The translations under genes and the position numbers were made by a program. This document shows, piece after piece, positions 1-64,000 of a stretch of DNA of 64,000 nt; positions within the stretch are counted from its first letter, which is position 1, and each line of letters opens with the position of its first letter. The notes below the pieces were generated by a model that saw only the letters and a list, made by a program, of their open reading frames with translations, did not search any database and had not been told where the DNA came from. The stretch is taken from positions 22,350-86,349 of the forward strand of contig NIVC01002831.1 of the NCBI GenBank assembly GCA_002269645.1, given 5' to 3'. Source of the DNA: Macrostomum lignano (lineage: Eukaryota).

Positions 1-843
1 AGACACACTGTCTGCTTAGGCGTCATGCCTTTAGCTAATTCCCCATTAAGGCATATCCTTCCCATGTCAGCATTCCCTATTAGCTATTAAATTCCCCCTT
101 TTGTGCGCCCCGTTTCCCAGGCAACTCCGATCCATCGCGTAGCCCTCCCTCGGACTAGTTAAGTTTAATTTAGACAGTGTCTTGCCGCTCGGACACTCAC
201 GCCACCAGGAGCAACCATTGGCTTACTCCTATTAGTAATAAAACTAGCATATCTTTCGGAAATCCCAAGAATCCCCTCCCCCCACAACAGATTTGGTGTC
301 AGAATAGGAAAACTTCCCCTCCCCCCAAGACCCCTGTAACAGAAATTGGTAGCAACATTGTGATTAAACCACAGGCGAAAGTTTACCCTGTAACAGATTT
401 TGGTAACAGCGGTAGGATTTTCTTAATAATAAACAGCCCTATAACATATCAAAAGTCGAAGCCATGCTTTATTAACTTGTCCTTATCAACAGGCTCAAAA
501 TCAAGAACTGATTAGTCAACGGTTAAACAAGTTCAGCTCTAAAATTTTTCCCAATTGGTTTTTATCATTTTCAAAAGCACTTGCCAAACTTCTGGGCAGA
601 AAAGTTCCAAATTAAAGTCGGCCCAGACACACCAGCCCGGGTTTGGAAGCCTACGACGAATTTGGGTGTCTCAGGACGCATTTTAAAGAGCCAACTGCCC
701 TGACTGTGAGTGCCATGCGCTATCAGCTCAACCCCGTGGTTTCCAAGCGACGGTTTTAAATAATAGTATCTTTTAAATAGCAGAGAAAAGCTAATTTTCT
801 GGTGATAACAAAATAAAAAGAAAGGAGACAGACTGCTTAAATT

Positions 844-1238
844 CATTGCACTGAGTTTGGGTGTCATTGCACTGAGTTTGGGTGTCATTGCACTGAGTTT
901 GGATGTCATTGCACAGGGTTTGGGTGTCATTTCACAGGGTTTGGGTGTCATTGGAATGAGTTTGGGTGTCATTGCACTGAGTTTGGGTGTCATTGGAATG
1001 AGTTTGTGTGTCATTGCACAGGGTTTGGGTGTCATTGGAATGAGTTTGGGTGTCATTGCACTGAGTTTGGGTGTCATTGGAATGAGTTTTGGTTTCATTG
1101 CACAGGGTTTGGGTGTCATTGCACAGGGTTTGGGTGTCATTTCACAGGGTTTGGGTGTCATTTCACAGGGTTTGGGTGTCATTGCACTGAGTTTGGGTGT
1201 CATTGGAATGAGTTTGGGTGTCATTGCACAGGGTTTGG
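844..1238. repeat. 21-bp minisatellite (CATTGCACTGAGTTTGGGTGT and variants), ~19 copies
   Basis: Period-21 tandem repeat visible directly; it produces the spurious 7-aa-periodic ORFs at 571-1312. Confidence 0.95.
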
Positions 1239-1623
1239 CGTCTACAGCACTGACTATCGCATGGAGAAAGATTCCAGTGTTCTTTCTCCACTCTTCTAAA
1301 CTGCTGCACTAACAGACTCTTGAATCTTTTATCTTTACTTTTTGCCCCAGGCGATAACGAACTCCTGAAAAAGGTATATTAATGCTTCACCTGAGACACA
1401 CCATAGACAATCTATACGGCAACTTTGCATTTTCGTTTGCCAGAGAACTCCCGCTTCACTCCGTGACTATCACAGGTAATTAAACATATTTTAGGCGCTA
1501 CTTTTTGGTGCCTGCCTACGCTTAAAAACCGTTTATTTGTACCGAAAAATGACTCACCTGTTATGCAATACAACTTGCACTTTAGGAAGAACCGACAGCC
1601 GAAGCACAGCATCTCCAAGTACC

Positions 1624-1723
1624 ATGGCTTGGCGGGATCTTCGCGGCTGGCTGCTCGTATTGTTGTGGGCCACCGCATCTGTTGAAGCTGCCGATGTGGC
1701 CTCGCCCGATGGCTTTGCATTTG
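1624..1723 (+). CDS. Exon 1: signal peptide [22 protein letters not shown] plus short linker
   Basis: ATG in ACCATGG context, basic n-region, hydrophobic core, VEA-A cleavage-like motif, and donor G|GTAAG in phase 1 matching the downstream exons. Confidence 0.75.
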
Positions 1724-4700
1724 GTAAGCCTTCTGCCCCTCTTCTTCGAATCTCGGATGCCCTTGCTTGCCTCTGCTGTGAGTGTTTTGCCGATAAGTCT
1801 GCTTGAGTTGCTTTCGTCTTATGCTCGAGACAAATGTGACTGCATCATTTGTACCTGGGTCATTCTGAGTCATGTGTCAGCGTCATTCTTGTGTGGATCA
1901 ATCGTGTCTCGGTCATTCTATTGTGTCTGGATCCATCGTGTCTATTGTGTCTGGGTCAATCGTGTCTGGGTCAATCGTTTCTGGGTCAATCGTGTCTGGG
2001 TCAATCGTGTCTGGGGAAATCTTGTCTGGGTAATCGTGTCTGGGTTAATCTTGTCTAAGTGATTCGTGTCTGGGTCAATCGTGTCTGGGTCAATCGTGTC
2101 TGGGTCAATCGTGTCTGGATCCATCGTGTCTGGATCCATTGTGTCTGGGTCAATCGTGTCTGGATCCATCGTGTCTGGATCAGTCGGGTCTGGATCAGTC
2201 GGGTCTGGGTCAATCGTGTCTGGGTCAATCGTGTCAGGGTCAGTCGGGTCTGGGTCAATCGTGTCTGTATCAATCATGTCTGGATCAATATTGTCTGGAT
2301 CAACCGTACCTGGATCAATAGTGTCTGGATCAATCGTGTCTGGGTCAATCGTGTCTGAGTCAATCGTGTCTGGGTCAATCGTGTCTGGATCACTAGAATC
2401 AGGGACGCCAAAGCTATTGCGGGGCACCATATATTTTGCGCCCCTGGCCCCGCCGCAGCACGTGCGCCTGTTTAAGTTGCTTAAGTCATGGTTATTTGCC
2501 TTATTTTAGAGCCATTTGTGTCTGAACATTATTCAGGTCTCGATTATTCTCTCTGTCTGATTCGCGTTCATTCATTCGGTCATTAGCATCGAGCTTTCTC
2601 GCAAACGAGCCATAAATCTTGTTGAATTTTAAATTCGATCTTATCTGGCCGGGTCTGGCTTTCATATGGTGTCATTAAAAAAAATGGCGAAAGATTACTA
2701 AAGGACGAATGCAAGGTCAACGCACCTTTCATTTCTTATCGTCTACGTTGAACAGTGCAACAGCCTTATCAATTAGTTTTTATTATTTTCAGAGATCAAT
2801 TGCCGAACTGTGTTGACAAAATAAACAAAATCTAATAGAGAGACACGAGCGGAAACCTGTGACCTGCTAAGTTCCATTTTTACTGTGTGAGCCATGCGTC
2901 ATCAGTTCAGCTCCAGCGGTAACTATAGTTGTTGGCAACATAATTACGAGCCAACTATAGGCCTCTAATTAACCGTCTATAGATATATCGATAAATTCAA
3001 CTCGACGCAGTTCTACGAGGGTTGTCAGAAAAGTTCTGTGTATATTGTAATAACTTGAGAACGATAAACAGTATAGAAATATGAAAAGTTACAAATGTCT
3101 TCCTTAACATTTATTCACTCAAAGTATGAGCCCTCAGCTTCAATGCACTTCTCCCAACGCCGCACCAGCCCGTCAATGCCTGCAGTCATGCCATTGTTCG
3201 TCACGGCGGCAATGCCAGCCTTGTAGGCCCGATTCACGTCTTCCTCTGCGCTGAAGCGCTGGCCCCGCATCGACTCCTTGATGCGAAGGAAGAGGAAAAG
3301 GTCGCATGGACTTAAGTACGGGGAATAAGGCGGATGCGGAAGAATTTCCCACCCCCACGACTCGATCGTAGCCAGCACGCTTTGCTTTCGGTGCGGGGCT
3401 GCGTTGTCGTGAAGCAGAATCGGGCCAGCCGCGTGAAGTGCAGGCCTTTTGTCCCGAATGGCACGCCGAACTTTCACCAAAACCGACAGGTAGAAATCAC
3501 AATTGACCGTCTGCCCCACTGGCACAGGCTGATCGAACAACAGACCCTCCCGGTCAAAGAAAGTCACGTGCATGACCTTCAGCTGGCCGATGCTCCGGAT
3601 GGCCTTTTGAGGTCGCGGAGAACCTGGCCTGCACCATGTGGCACTCTGCCGCTTCAACTCCGCCTCCCAAGAATGCGCTCAGGTTTCGTCGCAGGCAACG
3701 ATCCTTTGCAGGAACGCCATGCCCTCCGCCGACACCGCTGCAGGTTGGATGCGCACATGGCGATCCGCCGAGCCCGCTGATCGTCAGTGAGCAGATGCGG
3801 CACCCACTTGGCACAGACCTTGCGCATCCCAAGGTCCTCGGTCAGGATCTTGTGGACTGAGTCGTGGGACACCCCTATGGCATCAGCCAGCTGCCTGGTG
3901 GTCAGTCTCCGGTCCTGCAGCACGGCTGCCTTCACCTGACTCACCAGGCTGTCAGTCCGAGCACTCGTTGGTCGTCCACTGCGTGGGTTGTCGTCGAGGT
4001 CTTTTTTTGCCGTTGCGAATGGCAATAGCCCAACGTCTCATAAGATGGGCAAAAGTCTCCTATATGGTCTGCCGCATTTCTTCAAGAATCTCGGTTGCTG
4101 AACGCCCCTGAAGGACATGAAATTTGATGATATCGATTGTCGCGCTTAGAAAAACTCTTTCGCGGGGGACGGAATGCGACATGGGTGTGGTTGAAAAACT
4201 ACTGCTACACAGGCTAGAAATGATCTATTGCTCTAAAACTGAAGCTAGCGACTCTTTATATATGTATATATCTATGGCTAAAACCCCAACTCTTTAGTTA
4301 TTCATAGAGCTGAGCTATTCTCGAATACACAGACAAACAGAACTTTGTACACAGAACATTTCTGACAACCCTCGTAATTTCACCAGAAATCTACCTGAAC
4401 TTTGAGATGAGAGACGGATTTTCTGAATAACTGATAAAATAGAGAATATTTTAATCTATTTAAGCTATCAGCCTATAGTATTTCCATTCATTTAAGATAG
4501 TTTCTAAATATTGATAGAAATGACGGGCAAAGAGTTAAGTACTTCAAGGTAGATGAACAGCAAGACTGAGAAAATCGATGAACTAAGGTGCTGATGCTTT
4601 CAAGTTTTACGTTGTGGCATCGAAATGAAATTCATCGCAGTATAGAGTGCTACAGGTATTGCATGACCAATAATGCATGAAAAAATTAGAATATATAGAA

Positions 4701-7700
4701 TGTGCTTATAAATTTAGTCTAACTAGCAAAAAATTTAAATTTGGAAAAGACGATCGGTTTCGTCGAGGGTCAAAGAATGAGTACGAGCGTATGGCCGATA
4801 CAGGTGGCGATTTCCCATACTGAAACTGCTGTAAAACTTCGAGCTTGCACTGAAACAATCGTTTGAAAATCGTAGAGGACGGCAAGACGCTGCTGTTCAC
4901 TATTCGGAGCAACATCGGCGAGGACCCGCAGAAGGCGTTCGTCACCCGGGGCAACGGCAACCGGCCAGCCCCGTCGCCCAATGAGCCGCTGCCGGCCGTC
5001 TACCGGTCCGACCTGCTCGACGAGCTGCCCGACACTGTCCGCCGTCTAGACAAAACCTACATGGTCGCCGAGATGCGCGTCGACAGGGCCGTCGTGATGC
5101 GCGTCGTCTTCGATGTCGGCGACTACCCGGACAGCCTAGACCAGTTCAACTGGTTCTCGCCGTCCCGCCTGATCGGCGCCTGGCCCTACCGCCTTGACGA
5201 CGTGGCCAAGTTTAGCGCCTTCTCCATCGAGGGTGACGCAAACAAGGAGCGCAGGTTCTTCATAGCAACGAGCTTCGACGGCTGCAATGGTGACCGCGGC
5301 TTCTGGCTCGTGTCCGGCGCCAGAGATCCCTGTGGCTGGGGCCACAACGGCTGGAAGGGCCTCGCACCGGCGCTGATCTACAATAGATTTAAGGACCGCA
5401 CGCTGCAACAGGGTGCCGCGTATGCCGACCAGTTTCTGGTGTACCTCACCGACACTGTGGACGAGTTTCGAGCCGAGTTCAGGAAGACCTTCTTCCACGG
5501 TGAGCACTTTACTGAAACTATTAACATTATCGAATAACTAAGGCAATTATAGTTGAAAGTCGCCCTGATCTGCTACAGCGGAAAGAAAACAGCTTCTGTA
5601 CACGATCAAGGCCAACATCCACAAGAGCGCGCTGGAAACGTTCAGGCAGCAACAAAACTATCGCGCGCCAATCGACGATAATTTGCCGATTATGTACCGG
5701 TCCGACCTGCTGGACGATCTGTCGTGGACCGTAAAAGACTCGGGCATGACCCAGATGGTGATGGAGCTCGTCAAGGACCACTCAGTGGTGGCTCAGTTGG
5801 TTTTCAATGTGACTAAGGATGTCGACAGTCTGACCTTAGACAACTGGTTCTCGCTAGAACGGCTGGAGTCCTCCTATCCCTACCTGGTGGACAAGACCAA
5901 GTTCAACTACTTCTCTTTGGATGGAGACGTGGGCGAGCAGCGGCGGTTTTACATCAGCTACAACTATGGAGGCTGTCATGTTGACGCCGGGTTCATCGCT
6001 ATCTCAGATGCCAGAGACAGTTGCAACTGGGCCAACCGCAACTGGCGCGGCTCCCCGCCGTTGCTGCTGTACAACCGGCTGCAGAACAAGCCGTTCCATG
6101 CTGGCGTCGACACGGCCGACCGGATGCTTGTGTACCTCACGCACGAGGTCGAGGACAGACGATGGAAGTTCAGGCAACCGTTCATTGTTGGTGCGTGCGA
6201 ACATTTTTGCAAAAGCATTGTGCAAGTATATTACTTTGGGCACTTATACTTAGGGTAGTTGAACGAAGCAGTAAAATAAGATATATTTATTTTAATGCCC
6301 TAATAATAATCACGAGTCAGAATCAAAGACCGGTGTTACAGTTTAGAGCCTCTGGGGCTCCGGCCAGTTTGGGTCGCCGATCCGGAGACTGCGAACAGGC
6401 TGGGATCTCCAACCGGAGACTTTACAGGGTGTAAGATCTCCTTCTGACAATATCGCCCCCTGTATCCTGCAGGAGGCGCTAAAGCTGCAAAACTTTGCTG
6501 ATTCTTTCTCTAAATTGCTTGTTGACTGTTATACCACAGGTTACATTCCCACAATCTGGAGAATGTCCAGAGTCGTGTTCATCCCGAAACCTGCTAAGGG
6601 TGACTACACCAACGTGAAATCCTTCCGGCCCATCAGCCTCACTTCCTTTTGTGTTAAGCTGATGGAGAGGCTCATCCTGTGGAGGCTTCGAGAGTGCGAC
6701 CTGCGCTCCGACCCTGTCAGTAAGTACCAGTACGCCTTCCAGCCTGGGAGGACGACTGAGCATGCTCTCCACGCCATTACCTCCAAAATTGAGAGTGCCA
6801 TCCTTAGCAAACAACTCGCTTGCGGGTTGTTCGTTGACTTCGAAGGAGCATTTGACAATGTCCTCTTCCGCTCCTTCAGAAATTCTCTTTCCCGCAGGAA
6901 TGTAAGACACAGCATTGTTCGCTGGATTTATTTTATGATCCGCAAAAGGTTTGTGACATCCACACTTATGGGCGTTACCCTCACCCGGGCGGTGATGAAA
7001 GGCGGCCCGCAAGGTGGCGTGCTAACTCCACTTCTCTGGAATCTCGTCATGGACGAACTTCTAACCGCTGACATTCCCAGCAGTATCACCAGGGCGGGCT
7101 ACGCCGATGACGTTGCCGCGGTCGTCAGCGGACCCGACCCCGCCACTCTGCGCAACCTGATGCAGCAATTCGCCGACAAGGCGGCCGACTGGGCTACACA
7201 GCATGGCCTAAAAATCAGCGTCACTAAGACTGTCGCTGTCGTTTTCACCAAGCGCCGTAAGGGGGAGATGAAAAACCTCACTGTCTATGGCAGAAACATC
7301 CCCTTCAAGAAGGAGGTCAAATACCTCGGTGTGACGCTAACGCATGACCTGCGCTGGACGAAGCACCTTGATAACGTCATCGGTCGGGCAAAACGCTGCT
7401 TTGCCCAGCTGCGCAGAGCCATCGGGCCGACTTGGGGCCTCTCGCCTAGAACGGTCCGTTGGATTTATACCGGCATCATCCGGCCCAGTATCACATACGC
7501 GAGTCTCATCTGGACTAGCGTGCTGGAGCAGAAGGCCGCCCGTCAGCGGCTGTACCAGCTTCAGGGCAGCATTTGCCGTGCCATCACAGGTGCGTACCCG
7601 TCCACCCCTTACGAGGGGCTGAACACTATCCTTAACCTACCTCCGCTTCACCTATTTATTAGGGCGGAGGCTATGAAGTCTGCCTCCCGGCTTATCAGAG

Positions 7701-10700
7701 ATAAAACGTTAAATAACGCGCCCTCTGGCTTTATGCCAATGAAAACATTAATCCCGCATATGGACTTTGTCCGCCGCGACCTTAACAACATCCACATGGA
7801 CCTGGGCAATGTGGATAGTCGACCTCCCGCCCTCAACATCAGGAGGGGCTTCAAGACCGCCATCCCTGGCCGAGACAACATTCCGCTGGATGTCGGTGTG
7901 AACCGGCGCAGCCAGGGCATTCACTGCTTCACCGACGGCTCGCTGTTCAACGGCCGCGCTGGAGCGGGTATTGCCATTTTCCACGAGGGTAAGATGCTTC
8001 TCCAGGAAAGTCTGCACCTCGGTGAGAACACCTCAGTTTTCCAAGCTGAAATTTGCGCCATTGAGCAGTGTGCCCAGCAACTGTTTCAGGCGAACATTAA
8101 TAATTTTGACATTAATTTCTACACTGATAGCCAAGCTGCTATTAAGGCCTTAACCACTGAGAATATCTCCGCTGCTACAGTATCTCAATGCCACCGCAGT
8201 GTGCAATCTCTCTCAGTCCTTAACAGGATTAGAATTATCTGGACACCTGGTCACAGCAACATCCTGGGCAACGAGCTCGCGGACTCTCTCGCCAAGGAGG
8301 GCAGCAACCCAGACGGCAACCACCGTCTGATGAGGCTACCCACCCCCAGGTCGCAAGTCACCCGCCATATCAACAGGTGGCTCCATCAGCAGCACCAGCT
8401 CCACTGGAACAGCTGCACCGAGTACAGGCAGAGCCGCTCTGCCATGCCTAACCTGAACAGGAAAGTCTCTGATTATCTGATTTCGCTTAACAGAACCGAC
8501 CTCAGGGAGATGTGCATGGTCCTAACCGGCCACGGATTCTTCCAGAGACATATATCGTTGCAAACCGGTTGCCCTCCCACCTGTCCCTTCTGTGGCATAG
8601 GAGAGGAGACCGCGGAGCATCACGTCACCTTCTGCCCTTACTTCAACAAGGCGCGGCACAAATACCTCGGCCACCCCCAGCGGATGGACGAGCTGACCAC
8701 CGCGGACAATATCCGAGACCTCCGCGCCTTCGTCCGGGACTCCGGCCGGATGAGGGTCGCCGATGCCTCCACTGCGGACCTGCCGACTACTGGCGGGGAC
8801 TGGGCGCACCCCCAAGGCTAATCCTTGTGCTCTTTTACCTTGGGGTTGCGATAGGGGCCTCGCGGCCTATTCGCGGCGCCTGCGCCCCCCGTCAGTAGTA
8901 AGTAAGTAAGTAAGATCTCCTTCGGAGACTACAAACGGTTATGGATCTCCGCGATAGGAGATGCGTAACCGTTGTGGGATCTCCAAGGCATGGTCAGGTC
9001 TCCCTATCCGGAGATCTTAAACCAGATTCCGTTGTCCCCTCGGAGATTCTGCACCGTTTGCCGATTTCCTTCACGAGTGCAAAAACTAGGGTTTGATTTA
9101 GGATCTCCAGTTACCGATCTCCCCCATAATTAATATGTCGAAAATTATAATCTCTAGCTTTTTATTGTGTATAGAAACCTTCCGTGAGGGCGATTGTAAA
9201 ATGGCGTAATTTTTCGTGTTGGGTCTCCGTGCAGGAGATCCTTAACTTCAGGGAACAGAAATCCTAACACCGGTTCACTTTGCCGCAAAAAGTTCCAAAG
9301 GTTAGATATCATTCAAATACTGAAGTAAGTTTAAAAAAGGATCTGAACCAGCTGTACATTGATTTAAGCCATCTTTGACGTGCAGAGCTATTAGTGGTAA
9401 TGTGAACCGGCCTTTAAGAAGCTAGAGGTTCATGTATTGAGAAAACGAACGCCAGAGTTATACAGCATCTTTGATTGTGTTAGCAACTTTTTGGCAAGAA
9501 ACATTTAATCTATTTCTATTGGCTTTCAGACGGAGACAAGCAAATCCTGTACACAATCACGCCCAACGTTGGGAAAGAAGCGGTGGACACATTCAAGCAT
9601 CAGCAGGACTACCCGATTCCATCCGATCGCTCCCTGCCCCCAATTTACCGGTCGGACCTGCTGGACCAGATGGATAAAACCGTGAGGCGTTCAGGTCGTA
9701 GCAAGATGGTTGCAGAGATGCGCAAAAACAACGCAGTAGTAGCGAGACTTGTATTTGACGTTGCAACTGACACGGATTCGCTTACCTTACTCAATTGGTT
9801 CTCAAGAGATAGACTCGTCGCAGCGTACCCTTATCAGATTTCCAAGAAAATTCATCTGAACTACTTTAGCGTGGATGGTGACACATCCTTAAAGCGAGGA
9901 TTCTCTGTAACGGACACGGGAAAGGGATGTGACAACGATTTAGGATTCTGGATTGTCACAGACAGGAAGGATCCTTGCAACTGGGGATCACAGGGCTGGA
10001 AGGGAGCCGCGCCAGTGCTGCTATACAACAGATTCCGAACGGCGCCATTTCGCACCGGGGTGGACTATGCGGACCGCTTCGTGGTCTACTTGACAAACCA
10101 CGTGGACGAACTGCGCCCAGAGTTCACAAAAGCGGTCCTGTTTGGTGAGACATTTTATTTGATCGAAAGAATTTATGGAAAAATTCTATTGGATGCTTAA
10201 CAATAGGAAATTCAATAACAAAAACTCAAGTAAAAAATTTTAGAAAAAGGCAAGCAGCTGCTTTACACCATTGTTCCGAACGTGCACTTGGAGGCTCTGA
10301 CAACATTCGAGCATCAACAAAACTACAAAATGCCTGCCGATGGGTCTCTGCCTCCGGTCTACAGATCCGATCTCATCGACGAGCTTCCTCGAGCTGTGAG
10401 GCAGTCGGGAATGACCAAGATGGTCGTCGAGATGCGCAAAGACAATAAAGTCGTCTCTCAAGTGGCATTCGATGTTTCCACCGACACAGAGAAGCTCGAC
10501 AAAGAGAACTGGTTCTCGCTGTTAAGACTGTACTCATCTTACCCTTATCCAATTAGTCGGAAAGAGTTCAACTACTTTTCTTTGGATGGGGATACTGGCC
10601 AGAAGCGAAGATTCTACATCAGCAACCACTATGGAGGTTGCGACCGAGATTCAGGCTTCATCATGGTGTCTGACTCGCGCGGCAACTGCGACTGGGTAAC

Positions 10701-13700
10701 TCGAGGCTGGCGAGGCTCTCCTCCGAGTCTGGCCTACAACCGAGAGCAGGGTCGATCGTTCCACGACAGCGTTGGGTACGCGGACAGACTAGTAATTTAC
10801 CTGACAAAAGAGGTACTGGATCCTCGAGCCGAGTTTAAGAAGCCGCTAATCATCGGTAGGATATACTCGTACCTTTTGGTCAATTTTTGTTCCTTCTTTG
10901 TTCTTTGTCCTACGTTTCTACAAAAGTTTTTGCCTTTTAGGACTTGTATTGCTCCAAAATGAAATTCTCTTCAGCAACTGCAGTAAAATGTGCTGGAAAC
11001 TATATTTTTTGCAACATAGTCTAGACGATTCTAGCCTTCCAACTACGAGCGTACCCAATTTAACGAATTTTTCCAATCGAAAATTTATCTTGTGAGAGTT
11101 TTAAATTTCCAAAAAACAGCAAACTAAGTAGAAGGAATAAGTCTTCTGTTAGTACTAAAGAAAATTCAATCCAGTATTTATTTCTTCGGTTAAAATTTGT
11201 AAAAGATAATATTGCCATCAGAATTCTCTAAGGGCAACAATGCATCTCATTGACGATTCGGTTTCGATAGACACTTGTTGGGACTCGAACGCCCAAGCTC
11301 CGAAGAAAAAACGTACAATTCACGTACAATCAGGATTTCTCTATCTAAACATCTGAATATCTGAATCGTACGAGTGAAGAAGCTACGTACATCCAGTAAA
11401 CCTGAGCAAGAGAAGTGTAGTTATTTGAATTCACCCGGTCTCCACGCTCTAGGACTGTGAATTTTTATAACATTGTGCCAAGCAACTACGCTCGTATTAG
11501 TCATTTACTCATTTTCTCATTTTCTCATTTTCTCATTTTCTCATTTACTCATTTCTCATTCTCATTTCATTCATTCTCATTCATTTCATTCATTCTCATT
11601 CTCATTCTCATTCTCATTTTCTCATTTCTCATTCTCATTTTCTCATTTACTCATTTTACGAATTTCACTTATTACCGATGAAAACAACCGGAAAAGTTAC
11701 AGTGATCGACCTAAAACTTCAAAAAACATTTAGTTTACACAATGGGTAAACTCCTCCAGTTTCTATTGGAAACCGAAAACCATATATTTGCAGTACAGTA
11801 AGGATCATTAAAAAACTAAAGCTTTTCGTTCACCGGAAAAATACACTACGGAGATAGGAAATTTCACGATTTTCAACACTAAAACAGTGATTGTGTCTCT
11901 TAGAAGTGTCAGAGAAAGTTATAATCACACTATTTCGTGTTTCACATGCTGCTCTAACGACGCATTAATAGAATTTTTATGTTAAATTGGTCTGTGACTT
12001 GAAAAAACGTTTAAAATAATGACAAGAAATAATAACAATTTCCTATCTCCGTGGTGCATTTTTCCGGTAAAACCTGCCTTTAAAACTATTTCGGAACGAA
12101 AAGCTTTATGCATATCGATAGAGCAATAAGAAAGGCACAACATATCAAAAGATGAACACTGGATCTGCCTAGTATTAAAAGGAAAAACAATTTTGGTGCT
12201 GAAAAAATTGAAACCTCCCATCTCTATAGTGTATTTTTCGGGGAAAAGTTGCCTTCAAAACATTTACCATAGATTTCGAGTGTAGCGTCCTATATATATA
12301 TGTTACTTGAGTAGGCTTTGATATTGTCTTGAGCAAGAGATAAATCTACAGTAACCTTAAATCTATATCATCTCAGTACGGGCAAATAAATAATCTGCAT
12401 CGGGTTCCACATCCTGAAATTGCACCTCGGTAATAAAAGAGTATCTTTTGATTGCAGATGGCAGCAAGCAGGTGCTGTTCACGATCAAATCCAATATCAA
12501 CACCGAGGCCAAGCACGCATACTCCTTCCAGCAGAACTACAAGGCTCCGACTGACGGGTCTCTGCCTCCTGTCTACAGATCTGACCTGCTCGATCAACTC
12601 GCCCTCACTGTGAAGCAATCAGGAAAGAAAAAGATTGTCGCTGAGATGGAAAAAGATGATCACGTGGTTGCTCGAATGGTGTTTGACTTGTCAGAGAAGA
12701 CCGACGAGATCACACTGATGAACTGGTTCTCGCGCTCTCGACTCGTCTCGTCCTATCCGTTCAAGATCGATCCGAAGCAAAGCACGAACTACTTTAGTAT
12801 TGACGGAGACGCTGGTCAAAACAGACGCTTTTTTGTTTCGTTCTCTGGTGGTGGATGTGACAATGATCGAGGCTTCTGGATGGTGTCCGACAAACGCGAT
12901 CCGTGCACTTGGGGCAACGAAGGCTGGAAGGGCTCGGCTCCAGTGCTGGTGTACAACAGATACCGAACTGCCACCTTTAGAAGCGGAGTGGACTATGCTG
13001 ATCGATTCACGATCTACCTGACGGACTCGGTGACGGAACTGCGAGAGGAGTTCAATCGGAAGGTCATGTTTGGTAAGTGTGTTATTGAAAGCAAAGTTAT
13101 TTGTTTTTTTTGTTGATTGCTTGTTTTTGTTGTTCGATAAGGTTTTGAAGTTCGGCAATCTTGAGGGTAACATGGGCGTTTCCTTGGAGAAACAGAACTG
13201 ATTCCTTGCGCTTAATGGTGCGGCAGCAGGCGGGGCGGTCGGCGTGCTCCAGGGTCACCTCCGGGTGGCACGAGGTGATGCAATGTGGGCTGCTTAAGGC
13301 AGTCTGCTTTGCAATGGTTCTGTTAAGGTCAGGGCACACTTTGTGGCAATCGGCGGATGGCGGCGCGGAATTTGTGGGTTCAGCCCCTGCAACAGGCCGG
13401 GTTCAGATCCTGGGTCGCAGAAGTTTTAGTTCAGGGCGCACCAGCGCAACGGCTGGCTATCGAACTGACCGGGTCCGGTGTCGCCGGACATCGCTCAAAC
13501 AAATCCACCCCTTGTACCTGGTGATTCCTCTGCAGGCTGTCGTGCGATTGCAAAACGAGTTGCAGTTTTGATCGGCGTATTTGAGCGGGATGGTCCCGTT
13601 GTGAATTCTGGCGTCGCAGGAGAGGCACAGGGCCTGGACCGATTGCAAAGCGGAGGCGGGGGTGCTGAGTCTCGGGGTGTCGGTCATCAGGATCAAAATT

Positions 13701-16700
13701 GTGATCGGCGCTTTACGTTTGTATCTGATCCCGTTGATAGCGTCGGACTCCGCTGCATTCAATTTTCACATGTCACAATTCCGCTGCATTGTAACAAGTA
13801 CTTCGCAAAGTGTGCTTTGGCGCTGTAGGAATAGGAGATCTCTTCTGAGATCTCTTCTGAGCGGTTGCAGTCATTGTTGTTAAACGGGGGGAAAGAGCTA
13901 GCTTCCCGCGGATCAGCCCTGGGGGGGGGGGCTCTGCCGCTGAGTGGCACTTCCAGGGGCCTAAGCCCGAGATACCTTCCTGATTGGGCCCCGACGTCTA
14001 GGCCAGGGGGAATTTTGGGGCTACTAACCCAAACCTATGGTACAAGACACCGCCAACCCAAAACGTGGAATTTCGGTGCTAGGACCGAGTTTACCCAGGC
14101 TACCCCCCAGCAGACAAGTCCTCGGGAGTGCGCGAAAAACAGAAGCAGTTGCAGTCATTAGGGCTTGGATTGCAAGCAGAGGCAAAAGAAGAAGCGTCAA
14201 AACTTGGGGCGTCGGACGAGCTGGAGCTCAGGGAAATAATCATGTAGTGTGTGCGCACCAGGAGAGGTGGTTGCCTGGTAGCAGGCATCGTAGTACGGCA
14301 GGCCCCCGACCATCCGAGTCGCCTCGGAGAGGTGATGCCTATGACCACAGCTACATCGTTGTTAATACCGTGGCTGTCCATACCTGTTGATACGATGGGC
14401 CGCTGCTGCTGCTGCTGCTGCTGTGTGAGTGTCGTCGGGAACGATTTCCCCCCTGTCAGAGCTACTCTAGGCCACGGACTACTTAAGTATACGCTAAGGG
14501 AAATTCAGCCTCCAAAAACATTTACACGAATCCTGCGTGTCGCGTCCTTTATAAACGACAATTAAATTGTCCCGGCTCTGGGCGGGCTGACCGAAGGAAA
14601 CTTAACACTACGTCCTCATCACTCAAGCTGCTCTTGCTGCTGTCATTGTTGTTGTTATTGACCACCCACTGGGTCTCCTGGTTGTTTGACCTTCCAATGC
14701 TAACTGGCTGCTTTGTGTGAGTTGTATCGGATTTTACCGTATTTAACTAATTTTCTACTATATTCGTATGTATAAGTTTGTGAGACGTTACGAATAAAAT
14801 GATCCGTGCATTTAAAACCATTAAATACTCGAATAAGACTAATTAAGGTCGACAAAACTTATTCACCAGAAATAAGCACTGTAAAAAATATTCCAACCTG
14901 CATCACTTTCCAATTTAGAAAACGACAAACAGCTGTTGTTCACCATTGTTCCGAACGTGCACTTGGAGACTCTGGAGACATTCGAGCATCAACAAAACTA
15001 CAAAATACCTGCCGATGGATCTCTGCCTCCGGTCTACAGATCCGATCTCATCGACGAGCTTCCTCGAGCTGTGAGGCAGTCGGGAATGACCAAGATGGTC
15101 GTCGAGATGCGCAAAGACGACAATCAAGTCGTCTCCCAAGTGGTGTTCGATGTTTCCACCGACACAGAGAAGCTCGACAAAGAGAACTGGTTCTCGGAGC
15201 TTAGACTTGAGTCGTCTTATCCGTACTCGGTCGATCGGAAAGAGTTTAACTACTTTTCTCTGGAAGGCGAGAGAAGCTCAAAGCGACGCTTCTACATCAA
15301 CAACTGGCACCACGGATGCCACCGAGAGACGGGCTTCATTGTTGTGTCGGACGCGCGCGGTCACTGCGACTACGTGACTCGAGGCTGGAGGGGATCTGCT
15401 CCGACCTTGATTTACAGTCGACTACCTGGAAAGCCGTTCGAAGAGAGCGCAGGATACGCTGACAGGCTACTGATTTACCTTGCAAAGGAAGTTCCGGACC
15501 TCAGGGCCGAGTTCAAGAAGCCACTCATGATCGGTACGTTATGCTGTTAAGTTTATTGATTGGGATCACAGGATTTACGAGTACTGCGTTTTATCTGTTG
15601 GCTGATTTCTTCACAGATTGGTATATAAAAGCTTTAAAAATCTCAAAGAGTTTGCTGAAGAAACAAAATTACGATTACTTGTTGACTGTTGGAACTTTTT
15701 TATAGCTTTTTGCAGCCCCATTTGAGCTGACACGGATAAGATTTAATCCAAGGAGTTATATAGAACTCTATGACATATTCTGTCAGGCAGCCTTGCTACC
15801 ACAGACAAAAGCTGCATTATTTTGGACAACATACGAGCATATCTTGGATTACAGTGCCCAAGAATTGGCTGAAAAAAGCTAACATTTTATGAAAAAGTGC
15901 CATTATATTAATGTTTAAAAAAGTCAATTGAAAACCCTGGGTTAACCATGACTTTATTCATAGAGACAAGGCCATGTGTTCGCGGATCGATACCGACGAA
16001 AAGCTCAAGAAAAAAGAATGCAGGGAGTTGGTATACCTCGCTAGGGCTGAGCGTACACGGTCACTAACTGACAAAGAGAGATAGGTTGATGCAAAACTGT
16101 ACACGCTGAGTAAGTCCACTGGCTAGTTTAAAAGTCGCCAGCCTACAAGGACAAGACAGCTACCTATATATGCAATAGTACCTCGTAGAATGCCCTAGAA
16201 AAAATTAATTTTTTATTCAACTCTATTGACGCAGATGGCAGCAAGCAGGTGCTGTTCACGATCAAATCCAACATCAACACCGAGGCCAAGCACGCATACT
16301 CTGTCCAGCAGAACTACAAGGCTCCGATTCGTGGTTGCTCGAATGGTTTTTGACTTGTCAGAGAAGACCGACGAGATCACACTGATGAACTGGTTCTCGC
16401 GCTCTCGACTCGTCTCGTCCTATCCGTTCAAGATCGATCCGAAGCAAAGCACGAACTACTTTAGTATTGACGGAGACGCTGGTCAAAACAGACGCTTTTT
16501 CGTTTCGTTCTCTGGTGGTGGATGTGACAATGATCGAGGCTTCTGGATGGTGTCCGACAAACGTGATCCGTGCACTTGGGGCAACGAAGGCTGGAAGGGC
16601 TCGGCTCCAGTGCTGGTGTACAACAGATACCGAACTGCCACCTTTAGAAGCGGAGTGGACTATGCTGATCGATTCACGATCTACCTGACGGACTCGGTGA

Positions 16701-18121
16701 CGGAACTGCGAGAGGAGTTCAAACGGAAGGTCATGTTTGGTAGGTTTGAAGTCAGAGTCTTCATATTATTATCTCATCTGATTATCAAATGAAAGCTGTT
16801 TACCATTTTAAACATCTTAGAAAAGAGCAAGCAGCTGCTTTACACCATTATTCCGAACGTGCACTTGGAGGCTCTGACAACATTCGAGCATCAACAAAAC
16901 TACAAAATGCCTGCCGATGGGTCTCTGCCTCCGGTCTACAGATCCGATCTCATCGACGAGCTTCCTCGAGCTGTGAGGCAGTCGGGAATGACCAAGATGG
17001 TCGTCGAGATGCGCAAAGACAATAAAGTCGTCTCTCAAGTGGCATTCGATGTTTCCACCGACACAGAGAAGCTCGACAAAGAGAACTGGTTCTCGCTGTT
17101 AAGACTGTACTCATCTTACCCTTATCCAATTAGTCGGAAAGAGTTCAACTACTTTTCTTTAGAAGGGGATGCTAGCCGAAAATTCTACATCAGCAACCAC
17201 TATGGAGGTTGCACCAGAGATTCAGGCTTCATCATGGTGTCTGACTCGCGCGGCAGCTGCGACTGGGTAACTCGAGGCTGGCGAGGCTCTCCTCCGAGTC
17301 TGGCCTACAACCGAGAGCAGGGTCGATCGTTCCACGAAAGCGTGGGCTACGCGGACAGATTGATCATTTATCTGTCAAACGAGTTCCTTGACCCACGTGC
17401 CGAATACAAAAGATTTATTATTTTCGGTGAGTCGTATTTGCTTTACATTAAACGGGTTTGCCGGACCCTTTAAAGCTACTACTGACGTAGTTCATTATTA
17501 AAGCCAATGAAAGTATTATTTCATGTAGCACTCTTTAATTTCCCTCTATTTACAGAAGAATACAAGCAGCTTCTGTTCACAATCAAGGCAAATGTCGGCC
17601 GAGAGGCGCTTAACGTGTTTTCGCATAGGCAGGACTTCAAAATGCCGACAGACGGTTCGCTGCCACCAGTGTACCGCTCCGATCTCTTGGACCAGCTGGC
17701 CTTGACTGTGAAGCAGTCGGGCAAGTCAAGGATGGTTGTTGAGATGCGCGAAGGCAAGAGCGTCGTGTCGCAGGTGATTTTCAACGTTGCCAAGGATACG
17801 GACAAGTTGACTCGCGAAAACTGGTTCTCGAAGGGGCGGATCGAGTCGTCGTACCCATTTTGGATCGGCCGGACTGAATTCAGCCAGTTTTCGCTGAATG
17901 GCGACTCATCCAGAAAGCGGCATTTCTCAATCAGCAGTACGGGCGGGGGCTGTGACACCGAGCGCAGCTTCTTTGTCGTTTCGGACAAGGAAGACTCCTG
18001 TCCCTGGATTAGCGAGGGCTTCAAGGGATCTCTGCCAGTTCTGGTTTACAACTACATCCAGGATGCTCCTAGCAGAGTGGGCAGCGGCTACGCTGATCGG
18101 CTGGTAATCTACCTTATGTAG
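1624..18121 (+). CDS. Multi-exon gene for a secreted protein with nine tandem ~205-aa uncharacterised domains (1654 aa if the broken exon 8 is skipped)
   Basis: Exons 1624-1723, 4876-5499, 5579-6190, 9530-10144, 10244-10855, 12458-13072, 14919-15533, 16235-16739 (broken), 16821-17426, 17556-18121. All have GT/AG boundaries and every intron is phase 1. Without exon 8 the joined length is 4965 nt, i.e. 1655 codons including the stop. Shared motifs: [19 protein letters not shown], FSxxG, GC, CxW, YADR. Extra small exons between 1724 and 4875 cannot be excluded. Confidence 0.85.
1890..2395. repeat. 15-bp minisatellite (GTGTCTGGGTCAATC and variants) in intron 1
   Basis: Period-15 tandem repeat visible directly. 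Confidence 0.95.
3016..4374 (-). mobile_element. Full-length but decayed mariner (DD34D) transposon
   Basis: ~27-bp TIRs CGAGGGTTGTCAGAAAAGTTCTGTGTA (3016-3042 and 4348-4374, one mismatch) with TA on both sides. Transposase motifs RSGRP, WVPHLL, HDNA and YSPYLSPCD are present. The ORF is split by frameshifts and a TGA in DET*AHSWE. The CGAGGG terminus resembles Hsmar2/irritans-type TIRs. Confidence 0.95.
4876..5499 (+). CDS. Exon 2: repeat domain 1 (subtype A)
   Basis: TAG|AG GAC GGC AAG ... TTC CAC G|GTGAG; 624 nt, open. Confidence 0.9.
5579..6190 (+). CDS. Exon 3: repeat domain 2 (subtype B)
   Basis: CAG|CG GAA AGA AAA CAG CTT ... ATT GTT G|GTGCGT; 612 nt, open. Confidence 0.9.
6445..8909 (+). 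mobile_element. 5'-truncated non-LTR retrotransposon, RT + RNase H + CCHC (I-group; Loa/R1-like)
   Basis: Open frame ~6446-8821 with QGGVLTP, YADD, RNase H (TDGS...AE...TDS...WTPGH...GNELAD) and C-terminal CPFC...H...C. It has a (TAAG)n tail and a 14-bp TSD GTAAGATCTCCTTC at 6431-6444 and 8910-8923. The endonuclease domain is absent. Confidence 0.95.
9530..10144 (+). CDS. Exon 4: repeat domain 3 (subtype A)
   Basis: TTTCAG|AC GGA GAC AAG CAA ... CTG TTT G|GTGAG; 615 nt, open. Confidence 0.9.
10244..10855 (+). CDS. Exon 5: repeat domain 4 (subtype B)
   Basis: TTTTAG|AA AAA GGC AAG CAG ... ATC ATC G|GTAGG; 612 nt, open. Confidence 0.9.
11505..11656. repeat. Degenerate (TTCTCA/TTTTCTCA)n simple repeat
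   Basis: Low-complexity tract visible directly. Confidence 0.9.
12458..13072 (+). CDS. Exon 6: repeat domain 5 (subtype A)
   Basis: TTGCAG|AT GGC AGC AAG CAG ... ATG TTT G|GTAAG; 615 nt, open. Confidence 0.9.
13140..14700 (-). mobile_element. GC-rich intronic insertion, possibly a decayed zinc-finger-bearing 5' part of a retroelement
   Basis: Composition contrasts with the AT-rich introns. Minus-strand fragments are Cys/His-rich ([26 protein letters not shown]). No RT motif, TIR or TSD was found. Confidence 0.3.
14919..15533 (+). CDS. Exon 7: repeat domain 6 (subtype B)
   Basis: TTTAG|AA AAC GAC AAA CAG ... ATG ATC G|GTACGT; 615 nt, open. Confidence 0.9.
16235..16739 (+). pseudogene. Exon 8: repeat domain 7 (subtype A), near-identical to exon 6 but with a net 110-nt frameshifting deletion
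   Basis: The segment equivalent to 12551-12662 (112 nt) is replaced by TT at 16328-16329. Length is 505 nt, and read from the canonical acceptor there is a TGA at 16351-16353. Splice sites are intact. Confidence 0.85.
16821..17426 (+). CDS. Exon 9: repeat domain 8 (subtype B)
   Basis: CTTAG|AA AAG AGC AAG CAG ... ATT TTC G|GTGAG; 606 nt, open. Confidence 0.9.
17556..18121 (+). CDS. Exon 10: terminal repeat domain 9 (A-like), ending in the stop codon
   Basis: TTACAG|AA GAA TAC AAG CAG ... TAC CTT ATG TAG. No transmembrane segment or GPI-type tail is visible. Confidence 0.9.
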
Positions 18122-20041
18122 CAGGAATTAATTCTTTTCAATGTTTTAGTACAAGTTAATTAATAATTATTAAGCCCGCCTCAACATCCCGTAGTCTATC
18201 TGTGTGTAGAATATCTTAGTACTTTTTCAATAGACTTTGATAACAAACCATGTAGGACTTCACGATTTTATTGCAACTTTAGTTTAGGAAATTAGGATAT
18301 AGCTTCTATCATAAATACTGTAAACGCAATATTTTTATGAGTATATTTGACTGCCGATTCAATGAGCTTTGATTTTTAAAACAGTGTTGATTTTTTATCG
18401 TGATGACAAACCAATTTTTTATACTTTAAGTGGATGAGAATAGTTTTTGAAAATAAAGTTGACAAGGAATGAAGTTTCAATATTAAATGTTGTTTCTGAT
18501 TGTTGCTTCTATTGTAGATTAGTTTTGTGTTCCGTGTTTTTTAGTTTTTTGTAGATGAAGTTTGAAGAGAGCTATAGCTATTTTAAACCCTGCAGGTGAG
18601 AATTTTTTGGAAATGTAGTTAATATCCAATGAAGTTTTTTGTTAGACTTCAATCAATTTCGCAAATGCAGCTAAGCAATCTAAGAATGCTAGTTAGGCAT
18701 GATATCTAAAAAACGAGTAAGCGTATCTTTGCTGTCCATTGACAACGAGCGCTCAGCTAATTGTGGCTTTGGTGATAAACGCAGCTCACTGCTTTACGCC
18801 AAATGGCAACACGCAGAGTAAGCCTAAACAACTTTTTTTTTTATATTCAGCTTTGCAGCATGTACGCATAAAGTTTTTTTAGTAATTAAAGCTTGAAACT
18901 GCAAGACCGCTTGATCAAAATTTGGCGGGTCAAGGATTGTCATGTTCCTTCCCCACAGCGTTTACTGGGGGGCATCCCCACTGTCCCTAGAAGACCAGGG
19001 GTTTCACTGTATCGTATGTATACTACGCTGTGCAAATGGTAGTATTAGGAAGAGGTGTTTCTGTGATAGGCTCGTATTGTGAGACCTCTTTTGGCTTTGT
19101 TTGTCCAAGCGTCAAAGATGAGAGGTTGTTATAGTGAAAAGTTCAGTTTTCATTATAGAATTCTACTATTTTGTTTGTAAATTGCCGGTTTCTTAGTAAA
19201 CCAACTTGTCCCGTACGAAGACTTGCTATGCAACCTTGCGAACGTGTTAGCAAAGTAGCTCGGCTTACAACTGTTGTATCGATTTCTAATAAAATTACGA
19301 GCGTAAAATACCGGGCGGTATATTTCCTCAATTTCAAATCTGCGATACTGAAGAAATCAATCGATTTTACGACATCTCATCAGAGGCTCGAAAAATTAAC
19401 AATACGCTCGTAGCGACGGGACGTGTACTGTAACGCACTGCAGCAGGTTACCAGGAAACAGTTTGGATTAAGTATATGTTATTCCCCACTTGTTTTTTTA
19501 TTTTGGTCGTAGCCGAGGCCAAATAGACGCGTGTGAAGACGATTACGGCCAAAGATAAGTCAAACAAGTGGGGAATTATGTATGTATTCCCCGTTCGCCT
19601 GCCAACGCAGTCTATGTCTTAAAGTACTTCATTTATTTGCCCCGGGCAATAATTGATTTATTTCCAGCTCGCCTGGGGCAAGGAGCTCTACAATTAGCAA
19701 TCTGAAGCAGAAGCGATTTTACCTCATGAGGCCGTGCCAATTTTAAAGAATAAGGAGCTAGCACTGAATGTCTAGATGGCTCTGTCTGACTCTGTCTATG
19801 CTAGTTTGGCCTCATGAGGTAAAACAGAAAAATTCGTTTCCACTCCAGGTTGCTACGAGCTACTTCATGGATGAAGGAATAGAAAGGATCGCTCATCTAA
19901 AAGCGAGTCCCTAAGCCAAGACTCCTGAAAAATTGGGATATTCCCCCCATGAATTTTATTGGCTGCTGGAATTTAATAATAGTCCCCCCCTAAGTTCTTA
20001 ATTCCAAAGTCACGGATTAACGCGCATAGGAAAAGAATGCA

Positions 20042-21787
20042 CTATTTTAAAGACATACAAGTAACATAGCCTGACATTAAATTTGCGCTCTTTTGCGTGG
20101 TAAACAAATTTTGCCTCTTGATAGACCAGCAGTTAGTTTGTATTTTTGACGCCAATGCTTTTATGTCGAAAAAGCTTCTGGTATGCTCAACAGCCTTCCC
20201 CAAGTCTTCGTAGCCAACGAATTCACCCTTTGCTCTACTCCAACATAACTCCTTTCGCAGCTTTATCGCATCAATCACGATTACCTAATTTTTGTTCCAT
20301 ATTGATTGATTACATAGCTCCTTTATCTTTGAAACTGCCGTAGAGGACACACCAGGATCCCCGTCAACAGCGAGCTTCCATCTTCTGATGGTAGACACAG
20401 CCGGTAACTTTATAACTCGTCTGATTACAGAATACGCCTTTGGAGAACAGAAGTGCACCTGTGCGGAAAAGATGCCAATGTCCGCCAAAAATCTGCCACT
20501 CTTCCCTCTGCTCGAGTTTAGCATCATTCTTCGTCCTTCTTTCGTTAAAAAACATCTTCAGGTTTTTGCTCATATTTTCTGATTCATTTTCCAGCCGCTT
20601 AACTCTTTTCACGGTTGCATTTAGAATTTTGGTTAGCCGCTTTGAGCGCATCTTATAGTGCTGCAAATTCCTTCTAAATGCGTCAGGTACCCTTCTTTTC
20701 TTACTTTGTCTCCATTTTTTTATTTTAGGCCGCAAATTCTTCTTTGTTGAATTTGGATTTTGCATGAAAGCTGGTGAGTGCGGTGTAACTTGAGATGGGA
20801 TTGAAGCTGGCGATGGTTGCGGTGACACTTGGGGTGGGATTGAAGCTGGCGATGGTCGCGGTGACACTTGGGGTGGGATTGAAGCTGGCGATGGTTGCGG
20901 TGACACTTGGGGTGGGATTGAAGCTGGCGATGGTCGCGGTGACACTTGGGGTGGGATTGAAGCTGGCGATGGTCGCGGTGACACTTGGGGTGGGATTGAA
21001 GCTGGCGATGGTTGCGGTGACACTTGGGGTGGGATTGAAGCTGGCGATGGTTGCGGTGACACTTGGGGTGGGATTGAAGCTGGCGATGGTCGCGGTGACA
21101 CTTGGGGTGGGATTGAAGCTGGCGATGGTTGCGGTGACACTTGGGGTGGGATTGAAGCTGGCGATGGTTGCGGTGACACTTGGGGTGGGATTGACGCTGG
21201 CGATGGTTGCGGTGACACTTGGGGTGGGATTGAAGCTGGCGATGGTTGCGGTGACACTTGGGGTGGGATTGAAGCTGGCGATGGTTGCGGTGACACTTGG
21301 GGTGGGATTGACGCTGGCGATGGTTGCGGTGACACTTGGGGTGGGATTGAAGCTGGCGATGGTTGCGGTGACACTTGGGGTGGGATTGAAGCTGGCGATG
21401 GTTGCGGTGACACTTGGGGTGGGATTGACGCTGGCGATGGTTGCGGTGACACTTGGGGTGGGATTGAAGCTGGCGATGGTTGCAGTGACACTTGGGGCAG
21501 GATTGAAGCTGGAAGCTGCAGCGTAGCTGGGTATTGCATTGGTATTGCGCCAGGGTTAAGTTTTTTTTCCATTGGCGAAAGACCCTTGAGATAACAGCGA
21601 GTATGAGTCTGGAGAAAAATGTTTGTCCATTCATCCATGAGCTACTTATATGAACTCCTTGTCTGGGGCGTATAAACGGGTCCACTTTTAACCATAGACT
21701 GTGGACTGTGGGCAAGTGAGGAATATATAATATAGTTTTTGCGTTATAATTAAGAAAAGCCGTGTTCAGATTTCCAATTCTTTTCAC
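20042..21787 (-). mobile_element. Decayed THAP-domain / P-element-like (THAP9-type) transposase
   Basis: In order along the minus strand: THAP C-terminal AVP-like box (KLNPGAIP), basic coiled coil, HFCSPKAYSVIRRVIKLPAVSTIRRW, and MIDAIKLRKELCWS...FVGYEDLG. These resemble THAP9/P transposase blocks and are split across frames. Element ends were not found. Confidence 0.7.
20790..21512. repeat. 39-bp minisatellite, ~18 copies, in frame within the THAP transposase linker (PPQVSPQPSPASI)n
   Basis: Period-39 tandem repeat with few variant sites. Confidence 0.95.
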
Positions 21788-21793
21788 GGAGTA

Positions 21794-22930
21794 CGAGGGC
21801 TGCTAATAAATTCGCGGAAAAGGACATTTTAAAGTGCTGTCACTTCAAAAATTTATCTGCATCTACCCCCACCTAATGAGACTTCCCAACATACGTATTG
21901 TTTCCAGACAGATTTGACACATTTCTTCATCCGATGAAACGATACTATAATTAAAACAGTACAGTAGAGTGACAGCTTCCAGCTATGAAACTTCCAGCTC
22001 TACTCTCAGCGCCTCTGAGTCAAAGCGCCTTCCTTTGAGATTTTTCTTGATTTTTGTAAGGTGGAAGAAGTCAACAGGAGCGAGGTCGGTCGAGTAGGTT
22101 GGATGTGACAGCAGAGTCAACTGAGTCGATGTCAGAAACTCCTGCGTCACCCTGGCTCGGTGAGCTGGTGCGAATTGTAATGGTGCAGGAAAATGGTACG
22201 GTCTCTGGTCTTTGGTCGCTCCTTACGGAGGAACTCCATCACCTGCGGCAAGCAGACACCTGACTACCAGCAGCCAGTCACTTTTTAGCACCTTCCTCGA
22301 GTAGAATGGGCGGCAGGATGCCACACTGCCAAAAGAAGACTGCAGTCATGACCTTGCGGATACTCCTCTTGAGTAGAAATATAATAAGGGGCATCCTCTT
22401 CGAAGGCAATTCACTGCCTGCTGTGGGATCTTGTCTCTGGGTCATAAGTACACCCAAGTTTCATCCCCTATTAGGATGTTGTCTACCCAATTTCAAAGTC
22501 CCTGCGTCGAATTTGTTTAGTATAAAGTTCGCGAACTCAACACGAGCTTGCATCTGGGTCGTGTTCAAATAATGGGGTACCCAGCGCACAGACACCTTCG
22601 ATCCAGCTCCATGCCCAGATCGATGAACAGAAATCGCATTTGTAATGGCTGAATTCGGACGATCTTCCCGTTCACATCGTCCAGCTCCAGGCAGCCAGAA
22701 AGAAACCTTCCAAATTACTTGTCACCATCGTATGGGATGGGGGCTTCATCACTCTGCAAGCACTCGCGGAGGCAGATTAGCAAAGTCGAAACTGGAAAAG
22801 AATTGCGACTCGTCTGTCACACTCAGTCAATTACACGGTACAAGGTCTGGGGTTGTATCACTCGTTCGGCCACTGCGTCGCACATTCTTGTCAAGAGGCT
22901 GAAAATTGACATGGAAAGTTTCAACAGCCA
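21794..22930 (-). mobile_element. Second decayed mariner transposon, one TIR visible
   Basis: TA|CGAGGGCTGCTAATAAATT terminus at 21794. Minus-strand translation gives VSVRWVPHYL, a GDETW-like motif, KVMTAVFFW and HPTYSTDLAPVDFF, with many stops and frameshifts. The other end is replaced by an unrelated repeat. Confidence 0.8.
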
Positions 22931-22939
22931 TTGAAAAAA

Positions 22940-23180
22940 GAAAGCAGGGAGAGAGGTTGGTGAGGGGATAGAAATGCAACGAGCGAGAGCGACGAGGATG
23001 GAGCTGCAGAAGGCCACGCAGAAGGGATGGGACTGGGAGGGGGAAGAGGATGGATAGAAGTGGAAAATGGGTAGAGTTGGGACAACACTGGCAATGCTAC
23101 TGTCGTCGAATAAGAAATTTTCCTATTGCTGTCCATCTTGCGCTTTTAATGAAGTCTTTATTGACACTACAGTTTTTGCA
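22940..23180 (-). repeat. ~240-bp dispersed repeat, copy 1 (inverted relative to 41658-41898)
   Basis: Near-identical reverse complement of 41658-41898. Confidence 0.9.
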
Positions 23181-24133
23181 TCGCCAACCTTACTCGATCT
23201 TATGTAAACTTAAGCTCATAAGGTGACGTACCAAATTGTCCCCTTTGCTTGTTCTCTCCTATCCCAGGTCCAATTTTTGTATTTTTTGCCAAATCCAGCT
23301 TTCTGGTGTCACGTGAGCAGAATGACACGTAATAATGATTTATGTAGATAGATAGGTTTTAACTTTTTCGGGGTCAGCTTTATGATCTTAAGTTGACAGG
23401 CCCTTAAGTTACCTGCTGGAATTGTTTGGCATATAAAAATTTCCTCTGGACAGGAATTTTGGCCGGAGGGACCCTGTTAAAATTGGAAGCTCAAAAATCG
23501 GTTTCGAATTTTCGGTCTTGTCTGGGACGATCAGATATGAGGACGCATAAGCCTACACGCATGCATAACTGCCAGAATGTATAATTTAAGCAGAAAGACG
23601 ATTTTAGGAATGCAAGTTAGAATTTTATAACTTTTCCTTTATAAGTAGTCGAATTTTTGTTTAAAACGTTTATAGTTTAAAAGTATTTTAACCTGCTGCT
23701 GCTGGGTGCCTGTCGTACTTGCTGCGTTATAAATATTGCCTTCTACTCTTGAATTATTTTTAAATGCACTGAAATATATTGGCCAAACAGGCTTCTTGCT
23801 TGAGCCAAACTTTCTACTATTACTACATTATTCGTACACCACATTTTCTTATTGCTTGTTCTGGTTCTAGAACCAGATCCAATTTGTAAAGTAACTTTTG
23901 TCTCCTAAACTAGAGGGATATAGGGCCTACGTGCTATAAAGTTGTAATTATTGAATGCCAGAATGGCAATAGCCAAGAAGAAAGTCGAAAATTGTGCAAA
24001 TTGTGAGGCTCTTAAAGCAGTCAAACGTTCAACAAAGTTGAATAGGCCCTAGTTATACTGCTTTTTTCTTGTAAGATCCAAACTGATTCTGGTTCTGGAA
24101 TTAGGAATGTGAAAGTAGCCTATAGAACCTAGA

Positions 24134-24203
24134 CAGGGGCATAGCCAGGAATTTCCTATGGGGGATACACCCCCCTATCCCCCTTCCTATGCCTATGCCC
24201 CTG
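24134..24203. mobile_element. Mini MITE-like remnant with 11-bp inverted ends CAGGGGCATAG / CTATGCCCCTG
   Basis: Perfect 11-bp inverted repeat; no clear TSD. Confidence 0.5.
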
Positions 24204-25689
24204 AACTTAGGCCCTATGATTAGACTCCCTAATTAATCACTACTCACTAGGACTTGGCCTATGTCTATATAGTTGATAAACTTTATCAAATTCTTGAATC
24301 ATTTTGCCATTTGGCAAATTTGAGGCTAGAATGAACTAAGATCTAAAATGATCTGAAATCTAAGGCTAGGCAGGCCCCTAACTACTAATTAAAAAAAGTT
24401 TGACTAAGCCGATGCCTCCTATCCTAGGCCTAGGGTATTATCAAAGTAGGCCTAAAGATAGACCATATAGGCCCTTGTCCACTTTGGTTTAAGCCAATTT
24501 TTAAGTCAAAAATGGCAATTAAGGCATAGGCCTATTGGTATTACTACAAAAGCCTAAAAATAGGGGCCTAATGTTTAATATGCTTATCTAGGTTTCATCT
24601 TTATGCCAGAGACAATTTGCCAAATTTTACCTTACGTATACCTAATTTAAAAGTGTAATTTTAAGGCTTAGGCCATAGTCTGGATTATGCTAGGTGCATA
24701 TGTATGCCTAAACAGAAGTTGAATAACTTCAAATGCATGCCAAAAAATTAAGTGCATACCTATTCTTAAAGCTACACTGATATTGTGACAATGTCAATAA
24801 ATGACCTTTTTATATGCTTTATTACTTTAAATGCTTTATTACAAGCTTTAAAAAACCTAGAAAGCTTGAAATTTATATTTAAAATGAACTTTTGAATATT
24901 TTTTGTACTTTACAATAACTCTCTTGCATGATTTTATAAAGTATATACTAGGTGTGCACAGACATTTTTAAGAGTGATATATACCAATTGTGCATGCCTA
25001 TTTTTGACATCCAAGTCCAATGCATGCTTAAATTTTTAGGCATATATTACATGATCTAGAGTAAGTTTCTGCAACTTTAAGTTGAAAATGCTTCAAAGGT
25101 CCCAAAGTTAAGTAATTTTACTTATTAACACTTTTTAATAATATGTTATTGAAAAAAATAGACAATTGTCAAAATAAACAATATTACATAAAATTTTGCA
25201 TTCTTGTTTTTTAATTGACTTTCTTTTTTAAAGTTATATTTCTTTTACATTAGCATAATATTGTTTTGGTTTTTTGATTTTTTCATATTCGGAAGCACAT
25301 TTGGAAATTTGGAAAATAAAATTTAAGAAATCTGAAACATTTGGATTTCTAAAAAGTGAGACTTTTTGGATTTGGATTCAAATCCAAATATTTGGATCCA
25401 TCACTAATCCACTTCTTCAATTTCAAGGTTTAATTAAAAAATTTAAAGTGCACATGCCTACTTTAGAATAGAAAAAAAACTCAAGTACAAATCCCATAAT
25501 ACCACTACTGCTAGAGCAATTGTTGTAATATTCCTTGGTCTTAGTAGATTTGACCAAACCTCATATACTATGCAAGGCAAAAAATCTTATATGTACTATG
25601 CATATTCAAGACTATGGTAAATACCCAGGGTATGCCTATATACCAGAAAATTGGAACATTCAAAGGGATCTAGCCAAACTTAAATCTAG

Positions 25690-26445
25690 AAGAAGAATAA
25701 TAGAAGAAAGTAGATTTCAAAAAGGAAAAAAGAAAAAAATTGGAGAGAAAAAAGTAGACAAAAAGATAAAAGACCAGAGACAACAGAGAAAAAAGGAAAG
25801 ATAAGAGATTACAGATTAGAGAAAGGAGAGGGTGAGAGAAAAAAGAGAATAGGAATAGGAAGAATAAGGAAAGAGCAAATTAGTCTTGAAAGACCTAAGG
25901 GACATAGAGAAAGGCAGAGCCAGAAGCCAAAGTTTGCCAATCTTATGCTTTAAACAAACATTTCCTAATATTCTGCATGCTAAACTAATCAGATCAATGC
26001 TTGTCTCAAATCTTTACATTTAACATAAATTTATTCTAATTTGTATTAAAGAGATAGAGACAAGAGAAGAAATGAGAAGTTAAAAGGAAAGAGAAAAGTG
26101 AGGAGAGAAGAAAATGGAGATAAAAGAGGATAGAGAAAAGAATAGCAGATAATAGATAAGAGAGTAAAGATAAAAGAAAAGAGAGTGTGGAAAGAGACAA
26201 GAGAGAGGAAAAAAAGAGGAAAATGAGAAAAGAGAGAGATAAAAGAGTAGTGTGGTAAAAGAGAAAAGAGGACAGAGGAGAGTAAAAAGATCAGTTAAGT
26301 AAAGAGTAAAGAGCAGTTATGAAAAAGCAGAGAGGAGTGAGATGAGAAAAGATAAAGAGTAGAGGAAAGAAGAAAAAGGAGAAAAGAGATAACAAAGGAA
26401 AAAAGCAGAGCTAGAAAAGCAAAGAGGAGACAGGAAAGTCTCAGT
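25690..26445. repeat. Purine-rich (GA) low-complexity tract
   Basis: Mostly A/G on the + strand, interrupted by a short AT-rich segment. Confidence 0.85.
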
Positions 26446-26732
26446 TTGTTATGGAGCATGGCAAAAAAATTGCAAATAGGGCAAATAAGATATTGTATTT
26501 GCTATTTGGGAAGTTTTATAGAAGATTTGGAAATGATTTAAAAGATGGGATTTAGGTCATGAGATTTAGCTGATAGATTTGATTGAATAGAATTCTAGCA
26601 ATAAGAGTTCTATCTCTTTTTTTCTCTAGCAAACTAGTTGACCCCTTATTTTTATAAAGTCATTTTGGTCCCTATAGGAAAAAGTTGTAAAATTGTAGAT
26701 GGCAGCTGGCACACTTTTGAAATTTTTCTAAA

Positions 26733-27224
26733 TGTAAAATAAGTTTCTTGAAGTCAAAGAATTCAAAGAATCGCCTTATTTTCGTTGTGATGACAGATGA
26801 ATGAACGAATGCCGAATGCGTTCTTGGCTTGTGGATGCAATGCGCCTTAATTCATTTCATTTATATATTTGTATTCGTATCTGAACAATCTATGTATAGT
26901 CAAGGTAATTAAGAATTTTCTAAATAATGTCTCTATCTATTATTGAATTAAAACTGGATCGCCTGGAACTCTGGAACGGCTATGCAACCCTACAACTACA
27001 ACTACTACGGCGCGCAGGAGAACTAAAACCAAAACACAGCGCATTCGCGTTTGAAATACGATAGGAATTAGCATACAGTAAAACAATAGTAGTAAAGTAC
27101 GTACAGTAAGAATCGCGGAAATAGAAACTCACTACTGAATAAATACTAACTAAATAATATTCAAGAATGCCGGACACATCATAAAAAGTGCGGAGATTTA
27201 ATTGATACATAAAAATACTTTACA
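26733..27224 (-). repeat. 3' LTR of the Gypsy element
   Basis: TGTAAAATAAG...TACTTTACA, matches 33971-34462. Confidence 0.97.
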
Positions 27225-27238
27225 TTACCCCCCTCCAG
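27225..27238 (-). other. Polypurine tract
   Basis: Minus strand reads CTGGAGGGGGGTAA immediately before the 3' LTR. Confidence 0.85.
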
Positions 27239-28592
27239 AAAAACAATGCCCTCATTGTTACCGTTAAGAAAACTCTATACATACTACTTCAAAAATCTGC
27301 GTCAGTAGAACATTGAAAATTTCGATGTGCTTTGTCGCTAATACTCGTACGGTATGAAAGTGGGTACAGAAAAACAGTGATAATTTTACATTAAAAGTTG
27401 AGGAGACATGCATACCGAGTGTACCCTGAAGGAAGAAAAAAAATTCCTAGAGACGCAAGGTCGTCATGCTTGCAATACTAATACAGTTATAATCTTACTG
27501 ACAGAGCCACCAGCACGACCGCATGGAAAGCAGAGGTACATTGGACACGGCGCGAGCGTTGATTCTGAACATCGATTTGCACAACAAGAATGCCGGCAAA
27601 AAGAGCAGGAAAAACTTTAAACCACTTCAAAAAATGTATTAAAGCTGATGATTATGCATGATAGCACAACAAACCGAAACTGTCACGAGAACATCAATTC
27701 GAACGTATGCAACAGAACGCCGAAACGAATGCACAGACGACAAAATTCTAATACTGACAGATGAAATGTTTAAGAGAAGCAAATTATTACGGTACTTGTC
27801 AACGAGTTAAATTATGCCTAAATTACGAACAATGAAATGATGAATGTTTTGAACGAAATAACAGTTTCAGACCATTACAGTTGCAGAAAGACGTGAACGA
27901 TCGAAAATTACAGTACACCTCCGCGACAACAATTCGATAGCGAAAGCATATGCAACAGATATTTTTTTAATGTTTTGTCACAATATTGGGGAAAATTAAA
28001 ATGCAATAACAAAATAATATTTCTGTATTTTTTTTGAAAAAAATATGAACAACTAAAAGTTCGACGGATAAAACGATTTCACAAATGCGCGAAGCAAAAA
28101 TTCAAGCAATCGAGCACCCTGCAATTGAACAATAGGAACAGTGTAATAACACGCAAAATTTACTATTTACCAAATACGAAAATTGCGTTATTAGGAAACA
28201 ACCAGTCAGTATTTGAATCAAGTTGCGAATCTAATAGTGTTTAGCATGGCTTTATTAATATCAGTGTTAAAATGCTCGCAGTCTGTCTCCAGCACAATTA
28301 TTGCACGGTAGTTAAGTGTAGTAGTCCATCAGTCCCTTAGGTAGTTATCCGTCAGTCCATCAAGTAGTAATTAGTCAGTCCAGTTACCAGTAGTCGATCA
28401 GACAGTAATTAGTAAGTCCAGTTACCAGTAGTCCATCATAATCAGATGATAGTTCTAGTTAGTCCAACGGATCAAATCCAATAGTTATTAGTAGATTAAC
28501 CATGATTAGTTCCAGGAATTCACCATGAAGTGGCCACAAAGTAGTGATTGGTGCAATTACGCGCGAGATCTGTTTCTTAATGACAGTCGGTT

Positions 28593-31500
28593 CTACACAA
28601 TGACCCATTCCTCTTCGACGCTTTCTTCTGGTTCTTGTTCTCTTTCGTCAGCCTCTTCGTCTTGCCACAACCCTTCTTGTCTACGCGGCTCAATGTAGCG
28701 TTTCATCTTCTCTACATTTACAATCTTTACTTTCTGATGTTCATCAATCGACTTCACTTCATAGGTCAGGCTGGTCAACTTCCGGGTGACACGGAAAGGT
28801 CCAGTCCATGGAGCGTGGTGTTTGACAGACCAGCGAGGTTCACGCTGCCGTAGGACAGATGGTGGGATAAAAATCCAGACCAATGATCCAACCTTGAACC
28901 CTTTTTTCTTGGACTTTCTATCATAATATCTCTTCTGGCGGCGCTGTGCTAAATCAACAGACTCTCTCACAGCTTCAAATGCTTTCAGTAGAGACTCTTT
29001 CGTGGAGCTGGCGAAAGTTACAGCAGTGCTGGCCGGCTCAGCCAGTCGATATACAATATCAAGAGGAAGCGTAACTTCTCGCCCAGTCATCAGGAAATGA
29101 GGCGTAAAGCCGGTGCTGCTGTGGACGGTGCTTCGATAGGCCAGAAGGCAATGAGGAATAACATCTTGCCAGTCTTCGGGTTCCACCGTTTGCAGGTAGC
29201 ATCGTAGCACGCTGTGCAATGTTCTATGGAATCTTTCTACAAGACCGTCACACTGAGGATGAAAATAGGTAGTGCGAGTTTTTTGAATGTCAAATATTTT
29301 GCAGAGACTCTTGATGACTTTGCCGTCCACGTTGCTACCCCGATCGGAGTGAATGATATGCGGTGCTCCCCATCTCGATATCCACACGTCGAATATTGCC
29401 TTCGCAACGGTGTTCGCTCGTTCGTCAGGAATTGGTATTAATTCGGCCCACTTAGTGAAGTAGTCGACTATCGTAAGCAATCGATTATTGCCTTGCCTCG
29501 AGGTAGCCACTTTTACTATGTCGATTCCAATGCGATGCATAGGAAATCCTGTAGCTATCGGCTGCAGAGGGCCTCGAGTGATTGATGTTGGCCTAGATCT
29601 TTGACACGGAATGCATGACCTGACAAATAGTTCAACATCCAGGGCTAATTTTGGCCAGTAGGCACGCTTCTTGACAGATGTTCTTGTCTTTTCGACACTA
29701 AAGTGACCTAACTCATGAATTTCTTTAATGAAGCTTTCTCGTTTACACTGCGGCAGTACTAGAACAGGCTTAGTCTTGAATAAATAATGCATTACACCGT
29801 TAATGAAGCACAATTCGTCGGCTTTGGACATAAGGCTCAAACTTTCTGGTGACATTCTATCTCGTTCTCCAGTTTCAAACGCTGTTTTTCCATTGGCTAG
29901 CTTCCGAAATACTGGTCCAATTCCTGGATCCTGTAACTGCAGTGCACGCATACTCGGCTCCTCTTCAGTCTCACTCTGCTCAGCTTCGTCTATTAACTCA
30001 CTTTCGTCCTCGCTTTCGGATTTCCTTGGAACCAGCGTTTGTTTCCTTCTAGACAAAACAGCTGCGACAGTCTGATCTTCGTCAGTTTGACATTCTGCAT
30101 CTGAAATTGCTTTGCTAGGTCGACAAGATTCGCACGGTCTTGTACACCTGCGTGATAAAGCGTCTGCGTTGGAATGCAGTTTACCTGGCCGGTAGAGTAT
30201 CTCGAAGTTAAACTCCTGAAGAGATTCGATCCATCGAGCTAATTGGCCATTAGGTTCTTTGAACTGTAGTAAGTAGGTCAACGCCTGGTGATCTACCCTG
30301 ATTGTAAACTTCTTTGGCGCTAGATATGACCTAAACTTTTTAACAAACTCGACTACTGCTAGTAGTTCTCGGCGAGTCACGCAGTAATTCTTTTCGGCGG
30401 TGCTGAGCACTCGACTTCCATAGGCAATCACTTTTTCTTCGCCATTCTGTTGCTGTGATAAAACGCATCCTATGGCAAAGTCGCTAGCATCAGTATCTAG
30501 AACAAATTCGGAGTCTTCGCCTGTCATTATTGGCAATGCTAAGATAGGTGCCGATGTTAAGGCGGACTTAAGGCGAATGAAACTTTGCTCTGCCTCGTCG
30601 GTCCAGGTAAATTTCTTATCAGTTGTCAGCACTCTTAAGGGCTCGGAAATCTTTGAATAGTCTTTAATGAATCGTCTGTAATATGATGACAGGCCTAGAA
30701 AACTTCTAACATCTTTCTGATTCGTTGGTGTTGGCCATCTCTTAATAGAATCAATCTTCTCATCGTCTACTGCTATTCCTTGAGGCGTTATCACATGACC
30801 TAAGATCTTAAGCGACTTGGCAGCAAAATTGCACTTACTAGGTTTAAGGCGAAGATTTGCTGCTCTTAATCGTTCAAAAACTTGTTTGAGTCTCTCGTTG
30901 TGAATATCTAACGTTTTACCCATAACAATAACATCATCGATGTAAGCTAAGCATGCTTCCCAATTTAAGCCTTGAAGGACCATCTGAATGAGTCTTTGAA
31001 AAGTTGATGGTGCATTGCGTAAGCCAAAGGGCATAACATTAAATTCAAAGAGTCCATGGTGACAGACAAATGCGGTTTTCTCGCGATCTTTTTCTTCCAT
31101 TTCTACTTGCCAGTAGCCTGCTTGCAAGTCTAATGCAGAAAAGTAAACGTTATTTGCTAAAGCATCTAGCATGTCGTCGATTCTTGGCACAGGGAATGCA
31201 TCAGGTTTAGTTGCAGCATTCAGTTTTCTGAAATCAATGCAAAAACGAGAGCTTCCGTCCTTCTTTTTCACCAGAATGACAGGTGCAGCCCACGGTGATG
31301 TTGACGGCTGAATGACTTTATCATCAAGCATTTGTTGAATCAACTTCTGCTCCTTGATGGTTGGCAGTGCTGCTCTCCTTAATGTCTCTCTGACAGGCAT
31401 TGCTGTGCCAGTATTTATCGAGTGTTTCAGTAAAGCAGTTCGACCAAGCTTGCCATCTCTTGAAAATATGTCGCTGTACTCATCTAGGATGTCACTAACA

Positions 31501-32432
31501 GATTTCCTTTCAGCTTCTGTGAGATCTGGAGAAATTTTGAATGTTTTCTCTGCATCTTCAGTCTCTTCTTTGCTACCAGACTCGGATTTATCTGCTACTT
31601 CTTCGACGACAATGCAGGTCTCTCCTCTGCAATCTAGAGGGGTGAAGGAACCAACTAACGAACCTTTCTTGATGGTCAGGTCTCTGTTCGAGTTCGAGTT
31701 GATAATATTGATGTACATGCCTTCATTCTTTATTAAATCAACAGTTCTAGCAGCCAAGAGTCCTGGGATTCTTTTGTTCGACTGGACTAGTCCTGGTGCC
31801 ATTGACTGAGTTGACATCTTTGGTGCAATGGAAATAGTTGCTGCTTGTCCTGGTTTTAGCTGGACAGTTTCAGTTGCGATGATCTTGCAGCTTCTCTGAA
31901 CTTCTGTTGTTTTTCTAGTTGGGAAACTTCTGTTCTGATTATTAAATGTGATCATGCCTTCTGCTGGATGGATAGATACATTGAAATTAGTAAAGAAATC
32001 ACATCCTAGGATGACTGAATGCTGAATGTCTTTGCAGATGATGACTTCTTGCTGACAGACAATATCTCCAAAATTAAATTTGATTGTCATTTCTCCTAAT
32101 ACAGAAAGCTGTTTACCATTTGCAGCTTGTAATTTGACATTAGAAGCTCTTACTAGGTACTTTGACTTGTTAATTAAACTTGAATTTATGATTGTAGCTG
32201 AAGCACCGGTATCTATTAGACATGGAATATTTTTGCCAAAGAATTTAGTAGAAACGTACATAACATTAGTTGACATACAGTTTACATTTACAGTTACTGG
32301 TTCTGGCACTTGGTCTTTCTCCTCAGAATTTGGGCCACTCAATGATGAGGCTGGGGTCTGGCCCCTGATCCAGCCTGTGTCAAGTTTGGGCACACTCTTT
32401 GAACATGTCCAGGTTGACCACATCTGAAGCAA
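28593..32432 (-). CDS. Gypsy pol polyprotein (protease, RT, RNase H, integrase)
   Basis: LIDTGAS protease; YIDD RT; DTDAS...RELLA RNase H; H-H-C-C zinc finger, D-D35-E core and GPF motif of integrase. No stops over 1279 codons. The ORF-track start is a TTG, so expression is probably by frameshift from gag. Confidence 0.97.
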   Translation of the reverse strand: MLQMWSTWTCSKSVPKLDTGWIRGQTPASSLSGPNSEEKDQVPEPVTVNVNCMSTNVMYVSTKFFGKNIPCLIDTGASATIINSSLINKSKYLVRASNVKLQAANGKQLSVLGEMTIKFNFGDIVCQQEVIICKDIQHSVILGCDFFTNFNVSIHPAEGMITFNNQNRSFPTRKTTEVQRSCKIIATETVQLKPGQAATISIAPKMSTQSMAPGLVQSNKRIPGLLAARTVDLIKNEGMYINIINSNSNRDLTIKKGSLVGSFTPLDCRGETCIVVEEVADKSESGSKEETEDAEKTFKISPDLTEAERKSVSDILDEYSDIFSRDGKLGRTALLKHSINTGTAMPVRETLRRAALPTIKEQKLIQQMLDDKVIQPSTSPWAAPVILVKKKDGSSRFCIDFRKLNAATKPDAFPVPRIDDMLDALANNVYFSALDLQAGYWQVEMEEKDREKTAFVCHHGLFEFNVMPFGLRNAPSTFQRLIQMVLQGLNWEACLAYIDDVIVMGKTLDIHNERLKQVFERLRAANLRLKPSKCNFAAKSLKILGHVITPQGIAVDDEKIDSIKRWPTPTNQKDVRSFLGLSSYYRRFIKDYSKISEPLRVLTTDKKFTWTDEAEQSFIRLKSALTSAPILALPIMTGEDSEFVLDTDASDFAIGCVLSQQQNGEEKVIAYGSRVLSTAEKNYCVTRRELLAVVEFVKKFRSYLAPKKFTIRVDHQALTYLLQFKEPNGQLARWIESLQEFNFEILYRPGKLHSNADALSRRCTRPCESCRPSKAISDAECQTDEDQTVAAVLSRRKQTLVPRKSESEDESELIDEAEQSETEEEPSMRALQLQDPGIGPVFRKLANGKTAFETGERDRMSPESLSLMSKADELCFINGVMHYLFKTKPVLVLPQCKRESFIKEIHELGHFSVEKTRTSVKKRAYWPKLALDVELFVRSCIPCQRSRPTSITRGPLQPIATGFPMHRIGIDIVKVATSRQGNNRLLTIVDYFTKWAELIPIPDERANTVAKAIFDVWISRWGAPHIIHSDRGSNVDGKVIKSLCKIFDIQKTRTTYFHPQCDGLVERFHRTLHSVLRCYLQTVEPEDWQDVIPHCLLAYRSTVHSSTGFTPHFLMTGREVTLPLDIVYRLAEPASTAVTFASSTKESLLKAFEAVRESVDLAQRRQKRYYDRKSKKKGFKVGSLVWIFIPPSVLRQREPRWSVKHHAPWTGPFRVTRKLTSLTYEVKSIDEHQKVKIVNVEKMKRYIEPRRQEGLWQDEEADEREQEPEESVEEEWVIV

Positions 32433-33571
32433 GTGATCTGTTGATACCTTGTTGCTTGCTGATTAGGATATTTCTGTTGTAGCTTAAAGTTGTTACTTGA
32501 CGGCTGATTTGACTTTGGTTGGTTCTGCATAAATTTCTGCTGCTGGTAATACTTTGGTTCTGGCTGGTTACCTTTTGGTGGTAATGATTGCTTATTTTGA
32601 TGGCTTTCAGGCTGTACTAAGGAGACTTGCTGACTACTCACTGGTGCTTTTGCCAAGAGTTGCTGTGTCTCACGGACTTGTTGTGCAATCTGCAAGGCCT
32701 GTTCTGCTGTATCCAAGTTGGTGAGATTTGATAGATGCTCCATGACCTTGAGGTCATTGATGCCAGTTATGAACTGATCTAAGATCATGGTTTGCACAAC
32801 TTCAGTAGCAATTGCATCTGGGTAGGCCTGGATAGCCAGGTTTTGTAAAGCAGTAAGAAATTGCTCAAATGTCTCTGTTGGTTTCCTAGATAGATTTCTA
32901 AGTTCACGGCGTAGAACAACATTGCTTTTCTCACCATGGCGGCCTCGGAGAAATTCTGTGCATTCCAAGAAAGTGACATTTGGAATATTTTCTAATGGAG
33001 TGTTGACAGGCACACCATGCGTTACATAAATAGTTGAGAGCCACGAGCGATAAGTACAAAATGCTGATCCTAAGAATGCTGATAAAGTTTGAATTTTAAT
33101 TGCTTCAGTTAAATTTGAAAACCTACTGATGTAGCTTTCAATCCGGCATAGGAAATCCGCAAAATTTTCTTTTCCATTAAATGGCATTGGCTTTGGAATT
33201 GGCGGCAATTGAATTTGCATAGCTTGGTACTTAGATTCAATAGGTTGCAAAAGATGACTAGCAACTGGTAAAGAGTTAATTGGATATTGATTAGGCCTTG
33301 AATAGTCTACCGGATTTGTAACAGAAATTGAATCACATTCTTGGTTTGTTTGAGTTACTATTTTAGGAGCTTCAACCTTGGATTTAATTGGCTGAGCACT
33401 GTTATTAGCACTTTTAGATGGACACAAGTGTTCAGTAGCAACTGATGATAATGGCACTTGCTGACTATTTGCCTTGTTTTTAGTAGTAGACCTTGTCTTT
33501 GGTTTGCTAGTATTTGAAGCACTTTTTGTCTTTGTTAATTTGCCTGTAGGCACTACTTTCTTTGGTGGCAT
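32339..33571 (-). CDS. Gypsy gag
   Basis: 410 aa with a capsid-like region (PFNGKENFADFL...LTALQNLAIQAYP...LDQFITG) and a CX2CX4HX4C knuckle (CFRCGQPGHVQRVC). Confidence 0.95.
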   Translation of the reverse strand: MPPKKVVPTGKLTKTKSASNTSKPKTRSTTKNKANSQQVPLSSVATEHLCPSKSANNSAQPIKSKVEAPKIVTQTNQECDSISVTNPVDYSRPNQYPINSLPVASHLLQPIESKYQAMQIQLPPIPKPMPFNGKENFADFLCRIESYISRFSNLTEAIKIQTLSAFLGSAFCTYRSWLSTIYVTHGVPVNTPLENIPNVTFLECTEFLRGRHGEKSNVVLRRELRNLSRKPTETFEQFLTALQNLAIQAYPDAIATEVVQTMILDQFITGINDLKVMEHLSNLTNLDTAEQALQIAQQVRETQQLLAKAPVSSQQVSLVQPESHQNKQSLPPKGNQPEPKYYQQQKFMQNQPKSNQPSSNNFKLQQKYPNQQATRYQQITCFRCGQPGHVQRVCPNLTQAGSGARPQPHH

Positions 33572-33951
33572 TTTGGCAGCAATTAATCAATTGATGATGA
33601 TGATACTGATAGGTCCTTATTGGTCTCAAGAAGTCTTTGAATAGTTAATAATATAATTCTTTGATGCTAATGCCAAAGGTCTTATTTGTTGACATTTAAT
33701 AATAATATGTTGATAGGACTAAATTTCAATGAGAACTAGTCAAACAAGATAATTAATTTATAATAGCAATTAGGTCCAAATGAATATCAGTTCTTCAATA
33801 AGCAGATTGATATTATTGAAAATAGCTGACCAAAAATATTGTCAATTGTCTTTATGATCCATTAGGCATAGACAGTAGGCAGTAGGCAGAGTAGAATAGG
33901 CAATAATGAATATAATTGACTTGGCCGTAAATGTGCAGATCCAGCGTTTCT

Positions 33952-33969
33952 GTCCTGGCGTGGTCGCCA
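33952..33969 (-). other. Primer-binding site, probably tRNA-Arg(UCG)
   Basis: Minus strand reads TGGCGACCACGCCAGGAC one nt after the 5' LTR. It is complementary to a tRNA 3' end ...CGUGGUCGCCA, as I recall for animal tRNA-Arg(UCG). Confidence 0.8.
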
Positions 33970-33970
33970 A

Positions 33971-34462
33971 TGTAAAATAAGTTTCTTGAAGTCAAAGAAT
34001 TCAAAGAATCGCCTTATTTTCGTTGTGATGACAGATGAATGAACGAATGCCGAATGCGTTCTTGGCTTGTGGATGCAATGCGCCTTAATTCATTTCATTT
34101 ATATATTTGTATTCGTATCTGAACAATCTATGTATAGTCAAGGTAATTAAGAATTTTCTAAATAATGTCTCTATCTATTATTGAATTAAAACTGGATCGC
34201 CTGGAACTCTGGAACGGCTATGCAACCCTACAACTACAACTACTACGGCGCGCAGGAGAACTAAAACCAAAACACAGCGCATTCGCGTTTGAAATACGAT
34301 AGGAATTAGCATACAGTAAAACAATAGTAGTAAAGTACGTACAGTAAGAATCGCGGAAATAGAAACTCACTACTGAATAAATACTAACTAAATAATATTC
34401 AAGAATGCCGGACACATCATAAAAAGTGCGGAGATTTAATTGATACATAAAAATACTTTACA
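33971..34462 (-). repeat. 5' LTR of the Gypsy element
   Basis: Matches 26733-27224. Confidence 0.97.
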
Positions 34463-37369
34463 CTAAAGCATAGTGCATGCCCAGGTGCTTATGTGTGTGC
34501 TGCTATTTTCTGTTGGCTGCTACTCTAGCAAATAAATATATATAGAAGGGAGCCTAATACCTCTGTGGAAAGGGCCTATACACTCATAATTTATAATGCT
34601 TTAGAGATATTACAAAATTTCAATTTCAATTTTCCAAAAGTGGCTAAAAAACTAATTTCTGCTGTATACACATGTATTTTGTTTTTTCATAAGCAGTAAA
34701 TCAAAAGTAAAAAGTGAGTGTTGGTCATATTTAACTTTGTTTTTCTGAATTTTGATTTTGGAAGTTAATGTCCAAGTTAGTAGACTTGATTTTGTAAGAA
34801 ATTTCAATTTCAACAGAAAGTGCTATTTTGGAATATCTCTAATAATGCTAAAGCACAGTAAAATAATTTGACTGTTTTGTAGTGTGCATCCGCAGGTTTT
34901 CAACATTTATTTTTATAGGGATTTTGGCTATTAGTCTTTTAAATAGCATTTTAAACTTTAGATATTTAGTTATTATTATTCAAATAAAAGTAGCCTATTC
35001 ATTCAAATAGTCCATACTATATATTAGAGTCTAACCAAGCTTAGATGTTGGATAAGTTGACTACTTGGTTGAGTTTTTGATAAGTTGAGTAGTTTAAGTA
35101 AAGTTCAATATCAAGTTTTTTAATCAATAAATAAGAATTGTGATTATTTTTAAATAATTAATTTCATAGCACATACTTTATACTGCATGCATGTTTTCAT
35201 AGTTTTGTCTCTGTCATTGTTTTATAATGCTTAACAAATAATATAAGTTAATACATACAAACTATTAAAAATTTTTTCAAAGTTCTAAGCTTCTAAGTAC
35301 ATGGATTGTTTCTCTCTTTAAACTTGAGACTTTTTCAGTTTTATATGCATATTATATAAGTATTCAAAAAACTAATTGACAAGAATTTTTAGTCCAAAAG
35401 TTTGGTCAAGTCAAATAAAAAACTTCAGTTATTTGATTGACTCATTTGGGCTCAAATTGAGTATTTATTTGACTATACTATATATTCAACCTTTGAAATG
35501 TAGAAATTACTATTTTAGTTTTGACTGAAAATGCAATTTAGTTTTGAGACTTGTCTAGATAGGTGAAAATTATTTAATATGCTGCCTAATTTTGTTTTAA
35601 TTTTTTGTTTGCAAAAATGCCAATGGTTAAATGAATTTTGGCAAATAAAATTTTAGACTATTCAGTTATGAAATCTGTATATTTTTCTAAAAAATAGCAA
35701 TGCAGGTAATCCTATTAGAAGAATTTTTCTTAATGATTAATGTTTTTAATGCTCAGCATGAAGCATATATAAGTTCTTTATATGTTTAGAATATTCTAAA
35801 ATGCCTACTTTTTGTATTGTACTCATTTGTATTTGCATTGCATTTATAATGCTAGGCATTGTTTAAGATTAATTTTACAATTTAATAAATGATATATTTC
35901 ATATTCTAAGTAATAATATATTAAGGTGCACATATACAATATGCTCTGACACTATATTGCATATTGTAGCTTTCAGTTGTTGCTATATTTCAGCTGTTTC
36001 TAAGCATTTATATCCAATATTTAATATCTAGTAGTTAGTTTAGACTACAAATAGATTAGCCAGTCAGGCATATATAGTATACTTAGTAAAACAGCTTTAT
36101 ACTTTTAGTTTAGTAGCAAAAAAGAATGCATAAGCTATTTCATAAGAAAAAAGGCAGCTGAAATTACTTTGATAAGTTTAGAAGCCTAAGCTTGTAGGCA
36201 TTTAAACAACTAGCTAATTGATTCAGCAATAATGTGCAATAGCCAGTCCATTAAAATGTGCATAATTGCTTTAGACTAGAATTCCAAGAAGGCAATAAAA
36301 ATTGGGATGTGGAGGTATTGTGAAAAGGCACAGTTGGAGTGTTTAAGCTAGGGGGATTAAGAGCCAATAAATGAGCATTGGCCTAAAAATACATTGTAAT
36401 GCTTTTGCTTAACTTACTACTGAACTGAGAGTGGTTTAAATGCAATGTGCTAAGTGGCCCATCTAGTTATTCTAGCATCTGTGGTTGGAACTTGGTTTTG
36501 TACCAATGTGAAACAATTATTAAATATTTAAAATTATTATTATTGTTAAAAATAAATATTTTCAAGCTTAAGATGAGCTATTCATTGTTACCAATCCACA
36601 AATACCTTCTGCTTATGCAAGTCTCAACAACGCCAGCTGGTACCTTTCTAGGGCACCTAGCTAGAGGGGGAGCTGAAAATTCAGTCAAACAATGGTAGTC
36701 TGTCAACTGGGCCAAAGCAAAAAACCCAGGCGCCTATGATACAATATTGCACAGTAAATCTTACCAGATAGCACATCCTATATACTAAAAATGAGTTGTC
36801 TGTATGTGGGTAGGTATGCGATAGATTTCAGAAAAAATGGCTCAACCGATTTTCTTCAAACTTGCACCATTCGATCAGAAATTTTCCTGGGACGGTACAT
36901 GCATCCTGGCTAAAAAATTGCTCAATGATAAAGGGATTAAATATTCGAAAAACATGCTTTTTTGCAAAGGTCAAGCAGCTCTTTCGACCTAAAATTCATT
37001 GTAAGAATGCTAGAGAAAAAAACTGACTGGCTGAATTCTGATTGTCATAAAGATTGCATCACAACAAGTTGAAAACAGTGCCGAAGAAATGCACACACGA
37101 CTTGATTAAAATTGCGTAACCAATATTGCTAACTTGAACTGAGACTGATACTGGCTGACTGAGAAATTGATTATGTCATAACTTTTTACCCCAATTGACT
37201 TGCTGTAAGAATTTAATTATAAGGGCCACAATTCATGTACTCCAATTGAAAAGAGATAGCCTAGATACGAACAGACTGGACTGCCAACGTAGCGACCTGG
37301 GTTCGAATCTTAGTAGTGCAAAATAATTTTTTTATAAAACACCTTGAAAACACGAAACTGCTAAACATA

Positions 37370-38905
37370 AAAAAGCACAATGTCAAACATAAAAGAGGCA
37401 CCATGTCAAACATTACATGGGCACCATGTAAAACAAATACGTGACTCTATGTCAAACATTAAAGAGCCACCATGTGAAACATTAAAGAGTCACCATTTCG
37501 AACATTAAAGAGCCACCACGTCGAACATTAAAGTGCCACCATGTCAAACGTAAAAGAGCCACCATGAAGAACATTAAAGAGCCACCATGCCAAACATAAA
37601 AGAGCCACTATGTCGAACATTAAAGAGCTAGCATGTCAAACATTAAAGAGCCACCATGTCGAACATTAAAGAGCCACCATTTCGAACATAAAAGAGCCGC
37701 CATGTAAAACATTAAAGAGCCACATTGTCAAACATAAAAGAGCCACCATGTAAGACATTTAAGAGCCATCATGTGAAACATTTAAGAGCCACCATGTCGA
37801 ACATAAAAGAGCTACCATGTCAAACCTAAAAGAGCCACCATGTCAAACCTAAAAGAGCCACCATGTCGAACATAAAAGAGCTACCATGTCAAACCTAAAA
37901 GAGCCACCATGTCGAACATAAACGAACCTTTATGTCGTACATTAAAGAGCCACCATGTCAAACATTAAAGAGCCACCATGTCAAACATTAAAGAGCCACC
38001 ATGTCAAACATAAAAGAGCCACAATGTCAAACATAGAAGAGCCACAATGTCAGATATTAAAAAGCCACCGTATCAAACATAAAAGAGTTACCATGTAGAA
38101 CAAAAAAGAGCCACCATGTCGAACATAAAAGAGCCACCATGTCAAGCATAAAAGAGCCACCATGTCAAACATTAAAGAGCCACCATGTCGAACATTAAAG
38201 AGCCACCATGTCAAGCATAAAAGAGCCACCATGTCAAACATTAAAGAGCCATGTCAAACACTAAAGAGCCAACATGTCGAACATAAAAGAGCCACCATGT
38301 CAAACATTAAAGAGCCACCATGTCAGACATTAAAGAGCCACCATGTCAAACATAAAAGAGCCACCATGTCAAACATTAAAGAGCCACCATGTCAGACATT
38401 AAAGAGCCACTATGTCAAACATAAAAGAGCCACCATGTCAAACATTAAAGAGCCACCATATCGAACACTAAAGAGCCACCATGTCAAACATATGTGACTC
38501 CATGTCAAATATATACGTGACTCCATGTCACACATAAAAGAGCCACCATGTAAAACATATACATATGACTACATAACAAACATTAAACAGCCACCATGTC
38601 GAACATTAAAGAGCCATCATGTCAAACATAAAAGAGCCACCATGTCATAAATTAAAGACCCACCATATCAAACATTAAAGAGCCACCATGTCAAACATTA
38701 AAGAGCCACCATGTCAAACATTAAAGAGCCACATGTCGAACATAAAAGAGCCACTTTGTCAAACATCTACGAGTCACCATGTCAAGCGTATACATGACTC
38801 CATTTCAGACATTAAAGTGCCACCATGTCAAACATAAAAGAGCCACCAGCTCAAACATTAAAGAGCCACCATGTCAGACACAAAACAGCTACCATGTCAA
38901 ACATA
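37370..38905. repeat. 23-bp satellite (ATTAAAGAGCCACCATGTCAAAC), ~65 diverged copies
   Basis: Period-23 tandem repeat inside the Helitron. Confidence 0.95.
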
Positions 38906-38907
38906 AA

Positions 38908-39965
38908 TGGGGTGCCTACTATCTTGGAGTGCTTGCTATCTGGAGATGCGTGCTATCTGGGGGTGCTTGCTATCTGGGGGGATGCTTGCTATCTTGGGGG
39001 TTCTAGCTATCTGGGGGTGCTTGCTATTAGGTGGATGCTTGCTATCTGGGGTGCCTGCTATCTTGGAGTGCTTGCTATCTGGAGATGCGTGCTATCTGGG
39101 GGTGCTTGCTATCTGGGGGTGCTTGCTATCTGGGGGTGCTTGCTATCTGGGGGTGCTTGCTATTAGGTGGATGCTTGCTATCTGGGGTGCCTGCTATCTG
39201 GGGGTTCTTGCTATCTGGGGGTGCTTGCTATCTGGGGGTGCTTGCTATTAGGTGGATGCTTGCTATCTGGGGTGCCTGCTATCTGGGGGTGCTTGCTATC
39301 TGGAGATGCTTGCTATCTGGGGGTGCTTGCTATTAGGTGGATGCTTGCTATCTGGGGTGCCTGCTATCTGGGGGTGCTTGCTATCTAGAGATGCTTGCTA
39401 TCTGGGGGTGCTTGCTATCTGGGGGTGCTTGCTATCTGGGGGTGCTTGCTATTAGGTGGATGCTTGCTATCTGGGGGTGCTTGCTATTAGGTGGATGCTT
39501 GCTATCTGGGGGTGCTTGCTATCTGGAGATGCTTGCTATCTGGGGGTGCTTGCTATCTGGGGGTGCTTGCTATCTAAGGGTGCTTGCTATTAGGTGGATG
39601 CTTGCTATCTTGGGGTGCTTGCTATTAGGTGGATGCTTGCTATCTGGGGTGCCTGCTATCTGGGGGTGCTTGCTATCTAGAGATGCTTGCTACTTGGGGT
39701 GCTTGCTATCTGGGGGTGCTTGCTATCTGGGGGTGCTTGCTATCTAAGGGTGCTTGCTATTAGGTGGATGCTTGCTATCTTGGGGTGCTTGCTATTAGGT
39801 GGATGCTTGCTATCTGGGGTGCCTGCTATCTGGGGGTGCTTGCTATCTGGAGATGCTTGCCTTGCTATCCAAGGGTGCTTGCTATCTGGGGATGCTTGCT
39901 ATCTAAGGGTGCTTGCTATTAGGTGGATGCTTGCTATCTGGGGGTGCTTGCTATCTGGGGGGTTG
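38908..39965. repeat. 16-18-bp satellite (GCTATCTGGGGGTGCTT with variant GCTATTAGGTGGATGCTT), ~60 copies
   Basis: Tandem repeat directly abutting the 23-bp array inside the Helitron. Confidence 0.95.
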
Positions 39966-40140
39966 CTTGCTGTCCTGGGATATTTTTTTGCATTGCACTT
40001 CATTTGAGCAGTTTTTCTATTGTCTATGTGAAGGCTTTATTTGGCCGTCTTTTTGATACTTGTAGAGTGCCAGAGATTCTATCTAGATGCCCCCCATCGG
40101 GGGGCGAAGATTGCTAGTAAGTAACTAAAAAAAAAAAAAA

Positions 40141-41457
40141 ACTATCACATATATAGAGCCATGTTAACGAAACTCAACAGTCTTAAAGAACACATGATAA
40201 GAACTTTTTTGCAGTATAAAAGTTTCTAAGTTGTCAATAACCAGACTAAATCGATTTCTCAATATGAGCACCATTTTCTCACAGCAGAACTCCAGGCACT
40301 TGACGAAATGGCTTGTAAGTTGTAACAGCAGTCTGAAGGTGTGGTGCAGTACCGATAGCAGAGACAACCTGCTGCTTCGGCTCCTGAATGGAGACCATCT
40401 GGCGAACTTATACTCGTCGTTTCAGATCACCCCACTAGTAGAAGTCGCATGGTGTGAGGTCAGTGCTTCGAGCAGGCCAGCGCATGGGTCCTCCTCGGTC
40501 AATACACTGCTTGCCAAAGATGTTTTTCAGCCAGTCGCGCATACCAGAAGCCCAGTGTGGCGGGGCACCATCTTGCATGAACCAAAGTCGACTAGCTCTG
40601 AACTGGGGCATTCTCTGTAGCATCGGAAGCAGTTGTTCCTTGAGCATTGCTAGGTAAGACTGGCCAGTGACAGTCTTGTCAAAGAATGGGCCGATGATGC
40701 CGCCGCTGTGGTCTTCGCGAAATGCATGGGGCTACTCATTGTATGATAGGGATTATCCTACGACCAGTATCTGCAGTTGTGCCTGTTAACTTTTCCGCTG
40801 AGATGAAAATGCGCCTCATCAGTCCAGATGACGTGTGACAGAAAAATTTCATCCTCACGAATGGCCTGCAGCATCTTTTCGCAAAACGATAGGCGATCAA
40901 TGCAATCTTGCTGATTTCCTGCAGCATTTGTAGTTTTTAGGGGTGAAGGCCTTCTCCATGAAGGATTCTTTAGACAGATCTCCGTGACATTCCGAGTTCC
41001 ACAGACGCATGGCGTGTTGACATTGTTTGGTTATCATCGTAGGCAGTCAGCACTACAGCGACCGCATCCGTTGTTCTCGTAGACACAGACCATCCGCTTC
41101 ACTGTTTGTCATGAAGGTTCCCTGTTTCCACAACTTTGCTGTGAATAGCCAGAATAGTGGATCTTGTAGGTAGTTTGGCATTCAGTACAAACTGGGCTCA
41201 GAATTTTCGTTGCACAACAACGAGGCTGTGGGTACTTTCGTAAGAAGACGCGATAAAAAATCGAAGATACTTTACTTCAGGCTGCTTTTACAAGCCATTT
41301 CGTCAAGCGCCTGTTCTGACATGAGCGAAATGTCAGATTTAGAACTCAAAAAATTAGCGCTCAAATTTAGAACTCGATTTAGCCAGTATGATTATTGCCA
41401 ACTTAAGAACTTTCAAGGCTGTTAGTTTCATTAACGTGCCTCTATGTATGCGATAGT
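40141..41457 (-). mobile_element. Decayed Tc1/mariner transposon of the DD41D (rosa/VS) type
   Basis: WFMQDGAPPHW...WPARSTDLTPCDFY with 41 residues between the second and third Asp. Imperfect 34-bp inverted repeats at 40141-40174 and 41424-41457. The ORF is fragmented and the ends are uncertain. Confidence 0.78.
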
Positions 41458-41657
41458 TATTAAGTTTAAACTTTTTCGGTTACTTATGCGCCACCCGGTG
41501 TTTTCGGTTACTTAACGGCCCATAGGAGAGTAAATATCCGAGGTCCAAATGGTGGTTTCGTTTAATAATGTTTATTTCAGGTTTTTCGCTGAAAAAACAA
41601 GAAATGCGTTAATACTTTTTCTTATATTACTCACTTTTACAGTAATGTAATGCGCAT

Positions 41658-41898
41658 ATGCAAAAACTGTAGTGTCAATAAAGATTTCATATAAAAGCGC
41701 AAGATGGACAGCAATAGGAAAATTTCTTATTCGGCGACAGTAGCATTGCCAGTGTTGTCCCAACTCTACCCATTTTCCACTTCTATCCACCCTCTTCCCC
41801 CTCCCAGTCCCATCCCTTCTGCGTGGCCTTCTGCAGCTCCATCCTCGTCGCTCTCGCTCGTTGCATTTCTATCCCCTCACCAACCTCTGCCTGCTTTC
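41658..41898 (+). repeat. ~240-bp dispersed repeat, copy 2, ~500 bp upstream of the Shal ATG
   Basis: Near-identical reverse complement of 22940-23180. Confidence 0.9.
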
Positions 41899-42402
41899 CT
41901 TATTCCTCTCTGTCCTTGCCTTTCTTAGTCTGTGACGCCCGCATAGCAAGAGAAGTGCCAGAGAAGGGAGATGAGTTGTTGGTTAGCTGAGGGGGGTTGG
42001 GAAGAAAGTATAAAGAATGGGGATAAAAACGGTGCGTGTATTCCGCGCTTTGGCAGTCTGGTTCAAGCATTAAATTGAACTCGCTCGGTGTAAAATTGGC
42101 ATTCTTTTCTTGGATTTGTTTTCTGACGGTAATTATATTATATAGTTTCTATTGGTAGTATGGCGCGAATATTGAAGTATATACTATATTAGGAATGATT
42201 TTAACCAATCATTTCAGCGGGCGGCAACGGTCATTGGTAAACGCCGACTGGCACGGTCGGACTGCGGACCTTCTGTTGTCCTGCTGGGCCTCGTCACCCG
42301 TAGTCCTCAGCGCTGCCGCCGCCCAGATACACACATTGCGTCAAGGTTACCTTTTGATAGTTAACAGTTTGATAATCTTCAAAGCAGCGTGTTAAATGAA
42401 TT

Positions 42403-43508
42403 ATGGCCGCCGTGGCTGCGTGGCTTCCCTTTGCCAGGGCGGCGGCCATAGGCTGGGTGCCGGTGGCCCAGGGCCCGATGCCGCCGCCCCCGCTGCGAGA
42501 TGAGGATCACAAATCGGACGAGAAGCTGATCATCAGCGTCTCCGGGCGCAAGTTTGTCACTTGGCGCAACACGCTGGAGAAGTTCCCGGACACTCTGCTC
42601 GGCAGCGATGAGAAGGAGTACTTCTACGATGAGGACAGCAAGCAGTACTTCTTCGACCGAGACCCGGACCTGTTCCGCCACATCCTGGCCTACTACCGCA
42701 CCGGCAGGCTGCACTATCCCAAGAATGAGTGCATCATGGCCTACGATGAGGAGCTGGCCTTCTTCGGCATCATGCCGGACATCATGGGCGACTGTTGCTA
42801 CGAGGACTACAGGGATCGCAAGCGGGAGAATAACGAGCGCCTGTTTGACGACAAGGACTCCGATGCCGAGAACGCCATGCCGCACAGCACGCCTAGGGAG
42901 AAGCTCTGGCGCGCGTTCGAGAATCCCCAGTCTTCGACGGTAGCATTGGTTGTTTACTACGTGACGGGCTTCTTCATTGCCGTATCCGTTCTCGCTAACG
43001 TGTTTGAGACCATCCCGTGCGGAGTTGAGCCCGGCACTAATTTGAGTCCGGCATGCGGAGACCGCTTCTCAGTGGCATTCTTCTGCTTGGACACGGCCTG
43101 CGTGCTCATCTTCACTGTGGAATACCTGGCCAGGCTGTACGCGGCCCCCCAGCGGCTGAAGCATCTGCGCGCAGTGATGAGCGTCATCGATATCGTGGCT
43201 ATCCTGCCTTATTATATCGGACTGTTCATGCCGGATAATAAGGACCTGAGCGGAGCTTTCGTCACGCTAAGGGTTTTTCGAGTGTTTCGCATCTTCAAGT
43301 TTTCCAGGCACTCCATGGGACTTCGAATTCTGGGCTACACTTTGAAGTCGTGCGCTTCTGAACTTGGTTTCCTATTGTTCTCCATGACAATGGCAGTTAT
43401 CATCTTCGCTACCGTGATGTATTATGCAGAGAAGAATCAACCTAAAACAGGCTTTGTATCAATACCAGCGGCCTTCTGGTACACTATAGTCACCATGACA
43501 ACGCTGGG
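42403..43508 (+). CDS. Shal: Shal/Kv4 voltage-gated K+ channel, coding exon 1 (N-terminus, T1, S1-S5, pore helix)
   Basis: [18 protein letters not shown] Kv4 N-terminus, T1 with HX5CX20CC, S4 [16 protein letters not shown], ends TTLG|GTGAGT in phase 2. Confidence 0.98.
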
Positions 43509-44678
43509 GTGAGTATGTGCTAAAATTGTTTTTAATATGAATAGATAAAATCGCAAAATTCTTGTTCTATTCTTGTTCTAAATATCCAATTTGTGAAGTA
43601 CCAAACGGGATTATTTTCTGTCTTTCATTTCTAATCTATTAGCTTCAGCTTCGTCTACCATCGTAAATGTTATTCTAAATTTTCAGCCATTATTTTGCTA
43701 ATGCATTGGCTTTGCTACTGCAATTTTTGCGCTCAATAAATTTATCAGCACCTATTGAAGTGGAACCACTTCGTACACAGTGTGGATAGATGCATAATTT
43801 ACTAGGTCTCCGCTCCTCTTTGGGATAGGGTGCAGTTTTTTGGGGTCTGAAGAATGCTTAGTAGAAGCCTGCTGCTGACTGAGCTTGACTAAAGCCTGCA
43901 TAGATTTGCTGTTTGTGCCGTGCAAATTCATCTTGGCTCGCAGTCGATTAATGAATTGATGCAAGCGGCCAGTGAAGGCCGGATAGTTTAATGAGTTCGT
44001 GTGCTTTTTTTCTAGGCCAGCCCTCGTTCAAACAGTCTTTTCTCGACCTCTCCCCTGGTGCTGAGTGAGCGCTTGGTCCGCCCTATATTTGTACAAATTT
44101 GGTTCAGTGTACTTGCAGACTAGAGCTGAAGCTGCATTATTCATTGTAAAAGCAATGAGTCTTTTGTTAATCGACCCTGCTTATCCTGGTCACTTATTTA
44201 TCGTGTCAAACAGATTAATTAACCTTGTTGGTCATCAATTTAATCGATAGGTTGAGCAGGCGCAGAACTTACGGCGAGTGCAGTTTTGAAATCATACACA
44301 AGAGTATGATAAATCAGGTTCAATATTACTATGTATATTAAATAGTAAAGCTTGTGCACTTGTCACTGCTCTACTGGTGTGAAATAGTTACTGATCAAAC
44401 AAACAAACAAACCTTAGGCGCCTGACAGCCGCTAGAAATCCAGGTCTAGATTTTTCCATTACATGCGGGCGCGAGGTGAGCTTCTAGTAAAATAGGCTAA
44501 GCCTGGCCTCTCCACACCGTCTGATTTGGTCAGTGCGAATTATTTACAAGACGCCTCCTGTCTGTCCAGGATTTTTCCAGCTGCCCTGACCGACACGCAT
44601 GCATGATGGAATACTGCTCTTGTCTAGTATAGGTGTGGTGAAGAATTTTATGATGCACTTGTCAAGTATGGTGCAGTT

Positions 44679-46670
44679 AGTCCAGCTTCAATTGAATTCA
44701 TCTCTCCAGTTTCTGCGTAGAATCAGAGTTGTTTGACCGGCCTTCAATGGCTTCAGCCGCTAGTCCAGCTTCAATTGAATTCATCTCTCCAGTTTCTGCG
44801 TCGAATCAGAGTTGTTTGACCGGCCTTCAATGGCTTCAGCCGCTAGCCCAGCTTCAATTGAATTCATCTCTCCAGTTTCTGCGTCGAATCAGAGTTGTTT
44901 GACCGGCCTTCAATGGCTTCAGCCGCTAGCCCAGCTTCAATTGAATTCATCTCTCCAGTTTCTGCGTAGAATCAGAGTTGTTTGACCGGCCTTCAATGGC
45001 TTCAGCCGCTAGCCCAGCTTCAATTGAATTCATCTCTCCAGTTTCTGCGTAGAATCAGAGTTGTTTGACCGGCCTTCAATGGCTTCAGCCGCTAGCCCAG
45101 CTTCAATTGAATTCATCTCTCCAGTTTCTGCGTAGAATCAGAGTTGTTTGACCGGCCTTCAATGGCTTCAGCCGCTAGTCCAGCTTCAATTGAATTCATC
45201 TCTCCAGTTTCTGCGTCGAATCAGAGTTGTTTGACCGGCCTTCAATGGCTTCAGCCGCTAGCCCAGCTTCAATTGAATTCATCTCTCCAGTTTCTGCGTC
45301 GAATCAGAGTTGTTTGACCGGCCTTCAATGGCTTCAGCCGCTAGCCCAGCTTCAATTGAATTCATCTCTCCAGTTTCTGCGTCGAATCAGAGTTGTTTGA
45401 CCGGCCTTCAATGGCTTCAGCCGCTAGCCCAGCTTCAATTGAATTCATCTCTCCAGTTTCTGCGTAGAATCAGAGTTGTTTGACCGGCCTTCAATGGCTT
45501 CAGCCGCTAGTCCAGCTTCAATTGAATTCATCTCTCCAGTTTCTGCGTCGAATCAGAGTTGTTTGACCGGCCTTCAATGGCTTCAGCCGCTAGTCCAGCT
45601 TCAATTGAATTCATCTCTCCAGTTTCTGCGTCGAATCAGAGTTGTTTGACCGGCCTTCAATGGCTTCAGCCGCTAGCCCAGCTTCAATTGAATTCATCTC
45701 TCCAGTTTCTGCGTCGAATCAGAGTTGTTTGACCGGCCTTCAATGGCTTCAGCCGCTAGCCCAGCTTCAATTGAATTCATCTCTCCAGTTTCTGCGTCGA
45801 ATCAGAGTTGTTTGACCGGCCTTCAATGGCTTCAGCCGCTAGCCCAGCTTCAATTGAATTCATCTCTCCAGTTTCTGCGTCGAATCAGAGTTGTTTGACC
45901 GGCCTTCAATGGCTTCAGCCGCTAGCCCAGCTTCAATTGAATTCATCTCTCCAGTTTCTGCGTAGAATCAGAGTTGTTTGACCGGCCTTCAATGGCTTCA
46001 GCCGCTAGCCCAGCTTCAATTGAATTCATCTCTCCAGTTTCTGCGTCGAATCAGAGTTGTTTGACCGGCCTTCAATGGCTTCAGCCGCTAGCCCAGCTTC
46101 AATTGAATTCATCTCTCCAGTTTCTGCGTAGAATCAGAGTTGTTTGACCGGCCTTCAATGGCTTCAGCCGCTAGCCCAGCTTCAATTGAATTCATCTCTC
46201 CAGTTTCTGCGTAGAATCAGAGTTGTTTGACCGGCCTTCAATGGCTTCAGCCGCTAGTCCAGCTTCAATTGAATTCATCTCTCCAGTTTCTGCGTCGAAT
46301 CAGAGTTGTTTGACCGGCCTTCAATGGCTTCAGCCGCTAGCCCAGCTTCAATTGAATTCATCTCTCCAGTTTCTGCGTAGAATCAGAGTTGTTTGACCGG
46401 CCTTCAATGGCTTCAGCCGCTAGTCCAGCTTCAATTGAATTCATCTCTCCAGTTTCTGCGTCGAATCAGAGTTGTTTGACCGGCCTTCAATGGCTTCAGC
46501 CGCTAGTCCAGCTTCAATTGAATTCATCTCTCCAGTTTCTGCGTCGAATCAGAGTTGTTTGACCGGCCTTCAATGGCTTCAGCCGCTAGCCCAGCTTCAA
46601 TTGAATTCATCTCTCCAGTTTCTGCGTCGAATCAGAGTTGTTTGACCGGCCTTCAATGGCTTCAGCCGCT
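44679..46670. repeat. 83-bp tandem array, 24 copies, in Shal intron 1
   Basis: 1992 bp = 24 x 83. Only two variable positions seen (AGTCC/AGCCC and GCGTA/GCGTC). Confidence 0.97.
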
Positions 46671-46749
46671 CATTCTAAGGTTTTAAAATAATCGACAACA
46701 ATATTCATGTTTCTTCGGCCTATTTCCGTGTTCTTCTTGGCACATAGGC

Positions 46750-47024
46750 CAGATGTGCAACCGACAGCTCAGCCGTAGCTATTGCGCGGCGCATCTGAAG
46801 GCTGCGTACGGCTGTTCAGTCCAAGGACTGGGGGTCGCCACGCACAGCCTCAATTACCCCAGCTAATGCTGGCACCCATTTTACAGCTGGTTGAACTGAA
46901 GCAATGCAGAGTTAAGTGTCTTGCTCAAGGACACAGATTTTTCTCAGTGGGTCGAGAATGGAACCCCCGACCTTCAAGTCGTGAGTCCGACGCTCTAAGC
47001 CTCTAACCTCTAGGCTACAACCCC
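46750..47024 (-). mobile_element. tRNA-derived SINE with CORE-like central domain, copy 1
   Basis: Minus strand shows a tRNA-like head with A/B boxes, then GTGTCCTTGAGCAAGACACTTAAC...CTGTAAAATGGG resembling the MIR CORE block. Homologous to 54489-54754. Confidence 0.8.
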
Positions 47025-47399
47025 CTCTTGGCACAAGGAACAGGCTTTGACACAACCATGGCTATGATTAGTTTTGCTACTTTATTGAAATACCTTTTAA
47101 AATCAGTTTCGATTTAATTTTTAATTTATTATGCTCTTCAACAGTGATTAGCCGTCAGCTTTGCTAAATTACTCGTAATTACTCTACAAACAGCTGTACT
47201 GCTAGTGTATCACTTTTCAGCTAATTAAGACAGTTCATAACAAATAAGGATCCCCTGATGGGCTGGTACTAGAACAGTCTAGTGCTTTTGTTAGGCAGCA
47301 GACAGGAGGGCAGCGACCCAGGCTGGATTTCAAGTGCAGTCACATTAATTTGGGACTAGACTGGAATCTCGGCTTACCTCTGCTCCTGCAATTAACGCC

Positions 47400-47625
47400 C
47401 TTGAGGCCCAACCCCCAAGGCACAGGGAAGTGTACATGGCTAACGATAATTAAAGTTAGAGCCGCTGTACACCTGTGTGAGTGTGTGCCTGACCTGTGCG
47501 TATGACTGCGTACGTATCCGCGCGCTTGTGTGCCTGCTCAGACGAGTCTGTGGAATGGGTAGCAATGCCTCTTGCCGGTTGTGTGACCATGTCGCTTAAA
47601 GTGCGCCAGGTCGTACACAGTCTCC
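47400..47625. repeat. Diverged dispersed repeat related to 50865-51040
   Basis: Shared blocks CCAACCCCCAAGGCA, GCCGCTGTACA, GGAATGGG and GCGCCAGG in the same order. Confidence 0.55.
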
Positions 47626-49938
47626 TGCTTTTAAAAAAGGCTACAGACAATTGGTTGCATAGGTCTGGCGAACAATCCGAGTCTTCGGATAATTTAATAG
47701 TGTTTAGTCTTTGCTCTTCAAGTATAGGTTATAGCCCGTACACTGACTGTACTTTTACAGCACAAAATTTCGCTAACGAAAATGACTCACAACTACAAAG
47801 ATGGGACTGTGAATTGCAGGAAGTGTCTCCTGCTGGCATCTTGTTAAACAGGCTCTCCACTTTCTACGAAATCTAATAGTCCGGGTAAGACTGGCTCTGG
47901 GTGCCGTCTACAAGGCCGTAATTTGCATGTCTGCACTTCCACGGAGGCGCCGCATCGCAGACACTGCAGCAATATCGCTATTTAGTTCGATCTCTCTCGT
48001 GGTCTTTCGCCACTGCGTCTAGGGCATTGCATTCGCCATTAGGCTTTTGACATATGATAGAAAATTTAATATGTTCAGCCCGTGCGATGATGGAGAAAAA
48101 ATGTAGAATTGCACATTTGGATGCTGGATTGGGGTGAGAGAATTTGTCGGTTAGGAATAATTCGACACAGCTTCTATGCGACACTACGGTGCTTGTGGCG
48201 CGTTCGCCTTAGTGCCTATGCTGATGCGAACTGGCGGCTCAGCACGGTCGGCAAATTCGATTTAGTGCTGTCGCCAATTTTGTAGCTGTCCTCTTCTCGC
48301 CCATTTTTTGCTCAGCTGTGGTCTTGCCATCTCTCGACGCTCGTCGGTTTTTTTGGTCTTCGGTCATTCCAAAGCAGACGAGCGCTTCTACAAGCTTCTA
48401 TTGTTAGCCTAACGGAATCAAATGTTGCCCTCTATAAAACAATGGACCGAGTCCGGTGCCTGTTGGTAGACAGCGGTGTCTGGCGGGTTTTAATGCGCCT
48501 GTCCATCCGAAAATAATATTGCATGACAGTGTTTTTCAGCAGCTGAAAATCTGCTTTTAGATTGACCCTGCCAACACTGGCATGGGTCTGGCCTTGCGCC
48601 GCATCGATTTATCGGGAATCAAACGCTTCCCTAATCTCTCTTATTTATTTCTCCCTCCCGTTGCTGCCGGCCACACTTAGCTGACTCTACCCTGCTTTCT
48701 CTGTTTTTCTCATCCCTGCCAACCCTCTCTCAGTTCTATAGGCTTCTCTATCTTTTTCTATTCTCGCCTGCTACCACTCGGCGCTTTCCAACGCCTGGAG
48801 GGCCTCGCGTTTGAAATGATAAATCAGTTGGATGCGGGGTCTCTATCCCTCTCTATTCCCGTTCCCATCTATCCCTGCCTGCGAGCTGTTTGTCTCTATG
48901 GCTCCCCAGCTCAGATAGCCGTTCCACCCCCCTCTCCTAGCCATCCGATATCCCACAACAGCACACCCCGTCCCCAATCTTGGCCCTGGCTACTGCAAGC
49001 CTCTATAGTCTGCTTTCTTTCACTCTCTTCCCCCTATCAACCATTTCTTTGGTTTCCTCTCTCAGCTGCTCTGCTGCAGATGCATAGATCTGCTGGCGCA
49101 TATGCTAGGTTGCTAGTGATGAAACCTAACGCATGTCTGTGACAGCCAACATAGTAAAAGGGGGTAGTGATCACTTCGTAGCTTCGTAAGGCTTTAAAGC
49201 TTTGTAGACATTTGCTAGACAACACAGTGCGACTCAGTATAACTGACTATAGATATGATCTGAAGCCATCAGAATTCGTTTTGCTGAAGATCTGCTTAGC
49301 GCATAGGCACTAGACATACTGACATTATTGTAAGTGCAATGCCAAATGTACTAAGTGTTAAGCTTATCATTCCCAAGTTCCTGCTAAAGTTTGCTCTTGA
49401 AACAGATAAGGCTGATAATGGACTCGTGCAGTCTCTATATAATAATACTAAATAAGTAGTATTTATGCTTACTCTTTTCTTACGGTATGCGGCCCCTGGG
49501 CGCTCCATTCAGATTATATTTCGCGAGCATCTCCTCGTGGGACATTGCGGTGTGCCGCCATTCGTCTCGCTTTCTACTTTTCGTCCCGTTTGCCTCCCTT
49601 CTAGCTACCGGCTGGCCTCTTGTTTGCCGCTTGAAAAATGAATTTTCTTCTGCCCTCGCTGCATTATACACGAACCATGTATGTATCTCGCGTTCCTTTG
49701 GGATTGCCGCCGTCTCTAGTCTTATTTCAATATTTCCTTTTGACTCGGTGCTCTTGTCTTTTTTATTTTTGTATTTCATTTTATTCCCTTTTCCCGTCCG
49801 CAATCCCCAGTGGCGGCTGCCGTGATTTTATGCTAATAATGTCAGGACTGAATGCTACGGGCCATGCGATCTGATCTATGTTCCCTATCTCCGATAATAA
49901 TCTGACTTTGCCCCCCGTTTTTCACTACAAACTTGCAG

Positions 49939-50101
49939 CTATGGCGACATTGTGCCGTCCACCATTATCGGCAAAATAGTTGGCGGTGTCTGCTCTTTAT
50001 CCGGCGTCCTTGTTATCGCCCTGCCCGTGCCAGTCATTGTGTCGAATTTTTCCCGCATCTACCATCAGAATCAGCGGGCAGACAAGCGTAAGGCGCAAAA
50101 G
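49939..50101 (+). CDS. Shal: Shal exon 2 (GYGD filter, S6)
   Basis: TTGCAG|C TAT GGC GAC ... [54 protein letters not shown]|GTACGT. Confidence 0.97.
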
Positions 50102-50864
50102 GTACGTCATTTATTATTATTACTTAAACTATATGCAAGTCCAGCAGCTGCACATCACCTTCTCAGTGTTCACGGTCTCTTCATTGATCCATCTATGCCA
50201 AGTGGCACCATAGTTGAATGGTAAATGCTAAGAAATGCCAGTTGGTGCATAAGGGCCTCCCAAATTATGCGATTGTGCTCAAAGGTAATCAATGTTTGCA
50301 AATAATAGTCATTTCATCATCAGTATTGTTTAACCTCTGTCCAAAGTACCAAAATGGCAGTAAATTTAGTCTGCACCGAGCCTGATTGATTTTCACTTTC
50401 ATGTCACTCTCCCAGAGCTGATTTCGAAGGCATAAGGACATGCTGCTGCTCTCATTTCCTTTTGCATTTAACTTTTCCTGCAGAGAAGTTAGAGAGAAAA
50501 ATACGAATGCATTTCTAATCTCAAAATCGATTATTATATTCAGGTGATTTTTTTCCTCAAAGATTTCTATTTTAGCTAGACTTAATTATTTGACATCTCT
50601 CAATAAATGCAAATTTTGCGAACTGGAAGCAGCTTTCTAGTATTTACTTTTGTTTTTTGCGGCGCTTTAAATTCTCAAAATTGAGTACATACTCGTATCA
50701 AATCATAATTATAAAATTTTACCCATCAGTGTGCTTTGTGGCAGAGCAGCTCGGTGGTAAGCGCGTCTTGAGTCTCGCGCCACCACCCCTGCGCTAAACA
50801 CATTGATTTGGGGCTTGTAAACGAATTAATTGGCCAAGAGGTTGGCGTGCCATTCACAGCCATG

Positions 50865-51040
50865 AGGGCCAACCCCCAAGGCATCACGATGCCTGACGGT
50901 TAGCAAGTCAGGGCCGCTGTACATTCTGTGTGAGAGTGTGTATAAGTGCGTGCCTGCGTACAGCATTGGAGTCAGCGGAATGGGCAGAATCGCCTCACCG
51001 CTGATTGCGAGACGATGTCACCGAAGGCGTTGCGCCAGGG
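50865..51040. repeat. Diverged dispersed repeat related to 47400-47625
   Basis: Same shared blocks as the other copy. Confidence 0.55.
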
Positions 51041-51202
51041 TGCCCGCAGTTCTGCGAATGGTTACTTGACCTTGAGTTGAGAGCCCCAGAATCTTATAAA
51101 TGCTTAAATAGACCGACTGTGAGAACTATTCGTCTCCTGTTCTGTCGGCATTTGATCTTACGGTCTGCGAGGCCTGTCATGTCAACTCCAATCCGATTGT
51201 AG

Positions 51203-51439
51203 AAGGCCCGGCTGGCCCGGATTCGCATGGCTAAGAACGCCTCGGGTGCCGCTTTTATTAGCAGCAAAAAACGGGCCGAGGAGCGTCAGCGACTCCAGGA
51301 GACGGAGATCGGAGGCGCTGAATGCGGCAGCATCAGGGGCAGTGGCGCCGGCGACGATTCGGGATCGTCGGCAGACAGAAGGGAGGACGTGTTCGAATTG
51401 CAGCATCATCACCTGCTCACCTGCCTTGAGCGGACTACC
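51203..51439 (+). CDS. Shal: Shal exon 3
   Basis: TTGTAG|KARLARIRMAK...FELQHHHLLTCLERTT|GTGAGT, conserved Kv4 C-terminal blocks, phase 0/0. Confidence 0.93.
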
Positions 51440-51467
51440 GTGAGTGTAGATTAGAAGGCTAGAAGCA

Positions 51468-51692
51468 TCGTCTGTCTGTCTGTGTTTGTCTGTCTGTCCG
51501 TCTGTCTGTCTGTCTGTCTGTCTGTCTGGCAGTCTGTCTCTGTTTGTCTGTCTGTCTCTGTCTGTCTATCTGGCAGTCTGTCTGTCTGGCAGTCTGTCTA
51601 TCTGTCTGTCTGTCTGTCTTAGTTTCTGTCTGTCTGTCTGTCTGGCAGTCTGTCTCTATCTGTCTGTCTGTCTGTCTAGCAGTCTGTCTCTA

Positions 51693-51731
<39 letters not shown>

Positions 51732-51935
51732 TAGTGTGTCTGTCTGCCTGTTTTACTGTATGTCTGTCTTATTGTCTCTCTGTTTTACTGTGTGTCTGTC
51801 TGTCTGTCTGTCTCTGTCTGTATGTCTGTCTCTGTCTGTATGTCTGTCTTAGTGTCTGTCTGTCTTAGTGTCTGTCTGGCAGTCTGTCTCTGTCTGTCTT
51901 AGTGTCTGTCTGTGTATCTGTCTGTCTGTCTACTC
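51468..51935. repeat. Degenerate (TCTG)n microsatellite
   Basis: Visible directly; fills most of Shal intron 3. Confidence 0.95.
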
Positions 51936-51965
51936 GCCTATGCAATCCTACTCGCCTATACGCAG

Positions 51966-52163
51966 GAGCGAGAATTCGTCGAGTTAGATCAGCTGACACA
52001 GCTGCCCGTGTGCAGCAGTCAGCAGCAGCCGCAGCCGGCGTCTCCCGCGGCCGGCAGCGACGCGTCGATCGCGGGCGCCGACGCCGAGCTGAGCCCGGGC
52101 GGTCCGGCCGGCTGCTTCAAGGGCCGCTGGCGCCGGGGCTCCCGGGAGGCGCGGACATATTTG
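51966..52163 (+). CDS. Shal: Shal exon 4
   Basis: CGCAG|EREFVELD...CFKGRWRRGSREARTYL|GTGAGA; continues the conserved LERTT-xREF junction. Confidence 0.85.
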
Positions 52164-52432
52164 GTGAGAATTTTTCCATTGATTATAATGATAGCTACAT
52201 TTGCTGTAATGCTTAGTTTAGATATACACTTCCACTACTATTATTAGTATATTATTTAACTATTTTTGATAGATTATTAATTTTCGTAGACTTTTTAGTT
52301 GACTGGCGCAACAAGTTTTTGTCTAGTAATTTCGAGATAAAATAATTGAACTATTTAGCATTCGAACGTTAAAACCTTTTCTTGTTGTTTGCATTTACCT
52401 GAGTGACGTTTAAAATGAGTAGCAATATGCTT

Positions 52433-53643
52433 AGCCTCATACCAGTCAGAGTGCTCGCTATGGAATATGATGGAGCTGTTATTGTGCTCAGCCTCATGCC
52501 AGTCAGAGTGCTCGCTATGGAATATGATGGAGCTGTTATTGTGCTCAGCCCCATGCCAGTCAGAGTGCTCGCTATGGAATATGATGGAGCTGTTATTGTG
52601 CTCAGCCTCATGCCAGTCAGAGTGCTCGCTATGGAATATGATGGAGCTGTTATTGTGCTCAGCCTCATGCCAGTCAGAGTGCTCGCTATGGAATATGATG
52701 GAGCTGTTATTGTGCTCAGCCTCATGCCAGTCAGAGTGCTCGCTATGGAATATGATGGAGCTGTTATTGTGCTCAGCCTCATGCCAGTCAGAGTGCTCGC
52801 TATGGAATATGATGGAGCTGTTATTGTGCTCAGCCTCATGCCAGTCAGAGTGCTCGCTATGGAATATGATGGAGCTGTTATTGTGCTCAGCCTCATGCCA
52901 GTCAGAGTGCTCGCTATGGAATATGATGGAGCTGTTATTGTGCTCAGCCTCATGCCAGTCAGAGTGCTCGCTATGGAATATGATGGAGCTGTTATTGTGC
53001 TCAGCCTCATGCCAGTCAGAGTGCTCGCTATGGAATATGATGGAGCTGTTATTGTGCTCAGCCCCATGCCAGTCAGAGTGCTCGCTATGGAATATGATGG
53101 AGCTGTTATTGTGCTCAGCCTCATGCCAGTCAGAGTGCTCGCTATGGAATATGATGGAGCTGTTATTGTGCTCAGCCTCATGCCAGTCAGAGTGCTCGCT
53201 ATGGAATATGATGGAGCTGTTATTGTGCTCAGCCTCATGCCAGTCAGAGTGCTCGCTATGGAATATGATGGAGCTGTTATTGTGCTCAGCCTCATGCCAG
53301 TCAGAGTGCTCGCTATGGAATATGATGGAGCTGTTATTGTGCTCAGCCCCATGCCAGTCAGAGTGCTCGCTATGGAATATGATGGAGCTGTTATTGTGCT
53401 CAGCCTCATGCCAGTCAGAGTGCTCGCTATGGAATATGATGGAGCTGTTATTGTGCTCAGCCTCATGCCAGTCAGAGTGCTCGCTATGGAATATGATGGA
53501 GCTGTTATTGTGCTCAGCCTCATGCCAGTCAGAGTGCTCGCTATGGAATATGATGGAGCTGTTATTGTGCTCAGCCTCATGCCAGTCAGAGTGCTCGCTA
53601 TGGAATATGATGGAGCTGTTATTGTGCTCAGCCTCATGCCAGT
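52433..53643. repeat. 57-bp tandem array, 21 copies plus a partial, in Shal intron 4
   Basis: 1211 bp = 21 x 57 + 14; nearly invariant (CTCA/CCCA variant). Confidence 0.97.
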
Positions 53644-54038
53644 TATATTCGAACTATTATTATGCATAATTATTATTGCATTATTACTCTTACGCAGCTT
53701 CACCGGTTCCGGGTGAGAAGTGATGCGATATTCTCATTTTTCTGCAAATTTTCGTATTCAAACCCCAAGTTCTGTAATCTGTTGTCTTTCTTAACTGTTC
53801 GAGTCATTCTCTTTATTCTTTATTCTACGCTATTTCCATGCATAAGTGAGCACTTCATTTTTTTCCGAACTCGTTTTCTTTAATTAACTAAGTACTATTA
53901 CTAATATACTGATAAGGTTCTACTAACCATGTGTAGCATTAGGCCTTAAGTAACTATTAAATAACGTGCGTAACTAACTTATATTTATTATTGTGTTCAA
54001 AGTTTCCCATTGTTGCTGTCAATCTCTTTCCATTGCAG

Positions 54039-54102
54039 CCCGGCCGGGGCCGCGCAGAGGAAGGCGAAGAGCTCAACAGGAGACCTAACTCCCGATACCA
54101 AG
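54039..54102 (+). CDS. Shal: Putative Shal exon 5
   Basis: GC-rich 64-nt segment between TTGCAG and GTTTGT reading PGRGRAEEGEELNRRPNSRYQ; EEL resembles the Kv4 ELSTI block. Confidence 0.5.
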
Positions 54103-54488
54103 GTTTGTCCGCTTTGAATTAAAGAAAACTGCATATACTACTTAATGTACTAGACTTCGATAGGGTTTACTCTCTACGCCGGAGCTAGAAATAGAAAAAC
54201 TCCGCTCCTGCTGGGCTGACCATAAACTATGGCTAGAATTTTAATGCGCCACTGTGCTATTTTACCATAGACTGTTAAGGCTGTGGGTCTATGGCCAGCA
54301 GCTTAAAGTTTTCATGGCCTATCTTTAGCTAATATCACAGATGCTATATGCCCCTAGATGGGCCACTCCAGCCGCATTAGACCATAGACTGTAGCATTAG
54401 CAGCGGCAGCTAGTGTCTGTGGCCCTAACCCCTGGAGTTTTTGGAGCCTCCTATAATAATAATAATTGATTACACCTGTCCCAATGGG

Positions 54489-54754
54489 CAGATGTGCAAC
54501 CGACAGCTCAGCCGCAGCTATTGCGCGTCGCATCTGAAGGCTGCGTACGGCTGTTCAGTCCAAGGACTGGGGGTCGCCACGCACACCCTCAATTACCCCA
54601 GCTAATGCTGGCACCCATTTTACAGCTGGTTGAACTGAAGCAATGCAGAGTTAAGTGTCTTGCTCAAGGACACAAATTGTTCCAGTGGGATCTGAAATCG
54701 AACCCCCACCTTTAAGTCGTGAGTACGACGCTCTAAACACTAGGCTACAACCCC
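54489..54754 (-). mobile_element. tRNA-derived SINE with CORE-like central domain, copy 2
   Basis: Homologous to 46750-47024; head GGGGTTGTAGCCTAGTG...AGAGCGTC. Confidence 0.8.
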
Positions 54755-54898
54755 TGGAGCCTCCTAGACTGCCACTAAATACATTAGCGAATGCTGGAGG
54801 GACACATCTGGGTAATATGAAATCTGTGGCTAAGGCTGTAAGTCCCCAAGTGATTAACTCGCTCTGGTTGATATCAATCATTATATAACTCCCGTTAG

Positions 54899-55043
54899 CT
54901 GGTCCGCACTCGTCATCAGCAACGCTCGGACAACAGCAGTTGTCACAATCTCGGCCAACGAGGACGATCCAGACGAGGACGACAATTTCGAGCTGTACGA
55001 ATCGACCGGGGCCTCGGGCTCCAGAGAGGATAGCCGGTTGTGA
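54899..55043 (+). CDS. Shal: Putative terminal Shal exon
   Basis: Frame SALVISNARTTAVVTISANEDD...DSRL* resembles the Kv4 TTAIISI block. Its phase does not match putative exon 5 as delimited. Confidence 0.45.
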
Positions 55044-57266
55044 CTGGGCGCTTCTGTCTACTTGGTTTTTGCTACTTATGATTACCTCAATCGTTTGTTG
55101 TACACATTGACATGCGGTGTATTGTCTTGGTATTGATTGATTTTAATCTTTCTTTTTGAGTTGGGCTTCTAATTTAAGCAGATTCTAATGAGCTTCTAAT
55201 GAGCTCTATTTCACCCAGCTGTGATAGCATAGCAACCATGCAGCGAATTAGGCATATTGCTAATCTATTTATTTATTTATTTTCAGAGATGCATGTCATT
55301 TTAACTGTTGCTGAGCTCATCTCTGTGTGCATATATCAGATGTATTTTCGCATATTTATTTATCGCTAGCCAACAATCAAATTTCAATTCGATATCAATT
55401 CGCACAACAAATATATTTATCTTCTTCACCGATGTTTGCATTGTTAGTTATAATACTTATGTGTAATAATTGTTCTGAATATTTTAGTTTGCTGCTGATG
55501 AACTAACAGTATTTTACCCTGCATTGAACGCAAATTGTGTTCTTAACGTTGCAATGATTCCTACATTATATTGATACTTCTATTATGCTGATAGAGTGGC
55601 CAGGTAATGAAAATTATTTCCTTTTAGCTGACTTGCACATCCTCCTGTTATCAATAAATTTACACCGTAATAGCCTAATTAGGTCAGTTCTCTGTTTATT
55701 TTTTCATTTTAGTGAATTTTTCAAGTACTTGTTTGGCAAGCATTAACTTTGTGTGTTGCTGTGTGTTTCTATAGTAGACTTTTTCAAGCAAGCCTCTCTG
55801 ACACTTCAATTTCTGTTTGTGTTTGAATGAATATCATTGTCTTCAGTTGACTTGATTATGTTATACTTTACTTATGTATACTTTACCCTGCTTAACCATA
55901 TGTAGTGGACGAAAATAGCAAAAACTTTTTTACAGTCTTATACTCTACTTTCCTCATACGTTATGTAAATATGTGCATTCCTAAACATTTATCTGTGAAC
56001 AAAGTCCATCTTGACCCACTGTTCGATCTTTATCGTATTGCACTGTTCGTACCAGAATGTAATCCTAGTCCGTTTTTTTTAAAACTTGATGGTATTTTCC
56101 CTCACCTTTTTTGATTATTTATATATCCGTCATCGTTTTGACAAATATAACCTTGATGACAACTGCACATTTTTCGTTTTCATTTTTAATAGATTTCATA
56201 GTTTAGATTATAGCATAGCCTTTTGCGGCCCATTTGGGCCTATCCGCTCTGTAGTTTTAACCCTAGATGTTCATTTAGACATGACTGTCACAAGCAGTGA
56301 AGACGAGAGCAATGCTTCATTTGCAACTGCTGCGGCGGAGCAAGATCAGCCCCAGAATCGTGGACCATATGCTAGACTGTCAAACAGAGACCAAAGACTT
56401 CTGCTCGAAGCGGAGTTTTGACCATACTAAAAATGCTCTTTTTGTTATAGTTAAGCAGATTGAATTTTTTACGTCACCTTGTGTTAGTACAGTGAATAGA
56501 TTGCTTTGCGCAGCTGTAACTAATGATTGGGTTTCATAGCCGCTACCATTGCTACCATTACTTAGCAAGCATATCTTGGATTAAATTCAATGCGAGTAAG
56601 CCCAAATGGGCTGCAAAAAGCTGTATTGATTTCGTCAGTCAAGTTGATAATAAGGCCGATCAAGTAAATGCCATGAAACAGCACACTCGGCCATAGACAG
56701 TACAGCCAATTAAGTGGACAGCTCGCAATTCCAAGCTGCTCTCTCCCACAGACAGCAAGCCAAGCCAGCTGTTTAAAGCTGTTCTCTCTGGTTAAATGAC
56801 AATCAAGTAGAGAATTTCAAAGCAAGTATTGTGGCCCAGTTGAAAGCATACAGATTAAAGACAGGTTGGACCTTAGACTACGCAAATTTCCGACTGTGAA
56901 ACACAGCTGATAGACATATACGACTAGAATTGGAAATGAATAAAAGCGCCCGATAGCATATAAAAATTGGGTTGGGCCATAGACCATACAGATTTCCGAC
57001 TCTGAAACACAAGCGTCGTGGCAAACACCCTAACCTAGAATTTCAGGCATAGAGAATTTTACTTCTAGGCCATAAAACGTTGAGTCACGCTTAGTTTTGG
57101 GCATAGACTTAAGGCTAAGCCCCAAAAATCCTTATTTATCCCCTTTTAGGGGAGCCCATTGGCGGAGAATGGCCAGTGAAGGCTTTCGTCGTATTTTAAG
57201 TCATTAGTGTGAGTAATTTAGCGTGATGATTCGTGTACTAAGCATTATGAATATCCTCTCGCATTC

Positions 57267-58393
57267 ATGCTAGCTCAAATCGCGCACTTCGCCATCCAGC
57301 GCACTAGCAGACAGACTAGACAGGCAATGGCTCAGACTCAAATTTCTAAGTTCTTTAAAACAATGCCAAAAGATGGCGAGAAATCTTCCTCGTCCAAGCA
57401 GGACGCTGACCAAACTTCGACGCCCGATCAAGAAAGAAAGGATGAAAAAGTTGAGTCAAGGTCCAATTGGCTACAGAATCAGCAGGAAAGCCGCAAGTCC
57501 ATGGATAAGCGACCTTTGAGCGCCGACAAAGACGAGGACAAAGACTGCTCCGGGGAGATGAAAAATTCCGAGCCGAAGCGTCCCCGCGTATCAACTGAGA
57601 CACCGCCGCGGCCGCAGCAGAATCTCAACGCGTTTCTAGCTTCGCCATCCAGCTTTGGAAAGGAGAACCAGAGCCAGTTTCTGAGCGCCCAGCCAGCCGC
57701 TGTTCAGTCGCTGGTGGTTGACTTCGGTATCAGCTGGATGCAGGCCCTGAAGCCTGAGCTCACTAAGACTTACTTTGTCCAGCTGGCTGAATTTGTTCGG
57801 GCCGAGCGCTCCAGCAAGACAATCTACCCTCCGCCTGGGAGGTCTTCTCCTGGACTCGCGCCTGCCGCCTGCAGGAGGTGAAGGTGGTCATCCTGGGCCA
57901 GGACCCCTATCACGGCCCTAACCAGGCCCACGGGCTCTGCTTCTCGGTCCGCCGGCCGACCGTGCCGCCTCCCAGCCTGCTCAACATTTACAAAGAGGTG
58001 TCGAACAATTTTCCGGACAAGTTTCAGCATCCAGGACATGGCGATCTGACTGGCTGGGCTGAGCAAGGTGTGCTACTGCTCAACGCTGTGCTCACTGTTC
58101 GCCGCGGTGAGGCGAATTCGCATCAGGGCCGCGGCTGGGAGACGTTCACTGACGCCGTGGTCGCTACGCTCAACTCTCGCTGCGCAGGCCTAGTATTCAT
58201 ACTGTGGGGCAACTATGCCCAGAAAAAGGGCGCCAAAATTGATAAGCGCAAGCACAAGGTCATTTGCGGCGCTCATCCGTCGCCTCTGGCCGTTAATCGG
58301 GGCGGCTTCTTTGGCAAAATGTACTTTAAGGAAGCCAACGACTATTTGAAGTCGGTTGGAAAATCGACCATCGATTGGTGCCACTTGCCTTGA
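57267..58393 (+). CDS. UNG: Uracil-DNA glycosylase (family 1), intronless, with one apparent 1-bp deletion near 57838
   Basis: GQDPYH, VLLLNAVLTV, WGNYAQKK and HPSPL motifs. Restoring one base in CCTGGGAGGTC gives YPPPG(E/Q)VFSWT...VKVVILGQDPY. Confidence 0.93.
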
Positions 58394-59189
58394 CTGGTTT
58401 AAAGCTTCCAATTGGATTGTTTAGTTGCATTTTTTCGTTTTTATTCTTCGTAAACATCACTTGTTTATGGGTGAAAAATCAGTTTAAATAATAAAATTAT
58501 TAAAGGTAACACACTATGCAGAATGTAATCATTTTCAAAATAAATCATATTTTTATATACATATATCCACTAGTTTTTTTCGATGAAGCTTATATCTTTT
58601 GCAAAACAAAATCATCCCCTACACGATTTTTTATCTTTCACTGGAATATTTGGCACACAACTAAATAAGCACTTTATGAAGCTCTCTTCTAACGGCAATT
58701 CGCCAACGAATCTACTTTGCATCTGACTGCTCTGGTATTGGTTTATTTTTTTCTGTGTTTTAAAGCATTTTATTATGCAAATTTGAGCTGATAGTTTATA
58801 TATTAAAGCAGCGCAATGCTATGCAATAGGGTCCGCTTATCTTTGTGACCGTTTGTTCCTGTACTTCTCTAGTGGCGCTGATTTGCGTATTAAACAAAAA
58901 TATACGTTTGATTTTACCACCTTTTGGTTACGTATATAGCGTTTCTTGTGTTTGTATGTCTTTAAAATGTCATTAACTAGTATTTTTATTTTTTATAGCA
59001 AGGCTTAAAAGCTCTATTCAATTCGCCATCTTGCAGATCCTCATTCGAGTTATACAGACTCTTAATGCTTAAACAGTTAATTTTGGTTGGCCTTTTTTGA
59101 AAGGAAATCAAAGCTACTTGCTAAATAACGCTTATAATTAATTTTCATGCCTGCGGCAGAATCGGGCGGCGTCCATCAGCTGGGGGAGC

Positions 59190-60544
59190 ATGCGCACTCA
59201 CCTGGCCAAGACGCGTCACGTGGCTCTGGTGCACGGCCTGCTAGGCTGGGGCCCAGGCCAGCTGGTTCTGCCTAGCGGCGCCGTCTCCTACTGGGAGACG
59301 GCTGTGGATTCTCGCACGGACACCAGCGGCCTGACAGTCTTGGAGGCCGGTGTTGGCCCAATCAGTTCGCAGCATGACCGAGCATGCGAGCTATACGCGC
59401 AGCTTCGCGGATGCCGTACAGACTATGGCGAAGAGCACTCGGCCTTGCATGGCCACGAGCGATGGGGCCCGGACTTTACTGGCCGAGGCCTCCACCCAGA
59501 CTGGTGCGCTGAGCAGCCAATCCATCTAGTTGGACACTCGGCCGGTGGAAACACTTCTAGAACTCTCCAGCGCCTGTTGGCTGATGATTTCTGGTCGGAG
59601 GGCACCGAGTCCAATTGGGTCACATCCGTAACTTGCCTGGCCAGTCCGCTCAACGGCTCGCCCGCTGTCTATATGTTCGGCTGCGACGAAGCTACCGGCT
59701 TATTTCGTTGGCCGCGCATGCTGAACGTTTTTAGTCGCCTATTGCCGCGCAACTGGATTCTGGAACATTGGGGCCTATCCGACACTGATGTTGCTTATCC
59801 ATCTCGACTGCGCTCCAGCGGAATTTTCGCTGGAACTGATAACCTGGCTTACGATTTGTCCATTCAAGGCTGCTCTCGCATCAATTATTCGGGATTCCTT
59901 GATGACTTTTTATCCACGTACTATCTGTCCTGCGTTGCAAAGTGCACAGCGCCAGGAACTTCTTGTTCGAACTGTGCGACTCCAAGTCGAGACTGTCGCT
60001 CATTTTTTCTGCCCTCTTGTCGCTATATGTGCTCGCGCAGAGTGCGTATTAAACATCGGAACCATTCTACAGATGCTGATCATCGGTTACATCAGGAGTT
60101 TTACCGTCCAGACCTCGACCTAGATTGGTGCCACAACGACGGCCTAGTACCAATTGCCAGTCAGCGTTATCCTATTGGCGGCTCGCACTCTATTGGCGGC
60201 GAGTTGAGTTCGGAGCAGCCAGAACAGGGTCGCTGGTACTACACAAACGCTACTGATCTGGCTGGCGTACAGCCGAATCTGTCCTGGGACCACGCCGACT
60301 TTACAGTGCTGCGTAGTCCTCTTCTTAGCTTGGCTTTCCAGCCAATAGCAGTATTTGCCGATTTCTGCGATGCGGCCGTAAGGGCAGTCTAGCGCCAGCT
60401 CGTGCTCCATTGAAAGATGCGGAGCTTAATACAAACGAAAAATCTGACCCCGATGCTGATGCTGAATCTGGCGGGACAGTGACACGTTGCATGCAGCGCT
60501 CCTTCTATGAGCGGCTGTACCGCCATCTGAGCGGCCTGTCTTAG
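59190..60544 (+). CDS. Alpha/beta-hydrolase lipase resembling bacterial family I.5/I.6, intronless; probable 1-bp deletion near 60328
   Basis: VHGLLGW, HDRACELYAQLRG...DYGEEHSALHGHERWG, GHSAG nucleophile, SPLNGS, AYDLS, HNDGLVP and WDHADF. A shifted frame open from 60329 ends QRSFYERLYRHLSGLS* at 60544, which looks like the family C-terminus. The start codon is uncertain. Confidence 0.88.
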
Positions 60545-61110
60545 GTTACATTGGTTTAACGCAAACCCTTTTGCCGAAGAAACATTTTGTTACAGATAAG
60601 TTGAATTTGAAACTTGGAAAATATTTTGTTTCTTTCATTATTTTTCAGTTTATGCTTAGCCATATTGCTTTTTAAAATACCACATTATTTGTACTCCAAT
60701 GAAACTTTTCCTGGAATACGCCGAGGCGCCCAATAATTTATTGTTCAAACTTAATTATTATGATGCTTTACGCTCTTTTGACCTGAAATATACGAGCTAC
60801 CATTGACTTTTGCTTCCATCAGAAGCATGCGGTTTCGAGTTAATCTTTATTTTGCGATTATTGTACCTTAAAAATTGCTAGTGAAGGTACTTACGAGCGT
60901 AGTCTCGTTGCTCGTAGATGTATGCTTTTGTTTCAGAATCAGAATCTAAAGAATCTTAGCTCTATCTACTCGTCATTGCGTTTGGCAGTTATTTATAGTC
61001 GTAATTTGTCGATTTACATTTAGTTTTCAAACGAAGTTAGTGAAATGTTTTCAAGGTGGCGACAATAAAGTGAATTTAAATATATTTTCGTTTCCGTTTC
61101 TTATGCCTGC

Positions 61111-63523
61111 ATGCCTAAAATGCCGCGTCAGCAATCGTCGTCCTCTGAGGACTCATCATCCGAAGATGAGAAAGTGAAAAAGCCAACAACCCCTGGAGGC
61201 AAAGTGATCCCGAGTCCCAGCAAGACTGGATCAGCTGCAAAAAAACCACAGAAGCGTCCTGTGCCTGCCGAATCATCAAGCGATTCTGATTCTGATTCGT
61301 CTGACGCTAAGCCGCCAGTCAAAAAGGCTGCGCCTGTCAAGCCCGTTGGTAAGAAGGTAGTGGCTGAGGACTCATCAACCGACTCGTCTTCTGAGAACGA
61401 GAAGCCACCAGCCAAGAAGCCAGCTGCTGCCACTCCTGCAGCCAAGCCAGCTGCTGCCACTCCTGCAGCCAAGACACCCAAAAAGACACCGGTAAAAAAG
61501 CAGGAGTCGTCGTCAAGCGACTCGTCTTCTGAGGACGAGAAGCCACCAGCCAAGAAGCCAGCTGCTGCCACTCCTCCAGCAAGACACCTAAAAAGACACC
61601 GGTAAAAAAGCAGGAGTCGTCATCAAGCGACTCGTCTTCTGAGGACGAGAAGCCACCAGCCAAGAAGCCAGCTGCTGCAACTCCTCCAGCCAAGACACCA
61701 AAAAGACACCGGTAAAAAAGCAGGAGTCGTCATCAAGCGACTCGTCTTCTGAGGACGAGAAGCCACCAGCCAAGAAGCCAGCTGCTGCTACTCCTGCAGC
61801 TGCAGCCAAGCCAGTCACAAAAACACCGGCAAAGAAGCAGGAGTCGTCATCAAGCGACTCGTCTTCTGAGGACGAGAAGCCACCAGCCAAGAAGCCAGCT
61901 GCTGCTACTCCTGCAGCTGCAGCCAAGCCAGTCACAAAAACACCGGCAAAGAAGCAGGAGTCGTCATCAAGCGACTCGTCTTCTGAGGACGAGAAGCCAC
62001 CAGCCAAGAAGCCAGCTGCTGCTACTCCTGCAGCCAAGCCAGCTGCCACTCCTGCAGCCAAGACACCCAAAAAGACACCGGTAAAAAAGCAGGAGTCGTC
62101 GTCAAGCGACTCGTCTTCTGAGGACGAGAAGCCACCAGCCAAGAAGCCAGCTGCTGCCACTCCTCCAGCCAAGCCAGCCACAAAGACACCGGTAAAGAAA
62201 AAGGAGTCGTCATCAAGCGACTCTTCTTCTGAGGATGAGAAGCCAACAGCTAAGAAAGTAGCTCCTGCTGCTGCCACTCCTGCAGCCAAGACACCCAAAA
62301 AGACACCAGTAAAGAAGCAAGATTCTTCATCCAGTGATTCTTCGGATGATGAACAGCCGCCACCAAAAAAGATCGCTTACTAACAACGCCAATAAAAAGT
62401 CGCCCGTGTCAGAAAAGCTGCCAAACGGAAAGCATATTGTGCCAAAAGCGACGCATTGCCTTCTGCTAAGCAATCTGGATCCTTCCATCACTCGAAAGGA
62501 CCTGTCCAACTTTTTGGACGACAAAGACATTGCTCGTCTTGACGCAGGTTTAGTCAGTGCTCCGATTGCAATGATCTGCTTTGAAAGTAAATCTGATGCA
62601 GATGCTGCGGCCTCTAAGTGCCAAAATGCGTCTCTAAAGAATCGACAGTTCAGCATTAACACTTTGTCCGGACCGGTGGATCATCTCCAAGTACTACTTG
62701 GAGACGGTGCACCGAAGGTTTCAGCTCCAATGACGAATGACTTTTCTCAGAAAGACAAATCTCGCGAAGAACTGCGCGGACAGGCTCGCTCTGTTATTTT
62801 GCTAAATGTGCCTGCCGATGCAGAGGAATCAGATGTGCGCGCTGCTTTTCCAGGGGGTTCTCGCTACAATGTTAAGACTCGTCCCGGTTCTGACACAGGC
62901 GTCTGCTTTGTGGATTTTGATTCAGAGGCTGACTGCTCTGCCGGTTTTGACGAATTCCGCGGCGTTGGACAATTCGGCGGTCGCGAGGTTGCTGTCGCCT
63001 TCGTTGCGCCAAGGCCGAAAGGAAGTCATTTGGTGGCGGTGGCGGGGGCGGTCCTGGTTCAGATAATCCTCCGTCAAAACTGTTGGCGTGTTTAATCTTC
63101 CGTACAGTGCCACTGTCGAACAGTTGTGGAGTATTTCCCTAAAGCACAAGATCTGTTTATTCCTAAGGCGATGATGGCCGCAGCCGCGGATTTGCTTTCG
63201 TCACGTTTGACTCGATTGATAGCGCCAGCGAGGCTGTCAACGCTGGACTGACTCTGGACGGTCGGCAGACCCGGATCGAGTATCGCGAAGATCGCAGTGG
63301 AGGCGGACGTGGCGGTGGCCGTGGCGGCGGCCGCGGTGGATTTGGCGGTGGCCGTGGTGGCTTTGACAGTGGGCGTGGCGGTGGCCGAGGTGGCGGCTTT
63401 GGCGGTGGTCGTGGCGGTCGTGGTGGAGGCCGCGGTGGACGTGGAGGCTTTGGCGCTCCCAAGCCTCGCATAGAGATCGATACAGCCAAGCAGAGCCGCA
63501 AGTTGGATTCTGACTCGGATTAA
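61111..63523 (+). CDS. Nucleolin-like protein (acidic Ser/Lys-rich repeats, three RRMs, RGG tail) with about seven single-base indels
   Basis: N-terminal KKQESSSSDSSSEDEKPPAKKP repeats; RRMs at ~62450-62670, ~62785-63010 and ~63075-63290 (RNP1 RGFAFVTF); GGRGGF tail ending ...KLDSDSD*. Frame breaks near 61580, 61699, 62365, 63020, 63078, 63127 and 63168. Confidence 0.88.
61370..62350 (+). repeat. Coding tandem repeats (~110-125 bp units) of the nucleolin-like acidic domain
   Basis: Repeated GAGTCGTCATCAAGCGACTCGTCTTCTGAGGACGAGAAGCCACCAGCCAAGAAGCCAGCT blocks. Confidence 0.9.
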
Positions 63524-64000
63524 TTTATGTTTCATCTAACTTTCCTAAGCTGCGACGCTTTTTGAAGCTTTATTTTCCATCTTTTTGTGTCTGCTGAATT
63601 TCAGCACATTATTAATAAAAGCAAAACAGTTTAATGCTTCAAATACTATCTTTGTTACTGTATTTGTGGTTTGCTAAATTTGATTAATTCGTATTTTTGG
63701 GTGTTTTCCTCTTACATCGTCGCTCATTGGTCGCGATTTTGTTTAATGTCATCCTTGCAGTTGAAAATTTGCTAACAGACCAATTTTTAAACTAAAACTT
63801 TTTAAATTGTATTGTTCAACAAATTTTCAACAAAATCGGCAAATTATTAATGCTGTACTTATTACAGTTTGGTACAATTATTCTCCTATTTCATACTGCA
63901 AAACCTTTTCTGTCGTGACTAAAATTTTTTCGGTTTGTTGTGAGACGGCTAAAAGGCCGGTCGCTTAGAGCGTTTTAAGCCTAAAAAACATCTTTTTCAC

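Follow-up and report, generated by a model that had tools for sequence, protein, structure and literature searches.

A Macrostomum lignano gene encoding a secreted protein of repeated, unnamed NWFS modules

The locus described here is a genuine Macrostomum lignano gene that encodes a secreted protein of a repeated unnamed domain. It lies in a 64-kb stretch of DNA, which we call the window. We named the domain the NWFS module after an invariant motif and defined its family by the profiles A1 and A2. Rather than a fibrinogen-related domain (FReD), the NWFS module is a distinct, undescribed one. By analogy, the protein is probably a multivalent secreted binding protein of lectin-like type.

A tblastn search of the window with one copy of the module returned exactly nine copies, all on the + strand between 4869 and 18115 (E-values 1e-63 to 1e-153; 46-100% amino acid identity), and none elsewhere in the 64 kb. 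Each copy occupies one exon (Table 1). An initial reading of the DNA, made from the letters alone (the sequence-only reading), had counted nine homologous exons after a signal-peptide exon. This count is right for the exons, but only eight of them are intact, as d7 is broken by a deletion. All nine introns are phase 1, with GT donors, AG acceptors and codons split after the first base. The lengths of the seven intact internal exons (624, 612, 615, 612, 615, 615 and 606 nt) are all divisible by 3, so that skipping any one of them would preserve the frame. The gene starts 5' of the range first assigned to it (1624-18121), owing to the 5'UTR exon present in two M. lignano gene models: P0002 and P0158 open with HTIDNLYGNFAFSFARELPLHSVTITG and a further 15 residues, a reading of 1397-1475 joined to 1586 onward. 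The N-terminus encoded by the next exon is also found in P0155-P0158 and is supported by the spliced translation, which gives a signal peptide of 22 residues followed by ADV. There is no membrane anchor at the C-terminus, since the protein ends where single-domain homologues also end. The gene structure thus bears out the earlier description of a secreted, anchorless, multi-domain protein made of one-exon modules with phase 1-1 borders.

Table 1. Features of the gene and of its introns (coordinates refer to the window)
Feature	Position	Strand	Remarks
5'UTR exon	<=1397..1475	+	5' end undefined; joined to 1586 over a 110-nt gt-ag intron
Start-codon and signal-peptide exon	1586..1723	+	ATG at 1624; CDS 1624-1723; phase-1 donor G/gtaagc
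15-nt tandem array, ~30 copies	1947..2392		First coding intron; Tandem Repeats Finder
Mariner-like transposase remnant	3115..4025	-	First coding intron; two adjacent ORFs; Pfam Transposase_1, DDE_3, HTH_32
Module exon d1	4876..5499	+	624 nt; phase 1-1; tblastn E 2.6e-64; 100% identical to P0158
Module exon d2	5579..6190	+	612 nt; phase 1-1; preceded by a 79-nt intron; 99.5% identical to P0158
Non-LTR retrotransposon ORF	6515..8821	+	d2-d3 intron; Pfam RVT_1 9.6e-31, RNase_H 6.6e-13
Module exon d3	9530..10144	+	615 nt; phase 1-1; 100% identical to P0158
Module exon d4	10244..10855	+	612 nt; phase 1-1; tblastn and splice sites
Module exon d5	12458..13072	+	615 nt; phase 1-1; copy used for the AlphaFold model
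Module exon d6	14919..15533	+	615 nt; phase 1-1; tblastn and spliced translation
Module exon d7, broken	16235..16739	+	505 nt; 110-bp internal deletion relative to d5
Module exon d8	16821..17426	+	606 nt; phase 1-1; tblastn and spliced translation
Terminal module exon d9	17556..18121	+	TAG stop at end; no inter-module linker

The deletion in d7 is clean. It removes the LPPVYRSDL region and shifts the frame, and a stop codon follows soon after. It is very recent, as just 7 differences in ~500 aligned bases separate d5 from d7. Splicing without d7 gives an open frame of 1654 aa with eight intact modules; given the frameshift, the full 1654-aa frame requires that d7 be skipped. The broken exon would be either skipped or translated up to the stop, and the product of the haplotype sequenced here may thus be truncated.

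UniProt models from M. lignano suggest how the exons are connected. P0158 joins the 5'UTR exon, the signal peptide, d1, d2 and d3 (identities in Table 1), P0182 joins d5, d6 and an intact d7-type module, and P0001 and P0151 join d8-type and d9 modules, with a C-terminus 97-98% identical to d9. Every available gene model joins adjacent modules in genomic order and without skipping; these are automatic predictions and not transcripts, some of them read through an intron, which makes them an imperfect guide to splicing, and the junctions d3-d4 and d4-d5 lie outside their coverage. We envisage that the exons would normally all be spliced in order. M. lignano has an expanded set of family members, among them secreted paralogues with one, two or multiple modules, and module number differs among the paralogous gene models.

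NWFS, FSxxG, the GC-x15-C spacing and LPxxYRSDL are invariant among the intact window copies. The core motifs quoted in the sequence-only reading were essentially right, but its PxYRSDL takes the invariant form LPxxYRSDL, and deviations occur in d1, d2 and d6 besides d9. CxW is CDY in d6, GW[KR]G is NWRG in d2 and GFKG in d9, and YADR is YADQ in d1 and TADR in d2. In the alignment A2 of 63 sequences, F75 and C149 are invariant, and W89, F90, F112, G116, R122, F124, C133, D136 and A180 are at least 90% conserved; the family-conserved positions are present in all eight intact window copies. The family-wide pattern comprises NWF, FSxxG, R-x-F, GC-x(13-16)-C, an Asp at position +3 from the first Cys, and AD shortly before the end. 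Conserved positions are largely hydrophobic or structural, together with one Cys pair and Arg/Asp, and no catalytic-looking set of residues is found among them. The two-Cys loop of the window copies is preceded by FS-x-[DE]-G-[DE]. This superficially resembles the FSTxDxDxD...C...C at the Ca2+ and ligand site of FReDs, beside the P-subdomain disulfide, an equivalence without support from alignment.

Searching with a profile of the window copies (hmmsearch), we obtained 590 representative proteins (clusters at 50% identity) at E<=1e-3, 98 of them at E<=1e-10. The NWFS module occurs in corals, molluscs, echinoderms, hemichordates, amphioxus and flatworms, with six animal phyla or more represented, and in at least one bacterium. 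A bacterial source was confirmed for one protein only, P0022 from Myxococcota. The window copies are members of this family, as the profile match is significant over most of the ~190-aa module across phyla. Acropora, Mytilus, Solemya, Pomacea, Batillaria, Anneissia, Ptychodera and Branchiostoma all carry the module, which upholds the suggestion that it is an unannotated module common to marine invertebrates. Its domain partners elsewhere are EGF, Sushi, C-type lectin, TSP1, ZP and PAN.

The module has no named family, as had been surmised. Pfam gave no match with the window copies (five copies at E<=1, two at E<=10), NCBIfam none with d5, and the PDB sequence search none at E<=10, either with one copy or with the 63-sequence profile A2. 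A word-indexed homologue search returned 0 matches for d5 alone and 7 for the family alignment. Exact look-up of the neighbouring ORF and of the Mytilus protein P0105 yielded no record, and a literature search returned nothing on the gene or on the NWFS module. DUF7922 was rejected as a candidate: its weak, additive match came from one four-repeat Branchiostoma protein and did not recur with a single repeat or in other members.

The AlphaFold model of d5 is confident (pLDDT 93.3, pTM 0.89); an earlier run on eight paralogous copies only had given a pLDDT of 64 and an uninformative Foldseek search. Compared with the PDB by Foldseek, the pLDDT-93 model had no significant match, with none below E 0.06. 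More than half of the top 50 PDB matches were fibrinogen-like domains with TM scores of 0.30-0.35, the best of them at E 0.065-1, with a probability of at most 0.41 and an rmsd of 8-11 A. No intelectin entries were among the top 50. Viral predicted structures, used as background, gave TM scores of 0.10-0.20 and no significant match. Each module would be a beta-rich unit of ~190 aa with one disulfide, and linkers of ~15 aa would separate the modules.

The relation to FReDs becomes apparent in distant members of the family. In these, an A-subdomain of the fibrinogen/collagen-propeptide type ("YCDM..GGGW") lies directly N-terminal to the NWFS module. It matches XEEL, intelectin, fibrinogen beta and tenascin in the PDB over ~55 residues only. 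Similarly, Pfam Fibrinogen_C (positions 2-62) and COLFI (positions 23-97) match only the A-subdomain of these proteins and not the module; in coral members the COLFI match (positions 20-101) is above the Pfam cut-off. The NCBIfam model NF040941 (GGGWT_bact, 46 residues) lies immediately upstream of the module in members that carry it. Three A-subdomain queries found no counterpart in the window (tblastn), where the modules begin at the strand after GGGW. The missing A-subdomain of the flatworm copies is a lineage-specific loss, and ancestral-type members would be those that carry the A-subdomain before the module. Its absence is no ground for exclusion from the family, since many metazoan members also lack it.

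For the module itself, profile comparison detected no similarity to the part of FReDs that binds ligands. When the family profile A2 was compared with the validated FReD profile A3 by hhalign, the probability was 0.2% over 8 columns; for members with the A-subdomain it was 98.2% over 52 columns, after which the similarity stops. The proposal of a distant fibrinogen-like fold therefore stands as far as the A-subdomain of distant members and the top, though non-significant, Foldseek matches go, and fails as a claim of membership. That the module is an ordinary, if divergent, FReD like those of ficolins or FREPs is accordingly very improbable. Fibrinogen-like domains do head the Foldseek list, and UniProt automatically names the paralogue P0004 a "Fibrinogen C-terminal domain-containing protein". 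Yet Pfam Fibrinogen_C matches no window copy even at E<=10, the TM scores stay below 0.5, and the window copies lack the very subdomain on which the likeness of distant members rests.

Within the array, exons d5 and d7 are 98.4% identical in nucleotide sequence, d4 and d8 are 93% identical, and d6 is ~80% identical to both d4 and d8. The near-identity of d5/d7 and of d4/d8 is confined to the exons; the introns that flank near-identical exons do not align. The 3' half of the array has undergone recent homogenisation and copy-number change. The recombination among copies that the sequence-only reading had proposed is upheld by this exon-limited identity, together with the differing copy numbers in paralogous gene models. 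We suggest that the array would have grown by tandem exon duplication and that unequal crossing-over or gene conversion between exons may keep it partly uniform. With a dN/dS of 0.19-0.29 between copies, selection on the modules is purifying and not diversifying.

We favour, with slightly better than even confidence, a soluble "beads-on-a-string" protein with a signal peptide and eight functional modules that acts as an extracellular multivalent binder. After cleavage of the signal peptide the protein would act outside the cell, and the eight tandem modules would provide avidity; by analogy, the ligands would most likely be glycans or other repetitive surfaces. The analogy is with families that have a GGGW-type A-subdomain (ficolins, other fibrinogen-related lectins and intelectins) and is joined by the partner domains of the module in other proteins. 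Several results speak against a binder: the module has no profile similarity to the ligand-binding part of FReDs, it resembles no solved lectin in the PDB profile search or by Foldseek, and the flatworm copies are without the A-subdomain through which the family is connected to lectins. The main competing view, which we consider unlikely but the strongest of the alternatives, is a structural secretion, in which the repeats would give length and cross-linking to a bulk matrix (mucus, rhabdite, eggshell, cement or seminal) and would not serve recognition. The long tandem build with a signal peptide and no anchor fits such a role, as do the expansion of secreted single- to multi-module paralogues in M. 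lignano and the presence of the module in matrix-type proteins with ZP, EGF or TSP1 domains in other phyla. However, each module has one disulfide, free cysteines, low-complexity and cross-linking motifs are absent, and compact folded domains with well-conserved surface motifs suit binding better than filler.

Two further alternatives, each of them improbable in our view, concern the exons. The sequence-only reading had presented the gene as a cassette system, in which combinatorial skipping and recombination of phase-1 exons would produce isoforms that differ in valency and composition. Such a system would be a diversified recognition repertoire in the spirit of snail FREPs or arthropod Dscam. 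The symmetry and lengths of the intact internal exons would permit this, the sequenced haplotype keeps its frame only if d7 is skipped, and the exon-limited homogenisation and differing module numbers reveal active recombination. Phase 1-1 symmetry, however, typifies exon-shuffled extracellular modules in general (Patthy's rule) and does not prove alternative splicing, so it is not diagnostic. The gene models join neighbours in order, the three 5' modules are 98-100% identical between variants, and the dN/dS values indicate conservation instead of diversification; combinatorial splicing of the module exons is unsupported. Alternatively, the locus could be a decaying copy, a haplotype or paralogue on its way to a pseudogene, in which the d7 frameshift would cut the protein short after six modules and the transcripts would be degraded. 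The deletion itself, the several transposon insertions in the introns and the derivation of models with an intact d7-type module from other copies would all agree with decay. Against it, no damage is seen in the other eight module exons, in the signal peptide or at any splice site, the lesion is very recent, d8 and d9 remain open and conserved 3' of it, and a six-module product could still function. Only marginally more credible than these two is an extended form of the binder reading. Here, the NWFS module would be an unrecognised lectin-type fold, a further branch of GGGW A-subdomain proteins beside FReDs, intelectins and collagen C-propeptides that reaches from bacteria to chordates. In Macrostomum, it would have expanded to an array of exons; gene conversion confined to exons, together with exon skipping, would reshuffle the 3' half, and individuals would differ in their multivalent recognition proteins.

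The 590-cluster family has no Pfam or NCBIfam model and no solved structure. In the absence of a family model, a structure or a tested function, its members are labelled "uncharacterized" or given spurious automatic names. Since the confident model has no PDB counterpart, the module is well suited to structure determination and ligand screening, and its fusion to a fibrinogen-type A-subdomain ties it to a group with innate-immune lectins among its members. RNAi, in situ hybridisation and transgenesis are established in the laboratory model Macrostomum lignano, and the eight-module gene is therefore a practical entry point to the function of the module.

Among the closest known systems are FReDs (PF00147: ficolins, tachylectin-5, angiopoietins, tenascins and snail FREPs). 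Like the NWFS module they are extracellular, with a single conserved Cys-Cys loop within the C-terminal half; their A-subdomain (C...YCDM..GGGWT) is shared with distant NWFS members, and the first strand of the module corresponds to their "GWTVIQRR" strand. The NWFS body differs in that no profile similarity connects it with the B and P subdomains and its TM score is ~0.33; moreover, FReDs are usually single and C-terminal, whereas eight or nine modules stand in tandem here. Intelectins or X-type lectins (XEEL, human intelectin-1) and COLFI C-propeptides follow the same logic of an A-subdomain and then a family-specific body, and XEEL is the best PDB sequence match for the A-subdomain of the family member P0116. 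Their bodies, however, match the NWFS body neither in sequence nor in fold, and the window protein has no A-subdomain. NF040941 likewise covers the A-subdomain but not the module, and it gives no match with the window copies.

Phase 1-1 shuffled arrays (tandem EGF, Sushi and Ig) are similarly built of one module per exon with phase-1 introns and tandem exon duplication; they differ in that the module type found here is undescribed. Tandem homologous exons with recombination between copies are shared with Dscam-type arrays and snail FREPs. In Dscam-type arrays, however, one exon is chosen per cluster, whereas the exons here are joined in series in the gene models, and our dN/dS values show no diversifying selection. 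The exon-limited homogenisation is a neat case of concerted evolution within one gene. The layout of one exon per module is not conserved in the family: in a Mytilus homologue, three or more exons share the coding of the module.

A tblastn search with one copy of the unnamed ~190-aa domain (the NWFS module) located nine copies on the + strand at 4869-18115 (E 1e-63 to 1e-153); the rest of the 64-kb window contained none. To define exon borders, the open frame of each copy was extended and the junctions were read. The arrangement proposed by the sequence-only reading, nine homologous exons behind a signal-peptide exon, was confirmed, as was its claim that every intron is in phase 1: all introns, including the one behind the signal-peptide exon, were gt...ag and phase 1. 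Of the nine domain copies claimed, only eight are intact. Compared with d5, d7 carries a clean deletion that causes a frameshift with a stop soon downstream, and the product of this haplotype may be truncated. Splicing without d7 gives an uninterrupted protein of 1654 aa. Across the eight intact copies 43 positions are invariant, among them NWFS, FSxxG, GC-x15-C and AD, and identity to d5 is 47-59%. Because the protein ends where single-module homologues also end, we conclude, in agreement with the earlier claim, that it has no membrane anchor.

Features of the module gene and its neighbourhood (window positions)
Feature	Position	Strand	Remarks
21-nt tandem array	843-1238		~19 copies; just upstream of gene
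First coding exon	1624-1723	+	ATG in good context; signal peptide, then ADV...; donor G/gtaagc
15-nt tandem array	1947-2392		~30 copies; in first coding intron
Mariner-like transposase remnants	3115-4025	-	in first coding intron
Module exon d1	4876-5499	+	624 nt
Module exon d2	5579-6190	+	612 nt
Non-LTR retrotransposon ORF	6515-8821	+	768 aa (reverse transcriptase, RNase H); in d2-d3 intron, same orientation as gene
Module exon d3	9530-10144	+	615 nt
Module exon d4	10244-10855	+	612 nt
Module exon d5	12458-13072	+	615 nt
Module exon d6	14919-15533	+	615 nt
Module exon d7	16235-16739	+	505 nt; 110-bp deletion
Module exon d8	16821-17426	+	606 nt
Module exon d9	17556-18121	+	terminal; TAG stop
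39-nt tandem array	20779-21512		19 copies, 97% identity
Ty3/gypsy-type LTR retroelement	28593-33571	-	long open gag (CCHC zinc knuckle) and pol (protease, RT, RNase H, integrase)
Shal (Kv4)-type potassium channel, first exon	42403-43512	+	Shal-type N-terminus, BTB_2, Ion_trans
K_chan_RES RNA editing signal	49933-50047	+	full-length Rfam match, 68 bits vs gathering score 51
Tandem array, unit ~57 nt	52369-53716		~1.3 kb; inferred only from 19-aa-periodic ORF translations
Uracil-DNA glycosylase gene	57267-58393	+	
Lip_C lipase-like ORF	59190-60392	+	
Acidic serine-rich protein with RRM (nucleolin-like)	61111-63095	+	

The module profile search also returned near-identical proteins that exact look-up assigned to Macrostomum lignano. 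One of these gene models, P0158 (UniProt A0A1I8JEJ3), comprises a 5'UTR exon (1397-1475), sequence from 1586 onward, the signal peptide and d1, d2 and d3 (100, 99.5 and 100% identity to the window); the same arrangement recurs, with minor differences, in P0002 and P0155-P0157. P0182 joins d5 (99.4%), d6 (95.6%) and an intact d7-type module. P0001, P0151 and P0152 derive from a more divergent copy with A-type modules 86-88% identical to d5; P0151 has more alternating modules. Both P0001 and P0151 read through a homologue of the d5-d6 intron and end in d8-type and then d9 modules. Together, the models back the junctions SP-d1, d1-d2, d2-d3, d5-d6, d6-d7, d7-d8 and d8-d9, leaving out d3-d4 and d4-d5. 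The gene had been proposed to be built like a cassette system, whose composition could be varied by splicing. Such splicing is possible in principle but has no support; no M. lignano model compared skips an exon, these being automatic gene models as distinct from transcript evidence.

Nucleotide identity among the copies was 52-62%, except for d5/d7 (98.4%), d4/d8 (93.2%), d4/d6 (80.7%) and d6/d8 (78.1%). For d5/d7 and d4/d8 the similarity ends on either side no more than ~4 nt from the splice sites, and no alignment of the introns around these exons was possible. This exon-limited identity suggests gene conversion confined to exons. When the window is compared with the other M. lignano variants, the first three modules hardly differ; the 3' half diverges by 4-14% and varies in its number of modules, a pattern that points to unequal crossing-over or exon-confined gene conversion as the probable mechanism in that half. 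This supports the earlier suggestion of recombination. At 0.19-0.29, dN/dS between copies indicates purifying selection, and conservation is higher in strands than in loops and helices.

The window copies had no match in Pfam, NCBIfam or PDB sequence searches. A profile of eight copies retrieved 590 representative proteins (E<=1e-3) from a library of 1.84 billion. As the sequence-only reading had suggested, the domain occurs unnamed in marine invertebrates: look-up gave corals (Acropora, Desmophyllum), bivalves and gastropods (Mytilus, Solemya, Pomacea, Batillaria), the crinoid Anneissia, the hemichordate Ptychodera, amphioxus and Macrostomum, besides one Myxococcota bacterium. For nearly all members the database name is either "uncharacterized" or a spurious automatic one. 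Literature searches yielded no account of either the module or the gene; the sequences themselves are public database entries without a protein name. The architecture, a modular secreted protein from exon duplication, is familiar; the module itself is undescribed. Having one exon per module is not the ancestral layout: a Mytilus homologue divides the module among at least three exons. In mussel P0184 (Mytilus galloprovincialis OZ263149.1, 6001-20232), a separate N-terminal exon comes first and these exons follow over ~5 kb; an inverted duplicate of its first exon lies ~5.5 kb upstream (520-371).

In 14 retrieved proteins the module is directly preceded by VYCDMTTDGGGWTMVFK, the motif of the fibrinogen/COLFI-type A-subdomain. 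In scored members, this stretch matched NCBIfam GGGWT_bact, Pfam Fibrinogen_C (positions 2-62) and COLFI (positions 23-97), and, over ~55 residues only, XEEL, intelectin-1, fibrinogen beta and tenascin in the PDB. Using hhalign, A-subdomain-bearing members aligned with a hand-typed fibrinogen-related domain (FReD) profile, validated against the PDB at E ~1e-100, with 98.2% probability across 52 columns, where the match ends. The window copies lack the A-subdomain (tblastn, whole window) and start at the strand after GGGW, invariant Lys3 aligning with the GGGW Trp. Six proteins from elsewhere (P0022, P0093, P0116, P0123, P0130 and P0131) combine GGGWT_bact with the module, a bacterial source being confirmed only for P0022 (Myxococcota). 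Together with the animal members, they raise the question of module transfer between bacteria and animals.

A distant fibrinogen-like or lectin fold had also been named as possible. An AlphaFold2 model built with the 63-sequence family alignment (pLDDT 93.3, pTM 0.89) is dominated by beta-strands with a few short helices, the last ~15 residues being a low-confidence linker. In a Foldseek search of 350,542 PDB chains, no hit had an E value under 0.065. Fibrinogen-like domains (alphaEC, Angptl3, ficolins, tenascin-C, fibrinogen beta and gamma) made up over half of the 50 best hits, at TM 0.30-0.35 and rmsd 8-11 A; background matches in a viral library had TM 0.10-0.20. We rejected identity with FReDs, as the 63-sequence family profile matched the validated FReD profile with 0.2% probability. 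The A-subdomain of relatives and the Foldseek neighbours favour the proposal, but the hhalign and TM values do not. In our reading, the module is a separate body on the A-subdomain also used by FReDs, intelectins and collagen C-propeptides; some distant resemblance to the FReD core may remain, but it has no solved structural counterpart.

The gene encodes a secreted protein with no anchor, in which eight folded and conserved modules form a chain. In long proteins of other animals the module neighbours EGF, Sushi, C-type lectin, TSP1, fn3, ZP and TIG domains, an extracellular context. From these partners, from the link to the GGGW A-subdomain group, and because the conserved positions (mostly hydrophobic, one disulfide, an Arg/Asp pair) are no catalytic set, we infer a multivalent extracellular binder. 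The group includes the glycan-binding lectins ficolins, tachylectin-5 and intelectins. As a serious alternative, the protein may instead be a purely structural component of a secretion.

Elsewhere in the window, the Ty3/gypsy-type element looks recently active. The 39-nt and ~57-nt arrays are both long and very regular; the long ORFs over them are repeat artefacts, because both arrays are open in several frames. The K_chan_RES element lies ~6.4 kb downstream of the Shal first exon. This signal has been described for other Kv channels, and its possible presence as an editing hairpin in the Shal gene of a flatworm could merit a look.

Follow-up and report, generated by a model that had tools for sequence, protein, structure and literature searches.

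Exon-confined homogenisation in an ancient domain-exon array of Macrostomum lignano, probably by repeated ectopic gene conversion

Introduction

Gene conversion in duplicates has been reviewed (PMC3924837), and mammalian gene pairs are known that conversion has kept alike for >100 Myr (PMC2720389). In fungal ribosomal-protein paralogues, homogenisation restricted to exons has been attributed to cDNA donors (PMC6993855). The GOT1 paralogues of Tigriopus (PMC3728101) show divergence islands together with novel combinations under gene conversion. The locus described here differs from the mammalian pairs in that the likeness is between exons of a single gene, separated by 1.9-6.6 kb, and not between separate genes. 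Tigriopus GOT1 is a gene pair, whereas the Macrostomum lignano case is an intragenic exon array.

We analysed a stretch of 64,000 nucleotides from M. lignano (assembly GCA_002269645.1, contig NIVC01002831.1, positions 22,350 to 86,349), hereafter the window; all coordinates count from its first nucleotide. An earlier note on this DNA had proposed that gene conversion, possibly from a spliced cDNA template, acts repeatedly between non-adjacent exons, shuffling domain halves and generating chimeric domains. We examined the array in the window and compared it with the protein models of a second M. lignano assembly (ML2).

Results

A secreted protein encoded by an array of domain exons

The window carries, on the + strand, a gene composed of a signal-peptide exon and nine exons for a ~205-aa domain, whose product is secreted (Table 1). 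Each domain exon holds one copy of the domain and all are of phase 1-1. The same exons are joined in ML2 protein models, which also share the end of exon 10 (...VIYLM). From exon 4 to exon 9 the domain order alternates B-A-B-A-B-A (B1, A1, B2, A2, B3, A3), and the exons that exchange sequence lie in the 3' two-thirds of the gene.

Table 1. Features of the domain-exon gene and its surroundings (window coordinates)
Feature	Coordinates	Strand	Description
Exon 1	1624..1723	+	Start codon and signal peptide; ends G/GT (phase 1); tblastn with N-terminus of ML2 model P0002
Exon 2 (U1)	4876..5499	+	Domain copy 1; outside recent exchange; dS saturated or >1 against every other copy
Exon 3 (U2)	5579..6190	+	Domain copy 2; outside recent exchange
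Non-LTR retrotransposon ORF	6515..8821	+	Intact; reverse transcriptase and RNase H; in intron 3, in gene orientation
Exon 4 (B1)	9530..10144	+	Domain copy 3; nt identity of just 51-78% with exons 6/8, pS 0.75
Exon 5 (A1)	10244..10855	+	Exchange partner of exons 9 and 7
Exon 6 (B2)	12458..13072	+	Intact; exchange partner of exon 8
Exon 7 (A2), 5' part	14919..15196	+	Homogenised with exons 5/9; ends at NWFS-coding block GAGAACTGGTTCTCG
Exon 7 (A2), 3' part	15197..15533	+	Not homogenised; dS 1.35 and ~70% nt identity to exon 5
Exon 8 (B3)	16235..16739	+	7 substitutions from exon 6; internal deletion at 16328-16329
Exon 9 (A3), whole	16821..17426	+	Partner of exon 5 (10244-10855)
Exon 9 (A3), identity run	16851..17160	+	310 nt equal to exon 5 10274-10583
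Exon 9 (A3), patch	17161..17181	+	Five substitutions and a 6-nt deletion vs exon 5; variable loop of domain (codons ~117-139)
Exon 9 (A3), tail	17338..17426	+	Unconverted island; starts directly after YADR-coding block
Exon 10 (T)	17556..18121	+	Last domain, truncated, stop TAG; outside recent exchange

Searches with the ~205-aa domain returned no family match in Pfam, Fibrinogen_C (PF00147) included, and no sequence or profile match in the PDB; the exon 6 domain likewise matched nothing when proteins were searched by indexed words. An exhaustive profile search detected 589 relatives in extracellular multidomain proteins. A first AF2 model from a shallow alignment had not identified the domain; a deeper alignment produced a confident domain model (pLDDT 92.5), with which Foldseek found no significant fold match (best TM-score 0.35, E 0.13). 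The domain resembles the fibrinogen-related domain in being extracellular, in its length of about 200 aa and in having a single conserved pair of disulfide-like Cys residues. Most of the weak Foldseek matches are to FReD chains, and UniProt labels one paralogue 'Fibrinogen C-terminal domain-containing'. In P0022, the ~205-aa domain lies beside a true Fibrinogen_C domain and not on it. This separate position, the lack of a Pfam or PDB match and the TM-score of 0.35 set it apart from the fibrinogen-related domains. With its many relatives, no Pfam family and a confidently predicted fold that has no solved counterpart, the domain is a small lead in itself.

Recent likeness on a saturated background

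We compared synonymous sites across the array. In 32 of the 33 non-converted exon pairs, B1-B2 included, pS lies between 0.66 and 0.81 (U1-U2, 0.58); judged by this synonymous divergence, the domain-exon array is ancient. Against the saturated background stand three classes of much lower synonymous divergence (0.015, 0.047 and 0.09), which belong to the pairs described below.

Exons 6 and 8 (B2 and B3, dS 0.047) differ by 7 substitutions over ~500 shared nt once the deletion junction is set aside, in agreement with the earlier note's count of about seven; identity is 97% over 97 nt and 98.6% over 419 nt. The similarity is even throughout, with no internal breakpoint in permutation tests, and ends no more than a few nt short of either splice site. 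For this pair, conversion is therefore deduced from the contrast with the introns and from the comparison between genomes, not from a mosaic. Of the exon 6 sequence, 112 nt (12551-12662) are missing from exon 8, which has TT at 16328-16329 in their place, a net loss of 110 nt that shifts the frame and leads to a stop 10 codons on, a defect that the earlier finding did not mention. The junction is that of a messy GAT-microhomology deletion. We considered a spliced-out cryptic intron and rejected it, since the missing 112 nt have no GT..AG bounds. Exon 8 is probably a pseudo-exon or a skipped exon.

Exons 5 and 9 (A1 and A3) are nearly identical except for a short patch and the 3' end, as had been described, and the exceptions can now be delimited (Table 1). 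Three mismatches fall in the first 30 nt, followed by the perfect run of 310 nt, a patch of 21-27 nt and four scattered differences before the tail. The dS is 0.015 over codons 12-118, and pS is 0.87 in the last 28 codons; in the tail, 28 of 89 nt are mismatched and synonymous sites are saturated. We looked for a donor of the patch or the tail among the other eight exons and found none. In the body segment A1 equals A3 and A2 is distant. In the last segment compared the A1/A2/A3 pair identities are 73/73/65%, A1 being no nearer to A3 than to A2 in a tail that is too short for a robust tree. Every A1-like and every A3 copy in the ML2 models has the protein variant of the patch. The tail boundary also recurs in these independent models, where the copies are identical through YADRLIIYL and their tails differ.

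Exon 7 (A2, 14919-15533) is itself a mosaic. It follows exon 5 through GAGAACTGGTTCTCG, the last matching nucleotide being 15196, one position from the earlier estimate of ~15195, and thereafter is ~70% identical. The A1-A2 dS is 0.09 over codons 24-97 and 1.35 in the remainder.

To these alignments we applied our own permutation versions of the Sawyer-type longest-run test and of the maximum chi-squared test (GENECONV/MaxChi-type). Both gave P<1/2000 for 5/9, 5/7 and 7/9 (A1-A3, A1-A2 and A2-A3). Control pairs were mostly non-significant, with two marginal results (A1-B2, run test P=0.048; B1-B2, max-chi2 P=0.024). These significant mosaic breakpoints bear out the proposal that chimeric domains are generated at this locus. 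The internal breakpoints fall on conserved motif blocks: the 12-nt AACTGGTTCTCG (NWFS) for 5/7, which is found in 7 of the 9 exons, and YADR for 5/9. An enrichment of GC3 in the converted segments, a signature of GC-biased conversion that is at times cited in favour of conversion, is absent.

The introns share no detectable homology

Smith-Waterman scores for all 13 corresponding intron comparisons were at the level of shuffled sequences (z -1.2 to +0.9), and ungapped identity beyond the exons fell to chance from about 6-7 nt outside the splice sites. The reported lack of similarity past the splice sites in the introns flanking exons 6 and 8 is thus confirmed by two measures. Alignable homology in the introns flanking 6/8 or 5/9, which the earlier note had named as evidence against its reading, was looked for and not found. 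One BLAST match alone bridges an intron (9925-10832 vs 16520-17403); we rejected it as intron homology because it consists of two exon matches joined over short introns of similar length, whose Smith-Waterman score is 7 against 8.0±1.5. The comparison of exon dS with intron divergence, suggested as a check, shows dS of the exon pairs to be far lower than the divergence of the introns. The introns are unalignable because the array is ancient, its synonymous divergence being saturated.

B-type exons are more alike within than between genomes

The ML2 comparison was made at the protein level and sets one genomic sequence, the window, beside automatic gene models from a fragmented assembly with local errors. 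Within a genome the B copies are nearly the same (99% for B2/B3 of the window; mostly 99%, range 95-100%, among ML2 copies), but between genomes they are only 85-88% alike. The other exons compare between genomes at 97-98% for T, 96% for A2, 94-95% for A3 and about 93-99% for U1/U2/B1. As far as these protein sequences can tell, the greater likeness of B-type exons within a genome than between genomes is concerted evolution. Genome-specific residues are shared in the A-type exons as well: A1 and A3 of the window have Y7 and T19 in common, and the A1-like and A3 copies of ML2 share Q14, K16 and K22. The ML2 models also contain more B-A units, some with copies 100% identical, and hybrid 'A3-body/A1-tail' domains.

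For the window ORFs that include exons 10 and 8, exact look-up in public assemblies gave no match. Three short metagenome 'cluster members' are unrelated to the window. A 'junk' stretch of model P0151 was considered as a sign of positional orthology, and set aside because its match to the window intron at 13143-13478 (41% aa) is too weak.

Discussion

We consider it likely that the pattern arose by repeated ectopic (non-allelic) gene conversion between genomic exons, limited by where homology ends. The direct evidence consists of the pattern of identity, the difference in dS, the breakpoints, introns that lack homology and the clustering of proteins by genome. The mechanism of repair, which way sequence moved in each event and the part played by selection are read from these, and what follows on them is conditional. 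On an old background, exon pairs 1.9-6.6 kb apart would have undergone repeated recent exchange. A break in one exon would be repaired by copying a paralogous exon, whether this lies on the same chromosome, its sister or its homologue. Tracts would begin and end only where both copies are alike, and so would stop at exon edges (6/8) or, within exons, at blocks conserved in nearly all copies. The tail and the loop patch of exon 9 would be divergence islands, either because tracts end there or because they are kept distinct by selection; the domain that follows the tail is a different one. Homogenised exons would in turn become substrates for unequal crossing-over, which would explain the differences in the number of B-A units and the 'A3-body/A1-tail' hybrids of the other assembly. 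Conversion between exons already at 60-70% identity would be inefficient, so that the model requires, and we assume, that homogenisation of these particular pairs has been long-running.

The dS classes, the breakpoints and the genome-specific states thus uphold the part of the earlier proposal that concerned repeated, non-reciprocal conversion between non-adjacent exons. The spliced-cDNA template did not fare as well. In such a model, spliced mRNA would be reverse-transcribed, for example by the non-LTR element in intron 3, and the cDNA would serve as donor, so that tracts stop at exon edges. A dS far under the intron divergence is the very criterion used for the fungal ribosomal-protein paralogues (PMC6993855), an intact reverse-transcriptase ORF lies within the same gene, and the similarity of exons 6 and 8 extends nearly to both splice sites. 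However, the criterion is unspecific here: a saturated array leaves all introns unalignable, and a genomic donor would produce the same picture. The short introns of 99 nt and 81 nt adjoining converted exons are still present. Exons 8 and 9 are neighbours, yet the exons that they copy, 6 and 5, do not directly follow one another in that order in the mRNA. The tract shared by 5 and 9 starts ~30 nt inside the exon, and both the 5/7 and the 5/9 tracts end within exons. Lacking GT..AG bounds, the deletion in exon 8 is not a cryptic intron removed by splicing, and neither co-conversion across exon junctions nor precise intron loss was found at the locus. A cDNA template is unneeded and unsupported, and we regard such a donor as unlikely. 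Its wider form, RNA-templated germline repair in a metazoan, in which resident retroelements supply reverse transcription and domain exons are overwritten with no change to the introns, we hold to be quite unlikely. If true, RNA-templated repair and unequal crossing-over would together turn the locus into a natural system of domain shuffling, through which a secreted binding protein would differ from haplotype to haplotype.

The 'shuffling of domain halves' needs a similar division. It describes exon 7, but not exon 9, whose unconverted tail is stable in both assemblies and looks like a persistent divergence island rather than a product of free shuffling.

An artefact of assembly or polishing, by which exons of a neopolyploid, repeat-rich genome were cross-corrected to a false identity and the 110-nt deletion is an error too, is also quite unlikely. 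M. lignano is a recent polyploid and hard to assemble, according to 10.1101/2023.04.19.537444, and the ML2 models do contain local frameshift-like errors. Those independent models nevertheless repeat the pattern, with A1-like and A3 copies identical to YADRLIIYL and distinct in their tails, and with near-identical B copies. Mis-mapping needs high prior similarity, and the unconverted parts are only ~70% identical; sharp boundaries at motifs, together with dS classes that are graded, are more in keeping with a biological origin than with polishing.

Unequal crossing-over that recently duplicated single exons or the two-exon B-A unit, with fast intron turnover through indels and transposons thereafter, would account for the alternation of the array. 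The extra B-A units and 100% identical copies of ML2 imply that unit duplication does occur at the locus, and the long introns probably contain inserted repeats. Yet a dS of 0.015-0.05 predicts intron identity of 95-99%, and none is seen even beside the splice sites or in introns of 81, 99 and 129 nt. The earlier argument against a recent segmental duplication, that introns would have been copied too, was right in this respect. Moreover, exon 8 is like exon 6 but its neighbour 9 is like exon 5, a combination that no single block fits, and duplication alone cannot make exons 7 and 9 mosaic internally. We judge this origin very unlikely. Purifying selection at the nucleotide level (splicing enhancers, RNA structure, codon usage) that keeps parts of exons identical with no exchange is scarcely credible: the NWFS and YADR blocks are indeed kept at the nucleotide level in most copies, but the 310-nt run has 1 synonymous difference in 67 synonymous sites where other copies show a pS of 0.7-0.8 in the same columns, and genome-specific states shared by paralogous exons require exchange.

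The locus offers a compact, well-resolved example of an old domain-exon array that is still evolving. Homology confines the tracts to exons, breakpoints sit on conserved motifs and some islands resist homogenisation; the freshly homogenised exon 8 is already disabled by a frameshift, and the number of domains varies between assemblies. It also carries a warning, namely that where introns are saturated, exon-only homogenisation alone is no evidence for a cDNA donor. Those who annotate the neopolyploid M. lignano genome should expect gene models to break at exon 8 and mis-mapped reads to gather on the paralogous exons.

With paralogues under ectopic conversion the array shares a likeness beyond its age, detectable mosaic tracts, greater similarity within than between genomes, and divergence islands. 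The converted fragments of mammalian pairs span introns, and intron similarity was even a criterion for their selection, whereas no intron is involved in the M. lignano tracts because the array is saturated. As in the fungal ribosomal-protein paralogues (PMC6993855), dS is far below intron divergence, the coding sequence being homogenised and introns and flanks diverged. Those paralogues, however, are whole genes that are dispersed, expressed at very high levels and often poor in introns; here the units are single internal exons, the introns are kept and neighbouring exons have different donors. Tigriopus GOT1 similarly has chimeric copies derived from conversion and short segments that resist homogenisation. 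Set beside these systems, the locus is a clear though unexceptional instance of gene conversion within an old array of repeats.

Architecture of the domain gene and its surroundings

The DNA is animal genomic, and its plus strand carries a gene in which a signal peptide is followed by nine tandem domains of ~205 aa, each copy encoded by one exon (see the table). All introns are phase 1, with donors of the form ...G/GT and acceptors AG/ (slash, exon-intron junction). The exon numbers of the earlier note correspond to those of this gene model. The closest relatives of the gene come from the flatworm Macrostomum lignano, as UniRef gene models; in protein models from a separate assembly of this species (P0001, P0151 and P0152, hereafter the ML2 models), the same exons are spliced at identical junctions. 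Together with an identity of about 93-99% in exons 2-4, this places the window in M. lignano or a very near relation.

Positions of the exons and other features in the window
Feature	Position	Strand	Content
Exon 1	1624-1723	+	signal peptide
Exon 2 (U1)	4876-5499	+	domain copy
Exon 3 (U2)	5579-6190	+	domain copy
Exon 4 (B1)	9530-10144	+	domain copy
Exon 5 (A1)	10244-10855	+	domain copy
Exon 6 (B2)	12458-13072	+	domain copy
Exon 7 (A2)	14919-15533	+	domain copy
Exon 8 (B3)	16235-16739	+	domain copy
Exon 9 (A3)	16821-17426	+	domain copy
Exon 10 (T)	17556-18121	+	domain copy, stop at end
Non-LTR retrotransposon ORF	6515-8821	+	intact, 768 aa; RVT_1, RNase_H
Segment of GC-rich intron	13143-13478		between exons 6 and 7
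LTR retrotransposon	28593-33571	-	Ty3/gypsy type
gag open reading frame	32339-33571	-	
pol open reading frame	28593-32432	-	protease, RT, RNase H, integrase
Minisatellite	843-1238		
Minisatellite	1947-2392		within intron 1
Minisatellite	20779-21512		
Minisatellite	37363-39971		
Minisatellite	44678-46670		
Minisatellite	52428-53643		
Kv channel, first exon	42403-43512	+	Shal-type N-terminus, BTB_2, Ion_trans
Lipase-like gene	59190-60392	+	Lip_C
RRM protein	61463-63095	+	after acidic 111-135-nt repeats; nucleolin-like

The non-LTR element lies in the 3.3-kb intron 3, in the orientation of the gene. The intron between exons 6 and 7 has a GC content of 0.51, against 0.24-0.38 in other introns; its segment at 13143-13478 shares only 41% aa identity over 134 residues with read-through sequence following a B domain in P0151 and may represent an old repeat insertion common to both assemblies. 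The minisatellites have periods of 15-83 nt, and the units of several are 97-99% identical (39 nt x19, 83 nt x24, 57 nt x21).

Similarity is confined to exons

Exons 6 and 8 differ by seven substitutions across the ~500 nt that they share, the similarity being even throughout and stopping at both exon edges. Compared with exon 5, exon 9 shows three mismatches in its first 30 nt, a perfect 310-nt run (10274-10583 = 16851-17160), then a patch (17161-17181) that combines five substitutions with a 6-nt deletion, four scattered differences and, from 17338, a tail in which 28 of 89 nt are mismatched. Exon 7 tracks exon 5 through GAGAACTGGTTCTCG (end at 15196), with ~70% identity beyond. This 5/7 break falls directly 3' of the block coding for NWFS, a conserved motif of the domain, and the 12-nt core of that block, AACTGGTTCTCG, is present in seven of the nine exons. 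The 5/9 tract ends 3' after the block coding for a second motif, YADR, and 5' ~30 nt within the exon. The tract boundaries thus match the limits of usable homology, which is where homology-dependent repair from a genomic paralogue would be predicted to end its tracts.

None of 13 comparisons of corresponding introns scored higher than shuffled sequence (z -1.2 to +0.9), and ungapped identity was at chance level beyond ~7 nt outside every exon. A BLAST match spanning the exon 4-5 and 8-9 introns was rejected: it linked two exon matches over short introns of similar length that are themselves unalignable. The descriptive points of the earlier note, namely near-identical exons 6 and 8, an exon 9 that almost equals exon 5 save for a patch and the 3' end, the break in exon 7 and unrelated flanking introns, all hold.

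Absent from that note is a deletion in exon 8, where the 112 nt at 12551-12662 of exon 6 are swapped for TT (16328-16329), with GAT microhomology. The net loss of 110 nt causes a frameshift and a stop 10 codons on; the missing segment lacks GT..AG bounds, and there is no in-phase acceptor. This leaves three readings: a pseudo-exon, obligatory skipping of exon 8, or a defective gene copy. In the ML2 models the B domain at this position is intact.

Probable recent exchange within an ancient array

Divergence was estimated by the Nei-Gojobori method from a codon alignment of the domain exons. Outside three special pairs, pS was 0.66-0.81 in 32 of 33 pairs, exons 4/6 included; the exception was U1-U2 (0.58). 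These two exons, which with a dS of 1.1 form the least divergent old pair, also have a GC3 (0.85 and 0.77) well above that of exons 4-10 (0.60-0.71). Since nearly all pairs are this divergent, the array is ancient, which by itself suffices to explain the lack of alignable introns. Against this saturated background stand three low-divergence classes: exons 5/9 (dS 0.015 over codons 12-118, pS 0.87 in the last 28 codons), exons 6/8 (dS 0.047 over the whole exon) and exons 5/7 (dS 0.09 over codons 24-97, 1.35 in the remainder). Comparing dS with intron divergence, as had been proposed, gave a dS far lower in the converted pairs and introns at shuffle level. The three A-type pairs reached P<1/2000 both in a longest-run permutation test of the Sawyer type and in a max-chi2 test for breakpoints; control pairs were mostly non-significant, with marginal values for A1-B2 (run test, P=0.048) and B1-B2 (max-chi2, P=0.024). 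Protein-level constraint is unable to give this contrast, because it lies in synonymous positions within shared alignment columns. In the comparison of exon 4 with exon 6, the last third is closer than the first two-thirds (pS 0.62 vs 0.82; the same max-chi2 result), which may be the trace of a far older exchange.

Comparison with a second assembly

Compared at the protein level with the ML2 models, which are automatic and have local errors, identity between genomes was 97-98% for exon 10, 96% for exon 7, 94-95% for exon 9, about 93-99% for exons 2-4 and 85-88% for B-type domains. Within ML2, B-type domains are mostly 99% alike (95-100%), as are exons 6/8 in the window (99%). At this level of comparison paralogous exons therefore cluster by genome, as is characteristic of concerted evolution. 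Y7 and T19 are common to window exons 5 and 9 and found nowhere else; Q14, K16 and K22 are common to the ML2 A1-like and A3 copies. The latter are identical through YADRLIIYL and differ in their tails alone, with the 3' boundary placed as in the window; this recurrence argues for a stable island of divergence, not an artefact of the window's assembly. ML2 also contains extra B-A units and hybrid domains that join a body of exon-9 type to a tail of exon-5 type. If the automatic models are correct, such hybrids are what A exons, once homogenised, would be expected to yield by unequal crossing-over, and domain number seems to vary among haplotypes or homoeologues.

A candidate domain family

An exhaustive profile search with the domain found 589 relatives, while searches of Pfam and of PDB sequences returned no family and no relative, respectively. 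The domain is extracellular, since the proteins of the relatives also carry TSP1, TIG, FN3/Ig, kringle and ADAMTS modules. An AlphaFold2 model from a 30-sequence alignment was confident (pLDDT 92.5). Its weak Foldseek matches were mostly fibrinogen-related domains; as none in the PDB was significant (best TM 0.35 at E 0.13), assignment to that class was dropped. The domain thus stands as a candidate for an undescribed family, weakly fibrinogen-like.

Source of the homogenisation

The dS contrast, the mosaic tests and the clustering by genome together make repeated conversion among non-adjacent exons, producing chimeric domains, well supported. For the spliced cDNA template that the earlier note had added to this proposal as a possibility, no specific marks are seen. 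A donor reverse-transcribed from mRNA of the same gene would explain exon-only homogenisation, and in fungal ribosomal-protein paralogues a cDNA donor was argued from a dS far below intron divergence (PMC6993855). Here every intron of the array is saturated, so that comparison says nothing about the donor, and the intact reverse-transcriptase ORF in intron 3 shows at most a possible supply of enzyme. Moreover, the 99-nt and 81-nt introns next to converted exons are still present, the donors of the adjacent exons 8 and 9 are exons 6 and 5, which do not follow one another in that order in the mRNA, and several tracts end within exons. We consider a cDNA donor very improbable. An assembly or polishing artefact is unlikely, as the independent ML2 models show a matching pattern. 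Recent duplication followed by intron turnover is contradicted by zero intron similarity despite a dS of 0.015-0.05; the mixed parentage of exons 8 and 9 as a unit also speaks against it. Selection at the nucleotide level keeping the exons alike is excluded by the dS contrast. Repeated conversion among these exons adds a new case of a well-known process, in an uncharacterised gene family.

What the first reader, a model, noticed from the sequence alone, without database searches (positions are those of the whole stretch)
59190..60544. Bacterial-type zinc-site lipase embedded among animal housekeeping genes: candidate horizontal transfer
Seen: an intronless ORF with the motif order of Geobacillus/Staphylococcus lipases. 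It includes matches to the structural zinc ligands of Geobacillus L1/T1 lipase (D in HDRAC, the H-x5-H of HSALHGH, D in AYDLS) and a Ser-Asp-His triad (GHSAG, NDG, DH). Knowledge: this family is typical of Firmicutes, with homologues in plants and oomycetes, and I do not know it as a standard animal family. It is flanked by eukaryotic UNG and nucleolin-like genes, which argues against simple contamination. Inference: acquired from a bacterium or a microbial eukaryote and wired into a host transcription unit.
Basis: partly seen in the sequence, partly recalled or inferred. Interest (0 to 1): 0.72.

Follow-up and report, generated by a model that had tools for sequence, protein, structure and literature searches.

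The report
Bacterial-type lipase gene in a flatworm
The flatworm Macrostomum lignano carries a zinc-site lipase gene of a mostly bacterial type, found in no other named animal, lying among ordinary animal genes; it looks like an old horizontal transfer, but the donor is unresolved and this copy has a one-base frame break.

Summary
Window 59190-60392 encodes a 400-aa Lip_C (PF24708) lipase (E 5e-32). It has the Ser-Asp-His triad and all four zinc ligands of Geobacillus T1 lipase. The AlphaFold model matches only family I.5/I.6 lipases strongly (Foldseek about 1e-25).

Three corrections:
- The reading frame does not reach 60544 in this window. A T3/T4 homopolymer at 60335-60337 shifts it. Two sibling contigs (98% and 99.3% identical) read through and add the family's conserved C-terminal helix.
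- The fourth zinc ligand is the Asp of TDN, not of AYDLS.
- The closest relatives are not Firmicutes enzymes. They belong to a subfamily without signal peptides (Chloroflexota, Cyanobacteria, Proteobacteria; also oomycetes, a giant-virus MAG and a phage-like contig).

The organism is Macrostomum lignano. Contamination is excluded: three contigs share the UNG and nucleolin-like flanks, and composition is host-like. There are three monophyletic paralogue lineages. One sits in a paralogous Shal-lipase-nucleolin block. Two have introns, none at shared positions.

No other named animal appeared in three large searches. Ancient horizontal acquisition is well supported. The donor (bacterium, protist or virus) is unresolved. 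This is a new case of a known kind; I found no published report.

The parts
59190..60337 (+). Lipase coding sequence, main part (codons 1-382 plus 2 nt). It is intronless and holds the alpha/beta-hydrolase core, the zinc subdomain and the catalytic triad.
   Evidence: ORF listing. Pfam Lip_C 5e-32. PDB sequence hits. Alignment to T1 lipase. AF2 model of the sibling copy with pLDDT 81.4 and pTM 0.85. Foldseek top 43 hits are all family I.5/I.6 lipases.
60335..60337 (+). T-run frameshift site. It is TTT here and TTTT in sibling copies L001 and L036. In this window the frame then runs into TAG at 60390-60392.
   Evidence: Pairwise DNA alignments. In L036 this is the only difference between window positions 58746 and 61200.
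60338..60544 (+). Displaced 3' end of the lipase coding sequence (69 codons including the stop). It contains a lineage-specific, low-confidence linker and the family-conserved C-terminal helix QRSFYERLYRHLSGLS.
   Evidence: Translation. Identity with the C-termini of P0001 and P0258. The helix is conserved across 39 homologues. pLDDT is 84-97 for the helix and 37-50 for the linker.
59143..59189 (+). 5' boundary and leader. The annotated transcript of the sibling copy starts at 59150, directly after 'ttttcatg'. The same site in copy L001 reads 'ttttccag', which is the published SL trans-splice acceptor motif [T/C]TNCAG.
   Evidence: P0258 starts LRQNRAAS, which corresponds to window 59152. Three-copy comparison. 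Motif and SL sequence from PMC8629364. That trans-splicing occurs here is an inference, not shown.
57270..58393 (+). Upstream neighbour: uracil-DNA glycosylase (UNG). It is single-exon and frame-broken in this window by a G-run indel at 57837-57839. It is intact in L001 and L036.
   Evidence: Pfam UDG 1.5e-17. tblastn finds it in two frames, and the G-run was compared across copies. Called genes of 366 and 374 aa in the sibling loci.
61111..63520 (+). Downstream neighbour: nucleolin-like gene with acidic Ser-rich 111-117-bp repeats followed by an RRM. It is split over three frames in this window and is a single 805-aa ORF in L001.
   Evidence: ORFs. RRM_1. Tandem repeats. tblastn against the L001 product.
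42403..47548 (+). Further upstream neighbour: exons of a Shal-type (Kv4) potassium channel. This gene family is best known from animals (my own knowledge) and anchors the locus in the host genome. It is also the upstream neighbour of lipase paralogue C on another contig.
   Evidence: Pfam Shal-type, BTB_2 and Ion_trans. DUF3399 genes upstream in L036 and L037. tblastx match of window 47327-47548 to L037 1220-1440.

Best explanation
The feature is one genomic copy of a Macrostomum lignano gene (transcript cluster Mlig020078). It encodes a serine lipase/esterase without a signal peptide, from the Lip_C family (bacterial lipase families I.5/I.6).

Inferred mechanism, from homology:
- An alpha/beta-hydrolase core carries the nucleophile Ser117 in GHSAG.
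- Asp317 (NDG) and His368 (DH) complete the triad.
- A tetrahedral zinc site formed by Asp63, His83, His89 and Asp217 braces the extra subdomain, as in Geobacillus T1 lipase.
- With no leader peptide, the enzyme probably works inside cells on acyl esters. The substrate is unknown.

Origin:
- An ancestor of M. lignano acquired the gene horizontally from a non-animal source. The source was most likely a bacterium carrying the subfamily without signal peptides. A protist or giant virus is possible.
- The gene inserted between a Shal channel gene and a nucleolin-like gene.
- It was then copied with that block and elsewhere, giving three paralogue lineages: A (this window, intronless), B (two introns) and C (at least four introns).
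- It is now expressed as part of a co-oriented, probably SL-trans-spliced gene cluster, UNG-lipase-nucleolin.

The frameshift in this window is most likely a homopolymer error of the PacBio-based assembly rather than a dead gene.
For: Enzyme identity:
- Pfam 5e-32. PDB hits 1e-24 to 3e-30.
- Triad and zinc ligands align to T1 Ser113/Asp317/His358 and Asp61/His81/His87/Asp238.
- The same seven residues are invariant across paralogues A, B and C despite 46-49% overall identity.
- AF2 pTM is 0.85. The top 43 Foldseek hits are all I.5/I.6 lipases at 1e-25 to 1e-22, and the next family scores 1e-7.

Host integration:
- Three contigs of GCA_002269645.1 carry UNG-lipase; the nucleolin-like gene follows in the window and L001, and its start region is present in L036.
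- CDS GC is 55.8%, against 55.5% and 54.2% for the neighbouring genes and 31-33% for intergenic DNA.
- Paralogue B has two GT-AG introns. Paralogue C has at least three mapped introns plus one more. No intron position is shared.
- Paralogue C lies between a Shal C-terminal gene and an RRM/nucleolin-like gene.

Selection:
- dN/dS is 0.23 between copies L036 and L001. There are 11.5 synonymous and 8.5 non-synonymous changes (binomial p about 0.001-0.003).

Foreign origin:
- In a word-indexed search, an exhaustive HMMER search of 1.84 billion representatives and a profile search, the only named animal is M. lignano.
- After the worm's own paralogues (781-558 bits), the next hits (321 bits and below) are 380-400-aa proteins. 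The named ones are Chloroflexota, cyanobacteria, proteobacteria and Acidimicrobiales. Two of the closest sit on clearly bacterial contigs.
- NJ trees give the worm clade 87-100% support, and place it inside the subfamily without signal peptides at 89-95%.

Expression:
- The GenBank gene models of this assembly are derived only from RNA-seq-based transcript assemblies. Names share a prefix when transcripts cluster at 95% identity (PMC5730564). The siblings are Mlig020078.g8 and .g14.

Assembly error:
- This contig also has homopolymer or frame-breaking indels in UNG and the nucleolin-like gene. Both are intact in the siblings.
- Against L036 there are 26 gap openings and 36 substitutions over 10.9 kb.
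Against: - The worm clade is not nested inside any particular bacterial group. It branches near the base of the subfamily on a long branch, and backbone support is 23-43%.
- Its nearest tree neighbours are weakly supported (8-36%). They are a giant-virus MAG protein, an oomycete protein and two unidentified sequences that look protist-derived.
- Only distance (NJ) trees could be built.
- Other Macrostomum species were apparently not represented.
- No RNA-seq reads, protein data or enzyme assays were available. Expression and trans-splicing are inferred.
- The frameshift could be a real null allele on a redundant chromosome copy.
Confidence: 0.75

Rival explanations
1. The donor was a microbial eukaryote or a giant virus, not a bacterium directly. 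The worm eats diatoms and other protists, and a eukaryote-associated branch of the subfamily passed the gene on.
For: - In NJ trees the worm clade's neighbours are a giant-virus MAG lipase (P0042, the same as L040, 33% identity), Lagenidium giganteum (oomycete) and two unidentified sequences, one from run ERR1719362.
- In the first tree this grouping had 88% bootstrap.
Against: - Support fell to 8-28% once paralogue C and Lagenidium were added. This fits long-branch attraction.
- By identity and by profile score the bacterial proteins are clearly closer. Bacterial hits reach 321 bits, against 193 bits for Achlya. Identity in the N-terminal half is 50-58% for the closest hits; a Foldseek/HMMER stretch of the Lagenidium protein is 39% and the giant-virus protein is 33% identical overall.
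Confidence: 0.2
2. Vertical inheritance: this is an ancient eukaryotic or animal gene, kept in Macrostomum and lost in nearly all other animals.
For: - Homologues exist in several eukaryotic lineages (chytrids, oomycetes).
- The worm family is old, with three lineages at 46-54% identity, introns and paralogous synteny.
Against: - No named animal other than M. lignano appears in any search.
- Chytrid and Phytophthora proteins fall in a different branch near Clostridium enzymes, so eukaryotes are not monophyletic.
- None of the introns of paralogues B and C share a position, and paralogue A has none. This fits an intronless ancestor.
Confidence: 0.07
3. Contamination or a chimeric assembly: the lipase belongs to a bacterium or food organism that was mis-joined to worm DNA.
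For: The best non-worm hits are bacterial, and M. lignano cultures contain diatoms and bacteria (my own knowledge).
Against: - The same gene order occurs on three separate contigs that differ by real substitutions.
- GC content is host-like.
- dN/dS is below 1 between copies.
- The paralogues have spliceosomal introns.
- The closest non-worm protein is only about 38-44% identical.
Confidence: 0.01
4. The window copy is a genuine pseudogene or null allele. On this reading, the frameshift that removes the conserved C-terminal helix is real, on a redundant chromosome copy of the hidden-polyploid DV1 line.
For: - The DV1 line carries extra large chromosomes and the assembly is highly redundant (PMC5730564).
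- This contig has frame breaks in three adjacent genes. That could reflect decay of a redundant segment.
Against: - The lipase region is otherwise identical to intact copy L036 over about 2.4 kb.
- The UNG and lipase breaks lie in short homopolymers, and the indel-to-substitution ratio is abnormally high at 26:36. This is typical of residual PacBio consensus error where Pilon polishing fails in multi-copy regions.
Confidence: 0.3

Closest known systems
Bacterial lipase family I.5 (Geobacillus T1/L1/BTL2 thermoalkalophilic lipases) and I.6 (Staphylococcus SAL/SHL); Pfam Lip_C PF24708
   Same: - Same fold (Foldseek E about 1e-25, TM 0.65-0.71 normalised to the target).
- Same motif order.
- Ser-Asp-His triad.
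- All four zinc ligands (Asp61/His81/His87/Asp238 equivalents).
- Conserved C-terminal helix.
   Different: - Only 25-29% identity.
- No signal peptide or pro-region.
- The segment corresponding to the lid helix is shortened.
- Cys/His-rich insert (about residues 255-305) and a roughly 45-residue low-confidence linker before the last helix.
- Encoded in an animal genome.
Uncharacterised Lip_C subfamily without signal peptides, about 380-400 aa (Chloroflexota incl. Promineifilaceae, Calothrix/Symploca, Methylocystis/Bradyrhizobium, Haliangium, Methylobacter)
   Same: - Closest relatives: 36-44% identity overall and 50-58% in the N-terminal 155 residues.
- The same start directly at the first beta-strand.
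- The same HDRACE, GHSxG, DN, NDG, DH and QRxFYxxL motifs.
- One clade with the worm proteins at 89-95% bootstrap.
   Different: - Bacterial genes lie in compact operon-like contexts.
- The worm proteins carry lineage-specific inserts, sit on long branches, and are not nested in any one bacterial phylum.
- No member of this subfamily turned up with a solved structure.
Documented bacterium-to-animal gene transfers (e.g. bdelloid rotifer foreign genes, plant-parasitic nematode cell-wall enzymes, arthropod acquisitions); named from my own knowledge
   Same: The pattern of evidence is the same:
- a gene of a microbial family absent from related animals;
- linkage to native genes;
- host-like composition;
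- intron gain;
- duplication after transfer.
   Different: - The host is a free-living macrostomid flatworm.
- I found no report of this gene.
- The gene was already in place before a block duplication.
- It appears to sit in an SL-trans-spliced multi-gene unit.
Eukaryotic Lip_C proteins of chytrid fungi and oomycetes (Cladochytrium, Phlyctochytrium, Phytophthora, Achlya, Lagenidium)
   Same: Same Pfam family. They show that the family has entered eukaryotes more than once.
   Different: - Chytrid and Phytophthora proteins are secreted-type and group near Clostridium enzymes.
- The Lagenidium protein (two tandem lipase domains) and Achlya hit P0318 (820 aa) score far below the bacterial proteins against the worm profile: 193 against 321 bits.

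Membership tests
Pfam Lip_C (PF24708) / bacterial lipase families I.5-I.6 | Significant match to the family profile above the curated threshold | tested here: met
   111.5 bits against a cut-off of 27, E 5e-32. 36 PDB lipase sequences match at E up to 6e-24.
Pfam Lip_C (PF24708) / bacterial lipase families I.5-I.6 | Catalytic triad: Ser (in a GxSxG elbow), Asp and His at the family positions (T1: Ser113, Asp317, His358) | tested here: met
   GHS117AG, ND317G and DH368 align to the family positions. They are at least 90% conserved in 123 homologues and invariant in all worm paralogues. Triad numbering from PMC6566366.
Pfam Lip_C (PF24708) / bacterial lipase families I.5-I.6 | Zinc site: two Asp and two His (T1: Asp61, His81, His87, Asp238) | tested here: met
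D63, H83, H89 and D217 align to these residues. All are at least 90% conserved in the family. Actual metal binding was not tested.
Pfam Lip_C (PF24708) / bacterial lipase families I.5-I.6 | Three-dimensional fold with the extra zinc subdomain | tested here: met
   AF2 model of sibling copy P0001: pLDDT 81.4, pTM 0.85. Foldseek top 43 PDB hits are all I.5/I.6 lipases, E 1.5e-25 to 8.6e-22. This rests on a prediction, not an experiment.
Pfam Lip_C (PF24708) / bacterial lipase families I.5-I.6 | Secreted enzyme with an N-terminal signal peptide (and a pro-region in staphylococci) | tested here: not met
   The profile match starts at residue 11 and the sequence begins MRTHLAKTRHVALVHG, with no hydrophobic leader. 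The closest bacterial relatives also start directly at the first strand, whereas more distant members carry leaders. No dedicated signal-peptide predictor was available.
Pfam Lip_C (PF24708) / bacterial lipase families I.5-I.6 | Calcium site (T1: Gly286, Glu360, Asp365, Pro366) | tested here: inconclusive
   The region around 286 is replaced by a Cys-rich insert of low model confidence, and the stretch after His368 aligns poorly.
Pfam Lip_C (PF24708) / bacterial lipase families I.5-I.6 | Lipolytic or esterase activity | not testable with these tools
   Needs recombinant protein and assays.
Horizontally acquired gene in an animal genome | Physical linkage to undoubted host genes (not contamination) | tested here: met
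   Shal Kv4, UNG and nucleolin-like genes flank it in the window. UNG lies upstream on two further contigs, and the nucleolin-like gene follows on L001.
Horizontally acquired gene in an animal genome | Absence from other animals with presence in a candidate donor group | tested here: met
   Only M. lignano among named animals. The alien-index style difference is at least 80 natural-log units, using P0004 (E 9.7e-62, on a bacterial contig) against no named animal at E up to 5e-27. Limits: most database entries are unnamed, and other Macrostomum species are apparently not represented.
Horizontally acquired gene in an animal genome | Phylogenetic nesting within the donor group | tested here: inconclusive
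   It lies inside a bacteria-dominated subfamily at 89-95% bootstrap, but is basal and not nested in any phylum. Weakly supported neighbours are a giant virus and oomycetes. Only NJ trees were built.
Horizontally acquired gene in an animal genome | Signs of domestication: host-like composition, introns, purifying selection, expression | tested here: met
   GC content matches neighbouring genes. Paralogues B and C have GT-AG introns. dN/dS is 0.23, p about 0.001-0.003. Expression is inferred only, from the transcript-based annotation.

The most novel reading that the evidence does not exclude
Before an ancient block or genome duplication in the macrostomid lineage, a microbial zinc lipase without a signal peptide entered the genome between a Shal channel gene and a nucleolin-like gene. 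Homologues on a phage-like contig and a giant-virus MAG show that such elements can carry this gene, so one may have been the vector. The gene was then captured into an SL-trans-spliced polycistronic unit with UNG and nucleolin. It diversified into three catalytically intact paralogues that gained introns independently. This would be a flatworm-specific addition to lipid metabolism, and a rare documented case of a foreign gene recruited into an animal operon.
Probability: 0.35. Interest if true: 0.65.

Novelty: new member of a known kind. Interest (0 to 1): 0.5.

Why it matters
- Transfers from microbes into animals are accepted, but well-documented cases are concentrated in a few groups. My literature searches turned up no documented case for free-living flatworms.
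- This case is clean on linkage. There are three contigs, paralogous synteny, and paralogues that differ in intron content. Together these give a natural series for studying how a foreign, intronless gene acquires introns and 5' processing (SL trans-splicing) and joins a multi-gene transcription unit.
- Macrostomum lignano has published transgenesis (PMC5730564) and gene knockdown (PMC12732829), so function is testable.
- It also draws attention to a large, uncharacterised Lip_C subfamily without signal peptides. Its members retain the zinc site, and it occurs in many bacterial phyla, a phage-like contig and a giant-virus MAG.
- It is a caution too. Frame breaks in this window are probably assembly errors, so gene-loss calls from this assembly need read-level checks.

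Tried and rejected
- **Mini-intron to restore the frame.** I considered an intron from GTAAG at 60378 to AG at 60424. I rejected it because both sibling copies read straight through with one extra T.
- **Protist sister group.** P0054 and P0099 grouped with the worm clade at 88% in the first reduced tree. This did not survive adding paralogue C and Lagenidium, when support fell to 8-28%. By identity these sequences are not among the closest. I treat the grouping as long-branch attraction.
- **Shared 'ATGCCTGC' motif.** It occurs upstream of both the lipase and the nucleolin-like gene, but it is not enriched: 6 matches against 2.7 expected, and 6 of 100 shuffles reach 6.
- **SL relic or retrocopy.** I asked whether the sequence upstream of 59150 is a relic of the spliced leader. 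Only the last four bases match, and the upstream DNA is identical in the copy that has CCAG. An RNA-seq polishing artefact at a trans-splice site is more likely.
- **Literature.** Searches for a prior report found nothing relevant: Macrostomum with HGT or with lipase, the gene id, and flatworm HGT.
- **Look-ups that failed.** P0002 and P0284 were not on record by exact sequence.
- **Methods not available.** No maximum-likelihood tree program was available, so only NJ with bootstrap under three rate-heterogeneity settings was run.
Full report
**What is at the coordinates**

An ATG-initiated ORF runs from 59190 to a TAG at 60390-60392, giving 400 aa. It matches Pfam Lip_C (PF24708) at E 5e-32, 111.5 bits against a cut-off of 27. 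It also matches 36 solved Staphylococcus, Geobacillus and Clostridium-type lipase sequences at E 3e-30 to 6e-24. So the match is far beyond chance.

The interval is 1355 nt long. The last 69 codons (60338-60544) are in another frame. They encode ...QRSFYERLYRHLSGLS.

**Organism and sibling copies**

The best database hit (97% identity, 453 aa) is a Macrostomum lignano protein. Its locus, L001 (NIVC01002832), is 98% identical to the window over 10.9 kb. A third copy, L036 (NIVC01002654), is 99.3% identical.

In both siblings the lipase ORF is continuous (1356 nt). They have TTTT where the window has TTT at 60335-60337. Between window positions 58746 and 61200, that single T is the only difference from L036.

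The restored tail contains the C-terminal helix QRxFYxxLxxRLAxL, which is conserved in all 39 closest homologues. It is predicted with high confidence.

The window contig also has other breaks that are absent from both siblings. UNG carries a G-run indel at 57837-57839. The nucleolin-like gene is split over three frames, whereas L001 has one 805-aa ORF.

Against L036 there are 26 gap openings and 36 substitutions. The assembly was built from PacBio reads with Canu and polished with Pilon in a highly redundant genome (PMC5730564). I therefore read the frameshift as a probable consensus error (about 0.7). A real null allele is the alternative (about 0.3).

**Enzyme features**

I aligned the protein to Geobacillus T1 lipase. 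In 400-aa numbering the equivalents are:
- Zinc ligands: D63 = Asp61, H83 = His81, H89 = His87, D217 = Asp238.
- Triad: S117 = Ser113 and D317 = Asp317. WDH368 pairs with the catalytic His in the HMMER alignment to S. aureus lipase.

The ligand and triad lists come from PMC6566366. The true equivalent is the Asp of TDN, and it is conserved.

All seven residues are at least 90% conserved in 123 homologues. They are invariant in all worm paralogues.

An AlphaFold2 model of the intact sibling has pLDDT 81.4 and pTM 0.85. Its top 43 Foldseek PDB hits are all family I.5/I.6 lipases (E 1.5e-25 to 8.6e-22). The next lipase family scores only 1e-7.

Differences from the solved enzymes:
- There is no signal peptide; the domain starts at residue 11.
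- The lid segment is shorter.
- A Cys/His-rich insert and a roughly 45-residue linker both have low model confidence.

**Context**

The window carries, all on the + strand:
- Shal-type Kv4 channel exons (42403-43512, plus a DUF3399-homologous stretch near 47327-47548);
- UNG (57270-58393);
- the lipase;
- a nucleolin-like gene with Ser/acid repeats and an RRM.

Coding GC of the lipase is 55.8%. That matches UNG (55.5%) and the nucleolin-like gene (54.2%), against 31-33% in the intergenic DNA.

Between copies L036 and L001 there are 11.5 synonymous and 8.5 non-synonymous changes. This gives dN/dS 0.23, with a binomial p of about 0.001-0.003 against neutrality.

**A gene family, not a single insertion**

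M. lignano has three lineages:
- **A** (this window; Mlig020078): intronless.
- **B** (P0002/P0121/P0122; 44-49% identity): two GT-AG introns of 513 and 290 nt.
- **C** (P0284/P0285/P0424; 51-54% identity in the N-terminal half): at least three mapped introns plus one more, and an N-terminal low-complexity repeat extension in P0285.

No intron position is shared between B and C. That fits an intronless ancestor.

Lineage C lies between a Shal C-terminal gene and an RRM/nucleolin-like gene (49% identical in the RRM region). So A and C occupy paralogous blocks, and the lipase was in place before that duplication.

The B coding sequence begins exactly at a ...CGCAG acceptor. The M. lignano spliced leader ends in ATG (PMC8629364). 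A leader-supplied start codon would therefore be in frame. This is an inference.

**Transcription unit**

GenBank gene models for this assembly come only from RNA-seq-based transcript assemblies. Transcripts that cluster at 95% identity share a name prefix. Many transcriptional units are polycistronic precursors that are cut at trans-splice and poly(A) sites. The sibling lipase genes are Mlig020078.g8 and .g14.

The annotated 5' end of the sibling lipase corresponds to window 59150. In copy L001 the preceding bases are TTTTCCAG, which is the published acceptor motif [T/C]TNCAG. In the window and L036 they read TTTTCATG, that is, the last four bases of the spliced leader. UNG's annotated start also follows CATTCATG.

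Pilon polishing used RNA-seq reads as well. I therefore suspect an artefact at real trans-splice sites. That would be indirect evidence of trans-splicing.

The gaps between the co-oriented genes are about 756 and 560 nt. These are below the 1-kb operon criterion used for this species.

**Where the family comes from**

- *Window protein search.* After the worm's own proteins, the hits are 36-38% identical proteins of 380-400 aa from metagenomes. Two of the closest lie on clearly bacterial contigs, one with MCP/HSP15/PNPOx genes and overlapping coding sequences, the other a 3.8-Mb contig.
- *GTDB species genomes.* The scan names Calothrix, three Chloroflexia, Methylocystis, other Alphaproteobacteria, a delta-proteobacterium and Haliangium at 33-38% identity. 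Firmicutes come in only at 28-29%.
- *Exhaustive HMMER search of 1.84 billion representatives.* The only matches above 45% identity that extend past the first ~170 residues are the worm's own lineage C; shorter unnamed N-terminal matches reach 45-57%.
- *Profile search with A+B+C.* Worm proteins score 781-558 bits. The next hit scores 321 bits. Named hits are Promineifilaceae, Methylobacter, Acidimicrobiales, Limnocylindrales, Symploca and Bradyrhizobium. The oomycete Achlya scores 193 bits. No other animal appears.
- *Chytrid and Phytophthora proteins.* They form a separate branch near Clostridium enzymes.

NJ trees on 366-378 trimmed columns, with 200-300 bootstraps and three rate settings, give these results:
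- The worm lineages are monophyletic (87-100%).
- They lie inside the subfamily without signal peptides (89-95%).
- They branch near its base on a long branch. Backbone support is 23-43%.
- Weakly supported neighbours (8-36%) are a giant-virus MAG lipase (P0042 = L040), Lagenidium, and two unidentified sequences. One of these comes from a 1.5-kb contig of run ERR1719362. The other comes from a 73%-GC contig.

The donor is therefore unresolved.

**Verdict**

- The horizontal-transfer reading is well supported (about 0.75-0.8 for a non-animal origin). A bacterial donor is the most likely (about 0.5-0.55 overall). A protist or giant-virus route is a live alternative (about 0.2).
- Vertical inheritance with massive loss is unlikely (about 0.07). 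Contamination is excluded.
- I found no prior report of this gene or transfer.
- It is a new case of a known kind of event. Its interest is moderate, raised by the paralogous synteny, the independent intron gains and the probable operon membership.

Noticed in passing
window 57837-57839 (UNG) and 61111-63520 (nucleolin-like): UNG is split into two ORFs by a G-run indel (GGG here, GGGG in both sibling copies). The nucleolin-like gene lies in three frames here but is one 805-aa ORF in L001. The window contig therefore carries several frame-breaking indels in adjacent genes.
   Followed up: yes
window 59143-59150; L001 5960-5968; UNG start (window about 57262-57270): Annotated 5' ends of UNG and the lipase follow genomic '...TTCATG|'. 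The lipase site reads TTTTCCAG, the trans-splice acceptor motif, in one sibling copy. The spliced leader ends in GCATG and the assembly was polished with RNA-seq reads. These may therefore be polishing artefacts that mark real trans-splice sites.
   Followed up: partly
L037 (NIVC01000895.1) 1-14981: Lipase paralogue C lies between a Shal C-terminal (DUF3399) gene and an RRM/nucleolin-like gene. This is paralogous synteny with the window, but no UNG was detected there. This copy of paralogue C also has a frame break relative to P0284, near residues ...AMPP.
   Followed up: partly
L039 (Logan SRR12762296 contig, 22 kb) 8001-9188: One of the closest relatives of the worm lipases (P0459, 305 bits against the worm profile) sits in a phage-like gene array. 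Its neighbours match PHROG virion structural, head decoration and tail fibre families. A lipase of this subfamily may be phage-borne.
   Followed up: partly
L040 (IMGVR GVMAG-S-1016713-147 contig) 5815-7176: A giant-virus MAG contig (29-39% GC, with RING-finger, SNF2-helicase and IBR genes) encodes a 453-aa Lip_C protein with an N-terminal membrane anchor. It is 99% identical to P0042 and 33% identical to the worm protein.
   Followed up: partly
window 28593-33571, minus strand: Long ORFs of an LTR retrotransposon (Ty3/gypsy-like). Matches are a gag zinc knuckle, aspartic protease, RT, RNase H and integrase. The sequence was not printed or assembled.
   Followed up: no
window 6515-8821, plus strand: A 768-aa ORF with reverse transcriptase and RNase H domains, indicating another retroelement.
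   Followed up: no
window 52428-53643 and 44678-46670: Two very regular tandem arrays: a 57-bp unit x 21 copies (99% matches), which creates long spurious ORFs on both strands, and an 83-bp unit x 24 copies (98%). They lie between the Shal exons and UNG. The 57-bp array is shared with the sibling contigs.
   Followed up: no
L004 (NIVC01000939.1) 7800-8000: Lipase paralogue B starts exactly at a ...TTCGCAG acceptor, so the ATG that ends the spliced leader would be the in-frame start codon. Just upstream is a roughly 21-bp tandem repeat (GGATCGAATCCCATAGATTAA).
   Followed up: partly
window 59182-59186: A G-run in the lipase leader is GGGGG here and in L036 but GGGG in L001. Only in L001 would a leader-supplied ATG at 59150 be in frame with the main ATG at 59190. 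In the window it would open a 40-codon overlapping upstream ORF.
   Followed up: no
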